Shown here: in pieces, positions 1 to 32,000 of the stretch
Position numbering within the stretch: the stretch's first letter is position 1
Layout: every line of letters begins with the position of its first letter
Source: Candidatus Iainarchaeum sp.
Lineage (GTDB): Archaea; Iainarchaeota; Iainarchaeia; Iainarchaeales; 0-14-0-20-34-12
Reading direction: 5' to 3'
Length of the DNA stretch: 32,000 nt
NCBI GenBank assembly: GCA_030649345.1
Contig: JAUSKK010000016.1
Coordinates: forward strand, 1-32,000
Notes under the pieces: generated by a model
Told to the model about the DNA's origin: nothing
What the model saw: the letters and a program-made list of their open reading frames with translations, nothing else
Database searches by the model: none
Program-made: the position numbers and the translations under genes

Positions 1-6
1 TAGGGA

Positions 7-1275
7 TTATTTTCTAATCTCTTTCAATAATTTTTCAGCAATATCCATTCGCACTTGTTTGATTTTAATCATTTCTTCTGCAATTTTTTCAATTTCTTTG
101 CCTTGTGCTCCAACACTAACCGCCATATTTTTGGCATGCAATTTCATATGTCCTTCTTGGATTCCTTCCATGGCTAAAGCTCGAACCGCAGCAACATTAT
201 TGGCTAAACCCACACAAGCAATAATTTCTGCTAATTCACTGGCAGTTTTTATATTTAAAATTTTTAAACTTAATTGAGCCAAAGGATGTACTTTGGTTGC
301 TCCGCCTACAATTCCTACTGCCAAAGGAATCTCCATACTGACTTTTAAATTTCCTTCTTGAGTTTTTTCTGCCCAGCTTAAAGTTGTATAGTTTCCGTTT
401 CGTGCAGCAAAAGCATGCGCTCCAGCTTCAATGGCTCTCCAATCATTTCCAGTTGCAACAGTTACAGCACTGATTCCATTCATGATTCCTTTATTGTGCG
501 TGCAAGCCCGAAACATATCATTTTGTGCAAAATCAAAAGCATCCAATATTCGTTCAACTGCTTCAAGGCCGCCCAAGTCTTCTTTACTCCAAACACCACT
601 TACCTTTACTGTTCGATGAATGGCTAAATTGCTTAAAATTCTAAGTCTTTTTTCTCCGCCTGTGATTTCTTCTAAATTGGAAGAAATTTTTTCACACATA
701 GTATTCACTGCATTGGCGCCCATAGCATCTCTTACATCCACCAACAAATGCACGACCAAATAATTTCCGCGCTTTCCTTGAACTTCGCGTACTTCAATAT
801 CTTTGGCGCCACCACCCATTTTCACTAACAAAGGATCAAAACTATTTGCAAGAATTAAAAGCTCAGTCTTTTTTTCCAATATTTTGTGTTTTGCGGTTTC
901 AAAATTTTTTACCTTAGCCAATTGAATTTGCCCAATCATAATTGGATTCGATGCTTTTGCAGTAAATCCGCCAGTATTTTTGCATAATTTTGCCATATGG
1001 CTGGCTGCAGCTACAACGGATGCTTCTTCTACAACCATAGGCACTGCATATTCTTTTCCGTTAATTAAAAAATTCGGAGCAATGGCGTACGGTAAGCCAT
1101 ATACACTAACTACATTTTCTATCATTTTTTCTGCAGTTTCTATATGTAAAGAATTGGCACTACTACTACTTTCCAGTAATTCTGCTTGTTCTGCTGTCAA
1201 GCTTGCAAATTCTTTAATTAATGCAATTCTTTCTGTTCTTGTTTTCTTGTAATAGCCTGAAAAATCAGTAGTCAT
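7..1275 (-). CDS. hmgA: HMG-CoA reductase, class II (mevalonate pathway)
   Basis: 422-aa ORF with collinear class II HMGR motifs 'VPMVVEEASVVAAAS', 'DAMGANAVNT', 'GNDWRAIEAGAHAFA' and 'VGIVGGATKVHP'. The length is typical of class II enzymes. Confidence 0.9.
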   Translation of the reverse strand: MTTDFSGYYKKTRTERIALIKEFASLTAEQAELLESSSSANSLHIETAEKMIENVVSVYGLPYAIAPNFLINGKEYAVPMVVEEASVVAAASHMAKLCKNTGGFTAKASNPIMIGQIQLAKVKNFETAKHKILEKKTELLILANSFDPLLVKMGGGAKDIEVREVQGKRGNYLVVHLLVDVRDAMGANAVNTMCEKISSNLEEITGGEKRLRILSNLAIHRTVKVSGVWSKEDLGGLEAVERILDAFDFAQNDMFRACTHNKGIMNGISAVTVATGNDWRAIEAGAHAFAARNGNYTTLSWAEKTQEGNLKVSMEIPLAVGIVGGATKVHPLAQLSLKILNIKTASELAEIIACVGLANNVAAVRALAMEGIQEGHMKLHAKNMAVSVGAQGKEIEKIAEEMIKIKQVRMDIAEKLLKEIRK

Positions 1276-1372
1276 AGTCTATATTATTGCTATTTCAAAA
1301 CCCTTAAAAACAAGCGTTCGACAACCGCACTTATTAATTTCGTCAATTAACGTTGGAGTTAGTTTTATGGAT

Positions 1373-1678
1373 TTATCGTATTTGCATTTTTTTCTCTAAT
1401 TGTTCTAATACTTCCATTCTTCGCTCGATGTTTTCCAATTTTTTTCCAACAATATTTTTTTTCCGCAAATATTCGGTTTCTTGTTTAACTATTTGTTTAA
1501 GTTTTTCCCGTAAACTTTTTTCTGTTTGTTTAATTTCGGATAAATCAACTGATGTATCCAGTAAAGTTTTTTCAAATTCTCGTCGATGTTTTCTCATTTC
1601 TTCTAGTGCATTTTCCATTTCTTCTAATGCATTTGATAATGCGGATCTTTGATCTGCAATCGTTGAACTTGCCACCAT
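1373..1678 (-). CDS. Small cytoplasmic coiled-coil protein (hypothetical), last gene of the minus-strand surface-protein operon
   Basis: 101-aa ORF rich in E, K, L and R with heptad-like periodicity and no signal peptide or TM segment. It starts 7 nt after the stop of the upstream co-oriented gene. Confidence 0.5.
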   Translation of the reverse strand: MVASSTIADQRSALSNALEEMENALEEMRKHRREFEKTLLDTSVDLSEIKQTEKSLREKLKQIVKQETEYLRKKNIVGKKLENIERRMEVLEQLEKKMQIR

Positions 1679-1684
1679 TTCACC

Positions 1685-2698
1685 TCATTTTTCTATTTCT
1701 TTTGTTGCTTTTTCAAATGTTTCTCGTTTAATAGCTCCCAACTTATAGGCTTTTTCTAAAGCTTTAGTAGTTTCTTGGCTATTGGACTTAGTTTCTTGAC
1801 TTTCTGTTGTTTGTCTGTATATTTTAGGATTCTTTTCTTTAAAAACAAATGTATTGTGCTTTTTAAAAGCCTGGCTTGGCGGTTTTCCAAATCCTGTAAA
1901 TTTAAATACAACTAAAAGTGTTAGGGCTAATGCAATTAATCCAATCCATATTCCGTTTCCCCAAAAATTTCCTTTTTCTGAAATAGTTGCATTTCCGACA
2001 CTGGATTCACTTAACGCAGACGTTGTTTCGCTTTCCAATGCCGATAATCGAATATATATTTGATTGCTTAATTCTGTAAATCCCCCGTAATTTCTAGAAA
2101 TTACTTGCCGTCGCAGTTCTCGGAGTTGTTTTTGAATTTCTACCAGCCCGGATTCCATTAAATTTAAGCCTTGAATTTCTCCGCGTACAGTTCTTACTTC
2201 TTGAATTAATTTTTCAATTCGTAAAGTCTGCGAACTTAATTCATCCAAAGTTTTGTAGTAATAATTAATTCCGTCTTCTACATATAGATTGCACGATGCA
2301 GGCAAGTCTGCATTCGGCAAGCTAAGCACTGCATTAATCTGATACGTGCCCAATTCAGCGTCTTTTTCTAGAACTATTTTTTTTTCAATGGTTTGTTTTT
2401 CTTTAGATTTTAATTCAAATGGAATAGATTCGCGTTGAATTCTGTCTGTTTTTGGGTTAACTACTGAAAACAAAATCTGTCCTTTTAACAAAACTGTTTC
2501 TGATTTATTTTCCAAGTAAATTTGGGCAGAAACAGTATTTCCCGGCAAGCTTACATTTTGCAGGCATTCCAAACGAAATTCTAATGGTTCAATCTGGTCT
2601 ATTTCATTGGCTGTTGTTTGAGCATAGGCTGACCCAATCAATATAATCAGCATAATTATGAAAAGTACTTTATTTGGTTTCATAATTTCCCTTTCCAA
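1685..2698 (-). CDS. Membrane-anchored surface protein: signal peptide, Ig-like (CARDB-type) domain, coiled-coil stalk, TM helix, cytoplasmic tail ending in a SHOCT-like motif
   Basis: 337-aa ORF. The signal peptide is 'MKPNKVLFIIMLIILIGSAYA', so the real start is probably Met6 at ~2683. The beta-rich region includes 'GTYQINAVLSL', followed by a coiled coil. The TM helix is 'GIWIGLIALALTLLVVFKF'. The C-terminal 'LEKAYKLGAIKRETFEKATKEI' resembles the SHOCT consensus. Confidence 0.75.
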   Translation of the reverse strand: MEREIMKPNKVLFIIMLIILIGSAYAQTTANEIDQIEPLEFRLECLQNVSLPGNTVSAQIYLENKSETVLLKGQILFSVVNPKTDRIQRESIPFELKSKEKQTIEKKIVLEKDAELGTYQINAVLSLPNADLPASCNLYVEDGINYYYKTLDELSSQTLRIEKLIQEVRTVRGEIQGLNLMESGLVEIQKQLRELRRQVISRNYGGFTELSNQIYIRLSALESETTSALSESSVGNATISEKGNFWGNGIWIGLIALALTLLVVFKFTGFGKPPSQAFKKHNTFVFKEKNPKIYRQTTESQETKSNSQETTKALEKAYKLGAIKRETFEKATKEIEK

Positions 2699-4121
2699 AT
2701 TTAGTTTGATGCACTAGCAATAATGCTCCAATAATTATAATAGTTATTGTTCCTAAAATCCATGCTATTGGAAAGGATGAATCGCGATTCAAGAGTGTTC
2801 CATCCAATGCCTGTAAACCAACCAGTGCCGATGAAATTCGAGTAAACAATTCATCTGCTTTTTGATTAAAAGTTCCATCGGCTGCATATTGACTGGCCTG
2901 ACTTTTTAGCTGGCTTATTTGAAGCTGAATTTCCTGCATTTCTTGAGCCAGTAATGGATCTGCTGAATTGGTTGATTTTTGCAGTTCAACTAAGGCATTT
3001 AATTTTTGAAAATCTTCATTTAATAATTGATTTATTCGCTGATAATAAGTATCTGTTCCTTCTAGGAATATTTCGCATCTAGCTTTTTGTTCTTGTTCTC
3101 CAGTTTTTCCAGTAACTGTAATAATATATTTTCCCAATGCTTGTGTTTCTCCAAATTGTACTCGTTTTTCAAATTTTTGTGATTGTTTTGGTAAAATAGA
3201 AGAAATCCATTGTTCTTGTGTGCTTATATTTCCTTGAATATCTTGCACTATCCAGTCTACAATTATGTTGTTGGATGAATTCCCTAAATTACTTAAATAC
3301 ACTGTTCCATTCCAAGCTTCAGGTGATTGCAATGCACGTTTCCCGCAGTCTAAACTTACATCAAAATCAATGGTTCCATTTACATGAATGGCTTGACTGG
3401 CAGTGTAACTAAAATTTAAGTCCTGAAAAGTTGTAATTATAATTGTTGCCACATAATTTCCAGGAACTACAGGATTCCATTCTTGCGGAAACACTGCACT
3501 TAGTTTTTCTTGCGGATTAATACGTAAAACTAATTCTTGAGTGGAAACAATAACTCCGCGTAATTCAGTAGTTAAACTTACAGTGTAATCAATTAATTCA
3601 CGTTCATTGTTTTTAATTTGAATTTCAAATTTTGGTTTTTCGAAAACTTCAATAATTTCTTTTTCGACTGAAAATTCAATTGCTGGTTTTTTTTGAATTT
3701 GGATTTTTTTTAAAGGTTGTTTTCCAAAATAACTTAAACACTGAACAGCATTTTTGCATCCATTCGAACCATTCATAATAAAATTTTGGCATTTAGTTAA
3801 ATTTTGACTGCAGTACGTATCACATTCTTGATAATTTTTGCATTTTTCAGGTCCTTGATATGCAGGCAAACCAGCCGAAGAACCTCCTCCGCTTGAAATT
3901 CCTCCAGTTCCGCCAGTTGTAGTAGTTTGAGTTGTAGGCGTTGGCTGAACTTGTGTGCAAGTAATGCATTGATTGGAGCAAACATCCGGGCAAGTTCCAC
4001 AATTAGCTTCTGGACCGCAAACCATCCAGCTGGCAGTAACTGAAGATACTGCAGAGTACACGGAAATTGTTAGAAAGACCAGCAGACTTAGACTTAATAA
4101 AAACCAGATTTTTTTATGCAT
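2670..4121 (-). CDS. Secreted Cys-rich surface protein with two Ig-like (CARDB-type) domains, a coiled-coil stalk and a C-terminal TM anchor (SlaB-like architecture)
   Basis: 483-aa ORF with signal peptide 'MHKKIWFLLSLSLLVFLTISVYSA'. It has Cys-rich modules ('CGTCPDVCSNQCITC'), a T/G/S linker and beta-rich repeats ('PGNYVATIIITT', 'GKYIITVTG'). A coiled coil follows, then the C-terminal TM 'IAWILGTITIIIIGALLLV'. It is a paralog of the 1685-2698 product across the Ig/stalk junction. Confidence 0.8.
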   Translation of the reverse strand: MHKKIWFLLSLSLLVFLTISVYSAVSSVTASWMVCGPEANCGTCPDVCSNQCITCTQVQPTPTTQTTTTGGTGGISSGGGSSAGLPAYQGPEKCKNYQECDTYCSQNLTKCQNFIMNGSNGCKNAVQCLSYFGKQPLKKIQIQKKPAIEFSVEKEIIEVFEKPKFEIQIKNNERELIDYTVSLTTELRGVIVSTQELVLRINPQEKLSAVFPQEWNPVVPGNYVATIIITTFQDLNFSYTASQAIHVNGTIDFDVSLDCGKRALQSPEAWNGTVYLSNLGNSSNNIIVDWIVQDIQGNISTQEQWISSILPKQSQKFEKRVQFGETQALGKYIITVTGKTGEQEQKARCEIFLEGTDTYYQRINQLLNEDFQKLNALVELQKSTNSADPLLAQEMQEIQLQISQLKSQASQYAADGTFNQKADELFTRISSALVGLQALDGTLLNRDSSFPIAWILGTITIIIIGALLLVHQTKFGKGNYETK

Positions 4122-4138
4122 GATTAATTATACAAAGG

Positions 4139-5080
4139 TCATTCTTTTTCTTTAACTTGTAGGTTGAGTTGAATTTGGTTTCCAGATGGCCCAATTCCGC
4201 TGGCTGCATCAAAGTATAAATTTTTGTATCGAATCTGCCATTCTGCTTTATTTTCTACAGGAGGTAAGCCCATGTTAATTCCAATAGTATAATTTCCTGG
4301 GCGTGTATTTGGTTTTAGTTTTCCTTTAATAATTATTTTTTGAGCCCAGGATGGGTCAAATTTTGGAAATGTTGGGCCTAGTAAAATTACATTGGGTGTA
4401 ATGGTTAAATCAAAATTTTTTACTGCTTCTGCATTTGGAACCAGTTTTAATCCTTGCCATGTTTGTACATTCCAGCCAGTATGCAAGAATACTACTGCCG
4501 TGAATTCTTTTCTTCCATTTAAATATAATATATCCCATTGTTCTGCTGGATAAGTTCCGTATCCTGTAACTCCCCAATAATCTGCATTGGGTTTAGCCCA
4601 GTATTGTAAAGCTTGTTCTTTAAAATTCGGATAAAATTCTGGCTGTAAATAATATTCTTCTTCCAATTGTCCTATTCCGAAATATTGTCCATTGGCTAAT
4701 AAATATGCAATTTCACTAAAATCATCAGGCACTGCTGGCAAGTCTGCAAATATGTCTTGTTCGCTTTGAAGTCCAAAATAAGCTGGAGTGGTTTCTAAAG
4801 TTATATTCAAATTTTTGGATGCTTGTTCAAATAATTTGTATCCTTCTCGTTTAGGTTTAAAAGCTTCTTGAAAATAGGTTTGTCTAAGCAAAGGACTATT
4901 GCCTGTAAATGAGTTATTTTGTGTTTCAGTCAATGAAATATTTCCAGTTGGATTAGGCAAAAAATTGAATGAATTATTTAATACAAAAAATACGGCCGCA
5001 ATAATGGCTATTGCAAAAACTATTTTTAAAAAACTAAATTTGGATTTATTGGGCTGATTGACTGTTGTTTCATTATCCAT
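4139..5080 (-). CDS. N-terminally anchored extracytoplasmic protein of an unrecognised family (domain X), paralog of 10926-11801
   Basis: 313-aa ORF with N-terminal TM 'FLKIVFAIAIIAAVFFVL'. It shares motifs with the 291-aa ORF: 'YYLQPEFYPNF', 'FLHTGWNVQTWQGL', 'LLGPTFPKFDPSWAQK' and 'PGNYTIGINM'. Confidence 0.75.
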   Translation of the reverse strand: MDNETTVNQPNKSKFSFLKIVFAIAIIAAVFFVLNNSFNFLPNPTGNISLTETQNNSFTGNSPLLRQTYFQEAFKPKREGYKLFEQASKNLNITLETTPAYFGLQSEQDIFADLPAVPDDFSEIAYLLANGQYFGIGQLEEEYYLQPEFYPNFKEQALQYWAKPNADYWGVTGYGTYPAEQWDILYLNGRKEFTAVVFLHTGWNVQTWQGLKLVPNAEAVKNFDLTITPNVILLGPTFPKFDPSWAQKIIIKGKLKPNTRPGNYTIGINMGLPPVENKAEWQIRYKNLYFDAASGIGPSGNQIQLNLQVKEKE

Positions 5081-5156
5081 AGTTTAACCCCTTATTCACA
5101 AATTAATTTAATATAGGGAATAGTTATGCAAATAATTTATTAATTGGATGTTTTGT

Positions 5157-5864
5157 TTAATTCGATCCTACTTGGATTTGAATTGCATGACTTCCTTGTG
5201 GTACTGCTACTAAACTGGTTGGGGTATATCCCATTCCATTAAAGTCTCCTGAAAAACATAATTGGTTGGTATCATTAATTCCTAAAGAGGTTACCAGTCT
5301 TCCTGCAGTAGTTTCATTAGATTGATTGAATTGCCTGCATACTATTTTGGTTACAGCTGTTGTGGCATTGGCTACATTACAATCTTGTCTCCATCCACCC
5401 ATTCCATTAACGTCTCCTCCGCCTGTGGGTGCAGCTTCACCGCAGCCAGCTCCTGTTCCCATCCATACTTTTAATACGACATTAACATCTGTTCCATTTA
5501 AATCCACCATAAAATTTCCATCAATATTGGCTGCTATATTTCCATTGTTGGTAATTAAAACAGGTGCTAAAGTTGAGCTTTGGCATTTAGTTGCAGCTCC
5601 TCCACCTGAACTGGAATTGGGTCTGGCTTGGCTTCCGTTTCCGTCAGCATCTGAATCCATATTGGAATCAGTTTCCACAAAATAGAATGCACTGGTAGAA
5701 CAAGCTGCTCCATAGGTTACTGTGTGACTATAATTAGCTGGTACTACCCAAGTCATTGTGGTTATAGTCGTTGCTGCATAAACCAAAGGTATTATTGTTA
5801 AAAATAATAAAAATATCAGGACTGCTTTCAAATCTCCAGAATTGCGGTCTAAGTGGGTATTCAT
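5157..5864 (-). CDS. Secreted or anchored G/T/N/A-rich Cys-containing beta protein, homologous to the C-terminal domain of the giant protein
   Basis: 235-aa ORF with N-terminal hydrophobic segment 'AVLIFLLFLTIIPLVYA'. The motifs 'AFYFVETD', 'NIDGNFMVDLNG' and 'NQLCFSGDF' align with 'KVYFETTD', 'SDINFTLDLNA' and 'LNVWLWADF' at the giant protein's C-terminus. Confidence 0.7.
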   Translation of the reverse strand: MNTHLDRNSGDLKAVLIFLLFLTIIPLVYAATTITTMTWVVPANYSHTVTYGAACSTSAFYFVETDSNMDSDADGNGSQARPNSSSGGGAATKCQSSTLAPVLITNNGNIAANIDGNFMVDLNGTDVNVVLKVWMGTGAGCGEAAPTGGGDVNGMGGWRQDCNVANATTAVTKIVCRQFNQSNETTAGRLVTSLGINDTNQLCFSGDFNGMGYTPTSLVAVPQGSHAIQIQVGSN

Positions 5865-6013
5865 TTTTTCACGTTGCTTATTTAGTAATGTCTTTACAGT
5901 TTAAAATACTTTTGTTATTTTTTTGTTTTTTGGATTTTTATGTGTTTTTGGCTGGTTTAAATTTTAACCATTTTTTTAAAGAAATTCGTGTCTTGCCGGA
6001 ACTCATAGAACAG

Positions 6014-6021
6014 TTTAAATA
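6014..6021 (+). promoter_or_regulatory. Candidate archaeal TATA box for the giant-protein gene
   Basis: 'TTTAAATA' ends 30 nt upstream of the GTG start at 6051. That spacing fits a leaderless or very short-leader transcript. It lies in the divergent intergenic region. Confidence 0.35.
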
Positions 6022-6050
6022 AATAAATTGCTTTTGTTTATGGGGTTTCT

Positions 6051-9000
6051 GTGTTTTGGTTGCGTTTATTTTTTCTAGTTTGTCTTTTTCAGTTTTTTCT
6101 TTCCCCGGTCTTAGCGCAGACAGATTCGTTTTCTCAAACTGTTCCTTTAACTCAATACTTTGTTTTAGATTCAAATCAATCTATGCTGGCAATGCTTCCT
6201 GCAGTCAGCCAAGTAAGTCCATTGAATTCTGTTCAAGCAATTCAATTTCAAGTTCCTATTTTTGTTGATTCCAATACTCAATTTTCGAAAGCAGTATTTT
6301 CTTTTTCTGAACTGCCGTTAAATCAAAAAACACCCACTGCATTAATTTCTTTACTGCCGGAACAGCGTTCCAGTTTGTTTTTTTTAATTTTAGTGCTGGG
6401 ATTAATTATTATTGTACTTTTCATTAAACCAGGTTCCAAGAAAAAAAATTTGTTTGCGTTTTTTCTGATTTTTTGTTTTTTGTTTTCATTGAATCTTACA
6501 GCTCAAGAATCTGTTTCTGAATTAACTCTTCCATTGCTTAAAACAGACCCTGAACTTGCATCTGTTTCCAATTCAGATTGGAGTATTCTTTTGTCCAATA
6601 CTCAAACAACTAATTTTTCTTTTTCTTTTTCAAATACCATTCCATCGAATTCAGTTATTGAAAATTTAAATTTGCATTTTTCTGCTCGTGCAGAAATTCA
6701 ATCAGTCAATAATTCAGCTGAATCTGCTTCAAGTGAAATAGTTAATGCAGGTGAAAATTCAAATGAAATTGAAGATTTAACTGAAACCATTGTTGAAACT
6801 CCAAGTGATTCTTTAACATCCAGTGAAGAAATTGTGCCCAGCGAAGAAACCTTAGTTCCTGTTTCGGATTCAGTTAATGAACCTGCACTTCCTGCAGTTG
6901 AATCTGTAGATCCTGTTAGTGAACCTGTAGATTCTTCGAATGAACCATTAACTTCTTCCGATGCAAATTCTCCTGAAACTATTTTAACCTCTTCTTCTGT
7001 TTCTGAACTTCAATCCAATTCGAATTCCGTAATTTTTTTTGCAGATGTTGATTCAGAATTTATTTCCGAAAATTTATCTGCAGAAAATGTTCCTTTAGCT
7101 TTTTTATCCATTGATTTTTGGAATGGCTCTGCATGGGTTCCTGTTTTAGATTGCCAAGATTTGAATATTTTTTCAACCATCCAAGATACTGTATGCGATC
7201 TTTCTTCTGTTATTCCAGTTCTTTCTTCCGAGCCCATTGTCTTAGGTTTTCGGGTAACTCCTTTACAGGAAAATGTTACTCTTTTTTTAACCAACACTGC
7301 TTTAAAATCTCTAATTTCTTCTTCAAATTCAGGAACAGCTCAAATTACGGTATATTATAAAACAACCGAAGGACTTCAGTCTTTGCCGGATTGTGTAAAT
7401 CTTGATTTTTCTTTTAAAACTTTTTCTTGTGACTTTTCTTCTTTTTTTAAAAATTCTTCCGGCATTCAAAATTTAATTTTTGAAATCCATACTCAGCAAA
7501 CTTCTGGTTCAGTTCAAGCTGGTTTAAATTCAGCCCAGCTTGATTTTTCGTATTCTTCTTTAAACCCGAATGCAGTTCATCTTGCAACTTTACTTTCAGA
7601 CCGACAACCAGTGCTTGACTTTGATTCTGTTCTTATAACTGGTTCTGAGTTTACTTTGGATCAGAATGTTTTCAGTGTTTTTTCTATTGTAAATCCTGTT
7701 CTAAATTCTTTGCAAATCAAAAAATCTTCTTTGACTGCCGAACCTACTCAAATGTCCATTCAGTCTTTGCCTGTATCCATTCCTGCTCCAGAAGGCATAA
7801 AATGGCAGAATGTTTTTGCTGTCAATTTTGGAGATTCTAATTTTTCCGAAGCTGTTTTTCAAATTAAAGATTCAAATGCTTTAATTTATTTTTGTTCTGA
7901 ATTTAATTTTGAAAAAAATATATGTGCTTTAGACTGGATCAAACTTAACACTGGCAAGTCTGTGTTCATTCCTTCTCCAGGTGTTTTAGGATTCGGAATT
8001 CAGGATATTTCTTTTATTCATGGTTTTGTTTGCTTGAATTGCGATTCCAAGAATTCTTCAGCTAAAGATATTCAAGTTAATGTTAAAGTATTCAATGCCG
8101 GCAGTCAAACAGATGTAAATTTAACCAGTTTTTTTCCAGTTGCTTTGGAAGTAATTGATTCCAATCAAGGTTTGGTTTTAGATCATAATAGTGAATTCCG
8201 AAAAATTGTTTGGCAGAATCTTTCATTTGAAAATTCATTTACTCAAAGTTATGTTCTGCGTGTTTCACCTAAAAACTCAAAAAAAGCATTCTTTTTTTCC
8301 ATGCTTTCCAATTTGTCTTCGGATTATGTGCAAATGAATTTTTCGCTTTCTAGAAAAGAAAAACTTGTGCAAAAATTTGAAAAAAAATCAATGCATGAAA
8401 TCCGCAAAGATATCCAGAAAGAATTCAAAACCATTGTCAAAAAACATGCGTTTGAATCCGATGAAGCTGTATTGCTGCCGTTTAAAAAATCTGAATTAGA
8501 CACTGTTTTAAGTGCTCAAGACTTTTCAGAATTTACCAATTCGGAATCTACCCATTTTTCAGAAAAAAGAATTGGCTCCAAAATTGTCCGGGCCGGCTTT
8601 TTCGGAGACACTTTGCTTCAGCCGGAAATTGTGGTTTCAGATTCTGATCCCAATGAATTTATGCTTTTAGCCAAGCCAGAAACCAATGAATTTATTCCCG
8701 GAGAATACAAAGTATGGATTGCGGTTGAAGAAAATAATTCTGTTTCGTATGAAGAATATTCTTTTTCTTGGGGTTTAATTACTGTAAATTCATTTAAGCC
8801 TTTATATCATCCCAATGAAAAAGTAGAATTGTATTCAGTTGTTTTGGATTCAGCTGGTTTTCCTAGATCGGGAGCTCAAATTAAATTTACAGTTCAAACT
8901 CCTTCTTTGGTGTTGAATTTTTCTACAGTCGATGGAACGATTGTGGAAACTTCTGTGAAAGGAGTCTATAAAGCAGAATTTTTAGCAGCTGAAATTGGAA

Positions 9001-10892
9001 ATTATTTGGTTCAAGCTGAAACCAATATTGAAGGATCTCCCATTGTTTCGGAAAACAATTTTGGTGTCAGAGAATTTTTTGAATTTGATATTGTCCGCGA
9101 AATGCCTTTTACGATTGATCCCAGAAACGGGCCGTTTCATACCAAAATTACAATTACTCCCTTTATTGATAATTCAATTTCTTATCAAGTCAAAGAAGTT
9201 TTCTCTAAATCAATAACTCCTTCCAATACTTCTGCCAGTATTTCTTCTACAGATACTTTGCAGTATTTGGATTGGCCGAGTGTTTCTGGTCCGCAAACTT
9301 TTGAGTATGATTTTGATGCTCCTTTCTTTTGGCCGCGTTTGTTTGAATTTGGAAAAATTCAAATACAATATGATTCGAATAAAACTTTTACAGAAGAACG
9401 TGCTTTTGATTTAGCTATTGATCCTACTGTATCAACTACTTGGTATATTGTAGATACGACAGACACTCAACAAGGTGTAGACATTAATGAACCTAAACCT
9501 GACAGACATACTAATTTTGCAAGCAAAGGAACACCTGCTCCTTCTTTATTGGCTTTTGGTTTAGCTAAAGGAAATGCAGTAGCTTCTAATGGTGTAAGAA
9601 AAGTTACTGGAGCTACAGCGACTGGTGACTATAATGCTTTAGTGGTTACTTCTCCTCCTTTGCGTGGTCAATTTATTAGTGGAACTTGGACTATGGATAT
9701 CTGGGGGTTACAAAATAATGCTAGTGCTGATTTAACTCCGAATGCATATCTTCGGGTTTGGACAGCTGCCACGGATAGTGCAGGTGATGAAATTTGTGCC
9801 AAAACAGCTGATGGCGCTGAATGGGGTAATGCTTCATCTAATCGTACTTTAATGACTTGGACTTGTTCTGGCAATCCAGTAACCTTTGCGAATAAAGATA
9901 AACTTGTATTGGAAATTGTCAGTGCTGGTTTAAGCCCTGGTTCGTCTAGCTCGTATGCAGACATTAATTACGGTAATACTTCCAGTGATTCAAGGATAAC
10001 CAGTCCAGATACTTTACGTTTATATGCTGAATTAAAACAACCTGTTATTTCGATTCCTTCGGCTGACAACAATTCTGGAACTGTTACAGGCGTGAATATG
10101 CGTGTGCAGGCAACTGTTGGTTGTACCAGTGTTTATTATGGTGATTGTGGTGATGTCAATGCCAGAATTCAGTTTTGTCAAACTGAAGGTTGTACTAATT
10201 TTGCGGACATGAATTTTACAGACGGTGGTTTACGTATTGTGGCAGGAGATCAAATTGTATATGAGCAAGATTTGGTTTCGGGTGAAACTTCTTCTGCATT
10301 TGCTTGGGAAATTCAAGGCTTTACTGCAGCAACCTATGAATTGCGTTTGCGTACAGACGCTAATTTTACAGACACCAATACTTCTTCTGGAACAGATCGT
10401 ACAATTACAATTAGTGCTCCGGGTGGAGCAGACTTAACTTTTGCTTTAGCGTATCCTGCTTCAGGCTGCACGAACGGAAAAGGTCGTACTTCTGCTGGAA
10501 ATGGTGCTTGTGAAAAAGTTTATTTTGAAACCACTGATTTATCTGGAAATGCGGATGAAAATCAAGTAATTCCAGAGGGCGGTAATCCATTTTTTGTATA
10601 TGACAATCAAAGTACAAGCAGTTCAGATATTAATTTTACTTTAGACTTAAATGCTGCTTTGCCTTCCAGTTTATGGCTGAAAACTTCAACCATTTCTTCC
10701 GGTTATGCAGGTTCTTGCACCAGCAATCCAGACAACAATTGTGTTTCTATAACTACTGTGGCTCAAAATATTGGGAAAGCAATTTTTAGTACTGGTTCCC
10801 AAGATTTGAATGTATGGCTTTGGGCGGACTTTTTCCAGTCGAGTGTTCAAACCCAAGACCGAAATGCCACCAGTACTAGTGTGAGTTCGTAA
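6051..10892 (+). CDS. Giant (1613 aa) secreted multi-domain surface protein, adhesin- or S-layer-like
   Basis: Uninterrupted 4.8-kb ORF with a GTG start and signal peptide 'MFWLRLFFLVCLFQFFLSPVLA'. Two internal hydrophobic segments lie at about aa 106-152. An acidic S/E/P-rich linker spans about aa 216-330. Cys-pair modules and several Ig-like segments ('IQVNVKVFNAGSQTDVNLT', 'GVYKAEFLAAEIGNYLV') follow. The C-terminal third is rich in G, T, A and N. Confidence 0.85.
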   Translation: MFWLRLFFLVCLFQFFLSPVLAQTDSFSQTVPLTQYFVLDSNQSMLAMLPAVSQVSPLNSVQAIQFQVPIFVDSNTQFSKAVFSFSELPLNQKTPTALISLLPEQRSSLFFLILVLGLIIIVLFIKPGSKKKNLFAFFLIFCFLFSLNLTAQESVSELTLPLLKTDPELASVSNSDWSILLSNTQTTNFSFSFSNTIPSNSVIENLNLHFSARAEIQSVNNSAESASSEIVNAGENSNEIEDLTETIVETPSDSLTSSEEIVPSEETLVPVSDSVNEPALPAVESVDPVSEPVDSSNEPLTSSDANSPETILTSSSVSELQSNSNSVIFFADVDSEFISENLSAENVPLAFLSIDFWNGSAWVPVLDCQDLNIFSTIQDTVCDLSSVIPVLSSEPIVLGFRVTPLQENVTLFLTNTALKSLISSSNSGTAQITVYYKTTEGLQSLPDCVNLDFSFKTFSCDFSSFFKNSSGIQNLIFEIHTQQTSGSVQAGLNSAQLDFSYSSLNPNAVHLATLLSDRQPVLDFDSVLITGSEFTLDQNVFSVFSIVNPVLNSLQIKKSSLTAEPTQMSIQSLPVSIPAPEGIKWQNVFAVNFGDSNFSEAVFQIKDSNALIYFCSEFNFEKNICALDWIKLNTGKSVFIPSPGVLGFGIQDISFIHGFVCLNCDSKNSSAKDIQVNVKVFNAGSQTDVNLTSFFPVALEVIDSNQGLVLDHNSEFRKIVWQNLSFENSFTQSYVLRVSPKNSKKAFFFSMLSNLSSDYVQMNFSLSRKEKLVQKFEKKSMHEIRKDIQKEFKTIVKKHAFESDEAVLLPFKKSELDTVLSAQDFSEFTNSESTHFSEKRIGSKIVRAGFFGDTLLQPEIVVSDSDPNEFMLLAKPETNEFIPGEYKVWIAVEENNSVSYEEYSFSWGLITVNSFKPLYHPNEKVELYSVVLDSAGFPRSGAQIKFTVQTPSLVLNFSTVDGTIVETSVKGVYKAEFLAAEIGNYLVQAETNIEGSPIVSENNFGVREFFEFDIVREMPFTIDPRNGPFHTKITITPFIDNSISYQVKEVFSKSITPSNTSASISSTDTLQYLDWPSVSGPQTFEYDFDAPFFWPRLFEFGKIQIQYDSNKTFTEERAFDLAIDPTVSTTWYIVDTTDTQQGVDINEPKPDRHTNFASKGTPAPSLLAFGLAKGNAVASNGVRKVTGATATGDYNALVVTSPPLRGQFISGTWTMDIWGLQNNASADLTPNAYLRVWTAATDSAGDEICAKTADGAEWGNASSNRTLMTWTCSGNPVTFANKDKLVLEIVSAGLSPGSSSSYADINYGNTSSDSRITSPDTLRLYAELKQPVISIPSADNNSGTVTGVNMRVQATVGCTSVYYGDCGDVNARIQFCQTEGCTNFADMNFTDGGLRIVAGDQIVYEQDLVSGETSSAFAWEIQGFTAATYELRLRTDANFTDTNTSSGTDRTITISAPGGADLTFALAYPASGCTNGKGRTSAGNGACEKVYFETTDLSGNADENQVIPEGGNPFFVYDNQSTSSSDINFTLDLNAALPSSLWLKTSTISSGYAGSCTSNPDNNCVSITTVAQNIGKAIFSTGSQDLNVWLWADFFQSSVQTQDRNATSTSVSS

Positions 10893-10925
10893 CAAAAAAT
10901 AGTTTGTAACAAAAAATGCATTGCC

Positions 10926-11801
10926 ATGAATCGAAAGAAATTTTTTTTAGGACTAATTTTTTTTGAATTTTTTTTGCTTTTAATTTACTTTTTTTCCTTT
11001 TCTTCCATAAGTCCTGCGCTTTTACCGCCTGCTCCAATTTCTATTTCTTCCCATTCTTTTTTTTCTAAATCTTTAATCACACAGCGATTGGATTACAATT
11101 CAGGTTATTTTGTTTCATCTTCCATGAATCAATTTTTTCCTATCTCCAATGCTTTCAAAAATCTTCCAATTCCACCTAAAGATTTTTTTAAACACACACA
11201 ATTGTTTTCCAAAGAATATGGTTCAGCAGTAAATCTTCTGCCCAAATACTATCGTCAACCTGAATTTTTGCCTAATTTTTATGAAAACTTTTTTGTCCAT
11301 TATCAAACTTTTAATCCTACCCATTTTTTCATTCAAGGCCTAGGCGTTCTTCCATTTGAACAATTTATTTCATTAAAAAAAGGAGAACGCAAACGCATTG
11401 CTTTATTTTGGCACACTGCTTTTGGAGTGCAGTCCTTTCAAGGAATTCGTATTCAAACACAATTTCCAGAACAAAGTTTTACTCTTCAAAATTATTTATA
11501 TAATTCTCAAGACTCAGCAAAAGTTTCAAATTATTTCTCGATTGCTTTAACTCCATCCGAATTTTTACTGGGTCCAGCTTATCCTTTTTTTGACCCTGCT
11601 TGGAACCAAAAAGTAATTGCTGAAATTGAAGCCTTGCCGGATTCTTTGCCTGGCAATTATGTTGTGGCTTTTGAAATTACTTCTCCTTCCTTAGAAAATG
11701 AATCTATTTGGTCTAATCAAAAAACTAATTATGTTTCCGGCAGTGATTTAGCCCAATCTAATTTTCCGAGAGCCAGATTGAATATCCGCATAGAACCTTA
11801 A
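10926..11801 (+). CDS. N-terminally anchored extracytoplasmic protein (domain X), paralog of 4139-5080
   Basis: 291-aa ORF with N-terminal TM 'FFLGLIFFEFFLLLIYFFSF'. Shared motifs are 'YYRQPEFLPNF', 'FWHTAFGVQSFQGI', 'LLGPAYPFFDPAWNQK' and 'PGNYVVAFEI'. Confidence 0.75.
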   Translation: MNRKKFFLGLIFFEFFLLLIYFFSFSSISPALLPPAPISISSHSFFSKSLITQRLDYNSGYFVSSSMNQFFPISNAFKNLPIPPKDFFKHTQLFSKEYGSAVNLLPKYYRQPEFLPNFYENFFVHYQTFNPTHFFIQGLGVLPFEQFISLKKGERKRIALFWHTAFGVQSFQGIRIQTQFPEQSFTLQNYLYNSQDSAKVSNYFSIALTPSEFLLGPAYPFFDPAWNQKVIAEIEALPDSLPGNYVVAFEITSPSLENESIWSNQKTNYVSGSDLAQSNFPRARLNIRIEP

Positions 11802-11857
11802 GTTCGCAAATCTTAAGGGCACTTTGTTTTATTAGTTTGTTTGCTTATTTATAAAAT

Positions 11858-12238
11858 ATGATTCAAAAACGAAAAGTATCCAGCCGAGCACTTCGTGCAA
11901 CAAACAAACTGTCGGCTAAACGAAAAGGCAAGCTAAATCAACTTGATCGAAGAAAATTATTCAAAAAACGATTTCGCTGGTCAGTTACCAAAGCCTTGAA
12001 TTTAATGCAAATTCAAAACAAAGATTCCAGGGCGTTAATTCATTTAGCTGCACAAGATTTAGCTCATGATTTATTAAAAGGAAATCTCAGTTCTCCAAAA
12101 GCAGAATATGTAAGAACACTTTTTTCTACTCAGGCTGAAGCGAATCAATTTTTTAGGTATTTATCCAGATTTGCAGGAGTCATTCCCCATTTATTTAATT
12201 ATCCAATGCCTCGCAAAGTGACCTCTAGGCATCCTTAG
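11858..12238 (+). CDS. Small, highly basic hypothetical protein
   Basis: 126-aa ORF with a K/R-rich N-terminus. It has no competing ORF and sits in its own intergenic context. No family recognised. Confidence 0.5.
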   Translation: MIQKRKVSSRALRATNKLSAKRKGKLNQLDRRKLFKKRFRWSVTKALNLMQIQNKDSRALIHLAAQDLAHDLLKGNLSSPKAEYVRTLFSTQAEANQFFRYLSRFAGVIPHLFNYPMPRKVTSRHP

Positions 12239-12288
12239 TTTTTTTGCTTTAGAATAGTATAAATTCATTTGCCTTTATTTTATCCCTT

Positions 12289-13932
12289 ATGCCAGCTACA
12301 TTTGAATCTTTTACAGAACAAGAAAAACAAGTCTTGAAACCATACTTTACTAATTTAGATCAATCTATTTTTGTTTTGCAAAATTTGCCGGAAGTCGTCA
12401 AAGGAGCTTTATTTTCCAGATATTCTAGGTCTTCTAAATTATTGCGCAGACTGTTACTCGAAGAATTTTTGAATGTAAAAGAACTCGGCTTAACCGAACT
12501 GTTAAATCATCAAGCCAATACACAAGATCCTTTGGTGGCTGCCAAAAAAGCCGAAGAATTTTACGACCGAGTCTTGGTTGGCTTTGGAGATGACTCAGTT
12601 GCAGAATTGGCTGGCTGTCATATTGCCTGTGAACAAGTTTCCATGATTGCCACCAAAGCCTTAGAAGATTCACGGATTGGCTTGTGTCCTTTAGAGAAAA
12701 GTACACGGTATGTTTATTTTGATCAAAAAATAAATGGCCACTATCAGTATTTGTTAGAAAAAGATTTAATGAATTCAGAATTTGCAGACTTATACACTGA
12801 AACTTGTGATTCTTTGTTTGATGTGTATGCCAAAATTTTAGAACCTATGAAAAAATATTTTACAGACTTATATCCTAAAGATGCTGAAACTTCTGATCGT
12901 GCTTACACTTCTGCTGTGAAAGCCAAAACCTGTGATACTATTCGTGGTTTATTGCCAGCCAGTACTTTAACCAATTTAGGCTTGTATGGAAATGGCCGAG
13001 CGTTTGAATATTTATTGCAAAAAATGTATGCCAATCCTTTAAGTGAAATGCAGTCTTTGGCTTCAGAAATGCATTCCGAATTACGAAAGTATATTCCTTC
13101 GTTTGTCAAACGTGCCAATGATTCTTTAGGCCAAACCACCATTGATTTCTGGCAGCAATCTTGGGCTGTTCAAAAAAAATATGCCGAAAAACAATTCAAT
13201 CAAGTTCCTATGGAGTCAGTTCCTCAAGTTGAATTAATTGACTTTGATTCCAAAGCGGAAGAAAAAGTGTTGACTGCTTTATTGTATTCCAAAACTGGTT
13301 TGTCCTTAAAACAAATTCGAAAACATATTCAAAAACTTTCAGTTTCTGAAAAACAGCAAATTTTTCAAGAATATTTAAATCATCGAAAAAACCGCAGACA
13401 CAAGCCCGGAAGAGGATTTGAAACTGCGCAATATACTTTTGATATTCACGCCAACTTTAATGCTTTCCGTGACCTTCAAAGGCATAGAATGTTAACTCAA
13501 GAACGACAACTTCTTTCATGCAATTTAGGGCATATTACTCCCAAAGAATTATTCGATGCAGGCTTTGCTGAAGAGTATCAAAGTGTAATGAGTCAAGCCA
13601 AGGAATCGTTTGATGTTATTGCAAAAAAAATGCCAGCTCAAGCTCAATATATTGTTCCTATGGGGTATCATGTTCGCTGGTATATTTCTTTGAATGCCAG
13701 AGAAATGTATCATTTATGTGAACTGCGTTCAGTCCAGCAAGGTCATCCAGATTATCGCTATGTTGCGCAGCAAATGTTTTTGGAAGCTCAAAAAGTGCAT
13801 CCTTTGTTAATGAATGCCATGAAATTTGTAGACATGAAACAATATTCCTTTGAACGAATTGAAGCCGAAAAATATACCGATAAACGAATGGATGAAATTA
13901 AACAAAAGCATGGAATTGAATGGAAAGAATAG
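12289..13932 (+). CDS. thyX: Flavin-dependent thymidylate synthase ThyX, long (double-length) form
   Basis: 547-aa ORF with the ThyX signature region 'FRDLQRHRMLTQERQ' in the C-terminal half. The N-terminal half contains 'GALFSRYSRSS'. Canonical ThyX is roughly half this length. Confidence 0.85.
   Translation: MPATFESFTEQEKQVLKPYFTNLDQSIFVLQNLPEVVKGALFSRYSRSSKLLRRLLLEEFLNVKELGLTELLNHQANTQDPLVAAKKAEEFYDRVLVGFGDDSVAELAGCHIACEQVSMIATKALEDSRIGLCPLEKSTRYVYFDQKINGHYQYLLEKDLMNSEFADLYTETCDSLFDVYAKILEPMKKYFTDLYPKDAETSDRAYTSAVKAKTCDTIRGLLPASTLTNLGLYGNGRAFEYLLQKMYANPLSEMQSLASEMHSELRKYIPSFVKRANDSLGQTTIDFWQQSWAVQKKYAEKQFNQVPMESVPQVELIDFDSKAEEKVLTALLYSKTGLSLKQIRKHIQKLSVSEKQQIFQEYLNHRKNRRHKPGRGFETAQYTFDIHANFNAFRDLQRHRMLTQERQLLSCNLGHITPKELFDAGFAEEYQSVMSQAKESFDVIAKKMPAQAQYIVPMGYHVRWYISLNAREMYHLCELRSVQQGHPDYRYVAQQMFLEAQKVHPLLMNAMKFVDMKQYSFERIEAEKYTDKRMDEIKQKHGIEWKE
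13895..13928. repeat. Left copy of a 34-bp perfect direct repeat (thyX 3' end)
   Basis: 'AAATTAAACAAAAGCATGGAATTGAATGGAAAGA' is identical to 14477-14510. It encodes the ThyX C-terminus ..IKQKHGIEWKE. Confidence 0.95.
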
Positions 13933-13983
13933 GTTACTTTCAATATGTGGGCGCAGATTTATTAAAAAGAATCAAACACTGTT

Positions 13984-14382
13984 ATGTGTATGATGAAATT
14001 TCTTTCTGTCGAAAAAATAATTGAATTAAACCTACTGGCGCTTAATTTAATTGCTGTTAAAAAAGCAGATCAAGCTAAAGTTTTAAGCAAAAGTAAGATT
14101 GCTGAAATCGTTGAAAGTTGCAAAACCTTAAATGGAGATGTCTATGATCATGCTGTTTTTTTACTTAAGCAAATTGTACAAAAGCATGCGTTTGCAAGTG
14201 GAAATCGCCGTACTGCTTTTTTGGTTATGAAATATTTTTTGGTTTTAAATAAACAAAAGCTTAGAATTTCAGACAATCCTGAAAATGCACGAGTCATGCA
14301 GGGAATTCGGGAAAATTATTATTCAGACAATGAATTGAAGGAGTGGATTAAAAATGGAAAAATTAGAAACTTCCAGCGATAA
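13984..14382 (+). CDS. doc: Fic/Doc (death-on-curing) family toxin
   Basis: 132-aa ORF with the Fic/Doc core motif 'HAFASGNRRTAF' (HxFx[D/A/S]GN[K/R]R). Its size and the position of the motif are typical of Doc-like toxins. Confidence 0.8.
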   Translation: MCMMKFLSVEKIIELNLLALNLIAVKKADQAKVLSKSKIAEIVESCKTLNGDVYDHAVFLLKQIVQKHAFASGNRRTAFLVMKYFLVLNKQKLRISDNPENARVMQGIRENYYSDNELKEWIKNGKIRNFQR

Positions 14383-14476
14383 ACTAAAATATGAAATTGT
14401 TTTAGAAGAACTTGCAGAATTTAAAAAATTGGTTCAAGGGCATAAAAAATTACTTATTGCAATAGGTGAACTTTAA
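14354..14476 (+). CDS. Possible 40-aa helical ORF overlapping the doc 3' end (candidate cognate partner or antitoxin)
   Basis: Hand translation gives 'MEKLETSSDKLKYEIVLEELAEFKKLVQGHKKLLIAIGEL*'. It overlaps doc by 29 nt and ends exactly at the right direct repeat. It is too short for the ORF track and no homology was recognised. Confidence 0.25.
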   Translation: MEKLETSSDKLKYEIVLEELAEFKKLVQGHKKLLIAIGEL

Positions 14477-14510
14477 AAATTAAACAAAAGCATGGAATTG
14501 AATGGAAAGA
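14477..14510. repeat. Right copy of the 34-bp perfect direct repeat
   Basis: Identical to 13895-13928. It still reads K-I-K-Q-K-H-G-I-E-W-K-E-stop in frame and lies just upstream of the ATG at 14518. Confidence 0.95.
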
Positions 14511-14517
14511 GTAATTT

Positions 14518-14784
14518 ATGCCGGAATCTTTAGAACAACGTGTGACTCGAATTGAAGAAAGAAATTCAAAAGTAGAAACTGACAAAAGCTGGGAGACTAG
14601 CTGGTTTCGCAGAATTTTAATTGCAGTAGTTACCTATATTTTGATTGCTTGGCTGTTTCTAACTCTTCAAGTTCCCAATTCTTTTGAAAATGCCTTAATT
14701 GGAACGATTGCTTTTTTGATTTCTACTCTTTCCCTTCCTTTTATTAAACAGTTCTGGATTCAACACTTTTACAAGAAAAAATAA
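14518..14784 (+). CDS. Small membrane protein (charged N-terminal helix plus 2 TM segments)
   Basis: 88-aa ORF with hydrophobic segments 'ILIAVVTYILIAWLFLTL' and 'LIGTIAFLISTLSLPFI'. Confidence 0.55.
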   Translation: MPESLEQRVTRIEERNSKVETDKSWETSWFRRILIAVVTYILIAWLFLTLQVPNSFENALIGTIAFLISTLSLPFIKQFWIQHFYKKK

Positions 14785-14793
14785 CGGATTTGT

Positions 14794-15045
14794 ATGCTGG
14801 AATATGTTGGAATTGCCGGATTGCTTTTGTTGTTGTTGGCTTGGATTCCGGAAACTTTGGAAGTCATTCGTTTGCGTAAAACAGAAATGGAAATCAAGTT
14901 TATTTTAATTTATACTTTAGGTTCTGTGTTTTTAGCTGTTCATTCTTTTTTGTTGAAAGACTCCATTTTTTTGATTTTAAATGTATTAATTGTTTTCAGT
15001 ACTTTGATTAATGCCTATTATTTTTTTCGAATTCCTAAAAAATAG
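14794..15045 (+). CDS. Small 3-TM membrane protein (possibly PQ-loop/SemiSWEET-like)
   Basis: 83-aa ORF with three hydrophobic helices. The family assignment rests only on size and topology. Confidence 0.5.
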   Translation: MLEYVGIAGLLLLLLAWIPETLEVIRLRKTEMEIKFILIYTLGSVFLAVHSFLLKDSIFLILNVLIVFSTLINAYYFFRIPKK

Positions 15046-15189
15046 TTATATGTGAGGTATTTCTTTTTGTTTTAGTTTAGGCGGAATTTCTTTTACATCC
15101 ACTTCTGTAAAACTATGACCGCAGCAAATCTTGGCTCCTTTCGGAGAATGGTATAGGTCTCCGCAAAGCGTACATTTATAGGCTTTCAT
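15046..15189 (-). CDS. 47-aa zinc-ribbon-like small protein (not in the ORF track)
   Basis: Hand translation gives 'MKAYKCTLCGDLYHSPKGAKICCGHSFTEVDVKEIPPKLKQKEIPHI*', with CxxC ... CCxH ligands. A GGAG lies 5-6 nt upstream of the ATG. It fills an otherwise empty 204-nt gap. Confidence 0.45.
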   Translation of the reverse strand: MKAYKCTLCGDLYHSPKGAKICCGHSFTEVDVKEIPPKLKQKEIPHI

Positions 15190-15249
15190 TTTTGCTCCAT
15201 TAAATCTTTACGTATACCTGTTTTCCATGTTTTTAATGTTTTCGATCCC

Positions 15250-16284
15250 TTGATTCATATGCTTTCTCCTATTCCGTTTTCTTTTGAATCCAAATTTGAC
15301 TCCATTTTAAAGACCCATTTAGTTTCAAAAATTTCAGAGTCTCTTTCAGCATATGAAAATCCTTCTTTTTTAGCAGGTTTTATTTGGCCGAAAGATTTTT
15401 CAAAAGAACAAATTTTGGATTTAAAAGCAAATTTTCAGCAAAATTTAACCAGCGAACTTTCAAAAGCACTGCATTCAATTCCAGACTTTCAAAATCCAGT
15501 AACTTCCATTTACATTGATTTTACTTTAAATCAAATTACGTTTCACATCCAACCTGTCTACATTTTTGGACATTATAAAAAATTTTCTCGTACAATTACA
15601 CAGACCTTTCCGTATTGTTTTCATTGCAAAGGACAATCCTGTCGTTTGTGCAATTTTACCGGCCGAGAACCCTGTGAAAGCGTGCAAGAAATCATTGCAG
15701 AACCAGCTCAAAACTTATTTCAATCGAATGATAATAAATTTCATGGAGCCGGAAGAGAAGACCAAGATGTCCGCATGCTGGGCAATGGCAGAGCTTTTGT
15801 TTTAGAATTAATCGATCCCCAAAAACGTTCCATGGATTTATCTAAATTGGAACAAGAAATAAATTCGAAAAATCAAAACAAAGTTGAAGTTATTCGCTTG
15901 CAGTATTGTTTGAAAGCAAAAATTGCTGAAATCAAAGAAGCCAAATTCAGCAAAATTTATTTAGCGGAAGTTACAGGCGTAAAACCTTTTGTAAAAGAAA
16001 AATTGCTGAGTTTAAAAAATCAAACTTTTGAATTAAACCAAGCTACACCGCAAAGAGTACAGTATCGTAGAGCTGAATTGATTCGCAAAAAAAGAATTAA
16101 AGTTTTAGACATTGTGCCTAAAACAGACTGTGTATTTGAAATCAAACTGGAAGCTGAAGCTGGAGCGTATATTAAAGAATTTATTTCCTCAGATCAAAAT
16201 AGAACCAAACCCAGTTTAGCTGAATTATTAAACAATGTATGCGACTGTACTGCATTGGATGTTCTAGAAATTATCGAAAATTAG
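15250..16284 (+). CDS. pus10: tRNA pseudouridine(54/55) synthase Pus10
   Basis: 344-aa ORF with zinc knuckles 'CFHCKGQSCRLCNFTG' and the catalytic region 'GAGREDQDVRMLGNGRAFVLEL', both typical of Pus10 (archaea and eukaryotes). The track start is a TTG; the ATG at 15259 is an alternative start. Confidence 0.85.
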   Translation: MIHMLSPIPFSFESKFDSILKTHLVSKISESLSAYENPSFLAGFIWPKDFSKEQILDLKANFQQNLTSELSKALHSIPDFQNPVTSIYIDFTLNQITFHIQPVYIFGHYKKFSRTITQTFPYCFHCKGQSCRLCNFTGREPCESVQEIIAEPAQNLFQSNDNKFHGAGREDQDVRMLGNGRAFVLELIDPQKRSMDLSKLEQEINSKNQNKVEVIRLQYCLKAKIAEIKEAKFSKIYLAEVTGVKPFVKEKLLSLKNQTFELNQATPQRVQYRRAELIRKKRIKVLDIVPKTDCVFEIKLEAEAGAYIKEFISSDQNRTKPSLAELLNNVCDCTALDVLEIIEN

Positions 16285-17348
16285 ATTTTTCTTTGCACAC
16301 TATATTCTGCCAAAGCCTTCAATTTTTGTTTGGCTTTACTTTCTTTTAATTCTTTATCCACTTTCTTCCAGCTTCCCAGTACAATTTCTTCCGCTTTTCC
16401 TTTAGCATACTCAATGGCATCTGTTTTTTGAATCAAGTCAATGCCTCTTTTAATTTCATTCGGAAAACGTGTATGTGAATTCAATATTTCAATTAATTCT
16501 TTTCGTTCTTTTTCATTTAATTTTTTTAAAGCCCTTAAAACCAGCAAAGTTCGTTTGCCTTCCGTGATATCTTCTCCGATTGTTTTTCCCCATTCTCCGC
16601 TTTCAGGAACTAAATTTAAGATATCATCCTGTATCTGAAATCCCACGCCTATACTTTGAGCAAATTCTCCTAAAGCATTAATTTGTTTTTTGGTTCCATT
16701 ACCTAAAATTCCCCCAATCATAGCACTCATTCTTGCAAGCACTCCAGTTTTACACAAACACATTTGCAAGTAATGCTCTTCGCTTAAATTTGTCTTTTTT
16801 CCTTTATGCCAATGAATGTCCATGGCTTGGCCTAAGCTTACGCGGAGCATTTCTTCTACAAATACATTGTATATTTGTACTTGTTGTTTTTCGCTTAATT
16901 TTTTTAAATTCCGATACACTGGAATCATAGGCAAAAAATACAAAGTATTCGAATCATTAATGGCTGTATCCATTCCAAACAATTTATGCAATGCAGGTTT
17001 TCCTCTTCTTACCTCTGAACCATCTTCAATGTCATCGGCAACCAGAGTTCCATTGTGCACCATTTCCGGAATAGGTGTAAACGGCAAAGCTTTTTTTTCA
17101 GTTCCACCCACCGCTGTACAGCACCAAATCATTAAAGCTGGCCGCCATCTTTTTCCGCCGCGATTTAATAAATCCCAAATCGGTTTGCTGACTTCTTCAG
17201 TAATGGTTTCCGAGTGATATTTGTAAACAGGTTTCCCTAAAGCAGTATTCAACCAAGCATTCGAAATTTTTTTAGGCAAAATTTTTTGCATTTCTTGATC
17301 TATTTTTGGTTTGAGTTTTTTCAATTCGTGTTTAATATCTACACTCAT
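16281..17348 (-). CDS. idsA: Polyprenyl (geranylgeranyl) diphosphate synthase, type III GGPPS-like, copy 1
   Basis: 355-aa ORF. The first Asp-rich motif 'LVADDIEDGSEVRRGKPA' and the second 'GFQIQDDILNL' resemble eukaryote/archaeal GGPS1-type enzymes ('DDIEDxSxLRRG', 'FQIxDD'). Confidence 0.88.
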   Translation of the reverse strand: MSVDIKHELKKLKPKIDQEMQKILPKKISNAWLNTALGKPVYKYHSETITEEVSKPIWDLLNRGGKRWRPALMIWCCTAVGGTEKKALPFTPIPEMVHNGTLVADDIEDGSEVRRGKPALHKLFGMDTAINDSNTLYFLPMIPVYRNLKKLSEKQQVQIYNVFVEEMLRVSLGQAMDIHWHKGKKTNLSEEHYLQMCLCKTGVLARMSAMIGGILGNGTKKQINALGEFAQSIGVGFQIQDDILNLVPESGEWGKTIGEDITEGKRTLLVLRALKKLNEKERKELIEILNSHTRFPNEIKRGIDLIQKTDAIEYAKGKAEEIVLGSWKKVDKELKESKAKQKLKALAEYSVQRKI

Positions 17349-17405
17349 AAAAAGTATACGTATTCTCTGAACTTTTTATACTTGTGCTTTCTACAAAATA
17401 TTAAC

Positions 17406-17535
17406 TGTTATCCAATGCAATAGGTAGAAATCAATAATTCTTTTTGTTTGTTCAATACCTTGTCCAAGGTATTGAATGTTATCCAATGCAATAGGTAGAA
17501 ATCAATAATTCTTTTTGTTTGTTCAATACCTTGTC
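17406..17535. repeat. Two perfect 59-nt direct repeat copies (17406-17464 and 17477-17535, period 71 nt) between the GGPPS paralogs
   Basis: 'TGTTATCCAATGCAATAGGTAGAAATCAATAATTCTTTTTGTTTGTTCAATACCTTGTC' occurs twice without a mismatch. The second copy abuts the stop codon of the upstream paralog. Confidence 0.95.
17451..17476. repeat. Perfect 11-bp inverted repeat (hairpin) at the repeat junction
   Basis: 'TTCAATACCTT-GTCC-AAGGTATTGAA'. The left arm belongs to repeat copy 1 and the right arm is the 12-nt spacer. Confidence 0.9.
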
Positions 17536-18632
17536 TATACTTTTCGTTGAACCACAAATTCTGCCAAAGCTTTCAGTTTTTGCTTGAATACACTTTCCGC
17601 AAGCTGGTTTTCTACATTTCTCCAGCTTTCAATTACAATATCTTCTGCTCGCTTTAAAGAATATTCTACTGCTCCTGTTTTTTTAATAATTTCAATGGCT
17701 CGAATAATTTCAAATTCATTTCTTGTATGGCTTTTTAGAATTTGAATTAATTCTTCTTTTTCTTTGGCTGGAGCTAATTGGAGTGCACGTAAAACTAAAA
17801 TAGTTCTTTTGCCTTCCGTAATGTCATCCCCGACTGCTTTGCCCCATTCTTGGCTGGCTGGAAATAAATTTAAGATATCGTCTTGAATCTGAAAGCCTAC
17901 ACCAATGCTTTCAGCAAACTTTCCCAAAACATTTATTTGTTCTAGACTTCCATTTCCTAAAATGACTCCAATTTTGGCACTCATTCTAGCTAAAACACCG
18001 GTCTTGTAAGCGCACATTTGTAAATAATGTTCTTCGGTTAAATCGTATCTTTTATGATTATGCCAATGAATATCCATGGCTTGACCCATGCTGGCTCGAA
18101 ACATTTCTTCTCCAATAACTTCAAATAAAGCCAGTCTTTTTTCTGCACTTAAATGCCCCATATTTCTATAAAGTAAAACTTGCGGCAAAAAATACAAAGC
18201 TCCAGAATTATTTACTGCAGTATCCAAGCCATACAATACATGAATGGCAGGCTTTCCTCTTCGAACCTCAGATTTGTCTTCTACATCGTCTGCAATTAAA
18301 GTTCCAGTATGAATCAATTCAGGCAAAGGAGTAAACATTAAAGCATCTTCTATTTTTCCTTGAACCGAACCACAAGACCATAACATTAAAGCTGGCCGCC
18401 ATCGTTTTCCGCCGCGGTCTAAAAAATCCCAAACTGGAACAGCAAATTCTTCTTGCAAGGTCTGAATATCGTATTTGTAGGCTGCAGGCCCTAAAGTTAA
18501 TTTCATCCAGTCTTCAGTAATTTGTCTGGGAATAATTCGTTCCATTTCCCGATTAATCCAAGGTTTAATGGCTTCCAATTCGTGTTTAATATTAATTGAT
18601 TGCAGGACTGTTTTTTCCATAGGCTCACCCAA
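17535..18632 (-). CDS. Polyprenyl (geranylgeranyl) diphosphate synthase, type III GGPPS-like, copy 2
   Basis: 365-aa ORF, collinear with copy 1 along its whole length. By eye, more than half the residues are identical. Its motifs are 'LIADDVEDKSEVRRGKPA' and 'GFQIQDDILNL'. Confidence 0.88.
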   Translation of the reverse strand: MGEPMEKTVLQSINIKHELEAIKPWINREMERIIPRQITEDWMKLTLGPAAYKYDIQTLQEEFAVPVWDFLDRGGKRWRPALMLWSCGSVQGKIEDALMFTPLPELIHTGTLIADDVEDKSEVRRGKPAIHVLYGLDTAVNNSGALYFLPQVLLYRNMGHLSAEKRLALFEVIGEEMFRASMGQAMDIHWHNHKRYDLTEEHYLQMCAYKTGVLARMSAKIGVILGNGSLEQINVLGKFAESIGVGFQIQDDILNLFPASQEWGKAVGDDITEGKRTILVLRALQLAPAKEKEELIQILKSHTRNEFEIIRAIEIIKKTGAVEYSLKRAEDIVIESWRNVENQLAESVFKQKLKALAEFVVQRKV

Positions 18633-18728
18633 AGTATCATTTTAAAAAATATAAAAAAATCTAAAAAACTAAGACTAATTGAGTAAAAGACCAATGGGCT
18701 TTTAAATCTTTCAAGTTTAATTTCTAAA

Positions 18729-18833
18729 ATGAAAAAAATTCCCAAAAAATGCCCACAGTGCAATTCCTCGCGCATTATCAGTGCACTAAATCGTTTTAAG
18801 TGCTTGAAATGCAATTTTATTCACAGTGTTTAA
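18729..18833 (+). CDS. 34-aa zinc-ribbon small protein (not in the ORF track)
   Basis: Hand translation gives 'MKKIPKKCPQCNSSRIISALNRFKCLKCNFIHSV*' (CPxC ... CxxC). 'TTTAAATC' at 18701-18708 lies ~25 nt upstream of the ATG, which fits a leaderless transcript. Confidence 0.4.
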   Translation: MKKIPKKCPQCNSSRIISALNRFKCLKCNFIHSV

Positions 18834-19246
18834 CCTAAAAATTCTTTTAAAACTTTTAATCTTGCTTGTTTTTTGGAAATTTCGTTTCTGGTCTGCAAAC
18901 TATCTCTTCCAGCTCCGTGTGAAAGCTCTAAAATATCTTGTTCCAGTTGCCCAATTTCTCCTCGGATTGTTTTTTTTACAATCGGAGTTATTTTTCGTGT
19001 TTGTTTGAACTTTCTCAAGGCTCTTAATTTTGCACTTTTTGTAACTCCCGTAATTCTTCCCACTCTAAATGGCCTAATTTTGCTTTTTCGGTTAGACCGC
19101 AGTCTTTCTTTTGGGCCCCAAGGCATGATTGTTAATCCGCGAACCACATATTGTTTGGTTCTCCGCAAAGTTTTCGTTCGATCTTGCAATGTATGTTTTA
19201 CTGCTCTCGGAATTTTTCGTGCAATCATAGTATCATTCAATAACAT
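18830..19246 (-). CDS. Highly basic hypothetical protein (possible nucleic-acid-binding or ribosome-associated)
   Basis: 138-aa K/R-rich ORF immediately downstream of, and co-oriented with, the RecJ/GAN gene (11-nt gap). No family recognised. Confidence 0.5.
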   Translation of the reverse strand: MLLNDTMIARKIPRAVKHTLQDRTKTLRRTKQYVVRGLTIMPWGPKERLRSNRKSKIRPFRVGRITGVTKSAKLRALRKFKQTRKITPIVKKTIRGEIGQLEQDILELSHGAGRDSLQTRNEISKKQARLKVLKEFLG

Positions 19247-19257
19247 TTTCAGTATAT

Positions 19258-22230
19258 TTAATTCTTTTTCAATTGGTTTTCAATTTCTTGCTCTAATAAT
19301 TTCAAAAATTTGTCTTGCTGGTCTATTGGAACCCTGCAGCCCGCTGCTGGACGATGTCCTCCACCTTCAGCTCCTTCAATTTGTGCACAGCAAGTCTTCA
19401 AAAGTGTTCCTAAATTTAATCCAGCCCGAACCAAATCATCACTTGCGCGAGCACTAATCTTCAAATTCCCATCCGGATATTTAGAAATCGCAATAATGGG
19501 TTTATTATGTTCCAGTATTCCAGAGCCATACAGCATTCCTGCCACAATTCCAATAATGGAATCTTTAATTTTTCCTTTGGAATCAAAATAATAATAATTT
19601 TTTCTTTTCTCCACTCCTTGTTCTGTAACCAATCTAAGTCCTTCACTGAGTTCTCTTCGATGATTGGCAAGCAAACGCAAAGCTTCATCGTAAGCATTCG
19701 AACGATTTCCTAAACACACTTGCAAAGCAATATCTTCATTTTCATGGCGTGCACAATTATGAACTACTATTCCATTTGCAATATAGTTGTGTGTTTCATC
19801 TACTGTAAAATCATAAACTTCGCTTATTCCATTCACTTCTTTTATCTCTTCAATTTTTTCCCAAGTTAAATCTGATTCCAAATGTGAATAAATTATTTTT
19901 ATAAGATTGGATGCATGACCTAATTTAGTTATCACGACTTTAATGCCATTACCCAGCTTTTTTTGGGCATTCGCTCCAGGCTTTTTTCCTTCAATAATCC
20001 GGTAAGTCCATTCTTCTGATAATTCACAATATTGACTAAATTGCCTTGTGCTTATTTTGGCATTTTCTAAAAATTCAGGTAACTTTTTGTTTTGCAAAAA
20101 TTTATCCACGGCAGCAATTTTTTTTTGTAGCTGTACTTCAAAATAGTCTATGAACTTAACTGCGTGCTGTCTTGTTGGATTAACTGCGCTTTTTTTATAA
20201 TACGTAAAAATACTGCTGATTTCATTTGGTATTCCAAGCAAATCTTTCAATTCCAATAACTCATTTTTAATTTGTGGCATTATTTCATAATTCGAATTAT
20301 CCAATTGTGTGTTTTTTATGAACTTTCTTATTTTTAATTGGTAATGGCTATTTTTCATTATAGGTTCTAATTTTTTAAAATTTTCAATTCCAGTTATAAA
20401 CAACCTATATTTATTGCCTGTACAATCTTTGCATGGTTTGTTTGTGACTGTGCTGTTTATTGAAAATTTTAATAGGATATTTTGAAAATCGTTCATTATC
20501 TCTTTGCTGTGACTTGCGTAGGTTATGCTTCTGCCGGACATTGAACCATCGCTTTCTAATAACCCGCGAATACACGCAGCAGCGTTCTTCTTGTTTAGAA
20601 ACGGTATTATTTTTTTAAGAGTGATCTGTGTGTCTTTTTTCCCTTTAGGAACTCCTAACCTGTTGAAAACTTCAACCAGTGTTTTTCCATTTATGTAAGC
20701 ACTAAAATAGGTCGGCCGGCGGTCATAGGATAATTTGCTTATTCCAAACAAACTTTTTATTATGTGTTTATGTTTTTTGAATATTCGTCTGCCTTTCAGA
20801 GTATTGGGGTAAATTAATCCTATATTGTGTGTGTCTAAATGTCCGTCTCCTAAAATAAACCCATACAACTCAAAGAAATTCGAATTTAGTTCAGTGTTTT
20901 TTATGTAATTTATGCATCGCTTAAATCTGAATCTATTTCCATTCGAGCTCCATTGTATTTCATCTTGCTTAAAAAAATCTTTTGCATACGTTTTTTTAAT
21001 TTCTATATCCGGAATGCTCCGCAGCGTGGCAACATAATCACCAGTACGTAACTTTTCTAGTTCGTGCCAGCCAAATGTGTGATTGTAGGATAAAATTTCA
21101 TGATTTTGTGTAGCAATAAGTGTTTTTTTTCTATTTGTTTTTAACTCCAGTAATTTAATTCCTGGCGGCACTGCAATTTTATGTCTTTTTTCAATCTGAC
21201 TTTTGCTGTATTTCAAACTTTTTTGGTTAAGACTCAGCAGTTTCTCTTTGTCAAAATTTTGTATTGGGATGTTTGTCCCATTTGAATCCAAAATGAGTGT
21301 ATCTGCTGTCACACAGGCATTTAGAATGGTTCCATATTCTTTAGCATCCTTTAATGGACTACCCCAACTTTCTTTTGTTAAAGTATACACTTCTCCAATT
21401 AAGGATTGAATTTTCCATTCCGGAACATTGACTTGATGCAAATACAAAATCAAAGCAGTCGTAAATTTTTGTTTATCGTCCAAACTTAATTCTTCATAAC
21501 TTGGCCAACGATTATCTTGTTTTATTTTAATTCCATTTTCATGCAAAAAAGAAACGCAAGCTCCTTCATTTCCAGTTAAACCTGGCAACATCGGAGAACT
21601 GGCAAACATTAAAAATTGAACCAAAGGCCGTGAAATTCTTCCATACAAACGTAAATCAATTTTTTTTTCTAACACACCTGCGCTAATTCCATCTTCTAAA
21701 ATTTCCCGATTCAAACCAATCACTTTTCCAGAGCTATCCTGCACATCTCCACAAGCTCCCACAATTCCTAAATCGGCTAAATCTTTATTTTTTTCATTTA
21801 ACATTCTGGCAAAAAAATAAGCTGAACCACTAGCACTCAATTCATAACTTCCACTAAATCCAAATGTGTTTGCATTGAAGTGATTTTCATGATCACTTGT
21901 AACCTGATGATGATCTAAAACAAAGAAATTTTTTCCAAATTCTTTTTCTAAAGGAATTAAATAACTAGAGCCTAAATCCACAAAAATAATGTTTTCAAAA
22001 CCCAATTCTGCTTGTTTTGCTTTCAGTTCTAAAACAATTTCTGCATACAATTGCTTCAAAATTCTAGTGCCTAAAACTTTTTTGTTTTCCCGTTGCAAAG
22101 CTTTAATCACAATTGCAGTTGACGTACATCCGTCAGCGTCATGATTTCCAACAATAAAAAAATTATCCAAATTCCTTATTTTTCCAACAATTTGTGTCAA
22201 TCGTTCTTCGAATGCTTTTTGGTCTCCCAT
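19258..22230 (-). CDS. RecJ/GAN-type DHH-DHHA1 phosphoesterase (archaeal Cdc45/RecJ homolog) interrupted by an intein
   Basis: 990-aa ORF with DHH motifs 'VGNHDADG', 'FVLDHH' and 'GACGD', and the DHHA1 motif 'GGGHRPAAG'. The extein total of ~470 aa matches archaeal RecJ/GAN. A 520-aa insert has intein hallmarks. Confidence 0.9.
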   Translation of the reverse strand: MGDQKAFEERLTQIVGKIRNLDNFFIVGNHDADGCTSTAIVIKALQRENKKVLGTRILKQLYAEIVLELKAKQAELGFENIIFVDLGSSYLIPLEKEFGKNFFVLDHHQVTSDHENHFNANTFGFSGSYELSASGSAYFFARMLNEKNKDLADLGIVGACGDVQDSSGKVIGLNREILEDGISAGVLEKKIDLRLYGRISRPLVQFLMFASSPMLPGLTGNEGACVSFLHENGIKIKQDNRWPSYEELSLDDKQKFTTALILYLHQVNVPEWKIQSLIGEVYTLTKESWGSPLKDAKEYGTILNACVTADTLILDSNGTNIPIQNFDKEKLLSLNQKSLKYSKSQIEKRHKIAVPPGIKLLELKTNRKKTLIATQNHEILSYNHTFGWHELEKLRTGDYVATLRSIPDIEIKKTYAKDFFKQDEIQWSSNGNRFRFKRCINYIKNTELNSNFFELYGFILGDGHLDTHNIGLIYPNTLKGRRIFKKHKHIIKSLFGISKLSYDRRPTYFSAYINGKTLVEVFNRLGVPKGKKDTQITLKKIIPFLNKKNAAACIRGLLESDGSMSGRSITYASHSKEIMNDFQNILLKFSINSTVTNKPCKDCTGNKYRLFITGIENFKKLEPIMKNSHYQLKIRKFIKNTQLDNSNYEIMPQIKNELLELKDLLGIPNEISSIFTYYKKSAVNPTRQHAVKFIDYFEVQLQKKIAAVDKFLQNKKLPEFLENAKISTRQFSQYCELSEEWTYRIIEGKKPGANAQKKLGNGIKVVITKLGHASNLIKIIYSHLESDLTWEKIEEIKEVNGISEVYDFTVDETHNYIANGIVVHNCARHENEDIALQVCLGNRSNAYDEALRLLANHRRELSEGLRLVTEQGVEKRKNYYYFDSKGKIKDSIIGIVAGMLYGSGILEHNKPIIAISKYPDGNLKISARASDDLVRAGLNLGTLLKTCCAQIEGAEGGGHRPAAGCRVPIDQQDKFLKLLEQEIENQLKKN
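19756..21315 (-). mobile_element. Intein with LAGLIDADG homing endonuclease (aa 306-825 of the host ORF)
   Basis: The N-terminal splice junction is 'ILNA|CVTADTLIL' (Cys1) and the C-terminal junction is 'NGIVVHN|CARHE' (HN plus Cys+1). The two LAGLIDADG motifs are 'LYGFILGDGHL' and 'IRGLLESDGSM'. Codon positions were checked against the DNA: TGT at 21315-21313, AAT at 19758-19756 and TGT at 19755-19753. Confidence 0.85.
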
Positions 22231-22290
22231 ATTAAGTTTGAGTTTGAATGGTTTAAAAAGAAAACGAAGGTAGACTTCCCGTTAAATCAG

Positions 22291-22524
22291 TTAATTGGAG
22301 CTTTTTTGAACCGGTATTTTGGAAACACTAACTTCAGCTAAAGATTTTGCAGGAATTCTCTCTTTAATGGCCAGTAATTCTATTCCTAAAATATTGCCAT
22401 CTTTGTCAAAATCTGCAATAGTTTTGTTATCGATTTTTTTGTTTTTATAAAATGTGCCTTTTCGAAACGAAATATACATTGCATTTGCGTCTAAGTCAAT
22501 TTTGATCTTCATAACTATACCCAA
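22291..22524 (-). CDS. DUF2283-like small protein (putative antitoxin)
   Basis: 77-aa ORF. 'DLDANAMYISF...DFDKDGNILGIELL' matches the DUF2283 pattern (D.EAD.LYI ... D.D..G.+.GIE+L). It overlaps the upstream gene by 10 nt. Confidence 0.65.
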   Translation of the reverse strand: MGIVMKIKIDLDANAMYISFRKGTFYKNKKIDNKTIADFDKDGNILGIELLAIKERIPAKSLAEVSVSKIPVQKSSN

Positions 22525-22742
22525 TATGTGGTTATAATCTTAATAATTGTATCCGTTTTTTGGAAAACAACTTCTAACCTTCCTTTGAACGTATTTTTAG
22601 TAGCTATCCAGGTATCTTTTTGTTTTTCAATTCTTTCTGCCTGTTCAATGACCTCTATTACTAAATCCAACGATACTCCTCGTTGGTGCATTCTTTCCTG
22701 TGCATGACCTGTAAGTAGGTATTTCATTTTCTCCAAATACAA
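22515..22742 (-). CDS. DUF4258-like small protein (putative toxin)
   Basis: 75-aa ORF. 'GHAQERMHQRGVSLDLVIEVI' matches the DUF4258 'HA..RM..RGIS' N-terminal motif. Confidence 0.65.
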   Translation of the reverse strand: MYLEKMKYLLTGHAQERMHQRGVSLDLVIEVIEQAERIEKQKDTWIATKNTFKGRLEVVFQKTDTIIKIITTYWV

Positions 22743-22802
22743 AATTCGTTTTTCTTTATAAACACTTTGAGAGTAGACTTCCGGTATTTCCGGTGAAATT
22801 AG

Positions 22803-23420
22803 TTAGATTTCAATAATCTTATCGCAGAATTCTGAAATGTATTCCGCCAAGCTTTTTTTGTGTTCTTTAGCCAGCAACACTATTGAATTGGCTTCATGAA
22901 TTCTGGATTTGGAAATCAGACTGTGCACAAATTTTTCGACAGTATCGTGCTGGTTGTATACCAATAAAGTACTGGCTGAATCCAATAACACAAACTTTTT
23001 GCCTTTTAATTCTTTTAAAATATTTTCTGTTAAAACACTAATTTCTGTCAATTCTTTTGGAGAGTCCACAAAATAAAAATTTTCTTTGCTGGATTTTTGT
23101 CCGCCGCTTTGCATGGTAATTCCATCCAAGAAAACAAGCTGGTTGGTGTCAATTCCTTGTGCTTTAATTTTTTCTTCCAATATTTGGGCTGGCATGTTAA
23201 CTGTAATATAAACACCCCAATATTTTTTTTGAATTAAATATTTGATAATTCCTGCAATCACTTGATTGTGGCTGGATAAGTTTTCAATAACCAAAACTTG
23301 AAAATCTGGATCCAATCCTTCCAGTTCGCGCTGAAAGATCAACGAAATTTTACGGCTTTCCAACAATAATTCTTCCAGTTCATTTTGAGGTAAAGTAGTT
23401 TCAGACATATGAGTGTTCAA
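22803..23420 (-). CDS. KaiC/RecA-fold-like protein lacking a Walker A motif (degenerate paralog)
   Basis: 205-aa ORF directly downstream of the KaiC-like ATPase. It has a similar alternation of beta and alpha segments ('VYITVN', 'FVLLDSASTLL', 'SIVLLAKE') but no GxxGxGK[ST]. The fold assignment is an inference. Confidence 0.5.
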   Translation of the reverse strand: MNTHMSETTLPQNELEELLLESRKISLIFQRELEGLDPDFQVLVIENLSSHNQVIAGIIKYLIQKKYWGVYITVNMPAQILEEKIKAQGIDTNQLVFLDGITMQSGGQKSSKENFYFVDSPKELTEISVLTENILKELKGKKFVLLDSASTLLVYNQHDTVEKFVHSLISKSRIHEANSIVLLAKEHKKSLAEYISEFCDKIIEI

Positions 23421-23513
23421 AATATACTGTAAGTATAATGCAGTCTGGCTTTATTTTATTTTGGTTTATTTGCTTGTTTTGCAAGCTGTTTCAGCGTTGT
23501 TTCCATGTCTGTA

Positions 23514-24248
23514 TCATTTCACGTCTTCAAATAATTGCTGCCCTGCTAAAATATGAACTCCTTCTCGGTCAATGCGTACTGGATGCAAATTTTCGCTGAT
23601 TTTGGTGTTTCTCATTTTAAGAATTCCTGTGCCGCGAATGAATTTTTCCTGGAGTTTAGTGTGGTACATTAAAATGACTCCATCCGCTACATATTCTTCC
23701 AATCCAAACAAAGAACTGGAATTATCTAAAGAAATTTCATTCGTAATAATACTGGTAACATTCAATCGTTTCAGCATTCTTCCCAAACTCAAAATTCGCT
23801 TTCTGGCATCCAGTTCTTTTTCAAAATACAATCGAAAAATTACGCCTGGATCAATAATGACTCGTTTGGCTCCTAATTTTTCAGTTAAAGTTTCAATCGT
23901 ATTCCTGAGTTTGTCAAAATCGTACAATTCAATGTTTTCAATTTCTAACATTCCCTTGTCCATTTGTTCTCTTAAATTCCATCCAAAATAGGAAGCCATA
24001 TTCACAAGTTCATCTACTTCTTCTTCTAAAGAAATATACACTCCTGGCTCATTATGGTATTTGGCTCCATAATACAAGTATTGCATGCATAGCACTGTTT
24101 TGCCTGAACCCGGATCTCCAGAGACAACTACTAAAGAACCTTTTGGAATTCCACCGTCCAATAATTCATCCAATCCAGGCACTCCGGATTTCACTCTTTC
24201 TGGAGTAGTTAAAACATTTTCCGTACTTGCGATTTTTTTTGCCGCCAT
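23514..24248 (-). CDS. Single-domain KaiC/RadA-like ATPase (COG0467-type)
   Basis: 244-aa ORF. 'GVPGLDELLDGGIPKGSLVVVSGDPGSGKT' contains Walker A. The Walker B-like segment is 'KRVIIDPG'. Size and layout match the single-domain archaeal KaiC-like/ArlH-like family. Confidence 0.85.
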   Translation of the reverse strand: MAAKKIASTENVLTTPERVKSGVPGLDELLDGGIPKGSLVVVSGDPGSGKTVLCMQYLYYGAKYHNEPGVYISLEEEVDELVNMASYFGWNLREQMDKGMLEIENIELYDFDKLRNTIETLTEKLGAKRVIIDPGVIFRLYFEKELDARKRILSLGRMLKRLNVTSIITNEISLDNSSSLFGLEEYVADGVILMYHTKLQEKFIRGTGILKMRNTKISENLHPVRIDREGVHILAGQQLFEDVK

Positions 24249-24384
24249 TAAAATCTCCTGGATTTTAAAGTTTTTGAACTTGAAAATTTTGAAGTCATTA
24301 GGATATTAATTGGTTTATTCTATTAAAAGCTTTCTTTAGAAGAATAGAAAAAAATCAGATACTGAAAATAAAAAAAGTATAAAA

Positions 24385-24677
24385 GGCGTGGTTTTAACTT
24401 AAGCAGAATTCCGAAGAAATCTCTCGGCTAATTCTTGAACAAGTCAAAAACTAACGCTTAAGTCCCCAACCACACCGAATACTTAGTGATCCAGTCAATT
24501 ATTAACCGCTGTTCGTTCTAAATCCAAACAAGCTTAACTGGGTTAATTCGGAATCTGTACCTCAACCGCGGTGGCGCAACTTAAACCCAAGGTTTAAGTG
24601 CGCATTAAACCCTGTTGGTTTTAATTGCGGTTGGTGGCACGCAGTGCTTCCGCATTGCTCCAGCACTGCTGATTAAG
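24385..24677 (-). ncRNA. Unclassified ~290-nt highly structured RNA (RNase P RNA or SRP RNA considered, neither confirmed)
   Basis: A GC-enriched island with no credible ORF sits in a 472-nt AT-rich intergenic region. At least 8 helices can be drawn, for example 24662-24669/24641-24648, 24627-24633/24563-24569 (enclosing two hairpins), 24534-24541/24491-24498, 24468-24476/24385-24393 and 24456-24462/24398-24404. Three positions are G-U pairs on the minus strand but A-C mismatches on the plus strand. In minus sense, an A/T-rich TATA-like stretch lies upstream and an oligo-U tract follows directly. Confidence 0.6.
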
Positions 24678-24720
24678 TTTTATTCATTTTTTATTCTTTT
24701 TCAATCTAAAACTCTGTTAT

Positions 24721-25299
24721 ATGTGGATTTTGGGTTTAACTGGAAATATTGCTTCCGGCAAATCAACTGTTTTGCGTTTGTTTTCCAAATATTTTTCCGT
24801 CATTGATTCCGATCAAATTGTGAAAAAATTGTACGAAAATTCGAAAATTCAAAAACAAATACTCCAAAAATTTGGTTTTACCTCAAAACCTAAATTAGCT
24901 GACTTAATTTTTTCAAATAAAACTGCGCGCAAACAATTGGAACAAATTGTACATCCCTTGGTTTTTAAAGAAATTCAAAAACAATTGCAAACTTTTCGAA
25001 AACAAAAAAAAGTATTCTTGGTTGTAGTAGATGTTCCTTTGTTGTTTGAAACAAAGTTTGAAAAAAAATGCACTTGGACTTTAGTGGTGGCTTCAACACG
25101 TAAACTTCAAATTCAGCGTTTGCAAAAACAAGGTTATTCCAAACAAGAAGCTTTGCAGAGAATGCAAGCTCAAAAAAAGCAAGAATGGAAACTCAATCAA
25201 ACTGACTTTGTGGTGTGGAATACGAAATCCAAGAAAGTTTTGGCAACCGAAGTAAATAAATGGATTTCATTCTTTATAGGTTTATATTATGTCTGTTAA
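24721..25299 (+). CDS. coaE: Dephospho-CoA kinase, bacterial CoaE type
   Basis: 192-aa ORF with the N-terminal P-loop 'ILGLTGNIASGKST' and a 'DVPLLFE' motif. It is collinear with bacterial CoaE and overlaps coaD by 11 nt. Confidence 0.85.
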   Translation: MWILGLTGNIASGKSTVLRLFSKYFSVIDSDQIVKKLYENSKIQKQILQKFGFTSKPKLADLIFSNKTARKQLEQIVHPLVFKEIQKQLQTFRKQKKVFLVVVDVPLLFETKFEKKCTWTLVVASTRKLQIQRLQKQGYSKQEALQRMQAQKKQEWKLNQTDFVVWNTKSKKVLATEVNKWISFFIGLYYVC

Positions 25300-25783
25300 A
25301 CGAATTGCAGTTTACCCAGGAACTTTTGATCCCATTACTTTAGGGCACTTGGATGTCATTGACCGGGCTTTAAAAATGTTTGACCTTGTCATTGTTGCAG
25401 TCACAGACAATTCTGAAAAAAAATCCTTTTTTTCTATTCAAGAACGTTTGCAGTTGGTTTCCAAAGTTTGCAAAAATAGACCGCGAATTAAAGTCGAATT
25501 TTTTTCCGGATTATTGGTAGATTTTATGAAACAAAAACAAGCCCAAATTATTGTTCGCGGTTTGCGTGAATTGTCTGATTTTGAATTTGAATTCCAGCAA
25601 GCTGTCATGAACCGGAAAATGAATCCTGTTTTAGACACTGTTTTTGTAATGACGGATCCTAAATATTTTTATGTAAGTTCAAGTATGGTTCGGCAAATTG
25701 CATTTTTGCACGGCAATATCAATATGTTTGTGCCTAAACTTGTAAATTTAGCCATTCAAAGAAAGCTTAAAGCCAAAATTTAG
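25289..25783 (+). CDS. coaD: Phosphopantetheine adenylyltransferase, bacterial CoaD type
   Basis: 164-aa ORF. 'AVYPGTFDPITLGHLDVIDRA', 'VRGLRELSDFEFE' and 'VSSSMVRQIA' are collinear with E. coli CoaD. Confidence 0.92.
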   Translation: MSVKRIAVYPGTFDPITLGHLDVIDRALKMFDLVIVAVTDNSEKKSFFSIQERLQLVSKVCKNRPRIKVEFFSGLLVDFMKQKQAQIIVRGLRELSDFEFEFQQAVMNRKMNPVLDTVFVMTDPKYFYVSSSMVRQIAFLHGNINMFVPKLVNLAIQRKLKAKI

Positions 25784-25803
25784 GTTTTTTAACCCGCAAA
25801 GTA

Positions 25804-25811
25804 TTTATATT
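25804..25811 (+). promoter_or_regulatory. Candidate TATA box upstream of the pilin gene
   Basis: 'TTTATATT' lies in the coaD-pilin intergenic region. A second A/T box is at 25820-25829, and the SD-like 'GAGGTG' is at 25885-25890. Confidence 0.3.
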
Positions 25812-25852
25812 AAACGGCATTTTATCTATGTTACCAGTGTATTCTGGTTATT

Positions 25853-25866
25853 TGGACATTTGTCCA
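25853..25866. promoter_or_regulatory. 14-nt palindrome between the putative pilin promoter and its ribosome-binding site (candidate operator)
   Basis: 'TGGACA-TT-TGTCCA' has perfect 6-bp arms. The spacer is too short for an RNA hairpin, so a DNA-level dimer binding site is more plausible. Confidence 0.3.
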
Positions 25867-25897
25867 GCACACAGTTTTTTTCGTGAGGTGAAAATAA

Positions 25898-26341
25898 ATG
25901 AATAATAAAGGACAGTCAGCATTAGAGTATTTGATGACTTATGGATGGGCTTTGATTGTAATCGCAATTGTAGTAGGAGTATTAATTGTAATTTCCAGCA
26001 GTTCAACCGCAGGTGTTGTTTGCCAGCCCCAAAGCACAGACTTAGGAGTTCAAACAGCTTCAGTTACCAGAGATCGAGTGCAATTATCTTTGCAAAACAG
26101 AACCGGTGTACGAATCACCAGTGTTGCTGTAGCTGATTTCGGAGACTTTTCTCCTGTTACAGACTTAACAGCCAGTGCAGCCACAGTGGATGCAGGAATT
26201 AATTTTTCTATTGATTCAGGAGCTAACGATGGCCCCGGAGCTTTAGGAAGATTTACCAACGGTGTCATTCGAGTTACGTACACTAAAACAGGCTTGACAG
26301 GCGCCAGCGACACAAACATTGTTTGTTCTGGAACTTTGTAA
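25898..26341 (+). CDS. Archaeal type IV pilin-like protein (class III signal peptide, DUF361-type)
   Basis: 147-aa ORF. 'MNNKG|QSALEYLMTYGWALIVIAIVVGVLIV' has a basic leader, a G/Q cleavage context, the QxSxEY motif and a hydrophobic helix. The C-terminal part is a beta-rich globular domain. Confidence 0.85.
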   Translation: MNNKGQSALEYLMTYGWALIVIAIVVGVLIVISSSSTAGVVCQPQSTDLGVQTASVTRDRVQLSLQNRTGVRITSVAVADFGDFSPVTDLTASAATVDAGINFSIDSGANDGPGALGRFTNGVIRVTYTKTGLTGASDTNIVCSGTL

Positions 26342-26360
26342 ATAAATTAGTCATCTAGAT

Positions 26361-26401
26361 TTCGGAATGGATTGTTCCATTTCGAATCTTTTTCTTTTTT
26401 T
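26361..26401 (+). terminator. Hairpin plus oligo-T terminator after the pilin gene
   Basis: 'TTCGGAATGG-ATTGTT-CCATTTCGAA' forms 10 bp with one G-U pair that works only on the plus strand. It is followed by 'TCTTTTTCTTTTTTT'. Confidence 0.5.
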
Positions 26402-26861
26402 ATTCTTCTCTTAATTTTCCAAACTTTTGAGCAACCAAATAAATAAAGGCTGTTTTTCTTTTTCCAGTCAAACTAGGAAAATTAGTTTGTTTTAATAATT
26501 TTCGAAAAAGTCCTTGAATGCGCAGACTGTTTTCAACAAAAAGTGTTTCTGAATTTGCTTTTATGACAGTTTGAATAACTTCATGAATTTGCAAACGAGT
26601 GTGCGTATCTGAAATTCCTAAAGCATCCAAAGCATATTTGGTGCTAACCCGTGCAGTTAATTGCTGAATTTTGAGTCTTTGAGCATGCAGACCGCTCCAT
26701 GCTCTGGCATGAACGGCTAATTCAATGGGTACGACATGATCTTGTTTTTGTCCTTGTTCAAATGCTTGAATTCCTTTTCTTCTAATTATCTTTTTCAAAT
26801 TCTTAGCATGTTTTCCTTTTGGTTGTAATATTCCATGGATTCGTGTTTTAATTTTTAACAA
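26400..26861 (-). CDS. Basic helical hypothetical protein, last gene of the pilus operon
   Basis: 153-aa ORF lying 12 nt downstream of the TadC-like gene on the same strand. It has no TM segment and no recognised family. Confidence 0.5.
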   Translation of the reverse strand: MLKIKTRIHGILQPKGKHAKNLKKIIRRKGIQAFEQGQKQDHVVPIELAVHARAWSGLHAQRLKIQQLTARVSTKYALDALGISDTHTRLQIHEVIQTVIKANSETLFVENSLRIQGLFRKLLKQTNFPSLTGKRKTAFIYLVAQKFGKLREE

Positions 26862-26873
26862 AGCATATCCCTC

Positions 26874-27902
26874 TTAAAATAAGCCGCCGACTCCGCCAAT
26901 CATGCTTGCCAAAGTATTTTTGACTATAAAAAATAAGACAATAGCTACAATTAAAATCATTGGAATTAATTTAATGCCTGCTTTTTCTTTTCCGTTTTGA
27001 ATAATTCCTATAGTAAAACTGGCCGAGAATGCAGTGACAATTAATGCAATTAAAGAAAACAATTGAATAAAATCCGGGCTAATTTGAGTTCTGGAAGCTC
27101 CCACAAATGAACTCAGCCCGCTTAAAGGCCCTAAATTTCCGGAAGGCATATCTTTCAAAGAACTTAAAGTTCCAGAAGTAGCCATTAATTGTTCACTGAC
27201 TGTTCCTACAATTACTGTAGAAATTCCAAACAAAATAGGGGCTCCCAAAGCTGAAGTAATGAAAATCATTCCAACATACATACTAATATTGGCTTGAATT
27301 TCTTTCTGCAATGCATTCTCTTCTCGTAAATCATTTCCTAACTGCAAAAGCAAATCTGCAATCTGAGCACCATTTTTGATTCCTTCTACCAATAATTTTA
27401 ATGTCCGTTCTAAAACAGGCGAGCGAATGGTTGTTGAAATTTCACTTAAAGCCTGCGTTGTCTTTTCTCCAGCCAAAATTTTTCTTCCAGCAGTTTTTAA
27501 TTCTTCAGCAAATCCGCCGAATTCACTTCGAGCAGAAACAAACAAGGCTTTTTCTGTAGTCATTCCAGACTTAATATTGCTGGCCACCAATTGCAAAGCA
27601 TCCGGCAATACACTTTCTGTAAATTTAGCTCTTTTTTCTGCTTTGGAATCCAACAAATACCATTGCAATCCAAGTCCCAATAAAAATCCAACGAATAATC
27701 CAAGAAATGCAGCCAGTATGCTTTGAAAAATAATTCCAGAAACAATACATCCAATGACTGCAAGAATTCCTGCTCGAATCATCCATTGTCCAGCTAAAGC
27801 TCTCCGATCTTTTTGAATGCCGGCATAAATGGATGTAGTGTAAATCCAGTTTTCAATTTTTTCTGGAACCAATGATCCTAAACGTAAATATAGTTCGCTC
27901 AT
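26874..27902 (-). CDS. Type IV pilus platform protein, T2SS-F domain (TadC/FlaJ C-half-like)
   Basis: 342-aa polytopic membrane ORF. The cytoplasmic T2SSF-like helical domain is 'LPDALQLVASNIKSGMTTEKAL...LLVEGIKNGAQIADLL', flanked by TM segments. Confidence 0.8.
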   Translation of the reverse strand: MSELYLRLGSLVPEKIENWIYTTSIYAGIQKDRRALAGQWMIRAGILAVIGCIVSGIIFQSILAAFLGLFVGFLLGLGLQWYLLDSKAEKRAKFTESVLPDALQLVASNIKSGMTTEKALFVSARSEFGGFAEELKTAGRKILAGEKTTQALSEISTTIRSPVLERTLKLLVEGIKNGAQIADLLLQLGNDLREENALQKEIQANISMYVGMIFITSALGAPILFGISTVIVGTVSEQLMATSGTLSSLKDMPSGNLGPLSGLSSFVGASRTQISPDFIQLFSLIALIVTAFSASFTIGIIQNGKEKAGIKLIPMILIVAIVLFFIVKNTLASMIGGVGGLF

Positions 27903-27912
27903 AATGTATCCT

Positions 27913-28791
27913 TTACAGCAATGCCGGCCTTCTGGATTTCATAATTCCAATAAAAAAATAATTCATGATAATCACTCCAGCCAGCAGTCCCCAGAAAAAT
28001 ATTTCTGTAATCTGAATTTGCGGAATACTTCCCAATACAATCAAAAAAGTTAAACCCAATGCAGGCAAAATAACTCCAATCATCATGTAAATTAAGGAAT
28101 CCAACCGTAATTGTGACCCATATTTTCGAATATCAATTAATTGATCGCGAACCATGCTATTCAAGGATTCCTGCAATACATATGAAATTTCAGCTCCGCC
28201 TTTAATTCCATTAATAATCTGCCAAATTACTTTCCGCAAAGAAGGCGAAGGATTATCTAAAGCCATTTCTTGCAAGGCATCGTCTTGATGAATTCCTGAA
28301 TTAATTTTTTGAACAGTTTTCTTAAACTCTTGGCTTAATACGCCGTATTCTTCTTCAGCTACAATATTCATGGCTTGAAACAAGCCTACTCCAGATTTAA
28401 CTTGAATTAACAAAGTTCGGACTGCATAAATTAAATTTTGTTCAATTTCCCGAACTTTTCGTTTAATCAAAATTTTTGGAAAAAACACAACCTGAATTCC
28501 GACCAATAATCCTAAAAGTATCCCTGCAAAAATTCCCAAAAACCAAAACATACTTCCTGTAAACAAAAGTACTCCAGTAAACACTACTGCAAACACGCTT
28601 GCGTAGACTGCAAACAATGAACTGGCAATTCCTAAATACGTTTGAGTAGAATAATTAATTCCTGCTTGTTCTAATTCAATTTTTAAGTTTGGAAATCCTT
28701 TTTCTAAACCAGCACCTATATCCATCCAAGGTTTATCCATTTTTTCTATTTGTATTTCTGTCCAAAAATTAAACGGTATTTTGATGGTCAT
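27913..28791 (-). CDS. Type IV pilus platform protein, T2SS-F domain (TadB/FlaJ N-half-like)
   Basis: 292-aa membrane ORF. The T2SSF-like domain is 'LIYAVRTLLIQVKSGVGLFQAM...IINGIKGGAEISYVL', flanked by TM segments. Confidence 0.8.
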   Translation of the reverse strand: MTIKIPFNFWTEIQIEKMDKPWMDIGAGLEKGFPNLKIELEQAGINYSTQTYLGIASSLFAVYASVFAVVFTGVLLFTGSMFWFLGIFAGILLGLLVGIQVVFFPKILIKRKVREIEQNLIYAVRTLLIQVKSGVGLFQAMNIVAEEEYGVLSQEFKKTVQKINSGIHQDDALQEMALDNPSPSLRKVIWQIINGIKGGAEISYVLQESLNSMVRDQLIDIRKYGSQLRLDSLIYMMIGVILPALGLTFLIVLGSIPQIQITEIFFWGLLAGVIIMNYFFIGIMKSRRPALL

Positions 28792-28904
28792 TTAAAACTC
28801 CTCCAAGAGTTTTAAAAATTTCAAAATCCCTGATTTTGAATTCATTTAAAATTCCCCTGAACTTTAAAATCGTTTAAATTTCTCAAATTTAAAATCATTT
28901 AAAA
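28788..28904. repeat. Degenerate ~53-nt tandem repeat (about 2 units plus a partial third) filling the ATPase-TadB spacer
   Basis: 'TCATTTAAAA' occurs at 28788, 28842 and 28895 (spacings 54 and 53 nt), and the interiors of the units are similar. In minus sense each unit reads GG-rich element ... TTTTAAATGA. Confidence 0.6.
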
Positions 28905-30437
28905 TTACACCGACGCCTTGTCTTCGAATTCAAATTTTTTGTTCTGAGAAGCCATTTCTACAATTTGGCTTTTATCTGAATAATAACTGGCAATAATTCT
29001 CCCGACTTGATTTACGCCTGTAACTTTTTGTTGAATCATCCAATTCAAGACTTTTTGTTTTTCATTCATTTCTTGATCAATTTCTGCTTTGGTTAAACCA
29101 GTATGCAATCCCAATTCATCGTAGAATCGAATGCTTTCATTGTTTTTGTCAACTTCATCTTTCACTGGCTTCCACCGGAATAAAGTATTGGTTTTCAAGC
29201 CTTGCTCTGTAGCCGCTCTTTTTTCTGGAATAAATTCAGCCACTTGCAATACTCTTCGTGCTCCCAATCTTCTGTTTCTAAACATTACTACATTCAAATT
29301 CACAGCCTCCAACAAACTGATAGGAACACCAATTGGTGGATTGGTTAACCGAGTTATTGTTTCATCGGCTGTATTGGCATGCACTGTAGTATAAACTGCA
29401 TGTCCTGTGTGCATGGCTTCAAACATTACTTCAGCTTCTCGTTTTCTTCGCACTTCTCCGACAATAATTCTGTCTGGCCGCATACGCAAACTATTAACCA
29501 ATAAGTCAATCATTTCAACAGCTCCTTTTCCTTCTGAATTGGGTTCTCGGGTTGTCATTGGCACCCAATGCATAAAGTCAGGCAAAATTAATTCACGGGT
29601 ATCTTCAATGGATAATACTCGGTGGTTGGGTTGAATGAACGGCAAGCAAGCACCCAAAATAGTTGTTTTTCCGCTGGCTGTTCCTCCGCTGAACAAAACA
29701 TTTAATTCGTATTCAAAAGCTTCCCATAACAAAGCTACCACATCAGGTGTTAAGGTTCCATTTTGAATTAAATCCAAAACAGTCCAAGGGTCTCTTCGAA
29801 ATCTTCGGATGGTAATCGTGTTTCCTTTTCCGCTGATCGGAAACAAAGTTGCATTGGCACGATCTCCACTTAACAAATGGGCATCCAGTAAAGGACTTAA
29901 TACTGTAATTTGTTTTCCGATTCTTCGAGCAATAATGTTGGCATAATTTTCAATTTCTTCTTCCGGCTGAATTAAAATATTGGTTTTCAGCCAGCCGTGT
30001 TTTTTATGATATACCCAAATAGGTTCATGGGAATGATTGATTACAATTTCTTCTAAATTGGCATCGTTTAATAAAATTTCAATTGACCCCAAGCCCATCA
30101 TTTCATTAACCAAGAAAGACAAGATCATGGATTTTTCGCTTACATTCATGCCGGGAAATTCTTTGCTGATCATTTTTTCTGCGCGTTCAATTAGTTTGCT
30201 TTTGGTTTCCTCTAAAAATCTAGGGTCTGCAATTTTTTCCAAAGCAATTCCAATGCCTGCAATCAATTCATGTTTCAGTTTTTTCAACAATGCTTGTGTT
30301 CCAATTCCAAACTCAGGCAAACCTGCATTGTATTCCAAAACATATAATTCAGGTTTTCGAACAATATTGATTTCGATCGGGCTTTTTCCCAATTGAATTG
30401 AATAACTTTCTACAATTTTTTCTTTCAAAGAATTCAC
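28905..30437 (-). CDS. Type IV pilus/archaellum-type secretion ATPase (FlaI/ArlI-PilB-TadA family)
   Basis: 510-aa ORF. Walker A is 'FSGGTASGKTT', followed by the Asp box 'LSIEDTRELIL', Walker B 'RPDRIIVGEVR' and the His box 'TGHAVYTTVHA'. A GTG start overlaps the upstream stop (GTGA). Confidence 0.92.
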   Translation of the reverse strand: MNSLKEKIVESYSIQLGKSPIEINIVRKPELYVLEYNAGLPEFGIGTQALLKKLKHELIAGIGIALEKIADPRFLEETKSKLIERAEKMISKEFPGMNVSEKSMILSFLVNEMMGLGSIEILLNDANLEEIVINHSHEPIWVYHKKHGWLKTNILIQPEEEIENYANIIARRIGKQITVLSPLLDAHLLSGDRANATLFPISGKGNTITIRRFRRDPWTVLDLIQNGTLTPDVVALLWEAFEYELNVLFSGGTASGKTTILGACLPFIQPNHRVLSIEDTRELILPDFMHWVPMTTREPNSEGKGAVEMIDLLVNSLRMRPDRIIVGEVRRKREAEVMFEAMHTGHAVYTTVHANTADETITRLTNPPIGVPISLLEAVNLNVVMFRNRRLGARRVLQVAEFIPEKRAATEQGLKTNTLFRWKPVKDEVDKNNESIRFYDELGLHTGLTKAEIDQEMNEKQKVLNWMIQQKVTGVNQVGRIIASYYSDKSQIVEMASQNKKFEFEDKASV

Positions 30438-31561
30438 TTCCTATTCTTAGATGTATTAATGGATTTTGGGTTTAATTTACTTTTCTTTTGGTATTCAATC
30501 GACCAATATTCGATTTCCCCTAAAGGCGGGTAATGGATGGCCAAAAGCATGTTTTGTTCTAAAATTTCAGCATACTCCCGCACACTCTGCAAGGACTCAT
30601 TCAATTTTTTGGCTGCTTCTTTTTCACTCGTTTTTTCCTGCTGGTTTACATAATCCAATAATTGATCTAACTGGGTTAACACTTTATGTTTTTGAATTTC
30701 TTTTAATATATAAACAACCTTTTCTTTGTTGTCCAACTTTTTGAGTGTTTGTTCGTGTTCGGTTTGAATTAATTCCAATAAGCTTTGATAATCTTGTACA
30801 ATTTTTTGCACACCCAGCTTTTGAACATCGTGTTCAATTTCTGCACTGGTGATTCCATATTTTTTTGCAAGTTTTTCCAATTTTTCTTGTAGAATCTGCA
30901 ATTTTTCTGGATTGATTTGCTGCTGTACTGCTCGAAGTCCGTTGATCCATTCCATGGATGGTTTGGATACTGCTGACGCAGGTTGTTTTTCGTTTTCCGT
31001 GCTTTCTTTTTTTTGTTTTTTTTCTATCCAAATTCTTTTTTCTGCAGTAATTTTAGCTAATTCCAATCGCAAATCATAAAATCGGTCCCGAAATTCTTTT
31101 TCAGAAATTCTGCGTTTATAAAAATTGATTTCAGTTTCTTTCAATAACTTTCGTATTTCTTCTTCCCGAATTTCCAATTCCCTTATTTTATCTTCTATAT
31201 TTTGTTCTGCTTGAATAAATTTTTTTTCTGGAATTTGAATTAATGCAATTTGTGGTTTAATTTTTTCATCCAATTCTTGTTTGATTTTTTCCAAATACTC
31301 TGGAGAATAGATTACATTTACTGTTTGAATGGGACTGTTTCCTCCTTTTTTAGCTTGCACTTTTTTTTCTACAATTTTAATTCCAGCAATTTTGTTTTGG
31401 AGTTTTTCTTTCAGTTCAAAATCTTTGGCACGGGCTTGATTTTTGGACTCTTTTTCCAAAATAATATCCAATGATCTTTGCCAGCGTTTTTTCCAGCCTT
31501 CCATGGCTGCTTGGGCATGTTTTTGGGTGTTTCCAAACCAACCGTGTTTTCCATTTTTCAT
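30434..31561 (-). CDS. Coiled-coil protein of unknown function, translationally coupled to the pilus ATPase
   Basis: 375-aa ORF. The basic N-terminus is 'GKHGWFGNTQKHAQAAMEGWKKRW'. Long E/K/Q/I-rich coiled coils follow, then a compact C-terminal domain. There is no TM segment. Its stop overlaps the ATPase start by 4 nt. Confidence 0.6.
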   Translation of the reverse strand: MKNGKHGWFGNTQKHAQAAMEGWKKRWQRSLDIILEKESKNQARAKDFELKEKLQNKIAGIKIVEKKVQAKKGGNSPIQTVNVIYSPEYLEKIKQELDEKIKPQIALIQIPEKKFIQAEQNIEDKIRELEIREEEIRKLLKETEINFYKRRISEKEFRDRFYDLRLELAKITAEKRIWIEKKQKKESTENEKQPASAVSKPSMEWINGLRAVQQQINPEKLQILQEKLEKLAKKYGITSAEIEHDVQKLGVQKIVQDYQSLLELIQTEHEQTLKKLDNKEKVVYILKEIQKHKVLTQLDQLLDYVNQQEKTSEKEAAKKLNESLQSVREYAEILEQNMLLAIHYPPLGEIEYWSIEYQKKSKLNPKSINTSKNRK

Positions 31562-31666
31562 ATAAGACCTTTACTATTATTGATTTAGTATATTTCAGGA
31601 TGTTGAATACTATTTAATGCAATAATGTATGTATCAATCATACCTTTTATTTGTTCAACATCTTGA

Positions 31667-32000
31667 TTAGGTTTTTCTTTGCTTTAAAGAATCGCCTACT
31701 TGAATACTGTTTTTACTCCATTCAATTTCTGGAACATTTCCTGCACCAAAATCAACACTGGTTTCGATTTCAATGGGTACAGAATTTTCATTTTTAATTT
31801 CTAATTTTCCGTTAAGCCCTAAAGTAATCACTATATCATTGCCTGCGTTTCCGGATGTTTTAATTGTAATGGTGCTAACTTGATTGGGGTCTGCATTGTC
31901 TTCAATATAGCTGGTTTCCAAAATTTTACTGGAGTCCAATACCTTCAAGTCTATGAATATGCCTTTTGTACAGCTTCCAGTACATTCTTTTACATTGGTG
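31667..32000 (-). CDS. 3' portion of a gene running off the window (beta-rich protein, Cys-rich upstream part)
   Basis: The track ORF begins at a TTG. The same frame stays open to position 32000 ('HQCKECTGSCTKGIFID' precedes it), so the true start probably lies beyond the window. Confidence 0.45.
   Translation of the reverse strand, partial: TNVKECTGSCTKGIFIDLKVLDSSKILETSYIEDNADPNQVSTITIKTSGNAGNDIVITLGLNGKLEIKNENSVPIEIETSVDFGAGNVPEIEWSKNSIQVGDSLKQRKT

Follow-up and report, generated by a model that had tools for sequence, protein, structure and literature searches.

What do the seven closely packed genes at positions 1373–11801 of this stretch of archaeal DNA make, and do their products belong together? 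The window, the whole stretch analyzed here, spans 32,000 nt of a metagenome-assembled genome of Candidatus Diapherotrites (Iainarchaeia), which agrees with the DPANN assignment made by an earlier, sequence-only reading. That reading described seven consecutive genes in two divergent operons, and every ORF lies where it had been placed, with gaps of −29 to 76 nt within the operons:

1373–1678, minus strand: g1, 101 aa
1685–2698, minus strand: g2, 337 aa
2670–4121, minus strand: g3, the S protein, 483 aa
4139–5080, minus strand: g4, the domain X protein after P, 313 aa
5157–5864, minus strand: g5, the P protein, 235 aa
5865–6050: divergent intergenic region, 186 nt, AT-rich, with TTTAAA-type TATA-like boxes
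6051–10892, plus strand: g6, the giant, 1613 aa
10926–11801, plus strand: g7, the domain X protein after the giant, 291 aa

The TATA-like boxes suggest that the divergent region may function as a promoter. Six of the seven products (g2–g7) carry a signal peptide or an anchor and are secreted or membrane-anchored, as had been read from the sequence; the seventh, g1, is a small, heptad-rich coiled-coil protein with no hydrophobic segment and no transmembrane helix (TM). None of g1–g7 matches a Pfam or NCBIfam family at its cutoff, in keeping with the earlier remark that no enzyme family is recognizable among them, and sub-threshold matches to the Ig-like MG2 family in g2 and g6 are the only ones from these databases. 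The genes flanking the cassette are housekeeping genes.

The order Giant-X-P-X-S is found again in most of 64 loci, distributed over at least five DPANN groups (Iainarchaeia, Micrarchaeota, Norongarragalinales, Burarchaeum and Aenigmatarchaeota). Because it recurs across these groups, we conclude that the cassette is a real unit under selection; the proposal of a functional surface module, as opposed to a random collection of genes, thus passed the synteny test strongly. The minimal core is P-X-S, which is also present in loci without a giant. Many genomes hold multiple cassettes, with very different giants. In Iainarchaeia loci, each P-domain gene is directly followed by its own membrane-anchored X, and Micrarchaeota-type loci have a single X for two P-domain proteins. 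The parts of the cassette are protein families without annotation, and a literature search that combined DPANN with TasA, donor strands, fimbriae or adhesins did not turn up an account of it. We also considered a viral capsid or provirus at this locus, a reading excluded by the lack of fold matches between a g5 structure model and viral structures (BFVD), by the lack of X relatives in the 2.9 million viral contigs of IMG/VR and by the housekeeping flanks.

The P protein and its remote relative in the giant

Behind a Sec-type signal peptide that is cleaved after VYA30, g5 has a conserved strand at its mature N terminus and then a P domain that is rich in beta structure and contains six invariant Cys residues (g5 family alignment A2). 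Two of its features recur in the argument below:

5733–5774, minus strand: mature N-terminal strand of g5, residues 31–44, ATTITTMTWVVPAN
5637–5657, minus strand: DxDxDGN loop of g5 (D70, D72, D74, G75 and N76)

In alignment A2, T38 and W39 of the strand are nearly invariant; in the loop, D74 and N76 are invariant and D70, D72 and G75 nearly so. We propose residues 31–44 as a donor strand, and the loop is a candidate Ca2+ site. On sequence grounds, P is a new and narrow family, comprising 70 clusters at 50% identity among 1.84 billion proteins. Nothing in Pfam matched any of the 30 g5-family and 18 Micrarchaeota P-family members tested at E ≤ 1, and P profiles run against PDB sequences found no fiber subunit. 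P has no sequence link to TasA, CanA or AbpA, nor to any Pfam or PDB family; in particular, neither sequence nor profile homology to TasA/Peptidase_M73 was found for the P family.

A type IV pilin reading of g5 was assessed on a family-conserved [KR][GA] cleavage motif together with a hydrophobic helix, 20 aa or longer, that is retained. We rejected it, as the g5 family does not conserve the class III motif (alignment A2). The 'LKA↓V' of g5 resembles a class III cleavage motif by chance; the motif is missing from most homologs, whose hydrophobic region spans 12–16 aa and whose Sec cleavage site, of the VYA↓A type, is conserved.

The AF2 model of g5 (pLDDT 87.6) gave no statistically significant match in Foldseek, where the best E value was 0.04. 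The matches covering most of the model are donor-strand fiber subunits, all weak (E 0.05–1), and donor-strand-complemented fiber subunits account for 14 of the best 50 PDB matches. They include the cannula protein CanX (9h8b; E 0.054, probability 0.82, TM-score to target 0.47) and, again weakly, TasA (8aur), AbpA (7ueg), CanA (7uii), SafA entries, PapA (5flu) and the Saci_0406 thread (7pnb). Ranked by E value, the top matches are carbohydrate-binding or sialidase-associated beta-sandwiches and CBMs, which are as weak as the fiber subunits.

The giant, g6, is a secreted protein of the length first read, rich in Ser, Thr and Asn, with 29 N-glycosylation sequons and no C-terminal anchor. It is homologous to giants of 900–2700 aa in relatives, which were collected from neighboring genes in related loci; a word-index homolog search with the 1613-aa protein returned only itself. 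These homologs have a single signal peptide and no TM. The first ~130 codons of g6 encode an extra signal peptide and TM, upstream of a second segment resembling a signal peptide. This segment is the counterpart of the single signal peptide of the homologous giants (ending ..VAQE or ..GQES) and is likely the functional signal peptide or a processing site:

6450–6503, plus strand: second signal-peptide-like segment of g6, residues 134–151, ending LNLTA↓QES
10398–10892, plus strand: C-terminal P-like domain of g6, about residues 1450–1613

The sequence-only reading had called the small protein a homolog of the giant's C terminus. This relationship is borne out through Micrarchaeota intermediates, although it is remote and does not appear in a direct comparison: BLASTP of g5 against g6 is not significant (E 0.62), nor is the g5 profile against the single g6 sequence, and the g5 profile matches a profile of giant C termini weakly (probability 35%, E 4e-4). 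The small Micrarchaeota proteins that occupy the same cassette slot as g5 match the g5 family in profile comparison (98.4%, E 5e-15) and, in hhalign, the C-terminal domain of giants (99.7%, E 4e-26). Conversely, an HMM built from giants alone matches the small Micrarchaeota cassette proteins at up to 3e-29. Because these proteins bridge both families, P and the giant C terminus are genuine, remote homologs connected by intermediate sequences.

The first strand of the giant's P-like domain is internal and has no conserved N-terminal motif, and we propose that the g6 C-terminal domain is acceptor-only. Ahead of this common domain, the giants of relatives carry FG-GAP, Big_5, MG2, Laminin_G_3 and beta-helix modules, which are interchangeable adhesion modules among these proteins; Laminin_G_3 immediately precedes the P-like domain in Micrarchaeota and Norongarragalinales giants. 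We propose that g6 is a tip adhesin.

The S protein, its strand and domain X

Two proteins of the cassette, g2 and g3, had been described as an Ig-like domain plus a coiled coil plus a C-terminal TM, and their topology agrees: both have an N-terminal signal peptide and a coiled-coil-like stretch preceding the C-terminal TM (residues 249–267 in g2 and 452–470 in g3), and they are paralogs (BLASTP 2e-6). From its N terminus, g3 has the signal peptide and a P-like strand, then a linker rich in Cys and in Thr/Gly, and finally Ig-like domains, the coiled coil and the TM. It is homologous to S proteins of 570–780 aa in relatives, and 12 of 18 S-family members have Ig-like Pfam matches (YtkA, MG2, Filamin, CARDB or NPCBM_assoc). 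Compared with the sequences of solved structures, g6, g3 and the S-family profile show no relation; the strong E values of that profile against the PDB are due to poly-Gly linkers (engineered scFv and MHC chimeras) and filamin Ig repeats, and we discarded them as no real relatives.

The g2 protein comprises a signal peptide, an Ig-like domain (weak MG2 match, E 1e-4), a coiled coil, the TM and a ~70-aa cytoplasmic tail, without the N-terminal strand motif. Within the S protein of a related locus (L001; 671 aa), g2 and g3 both align to one region, that of the Ig and coiled coil, and g2 is a partial paralog of S. The g1 gene starts 6 nt downstream of g2 and is counted in the cassette by position only. 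In 19 relatives, a gene of 85–110 aa encoding a TM and a coiled coil lies directly after S; no homology of this gene to g1 or to the g2 tail was detected.

The first 12–15 mature residues of S resemble those of P. In g3, this segment is as follows:

4011–4052, minus strand: mature N-terminal strand of g3, residues 24–37, AVSSVTASWMVCGP, which mimics the g5 strand

Scored against P, the N-terminal window of g3 reaches a best 12-mer score of 31, above all 34 other g3 windows. The S N terminus is the top-scoring window in 34 of 42 loci, and the best 12-mer BLOSUM62 score averages 27.1 at the S N terminus, compared with 9.1 in the remaining windows of that S. In hhalign, the S N terminus matches the g5 family at 86.6–94.5% (E 4.5e-6 to 8e-8), with the match limited to the signal peptide and the first strand(s). 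We looked for a full P-like domain at the S N terminus and rejected it, as the confidence of the greedy alignment is nil beyond the first ~45 columns; S has the strand and no P domain. The motif changes with lineage in both proteins alike, T(M/L)TWV in Iainarchaeia and ADFxxTxxxF in Micrarchaeota, and P × S scores are 24.9 and 16.0 within lineages versus 10.9 and 12.0 across them. Judged by these alignments, the S/P strand motif co-varies between lineages, and the N-terminal mimicry is a new result. The shared motif adjoins the signal-peptide cleavage site and could alternatively be a processing or recognition signal.

The two N-anchored paralogs to which the name domain X was given, g4 and g7, are paralogs indeed (BLASTP 1e-29), each with a single N-terminal anchor helix. 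In g4, the TM anchor leads into ~25 disordered linker residues, then a helical subdomain, then a single beta-sandwich. In Foldseek, its AF2 model (pLDDT 86.6) matched domains of the MSP/VAP kind as well as Caf1M and FaeE, which are PapD-like chaperones (E 2.5e-5 to 1e-3, TM-score to target ~0.5). As modeled, the sandwich is of the PapD/MSP type, closest to the MSP/PapD-like superfamily. Ig-like folds match promiscuously, a caution on the fold matches of X.

All X homologs are hypothetical DPANN proteins, and X showed no relation to S, P or giant profiles. Every X gene lies behind a P-domain gene and none behind S. When an X comes after a giant, its nearest neighbor in another locus does so too in 28 of 29 cases, and nearest neighbors overall define partner-specific X subfamilies (28/29, 46/46 and 5/5). 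The behavior of X is thus that of a dedicated partner or of an assembly factor, the role in which it had been cast from the outset. We also sought a strand in X that mimics the P N terminus, comparable to the G1 strand of chaperones, and rejected the candidates; the best matches were weak and scattered along X.

Candidate assemblies and their alternatives

The fold matches of P and the strand common to S and P suggest a strand-complemented fiber or spike with a tip adhesin. The cassette probably makes such a surface structure, anchored in the membrane and tipped by the giant adhesin, with the shared N-terminal strand inserted between its parts. For the specific form of a polar strand-complemented assembly that runs from the S anchor through P to the giant tip, with X as assembly factor, we see the chances as evenly balanced. 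The product would be a DPANN-specific surface assembly, Sec-exported and joined by beta-strand complementation. S (g3) would sit in the membrane by its C-terminal TM, with a coiled-coil and Ig stalk, and offer a free N-terminal strand; g2 would probably be its stalk partner. P (g5) would donate the same N-terminal strand while its own P domain accepts one, either as a single adaptor or as a chain of n subunits. The giant (g6) would be confined to the distal end, because it has a P-like domain and lacks the free strand motif, and would display the large variable adhesion modules. The X proteins (g4 and g7) would be Ig-fold partners tethered to the membrane, with P and giants each served by their own subfamily; they probably hold or cap the P domain until its incorporation, as a chaperone or an assembly platform. 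Acceptor-only giants, donor-plus-acceptor P and donor-only S would, by analogy, follow the logic of polar strand-exchange fibers. Against this assembly weigh the non-significant fold matches of P, with sialidase and CBM-type sandwiches scoring about as well, its missing sequence link to known fiber subunits, the alternative reading of the shared motif as a processing or recognition signal, the single sandwich of X in place of the two domains of PapD, the failure to find a P-like strand in X and the one X for two P-domain proteins in Micrarchaeota-type loci. We infer that the shared strand may insert into the P domain, that the chain would be polar and may polymerize (n > 1), that X may act as a chaperone and that the biological purpose may be host attachment. 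We consider possible, though rather doubtful, a further extension in which the product is a chaperone-assisted donor-strand-exchange pilus own to DPANN and a monoderm counterpart of chaperone–usher pili, with X priming P domains, S terminating and anchoring the fiber and the giants setting the host.

Several of these observations could also be accommodated by a docked adhesin complex without strand exchange or a fiber. Here, the P domain would be a calcium-dependent lectin-like or docking module that fixes the giant and the small stand-alone copy to the cell's own envelope, with surface glycans or the membrane-tethered X as the receptor and S as an independent stalk or spacer. The carbohydrate-binding, sialidase-associated and CBM matches at the top of the g5 list, weak as they and the fiber subunits are, fit such a role, as do the conserved DxDxDGN loop and six invariant Cys, the giants' lack of an anchor of their own and the pairing of each Iainarchaeia P-domain gene with its own membrane-anchored X of a partner-specific subfamily. 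We nevertheless judge this complex unlikely, as it leaves the N-terminal copy in S and P and its lineage co-variation unexplained, and both the P-X-S core without a giant and the one X for two P-domain proteins in Micrarchaeota loci speak against it.

An S-layer-like canopy of the giant and/or P on a SlaB-like stalk of g2 and g3, serving as the main envelope lattice, is improbable. The canopy-plus-stalk envelope proposed earlier stands as regards the membrane stalk architecture, and its homology to the SlaA/SlaB S-layer was not found. In its favor are the composition of the stalk (signal peptide, beta-sandwich domains, coiled coil and C-terminal TM), the adjacent large, secreted, glycosylation-rich protein without an anchor and the calcium-dependent assembly known for S-layers (PMC12518558). 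However, there is no sequence relation to solved S-layer proteins or to S-layer families of Pfam or NCBIfam, PF05123 (S_layer_N) included; placement in such families failed for g1–g7, for the giants of eight relatives and for P- and S-family members. Micrarchaeota have the cassette, yet the cultivated Micrarchaeum uses a different, experimentally supported PF05123-type S-layer protein (bioRxiv 10.1101/2021.04.28.441871). P, the conserved core protein, has a length of only ~200 aa, and the giants, whose adhesion modules are unrelated, measure anywhere between 900 and 2700 aa; several cassettes per genome with very different giants form a pattern typical of adhesins, not of a lattice protein. 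As for the idea that unrelated surface proteins are neighbors here by chance, or that the locus is a mobile island or a viral one, with no common function, the absence of a curated family for any protein and the oddly fused look of the giant's N terminus would agree with it, but synteny across five DPANN groups already contradicts it. The homology among the parts (P with the giant C terminus, S with P at their N termini and X with X), the absence of relatives in 2.9 million viral contigs and of viral folds, and the housekeeping flanks make it hardly credible.

Cryo-ET of DPANN co-cultures has revealed thin filaments and contacts, with no molecular identities (PMC11329633). The cassette is a concrete candidate for the host-attachment machinery of DPANN, which is largely uncharacterized, and supplies a conserved DPANN-wide parts list of P subunit, X partner, S anchor and variable giant; the co-varying S/P strand is a specific, testable prediction. 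If the strand-complemented assembly is correct, it would extend such surface fibers to further archaeal phyla and bring in a membrane-tethered Ig-fold assembly factor that is new relative to the archaeal and Gram-positive fiber systems compared. If the pilus extension is also true, interchangeable giant tips would determine which host cell is bound.

Comparison with known fiber and envelope systems

The proteins of TasA-like fibers of monoderm cells (TasA/TapA of B. subtilis, AbpA of the Pyrobaculum bundling pili, CanA/CanX of Pyrodictium cannulae and, in Sulfolobus, the Saci_0406 thread with its Saci_0405 cap) resemble P in being ~200 aa, Sec-exported and beta-rich, with a conserved mature N-terminal strand. 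TapA carries a look-alike of the TasA N-terminal strand, to which the likeness of S to P in the cassette is analogous. Cannulae assemble with calcium (10.1101/2024.12.30.630787), and g5 has its DxDxDGN loop. There is no detectable sequence relation between these fibers and the cassette, and none of the fold matches reaches significance. Many TasA-like loci come with a SipW or TafD-type peptidase, whereas the cassette lacks a dedicated signal peptidase gene; it adds the membrane-tethered X, the coiled-coil stalk anchor and the giant tip protein. In HMMER surveys, proteins homologous to AbpA, CanX or the threads are found mainly in Thermoproteota, not in DPANN.

The model of the haloarchaeal Tat-fimbriae (tafi) joins a TafC tip, TafE adaptor, TafA shaft and TafF membrane anchor by donor strands; its tip combines a laminin-G lectin-like module with a pilin-like domain, and its terminator has a C-terminal TM (PMC11821415). 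The logic proposed for the cassette is the same, and the giants of Micrarchaeota and Norongarragalinales loci likewise place Laminin_G_3 right before the P-like domain. Tafi uses the Tat pathway and the signal peptidase TafD, whereas the cassette has Sec-type signal peptides and no peptidase gene. Tafi has no X-like protein or coiled-coil stalk, and no homology between the two systems was detected.

In bacterial chaperone–usher pili (Fim, Pap, Caf1 and Saf), an acceptor-only tip, donor-plus-acceptor shaft subunits and a donor-only terminator make up the fiber. The X sandwich is nearest to PapD-like/MSP proteins, including Caf1M and FaeE, and SafA and PapA are among the weak g5 matches. The chaperone of those pili is soluble and has two domains, whereas X is membrane-tethered, with one sandwich and a helical subdomain; no two-domain PapD-like chaperone was found in the cassette, and g1–g7 have no PapD Pfam match. 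Archaeal monoderm envelopes have no outer membrane, and no usher family was found among the cassette proteins in Pfam or NCBIfam.

The S-layer of Sulfolobales resembles the cassette in pairing a large secreted protein, SlaA, with a stalk, SlaB, in which beta-sandwich domains and a coiled coil are joined to a C-terminal TM, an architecture present in g2 and g3. The cassette differs from SlaA/SlaB in its additional conserved P and X, in the S strand that mimics P and in its hypervariable, multi-copy giants.

The cassette and its distribution

The cassette comprises seven tightly spaced ORFs, g1 to g7 (1373-11801 of the window), which diverge from a 186-nt AT-rich spacer, g5, g4, g3, g2 and g1 running leftward and g6 and g7 rightward. 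Hydropathy and heptad analysis identified g1 as a soluble, coiled-coil-like protein and g2 and g3 as proteins with a signal peptide, a coiled-coil-like stretch and a C-terminal TM helix; by hydropathy, g4 and g7 are each anchored by a single N-terminal helix, g5 carries a Sec signal peptide and the g6 product is secreted. None of the seven is matched at cutoff by a Pfam or NCBIfam model, and two pairs are paralogous, g4/g7 (1e-29) and g2/g3 (2e-6). The sequence-only reading had therefore described this gene set accurately. We refer to the 1,613-aa g6 product as the Giant, the 235-aa g5 product as P, g3 as S (g2 being a partial paralog) and g4 and g7 as X.

The window is archaeal, with a G+C content of 31-40% per kilobase, and also encodes Pus10 and KaiC-type ATPases, alongside the following:

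Genes of the window outside the cassette
7-1275 and 16281-18632: class-II HMG-CoA reductase, directly adjoining g1, and two polyprenyl synthases
12289-13932, +: ThyX, 547 aa, whose best-scoring Thy1 stretch covers residues 316-505 only
13984-14382, +: Fic/DOC-family protein, 132 aa, just past ThyX
19258-22230, -: 990-aa DHH/DHHA1 (RecJ/GAN-like) protein, split by an intein that contains a LAGLIDADG homing-endonuclease domain
25898-31561: type-IV-pilus or archaellum-like cluster, with two T2SSF membrane proteins (26874-28791) and a T2SSE ATPase (28905-30437)

Part of the N-terminal ~300 residues of ThyX may lie outside the Thy1 match. The T2SSE/T2SSF cluster, whose three flanking ORFs had no Pfam matches, gives this genome a surface-filament system distinct from the cassette. 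In two distantly related lineages the cassette has isoprenoid genes nearby, those of Norongarragalinales (loci L003/L004, 7660-13046) being mevalonate-pathway genes 3-8 kb downstream of it; this proximity may be a coincidence in small genomes.

All homologs of domain X are hypothetical proteins from DPANN archaea, and no relatives were found in 2.9 million viral contigs. Scanning one genome per GTDB species, we found 64 loci, from Iainarchaeia/Diapherotrites, Micrarchaeota, Norongarragalinales, Burarchaeum and Aenigmatarchaeota. Three contigs carry labels resembling binning errors (L025; L021 and L057; titled 'Chloroflexi bacterium' and 'Thaumarchaeota archaeon') and are probably DPANN contigs in wrong bins. 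Iterated profiles built from the window's proteins were run against ORFs called in all 64 loci, and the recurrent gene order is Giant-X-P-X-S. The Giant-X pair is inverted in some loci, the window among them, others lack the Giant or the first X, and Micrarchaeota loci read Giant-P-X-S, leaving P-X-S as the minimal core. One locus (L001) corresponds to the window gene for gene, and several genomes contain two or three cassettes. The grouping of these genes into one module, as proposed from the sequence, is clearly upheld by their co-occurrence in related loci.

Directly downstream of S, 19 loci encode a small protein of 85-110 aa with an N-terminal TM helix, an R(Y/F)SN motif and a coiled coil (L001, 13064-13321; also L007-L010, L016-L022 and others). 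The window gene in this slot, g1, encodes a coiled coil that lacks a TM helix and has no homology to the relatives' gene.

P, X and Giant proteins

The P family comprises 70 clusters at 50% identity among 1.84 billion proteins, with no sequence link to any family in Pfam or PDB sequences. Its members share a Sec signal peptide ending in VYA before A, then a nearly invariant strand, TTMTWVVP, as well as a DxDxDGN loop and six invariant cysteines. The AF2 model of g5 is confident (pLDDT 87.6); it returned nothing among viral structures and no significant match in the PDB. The PDB matches that span most of the model, none of them significant, are nearly all donor-strand-complementation fibre subunits, among them CanX, TasA, AbpA, CanA, SafA, PapA and the Saci_0406 thread. 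Such subunits account for 14 of the best 50 matches (CanX at a probability of 0.82, none significant), and sialidase-associated and CBM sandwiches score similarly. In a longer P variant of ~400-630 aa, the DxDxDGN loop is followed by an inserted domain of ~190 aa (P0083, P0084, P0087 and P0088; loci L051, L060-L062 and L064; precomputed Pfam tag PF27237). The loci of this variant read Giant-X-P-X with no adjacent S, and it has its own X subfamily.

In the X model (pLDDT 86.6), a TM helix and a disordered tether precede a helical subdomain and a beta-sandwich. The sandwich is best matched by MSP/VAP domains and by Caf1M and FaeE, chaperones of the PapD-like type (E 2.5e-5 to 1e-3, TM-score to target about 0.5). 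Inspection of the conserved residues of X did not suggest a catalytic set. X genes are found only after genes encoding a P domain, and the upstream partner sets the X subfamily, with nearest-neighbour agreement of 28/29 after giants, 46/46 after P and 5/5 after the ~400-aa P variants.

The C-terminal ~165 residues of the Giant are P-like. Direct comparison of this region with g5 was not significant, and profile-profile comparison of g5 with the giant C-terminal domain was weak (35%, E 4e-4). The small proteins in the P slot of Micrarchaeota match both the g5 family (98.4%) and the giants' C-terminal domain (99.7%), and a giants-only HMM finds them at up to 3e-29. Ahead of this common domain, relatives' giants contain FG-GAP propeller repeats, Big_5, MG2, Laminin_G_3 or beta-helix modules, a swapping that, judged from sequence, is the pattern of modular adhesins. 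Giants retain the second strand of the P-like domain (DYSFxLxLPSSGC); a variable internal segment replaces the first, and there is no free motif.

The giants homologous to g6 each carry a single signal peptide and lack a TM helix. In g6, the segment equivalent to that signal peptide is preceded by a further signal peptide and a TM helix, encoded by the first ~130 codons:

N-terminal region of g6
6051-6503, +: signal peptide at residues 4-22, ~85 residues, TM helix at 107-125

Residues 134-151 (..LNLTA before QES) form another signal-peptide-like segment, which matches the single signal peptide of the homologs; an alternative TTG lies at 6450. The extension may stem from fusion with a small upstream gene, may form a membrane hairpin at the N-terminus, or may reflect a wrongly assigned start.

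A strand common to S and P

S proteins consist of a signal peptide, Ig-like domains, a Gly-rich linker, a coiled coil and a TM helix, in that order, with Ig-like matches (YtkA, MG2, Filamin, CARDB-type) in 12 of 18 members. Against solved structures they showed no relation, matching only filamin repeats and linker artefacts. Their long poly-Gly linkers (L041, 10576-11871, and others in the S alignment, A4) cause spuriously strong PDB matches to engineered scFv and MHC single-chain constructs.

Unexpectedly, S and the g5 family matched at the profile level (86.6%, E 4.5e-6), over the signal peptide and first mature residues alone. The N-terminal regions of S alone matched at 94.5% (E 8e-8), with no confidence past about column 45. 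Compared locus by locus, S copies the first 12-15 mature residues of P; in the window, this strand spans residues 31-44 of g5 and 24-37 of g3.

Mature N-termini of P and S
Window: P (g5) ATTITTMTWVVPAN; S (g3) AVSSVTASWMVCGP
L005: P QQTTTMTWVVP; S GQNTTTTWVVA
L059: P AAQFVQTTVIFSVD; S SADFIQTRIFFSVD
L033: P YADFAETAVFF; S IADFTETATFF

Scored with BLOSUM62 over the best ungapped 12-mer, the two N-termini average 27.1, versus 9.1 for P against other windows of the same S. In 34 of 42 loci no other window of S scores as high as its N-terminus; these loci are related, so the counts do not represent independent events. The motif co-varies: P by S means are 24.9 within Iainarchaeia and 16.0 within Micrarchaeota, and cross-lineage scores (10.9 and 12.0) are near background. 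At the sequence level, the informative pattern is that two lineages have different motifs, each common to P and S.

A candidate strand-complemented chain

Three classes of part emerge: the Giant, an acceptor only; P, donor and acceptor; and S, a donor only with a membrane anchor. By analogy, this division appears to follow the logic of polar strand-complemented fibres. From these classes and this parallel, we propose a chain that would run from S through P (n copies, n being at least 1) to the Giant, with X as a putative membrane-tethered partner that holds or chaperones the P domain. We consider the chances of this proposal to be even. Within it, we infer that the strand is inserted, which way the chain runs, how large n is, what X does, that calcium is bound and that the cassette serves host attachment.

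The CBM-like fold matches of P and its pairing with X would also suit a docked lectin-like complex, in which the P domain is a glycan- or X-binding module; this reading leaves the mimicry between S and P unexplained, and we consider it unlikely. More doubtful still is the S-layer of canopy and stalk, modelled on SlaA/SlaB, that the sequence-only reading had favored. Its stalk agrees with the architecture of S, but the homology it would call for is absent, and the giants are hypervariable and multi-copy. It is also at odds with the PF05123-type S-layer of cultivated Micrarchaeum (bioRxiv 10.1101/2021.04.28.441871). Synteny contradicts both a chance neighbourhood and a mobile element, a reading we consider highly improbable.

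Full-text literature searches turned up neither an account of the cassette nor one of donor-strand fibres from DPANN archaea, and a published HMMER survey located homologs of AbpA, CanX and threads mainly in Thermoproteota. The cassette opens DPANN attachment to testable predictions.

The polar logic proposed for S, P and the Giant resembles that of chaperone-usher pili, which have a tip adhesin and a basal terminator. TapA reportedly offers, for TasA, a further parallel to S and P. In the model of haloarchaeal Tat-fimbriae, the order TafC, TafE, TafA, TafF (PMC11821415) is similarly polar, and the Sulfolobus thread, with Saci_0405 as its putative cap, is another parallel. The strand-complementation principle is already known; families P and X are unannotated, and the components and their combination are new, joining a tethered Ig-fold partner, a coiled-coil anchor with a mimic strand, and giant tips.

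Follow-up and report, generated by a model that had tools for sequence, protein, structure and literature searches.

We analyzed a 32,000-nt stretch of a Candidatus Iainarchaeum sp. contig (JAUSKK010000016.1; here, the window), in which two gene pairs diverge from an AT-rich intergenic region of 186 bp (positions 5865 to 6050); direct reading of this region locates TATA-like TTTAAA boxes ahead of each of the two genes. On the minus strand, a gene for a small secreted module protein of 235 aa (5157 to 5864) is followed by the gene for its cognate membrane-anchored partner of 313 aa (X313; 4139 to 5080). On the plus strand, a gene for a giant secreted protein of 1613 aa (6051 to 10892), whose N-terminal payload varies and whose C-terminal module (aa 1459 to 1613; 10425 to 10889) is invariant, is followed by the gene for X291, a 291-aa paralog of X313 and the cognate partner of the giant (10926 to 11801). 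The giant and X291 share one reading frame and are parted by a single TAA. Past X313, the minus strand encodes, as judged by translation, a stalk-like membrane protein of 483 aa (2670 to 4121), a 337-aa paralog of it with a cytoplasmic tail (1685 to 2698), and a charged, coiled-coil-looking protein of 101 aa without a signal peptide (1373 to 1678). The last of these is possibly the final gene of the operon; ORFs of ~100 aa occupy the matching position in two other loci (L004 and L005), the correspondence being one of position only. Rfam and tRNA scans of the window returned no matches.

The 235-aa protein carries a Sec-type signal peptide that, judged by eye, is probably cut after VYA. In an alignment of 34 homologs, the mature N terminus, TTMTWVVP, is highly conserved: straight after the signal peptide, T36, M37, and T38 each reach at least 90% conservation, and W39 does not vary. 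The same alignment reveals a DxDxDGN motif and six invariant cysteines. The stored gene call for this protein begins at M37 and spans 199 aa, losing the signal peptide that is retained in the homologs. AlphaFold2 models were built as single chains for this protein and for X313, and the small protein was confidently predicted to be all beta (pLDDT 86.4, pTM 0.78). When this model was compared to the PDB with Foldseek, 7 of the top 12 matches were donor-strand fiber subunits, namely, TLP-1b, TLP-1a, the Pyrobaculum bundling pilus, SafA, cannulae, the TasA fiber, and the Saci_0406 thread; the matches are individually nonsignificant (best E value of 0.014, TM score of about 0.3). The assembly of TLP-1 has been described (PMC11494351). 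The protein itself matched no Pfam family at an E value of ≤1, and searches with the 34 family members up to an E value of 10 identified no relevant family, with no WxL and no TasA (PF12389) match. Two other readings of this protein and its relatives were discarded. A capsid-like nature was unsupported, as Foldseek comparison to viral models returned nothing at an E value of ≤0.1, and relatives of ~400 aa, considered as possible fusions to X, instead carry a ~200-aa insertion inside the module, for which the local Pfam copy contained no match.

The giant gives a weak MG2/Ig-like signal near aa 916 to 992, and weak MG2 and Big_1 matches are all that Pfam detects in it. Its homologs, of 939 to 2598 aa, have the tail in common, while their N-terminal parts are not shared. 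A search of 1.84 billion proteins with the giant-tail module yielded 123 representatives at an E value of ≤1e-3. The module is consistently terminal, ending within 15 aa of the C terminus in 126 of 131 proteins whose lengths range from 81 to 3752 aa. Some genomes encode several giants, and both length and payload vary widely. The module of the giant lacks the TTMTWVVP segment that begins the mature 235-aa protein; when upstream regions were compared, giants had at this position no more than the final strand of upstream domains that differ among them. Invariant cysteines number four in the giant tails versus six in the small family. The small protein and the giant both lack a membrane anchor, and one module homolog (P0111) bears a C-terminal transmembrane (TM) helix after the module.

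The original prediction held that the 235-aa protein aligns with the C terminus of the giant. Pairwise BLASTP between the two was not significant (E value of 0.63), and a profile of the 34 small-protein homologs did not match the tail of the giant. An hhalign comparison that used only 21 close giant tails was too shallow to be informative (probability, 4.5%; P = 0.009). With 112 representatives of the giant C-terminal domain, however, hhalign aligned 130 columns with a probability of 96.7% and an E value of 3.4e-10, and the alignment contains all three of the motif pairings that had been proposed. After removal of every representative with any signal to the 235-aa profile, the probability was 94% and the E value was 1e-7. 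Bridging proteins, P0172, P0198, P0192, and P0225 among them, match both profiles over collinear regions. It is hardly conceivable that the similarity is an artefact of the Gly/Thr/Asn-rich composition of secreted proteins, as the empty BLASTP and one-way profile searches might suggest, since one reversed and 20 column-shuffled controls, which preserve composition, gave E values of ≥0.037; the E value obtained with the cleaned alignment, the bridging proteins, and the occurrence of X after both domain types likewise speak against it. On this alignment evidence, the small protein and the C-terminal ~155 aa of the giant are the same, homologous module.

The relationship between the two X proteins is detectable directly. 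BLASTP aligned X313 and X291 with 31% identity over 191 columns (E value of 1e-29), the alignment includes every motif that had been named as shared, and the two are genuine paralogs. They are the only X copies in the 1.3-Mb genome. The AlphaFold2 model of X313 is confident (pLDDT 88, pTM 0.76) and predicts a TM helix (aa 17 to 38), a disordered linker (aa 40 to 60), a helical domain (aa 63 to 162), and a beta-sandwich (aa 174 to 310). The helical domain is conserved and includes an invariant Pro-Glu pair (P147 and E148) within a QPEF motif. Foldseek comparison of X313 to the PDB identified MSP/VAP domains (1.7e-5) and the pilus chaperones FaeE (2.2e-4) and Caf1M (5.5e-4), together with accessory domains of glycosidases and proteases and numerous further Ig-like domains. 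The modeled sandwich thus appears to resemble MSP domains and PapD-like pilus chaperones, the chaperone resemblance being soft because Ig-like sandwiches match many unrelated proteins. Pfam searches with all four proteins of the two pairs, and with 30 X-family members up to an E value of 10, found no relevant family, PapD, DUF916, and DUF3324 included, and profile searches of PDB sequences gave only chance-level matches.

We then asked how consistently the two families are paired, using 60 X ORFs from 40 loci in about 33 related DPANN genomes. A module gene lies immediately upstream on the same strand of 53 X ORFs and immediately downstream of 3 more, so that the partners are adjacent in 56 of the 60 cases, and the order of the pair is also kept in a more divergent lineage (L046). 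Across 151 genomes sampled for co-occurrence, three families of this system are present or absent together: 32 genomes have all three and 115 have none. In the X tree, proteins encoded next to giant tails group in a single clade (22 of 23; support, 99/91), with X291 inside it, and a second clade (support, 100/100) unites those whose neighbors are large or insert-bearing proteins of the small type. The tree shows that X subfamilies track the subtype of the partner, each X copy staying with its own partner. Together with the C-terminal position of the module, these data bear out the proposal that the conserved unit consists of the shared C-terminal domain and domain X. The mirror-image layout around a divergent promoter, which had also been proposed, turned out to be incidental: 8 loci are arranged in tandem in the same direction, 5 (including that in the window) are divergent, and 1 is convergent. 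The giant had been viewed as an N-terminally expanded version of the small protein. The same domain does sit at its C terminus, but a short-to-expanded direction is not established, because each domain subtype is represented among short as well as long proteins.

The description of the locus as a two-gene module also needs to be extended. While the pair is conserved, the small-protein module really comprises three genes, the third encoding the stalk-like protein: homologs of the 483-aa protein, of 460 to 780 aa, are found downstream of long-type X in 21 of 24 loci. The 483-aa protein has a signal peptide, a Cys-rich stretch, Ig-like domains, a coiled coil, and a C-terminal TM helix. BLASTP relates its 337-aa neighbor both to it (5e-5) and to L5_652 (1.5e-4), and the neighbor has a weak MG2 match (1.1e-4) that lies below the Pfam cutoff. 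The module, X, and the stalk constitute three protein families that lack annotation and are inherited as a set, and the pairs in the window are two ancient copies of a gene pair that lacks database annotation.

We propose that the locus encodes a cell-surface assembly of cognate pairs in which X would serve as a chaperone or anchor, the small protein as a fiber subunit, and the giant as an adhesin, a reading to which we assign a probability of roughly 0.45. Each pair would supply a secreted beta-sandwich module and, after it, a single-pass membrane protein X, with the N terminus of X predicted to lie inside the cell and its helical domain and MSP/PapD-like Ig sandwich outside. X would engage the module of its upstream-encoded partner, most likely through beta-strand complementation, and may keep this module at the membrane, acting as a chaperone or assembly platform; the original prediction had likewise suggested a chaperone, assembly factor, or receptor, any of which X could be. 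The small protein would then polymerize by donor-strand exchange into a thin fiber, for which its strictly conserved amphipathic N-terminal strand, absent from the giant module, is a candidate donor. The giant would cap or decorate this fiber as an adhesin, presenting its variable payload and using the module as its attachment end, and the stalk protein, whose gene follows the small-protein pair, may form the membrane base. Such an assembly would likely serve to attach this small-genome archaeon to hosts or surfaces.

Several points count against this model. In known chaperone systems, to our knowledge, a single chaperone attends to every subunit; here, there is a separate X for each partner, which a stable one-to-one anchor fits at least as well as a chaperone. 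The three cases in which X precedes its partner also count against the model. Finally, the archaeal donor-strand filaments described so far are presented as needing no chaperone (PMC12518558; PMC9245690).

It is conceivable that these proteins form a static docking pair and do not polymerize at all. X would then be the membrane anchor of a secreted partner, with the giant acting as a coat protein or adhesin and the small protein as a payload-free cap or regulator on a second anchor, much as SlaB holds SlaA in the S-layers of Sulfolobales or as cohesin binds dockerin. We consider this a serious possibility, albeit one that falls short of an even chance. One-to-one gene pairing, the tracking of partner type by X subfamilies, and the presence of coiled-coil and TM stalk-like proteins in the same operon would all be expected of it, as would the absence of a membrane anchor from the small protein and the giant, with P0111 having a TM helix instead. 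The S-layer comparison can be made more specific. In Sulfolobales, SlaA is a very large outer protein and SlaB is a membrane-anchored stalk composed of beta domains, a coiled coil, and a C-terminal TM helix, a description that the 483-aa and 337-aa proteins fit when their architecture is inspected by eye. However, the giants vary threefold in length as well as in payload and can be present in several copies, which suits adhesins better than lattice proteins, and X and the small protein have no S-layer counterpart. Static docking also offers no role for a free-standing 200-aa module conserved as strictly as that of the giant, leaves the conserved N-terminal strand of the small protein unaccounted for, and does not anticipate that the best structural neighbors of the small protein are fiber subunits.

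X could instead be a maturation factor, enzyme- or isomerase-like, that acts on the module, for example, on its six cysteines or in glycosylation, and then releases it. The invariant cysteines of both module types and the conserved helical domain of X with its P147-E148 pair are compatible with such an activity, yet the invariant X residues look noncatalytic (one is acidic and the rest are Pro, Gly, Trp, and Tyr, with no Cys, His, or Ser), neither Pfam nor PDB sequence searches point to an enzyme family, and the Foldseek matches of X are binding sandwiches, not catalytic domains; we regard this explanation as improbable. A polymorphic toxin with its immunity gene, suggested superficially by the order of a giant secreted protein and then a small gene, is very hard to credit, since the pattern is reversed (conservation lies in the C-terminal domain and variation in the N-terminal region), X spans the membrane and exposes a domain outside the cell, unlike a cytoplasmic immunity protein, the domain also occurs as a free-standing secreted protein with its own X, and Pfam identifies no toxin family.

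The fiber-and-adhesin model finds its closest analogy in the Gram-positive WxL pilus, which the locus appears to parallel without homology. In Enterococcus faecalis (elrABCDE) and in Csc-type clusters of Lactobacillales, this system, reported only in Bacillota, combines a chaperone anchored in the membrane with a pilin and with an adhesin whose module is C-terminal (bioRxiv 10.64898/2026.10.17.759780). Similarly, here a membrane-anchored, pilus-chaperone-like Ig-fold protein is encoded beside a secreted module protein of ~200 to 250 aa, large adhesin-like proteins combine a variable N-terminal payload with the shared module as their most C-terminal domain, typically two or more loci occur per genome, and an N-terminal strand is present in the small subunit and absent from the putative adhesin. 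WxL chaperone genes are expected within 10 kb of the pilin gene, and the adjacency of X and module genes falls well inside this distance, a parallel of architecture only. The two systems differ in several respects. They have no sequence relationship, the WxL, DUF916, and DUF3324 families being unmatched here; the helix of X is N-terminal (aa 17 to 38), whereas the ElrE anchor is C-terminal; each partner has its own X paralog in place of one shared chaperone; and a coiled-coil and TM stalk protein is found instead of a sortase/LPxTG anchor. The host here is an archaeon. WxL subunits polymerize by donor-strand exchange that the chaperone primes; here, such polymerization would be hinted at indirectly by the conserved N-terminal strand and the weak fold neighbors.

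Chaperone-usher pili (PapD, Caf1M, and FaeE, with FimH-type tip adhesins) offer a more distant comparison. The X sandwich matches FaeE and Caf1M, although its MSP matches are stronger, the adhesins likewise consist of a payload and a pilin-like module, and the SafA pilin is a weak match of the small protein. Archaea of this kind have no outer membrane, and no usher family was listed in Pfam scans of the 20 flanking ORFs of the window. Moreover, X has one sandwich, a helical domain, and a membrane anchor, in contrast to the two periplasmic Ig domains of these chaperones. In TasA/TapA of Bacillus subtilis and AbpA/AbpB of Pyrobaculum calidifontis, an accessory beta-sandwich protein has been proposed to anchor or nucleate the fiber (PMC9245690, PMC9674648, PMC10151520). 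There too, a secreted beta-rich subunit is encoded beside a beta-sandwich accessory protein, and the TasA fiber (8aur; E value of 0.16) and AbpA (7ueg; 0.054) are among the top structural neighbors of the small protein, both weakly (TM score of about 0.3). However, TapA and AbpB, unlike X, are secreted with signal peptides and are absent from the top 50 PDB matches of X, the small family lacks a TasA-family match, and no giant adhesin with the subunit fold has been described for those systems.

In its strongest form, our model would make this the first chaperone-assisted donor-strand-exchange fiber in Archaea: a pilus specific to DPANN, in which the subunit and the giant adhesins for host attachment have one beta-sandwich module in common, each is primed by its own membrane-anchored MSP/PapD-like chaperone, and the system evolved independently of the bacterial chaperone-usher and WxL systems. 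We think this specific version unlikely to hold in full. If X were a membrane-bound strand-exchange chaperone, archaea would possess this assembly logic in a version that has no sequence relationship to either the chaperone-usher or the WxL system.

The cells of DPANN archaea are very small, and for many of them a life in attachment to other microbes is assumed. The locus gives the module, X, and stalk families an architecture that can be tested. If the chaperone reading is true, the variable payloads of the giants would constitute a catalogue of candidate host-binding domains. Even if X is an anchor, a C-terminal module followed by an X gene provides a search rule for the surface proteins of these organisms.

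The minus strand carries a 235-aa secreted protein (the small protein; 5157-5864) followed by the domain X protein X313 (4139-5080), and the plus strand carries a 1,613-aa giant (6051-10892) followed by a second domain X protein, X291 (10926-11801); an ORF check found this layout as originally predicted. The genome has no X copies other than X313 and X291, and these two are related (E of 1e-29, 31% identity over 191 columns), with all the motifs named in the original prediction inside the alignment. The proposed similarity between the small protein and the last ~150 aa of the giant (the tail) failed simple tests: BLASTP was not significant (E of 0.63), a profile of 34 small-protein homologs did not match the tail, and hhalign against 21 close giant tails gave a 4.5% probability (P of 0.009). 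The reverse profile, built from giant tails, gave weak but collinear matches to the small family, the best being a single sequence at 3.4e-5. A search of the tail profile against 1.84 billion representative proteins recovered 123 proteins at E ≤ 1e-3, several of which (P0172, P0198, P0192, P0225, and P0230) matched both profiles over overlapping collinear regions; for P0172, the values were 8.8e-23 with the tail profile and 8.9e-8 with the small-family profile. With a 112-sequence tail alignment, hhalign aligned the mature small family over 130 columns at 96.7% probability and an E of 3.4e-10 (98% in global mode), reproducing the proposed pairings of AFYFVET with KVYFETT, NIDGNFMVDLN with DINFTLDLNA, and NQLCFSGDF with LNVWLWADF. 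Removal of every representative showing small-family signal left 94% and an E of 1e-7, and the controls (1 reversed and 20 column-shuffled alignments) reached at best an E of 0.037, so the similarity is not compositional. The strength of the match, its survival after removal of the bridging sequences, and the clean controls show that the second half of the observation, like the first, is real and that the small protein and the giant have a module in common.

The original prediction took this C-terminal module plus domain X to be the conserved unit, and both gene adjacency and the X phylogeny described below support it. Small and X genes adjoin in three MAGs, according to NCBI locus tags, and two contigs fetched around giant homologs contain the entire gene set, L004 on one strand in the order giant, X', small, X, 650-aa protein, 102-aa protein, and L005 in a mirrored layout like that of the window. 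When every ORF in 40 fetched regions was scanned with three profiles (X, small, and tail), a module gene, whole or as a C-terminal end, lay immediately upstream on the same strand for 53 of 60 X ORFs (32 of small type and 21 of giant-tail type). The remaining X ORFs had a module immediately downstream (three), no module (three), or a contig edge (one). X precedes the small protein at L032 (G043:C31, 1226-2886) and the giant at L011 and L023, and the X gene of L006 is two overlapping ORFs, probably through a frameshift. The small-type module also ends larger proteins (631, 923, and 1,036 aa), with X next in each case, and giant-tail-like or intermediate modules are also found as free-standing proteins of ~190 aa. 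Downstream of the free-standing module P0231 come an X homolog (3e-66), a 758-aa stalk-like protein, and a large protein running off the fetched stretch, the last residues of which resemble, by eye, a module start of the same subtype. The existence of free-standing and payload-bearing forms, each with X, indicates that the module is an attachment-type domain for which a payload is optional and which X accompanies.

Some small-protein relatives of ~400 aa (P0090, P0091, P0094, and P0095; L007, 6231-8767; L019 and L023) have a loop behind the DGN motif that is extended by a ~200-aa insertion, annotated as PF27237 in the source collection and without a match in the local Pfam copy. In one genus, these relatives are arrayed in tandem and have an X clade of their own, and a conserved ~180-aa ORF follows X.

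Among 151 genomes sampled from the phylum, X was located in 34, all listed as the same order, the small family in 34, and the tail family in 33. All three families co-occur in 32 genomes and none is present in 115; these genomes are related rather than independent, and we make no statistical claim. Positive genomes fall in seven families besides the window's own, from which one other genome was sampled, with none of the three gene families in it. MAGs labelled Micrarchaeota or Norongarragalinales also contain the tail module and X (P0186, 3,752 aa, and P0063), so the system is present in DPANN archaea outside the order to which the window belongs. The gene set forms a DPANN surface locus, conserved and with a patchy distribution.

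The window's genome is small (1.3 Mb), archaeal, and ~95% complete. Archaeal markers in the window include HMG-CoA reductase, Pus10, KaiC-type ATPases, an intein-bearing DHH phosphoesterase, and type IV pilus-like genes, and the sources of the closest homologs are named Candidatus Diapherotrites, Candidatus ainarchaeum, or "archaeon" MAGs. Judged by these names, the genome would belong to a DPANN archaeon of Diapherotrites/Iainarchaeota type. The DHH/DHHA1 phosphoesterase (990 aa; 19258-22230, minus strand) is split by an intein containing a LAGLIDADG homing endonuclease domain. An unusually long ThyX-family gene (547 aa; within 12289-14382), with two stretches matched and the best Thy1 stretch at aa 316-505, is directly followed by a short Fic/Doc gene, and two polyprenyl synthetase paralogs adjoin at 16281-18632 (minus strand). 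The type IV pilus-like set (26874-30437, minus strand), an ATPase and two T2SSF-type membrane proteins, is separate from the locus and points to a second, conventional filament system in the cell.

In a maximum-likelihood tree of 56 X proteins, 22 of the 23 that adjoin giant tails fell in one supported clade (99/91), those beside large or insert-bearing small-type proteins formed a separate clade (100/100), and those beside plain small proteins occupied the remaining clades. X has therefore been duplicated, each copy with its own partner; the pair duplication is old, and each X kept its own partner type. The original picture of a mirror-image duplication around a divergent promoter stands as to the duplication, but not as to the symmetry or the promoter, since the orientation of one pair relative to the other differs among loci: co-directional tandem in 8 cases, divergent in 5 (the window included), and convergent in 1. 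In one genus, the small-protein set is located apart from the giants. Nor are the pairs symmetric: a stalk-like protein follows the small-protein pair (21 of 24 cases) and not the giant pair. These proteins (460 to 780 aa) have a signal peptide, Ig-like domains, a coiled coil, and a C-terminal TM helix; the window holds two paralogs, of 483 aa (2670-4121, minus strand) and 337 aa.

The stored call for the small protein, 199 aa with a start at M37, removes a signal peptide present in every homolog; a call from the 235-aa start, or from a nearby one, is preferable. The Sec-type signal peptide of the small family is directly followed by TTMTWVVP; in an alignment of 34 homologs, T36, M37, and T38 are at least 90% conserved, W39 is invariant, and hydrophobic side chains alternate. 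Six cysteines are likewise invariant, as is a DxDxDGN stretch with the classic pattern of a calcium loop. The AlphaFold2 model (34 sequences; pLDDT of 86.4 and pTM of 0.78) predicts a signal helix and then an all-beta domain of about nine strands, with no strand assigned to the conserved mature N terminus. Foldseek comparison with the PDB returned nothing at an E of 1e-3 or better; 7 of the top 12 matches are donor-strand fibre subunits (TLP-1b, the best at 0.014, TLP-1a, the Pyrobaculum bundling pilus, SafA, cannulae, the TasA fibre, and the Saci_0406 thread), a resemblance of the predicted fold that we treat as a soft signal. For TLP-1, whose fibrils form through donor-strand exchange, monomer models likewise predict a disordered N-terminal strand (PMC11494351).

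The giant module starts at the next strand, DYSFxLxLP, without a TTMTWVVP-type extension, and in various giants this start is preceded by the last strand of differing upstream domains; the N-terminal extension of the small protein is thus absent from the giant. At its other end (6051-6500), the giant ORF encodes a signal peptide that ends in VLA|Q, followed by a TM helix near aa 105 to 125 and by KKK; another segment resembling a signal peptide then ends in LTA|Q at about aa 150, and an A8 run (6441-6448) coincides exactly with the junction. Giants homologous to this one carry a single signal peptide at the N terminus. The opening ~130 codons may encode a distinct small membrane protein fused in frame, possibly via an indel in the A run; alternatively, the real start may be internal. 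The giant and X291 share a reading frame, separated by one TAA and 11 codons (10890-10928), and no read-through is claimed.

A membrane anchor is present in X but in neither the small protein nor the giant. The X313 model (30 sequences; pLDDT of 88 and pTM of 0.76) comprises a TM helix (17-38), a disordered linker, a helical domain (63-162), and a beta-sandwich (174-310). The modelled sandwich matched MSP/VAP domains from 1.7e-5 and the pilus chaperones FaeE (2.2e-4) and Caf1M (5.5e-4). MSP domains and PapD-like chaperones share one classification. Accessory Ig-like domains from glycosidases and proteases were also matched, which leaves the predicted fold class of X clear but not its functional reading. 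Pfam searches gave no family for any of these proteins, PDB sequence searches gave no relative, and a limited literature search found no description of these DPANN families; the protein families of the locus are unannotated.

Among working systems, the nearest analogue is the WxL pilus that was reported for Enterococcus faecalis in October 2026; it combines a membrane-anchored chaperone with a fold like the chaperone-usher kind, a small pilin of WxL type, and adhesins in which the payload varies and the WxL module is C-terminal (bioRxiv 10.64898/2026.10.17.759780). The same study reports WxL loci in Bacillota only, at a median of two per genome (bioRxiv 10.64898/2026.10.17.759780). In chaperone-usher and WxL pili, the pilin has an N-terminal extension that the tip adhesin lacks, the same difference as between the small protein and the giant. 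The archaeal locus appears to follow the same logic, but no sequence-based membership test places it in the WxL system, and the membrane anchor of its accessory protein lies at the opposite end. TasA/TapA and AbpA/AbpB are further analogues (PMC9245690). Archaeal cannulae are described as chaperone-free (PMC12518558), and the authors found no candidate chaperone or usher in the Pyrobaculum bundling-pilus genome (PMC9245690).

We infer that X binds the module of its partner on the outer face of the membrane. The main rival to fibre assembly, a static anchor of S-layer or docking type, is favoured by the one-to-one pairing of X with its partner; the free-standing module, its conserved N-terminal strand, and the fold neighbours of the small protein speak instead for a fibre, and we consider the anchor a less probable, though serious, contender. 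Chaperone-type priming with donor-strand assembly is the most likely specific mechanism, at a probability of roughly 45%; in this model, the small protein would build the fibre and the giant would serve as a modular adhesin.

Follow-up and report, generated by a model that had tools for sequence, protein, structure and literature searches.

What lies between the coaE gene and the KaiC-like gene of this Candidatus Iainarchaeum genome? The window analysed here is the whole 32,000-nt stretch at the start of contig JAUSKK010000016.1. A first-pass annotation of its sequence flagged positions 24385-24677 as a single structured RNA of ~290 nt, read on the minus strand and folded into four consecutive domains (i to iv). 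The RNA was taken to be either a very divergent, possibly rearranged, housekeeping RNA or a novel RNA family. It is likely that the spacer is instead a composite of three units: a copy of a hairpin repeat with the structure H1-T-H2, a promoter, and a stand-alone small RNA gene. This reading is based on observed properties, namely the fold, its conservation, the single-copy status, the synteny and the finding that the 5' part is a repeat. Signals in the sequence additionally suggest where the small RNA would start and end, and that it would be independent of kaiC and of the upstream repeat. The features of the locus are as follows.

23514-24248, minus strand: gene for a KaiC-like single-domain ATPase (Pfam PF06745, E=1e-55), downstream of the small RNA and co-oriented with it.
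24365-24384, minus strand: oligo-U tract (UUUUAUACUUUUUUUAUUUU), read from the sequence as a likely archaeal terminator.
24385-24476, minus strand: core of the ~95-nt small RNA, a three-way junction identified by covariation, fold and covariance model matches.
24468-24476 with 24385-24393, minus strand: closing stem of domain iv (GGUGUGGUU/AACCACGCC), enclosing CUUAAGC/GCUUAAG.
24485-24562, minus strand: putative promoter of the small RNA, comprising domain iii and a linker, with its role proposed from the sequence.
24498-24505, minus strand: TATA-like box (TTAATAAT).
24524-24529, minus strand: GTTTGG block.
24534-24541 with 24491-24498, minus strand: outer stem of domain iii (CCAGUUAA/UUGACUGG).
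24563-24671, minus strand: copy of the H1-T-H2 repeat, comprising domains i and ii.
24575-24629, minus strand: twin-hairpin module T, within the H2 loop of the window copy.
24627-24633 with 24563-24569, minus strand: closing stem of domain ii (CAACCGC/GCGGUUG), which encloses two hairpins and is the stem of the H2 hairpin (CAACCGC-loop-GCGGUUG).
24641-24669, minus strand: helix of domain i (GCAGUGCU/AGCACUGC), the H1 hairpin (aGUGCUG-loop-AGCACu), joined to H2 by a short, unpaired linker.
24721-25299, plus strand: coaE, encoding dephospho-CoA kinase (Pfam PF01121, E=1e-38), divergent from the small RNA.

The structural observations behind the original claim are largely sound. Each of the named helices was located on the minus strand, and the oligo-U run that was said to follow the last helix is present. 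A 316-nt stretch of the minus strand folds at -111.8 kcal/mol (z=-7.4 relative to shuffles), and the plus strand of the flagged stretch folds less strongly (z=-4.9). The GC content of 24385-24677 is 44.4% compared to 34.5% for the window, ranking it among the top 0.4% of windows of 293 nt; the absolute GC maximum of the window is in coding DNA at ~26021. What does not survive is the unity of the stretch. The four domains differ in their evolutionary history: domains i and ii belong to a repeat with many copies, domain iii lies in a probable promoter, and domain iv is a conserved RNA present in a single copy.

The housekeeping interpretation is refuted because the genome, an archaeal assembly of 1.32 Mb that is 94.6% complete, already contains RNase P, SRP and 5S RNA genes elsewhere. 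RNase P RNA (RF00373) is located at C46:7858-8280 and is full length (93 bits), SRP RNA (RF01857) is a full-length match at C48:8247-8521 (107 bits), both above threshold, and 5S rRNA (RF00001) is found at C27:41899-42014 (70.5 bits). None of these three models matches the window at its gathering score or the local region 24250-24800 at E<=10, and all three identities were rejected. The flagged stretch resembles archaeal RNase P RNA and SRP RNA in its ~290-nt size, and one 15-nt string resembles RNase P CR-V, but the region scores nothing against either model at E<=10. The features expected of a match are, for RNase P RNA, the P4 helix that CR-I and CR-V build together and, for SRP RNA, the Alu domain with helices 5, 6 and 8. 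In 5S rRNA the three-way junction opens straight from helix I, whereas in the present fold the junction is reached only after an internal loop and a further stem. The complete set of 4227 Rfam 15 models, which includes riboswitches, self-cleaving ribozymes and archaeal sRNAs, gave no match in the window at gathering scores. Locally, at E<=10, a chance match (C0465, E=3.2) was the sole result. The check by covariance models that the first-pass annotation had called for was also applied to 19 homologous loci, and at E<=1 these returned only chance matches, including RAGATH-32 in one of the 19 (E=0.98). ARAGORN detected no tRNA or tmRNA in the window. Readings as a K-turn, a hammerhead, an H/ACA or a C/D motif were dropped by eye, because core residues that should be invariant vary or are missing. 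Full-text literature searches found a description of neither the small RNA nor the repeat.

Domains i and ii belong to a dispersed repeat. The 5' 110 nt of the flagged stretch match many sites across the genome and the 3' 186 nt match none, and a BLAST search of the whole 321 nt against 60 relatives recovered repeat-module fragments only. A census of the window's genome (G000) by blastn, nhmmer and a covariance model found ~20 T sites and ~29 H1-H2 sites. These are non-coding and span 50-180 nt each in a 1.3-Mb genome. The T module is optional and can be found in the H1 loop, in the H2 loop or alone. Compensatory changes keep the repeat stems paired: pairing holds in 95.7% of cells, and both sides have changed in 10 of the 17 pairs. 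The two same-family genomes, G001 and G002, contain no copies, and matches in other genomes are sporadic and weak.

Several copies carry what is an insertion footprint, judged from their flanks. Direct target repeats of variable length (15-40 nt) bracket 7 of 26 copies, not counting the window's own. They score 15-37, whereas 1000 random controls reach 12 at the 99th percentile and 15 at most. The right-hand direct repeat starts exactly at the 3' end of the element, and several of the direct repeats contain the last codons and the stop codon of a gene. As target duplications they are unusually long and variable. No flanking duplication was found at the window's own copy. A sister-strain comparison for an empty site yielded one contig encoding an identical KaiC protein, and this contig, from SRR13727527, is 100% identical to the window; no record of the CoaE protein was found. 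The window copy is mobile-looking and lineage-specific, and may have been inserted at this site. A Y1/HUH transposase (RAYT, PF01797) gave no match in the 94.6%-complete assembly, whose incompleteness leaves its absence unproven, and no reverse transcriptase is detectable in the genome.

Copies of the repeat also occur beside stable RNA genes. H1-H2 copies lie on either side of the SRP RNA gene (C48:8040-8219 and C48:8722-8774), the downstream one with T modules in H1 and H2 alike. Several more copies abut tRNA genes at C25:3990, C48:46786, C38:6060 and C20:25936. A T-module copy by a tRNA 3' end, within C25:3746-4146, has the longest bracketing duplication seen, ~65 nt, which includes the tRNA 3' end and the sequence downstream of it.

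In its general form, the repeat resembles REP/BIME elements (REPINs), BOX-type repeats and MITEs, which are likewise short, non-coding, multi-copy and built from modular hairpins. The likeness to REP/BIME (REPIN) elements lies in palindromic extragenic hairpin units, here with T modules nested in the H1 or H2 loops. Copies lie in intergenic DNA and at gene ends, and their stems are maintained by compensatory change. The cognate RAYT (Y1 HUH) transposase of REPINs was not found here, and the host is a DPANN archaeon, whereas REP/BIME elements are bacterial. As with MITEs, the element is short, non-coding and present in many copies. Unlike MITEs, its ends are two different hairpins without terminal inverted repeats, and its duplications are 15-40 nt, variable and often inclusive of a gene's last codons. 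Typical MITE target duplications are 2-10 bp.

The middle of the stretch, 24485-24562, is probably promoter DNA and not an RNA domain. The helices attributed to domain iii exist, but as a structure they do not exceed chance: the segment folds at z=-1.26, and 21 of 200 shuffles are as good. The inner 6-bp stem coincides with the upstream promoter block, and the 3' arm of the outer stem abuts the TATA box. With the upstream regions of all members of the small RNA family aligned at the start of P1, the closing stem, a TATA-like TTTTATT box is shared at -32 to -25, together with GGTTTG at around -57. Often there is a further GGTTTGAAAA-like block near -88. In the window, the TATA-like box and the GTTTGG block have a spacing equal to that of the relatives. 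The TATA box also sits where it does upstream of the genes for RNase P RNA, 5S rRNA and SRP RNA in the same genome. GGTTTG was considered as a general promoter motif for stable RNAs and was rejected, being found upstream of only 2 of 20 tRNA genes.

The 3' third of the stretch, 24385-24476, contains the small RNA. From its 5' end, it is composed of the closing stem P1, a G-rich internal loop, a second stem (P2) and a three-way junction whose arms are a variable hairpin a and a conserved hairpin b (AGAUUUC-UUCG-GAAUUCU). Alone, this segment folds at z=-5.5. Across the relatives, its helices are kept through compensatory changes. In an alignment of 16 strong members from six families, which was fitted to the model and thus favours its structure, pairing holds in 94.4% of cells, and both sides are altered in 24 of the 31 pairs. 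The controls agree, as none of 500 shuffles equals the observed value and sliding the partners by 1-3 columns reduces pairing to 33-51%. An independent RNAalifold prediction arrives at this fold too, and 26 of its 33 pairs are compensatory. The orientation is fixed by the many G-U pairs on the minus strand, which are A-C on the opposite strand, and by the far lower score of the antisense strand (27.6 vs 84.7 bits), in line with the strand originally proposed. Examples are column pairs 22/107 and 72/92, at each of which 8 of the 16 members have G-U. Sequence is retained beyond the needs of pairing in P1 (GGUGUGG/CCACACC), in the G-rich internal loop and in the hairpin b stem. Variation is free in hairpin a and in the apical loops. 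By the generic criteria of homologues and compensatory changes, 24385-24476 is a predicted conserved structured RNA gene. The proposal of a novel RNA family is therefore retained for this third of the stretch and abandoned for the remainder: comparative analysis indicates that the ~95-nt small RNA is a well-supported, previously undescribed family without an Rfam match.

The family is restricted in its distribution. The named relatives of the locus are Candidatus Iainarchaeum and Diapherotrites MAGs. In G012, a genome of a different family, a homologue of domain iv is found at the syntenic site with compensatory changes in the inner stem, and the window and G012 sequences each fold alone into the same architecture. 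The seed model recovered single-copy homologues in five further genomes. The refined model, built on seven sequences, detects the small RNA in 16 of 151 sampled genomes, which belong to six families of one Iainarchaeota order. The window's genome has one copy, and G079 and G096 each have two, the second being a shorter paralogue that adjoins coaE. The possibility that the 3' part is another repeat was dismissed, as the genome contains no second copy. Searches with lax filters failed to recover the small RNA from G019, from either same-family genome or from two near-complete genomes. Its distribution is therefore patchy and its role accessory, not universal; genomes in which it was missed either do without it or have a copy that has diverged beyond detection. 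Scanning metagenome and viral contigs for signature patterns produced no new members, and no viral match passed the model.

Several related sequences were encountered during these searches. In G079 (contig C2, L068), a tandem second copy of the short coaE-adjacent paralogue (CUGGUGUGAUUGCGAC...CUCUUCGGAAUUUU...) lies ~60-150 nt downstream of the first. Contig JAFCBY010000004.1 (L069) is titled 'Candidatus Falkowbacteria bacterium' and is probably mis-binned or mislabelled; it carries an Iainarchaeum-type kaiC (66% identity) and an archaeal copy of the sRNA that scores 49.6 bits, equal to the G086 copy. Downstream of the sRNA in G012 (L048, 1597-1700) and in G029 (L056) there are runs of short hairpins with UCUUCGGA-type UUCG tetraloops, three of them in tandem in G012. 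These resemble hairpin b and may be a species-specific repeat. An unrelated inverted repeat of ~80-100 nt, GGTGTGGTTGGG...CCCAACCACACC, accounts for the matches of the signature-pattern scans (L091-L170, which include many Ga0123355 and Ga0123357 contigs). It is abundant in one metagenome sample group and scores <=29 bits with the sRNA model, with many matches on both strands.

The usual setting of the small RNA is between coaE and the gene for the KaiC-like ATPase. Two relatives keep the divergent coaE/kaiC arrangement. coaE, which anchors the synteny in several families, directly adjoins the small RNA, in divergent orientation, in G029, G045, G088, G096 and G079, and in G012 one small ORF separates the two. 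coaE itself forms a pair with coaD (24721-25783, plus strand) that is of bacterial type in an archaeal genome and is conserved across the order; the coaD assignment is based on a CTP_transf_like cytidylyltransferase domain, consistent with CoaD/PPAT. The region between the sRNA and kaiC contains a further conserved hairpin, element B, in L049 (oriented, ~345-410), L052 and L057. Element B has an outer stem around GGAGG..hairpin..GrACUUUGA and is not seen in the window. It stands alone upstream of kaiC in G019 (L023:2325-2385). In members with element B the U-run follows it, and the sRNA transcript may extend in the 3' direction to include it. In G021 (L051), an ORF at 1682-2134, directly downstream of the sRNA and in the usual place of kaiC, is similar to IS200/IS605-type Y1 transposases. 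It has an HYHFV...KYRKK motif, as read by eye, and may be an insertion.

This synteny raises the possibility that the ~95-nt RNA acts in cis as the leader of the KaiC-like ATPase operon. As a riboswitch, or as an attenuator that binds a protein, it would use its closing stem and the U-run to terminate transcription unless a signal permits read-through. A co-oriented KaiC-like gene does follow 80-275 nt downstream of the small RNA in nine genomes, P1 and the U-run look like a terminator, and the U-run just after P1 is weak in L060, L061 and L063. In those same three loci, however, a conserved TATA box and an SD belonging to kaiC itself lie between the RNA and the start codon, and most members have U-runs ~5-25 nt after P1. 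The f27 copies that adjoin coaE have no cis target for a leader because their downstream gene is convergent. Moreover, 9 of 10 fetched Iainarchaeum-type kaiC loci (56-66% identity) lack the RNA within 2.5 kb, and no known riboswitch model matches. A leader is accordingly an unlikely explanation. The small RNA is most likely an accessory, stand-alone RNA and not the leader of the next gene, as far as its flanking signals indicate.

The original proposal, that all of 24385-24677 is one multi-domain RNA of ~290 nt (a rearranged housekeeping RNA or a novel large one) with a pseudoknot, is favoured by the strong minus-strand fold of the whole stretch, an AT-rich TATA-like tract upstream of domain i and a 9-bp long-range complementarity (24547-24555 with 24407-24415). 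The complementarity is real and includes one G-U pair, but the pseudoknot is unsupported because one arm lies within the 3' strand of hairpin b, which is itself supported by covariation, and the other lies upstream of the predicted transcription start. A single RNA is likewise unsupported because the 5' 110 nt are a dispersed repeat and the middle part is promoter-like and not significantly structured. Neither the repeat, with its 29 copies in this genome, nor the middle part is kept upstream of the RNA in relatives, and the housekeeping RNAs are encoded elsewhere. The one-RNA model is thus largely refuted and very improbable. At the other extreme, domain iv might encode no functional RNA and be conserved as DNA, in the form of nested palindromic protein sites or a relic repeat. 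The genome is indeed rich in palindromic DNA repeats, and hairpin b contains GAATTC-type palindromes. The element is nevertheless syntenic and single-copy per genome, all of its helices change sequence yet keep pairing, its G-U pairs and the weak antisense score tie it to one strand, and promoter and terminator signals flank it. Conservation as DNA alone therefore has almost no probability.

Under the composite reading, the small RNA would be transcribed from its own TATA-type promoter, probably starting a few nucleotides upstream of the core (~24477-24484). Transcription would end in the oligo-U terminator, ahead of a separate kaiC promoter. The folded accessory RNA may then serve as a protein-binding scaffold, recognised through the closing stem (GGUGUGG/CCACACC), the G-rich internal loop and hairpin b. 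A protein-recognised scaffold is our most likely guess over an antisense regulator, because conservation beyond pairing is found in P1, the G-rich loop and hairpin b, and the apical loops and hairpin a are free to vary. A crude duplex test of whether the sRNA could pair in antisense with the start region of kaiC gave no signal (z of -1.2 to +1.6).

The closest comparison is with the orphan archaeal sRNAs. SscA and HgcC/E/F/G, from the work of Klein, Misulovin and Eddy in 2002, are reportedly GC-rich structured sRNAs of AT-rich archaeal genomes. The small RNA described here shares with them its small size, stable fold, own transcription (predicted here), position as a GC-rich island in an AT-rich genome, restriction to one lineage and lack of an assigned function. 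It differs in that none of the 4227 Rfam 15 families, which may not include all of the named RNAs, matches it. It also differs in its fold, with a closing stem, a G-rich internal loop and a three-way junction that carries a UUCG-type hairpin, and in its lineage, the Iainarchaeota within DPANN.

DPANN archaea have tiny genomes, and to our knowledge almost none of their non-coding RNAs have been studied experimentally. Much of the apparent RNA structure in this genome comes from a proliferating hairpin repeat, whose mechanism is of interest for its unusually long target duplications and for the fact that no recognisable transposase was found. An sRNA family supported by covariation, with promoter signals and absent from Rfam, is an addition to the DPANN RNA inventory. 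Its recurrent place before the gene for a KaiC-like ATPase provides a testable functional lead. That the RNA is an Iainarchaeota-specific class tied to the KaiC-like ATPase module, for example as an RNA partner or regulator of the ATPase pair (the window's KaiC-like ATPase has a DUF7090 partner at 22803-23420), is a tentative and rather doubtful proposal. If true, this link would be the first RNA connection to the poorly understood archaeal KaiC-like proteins.
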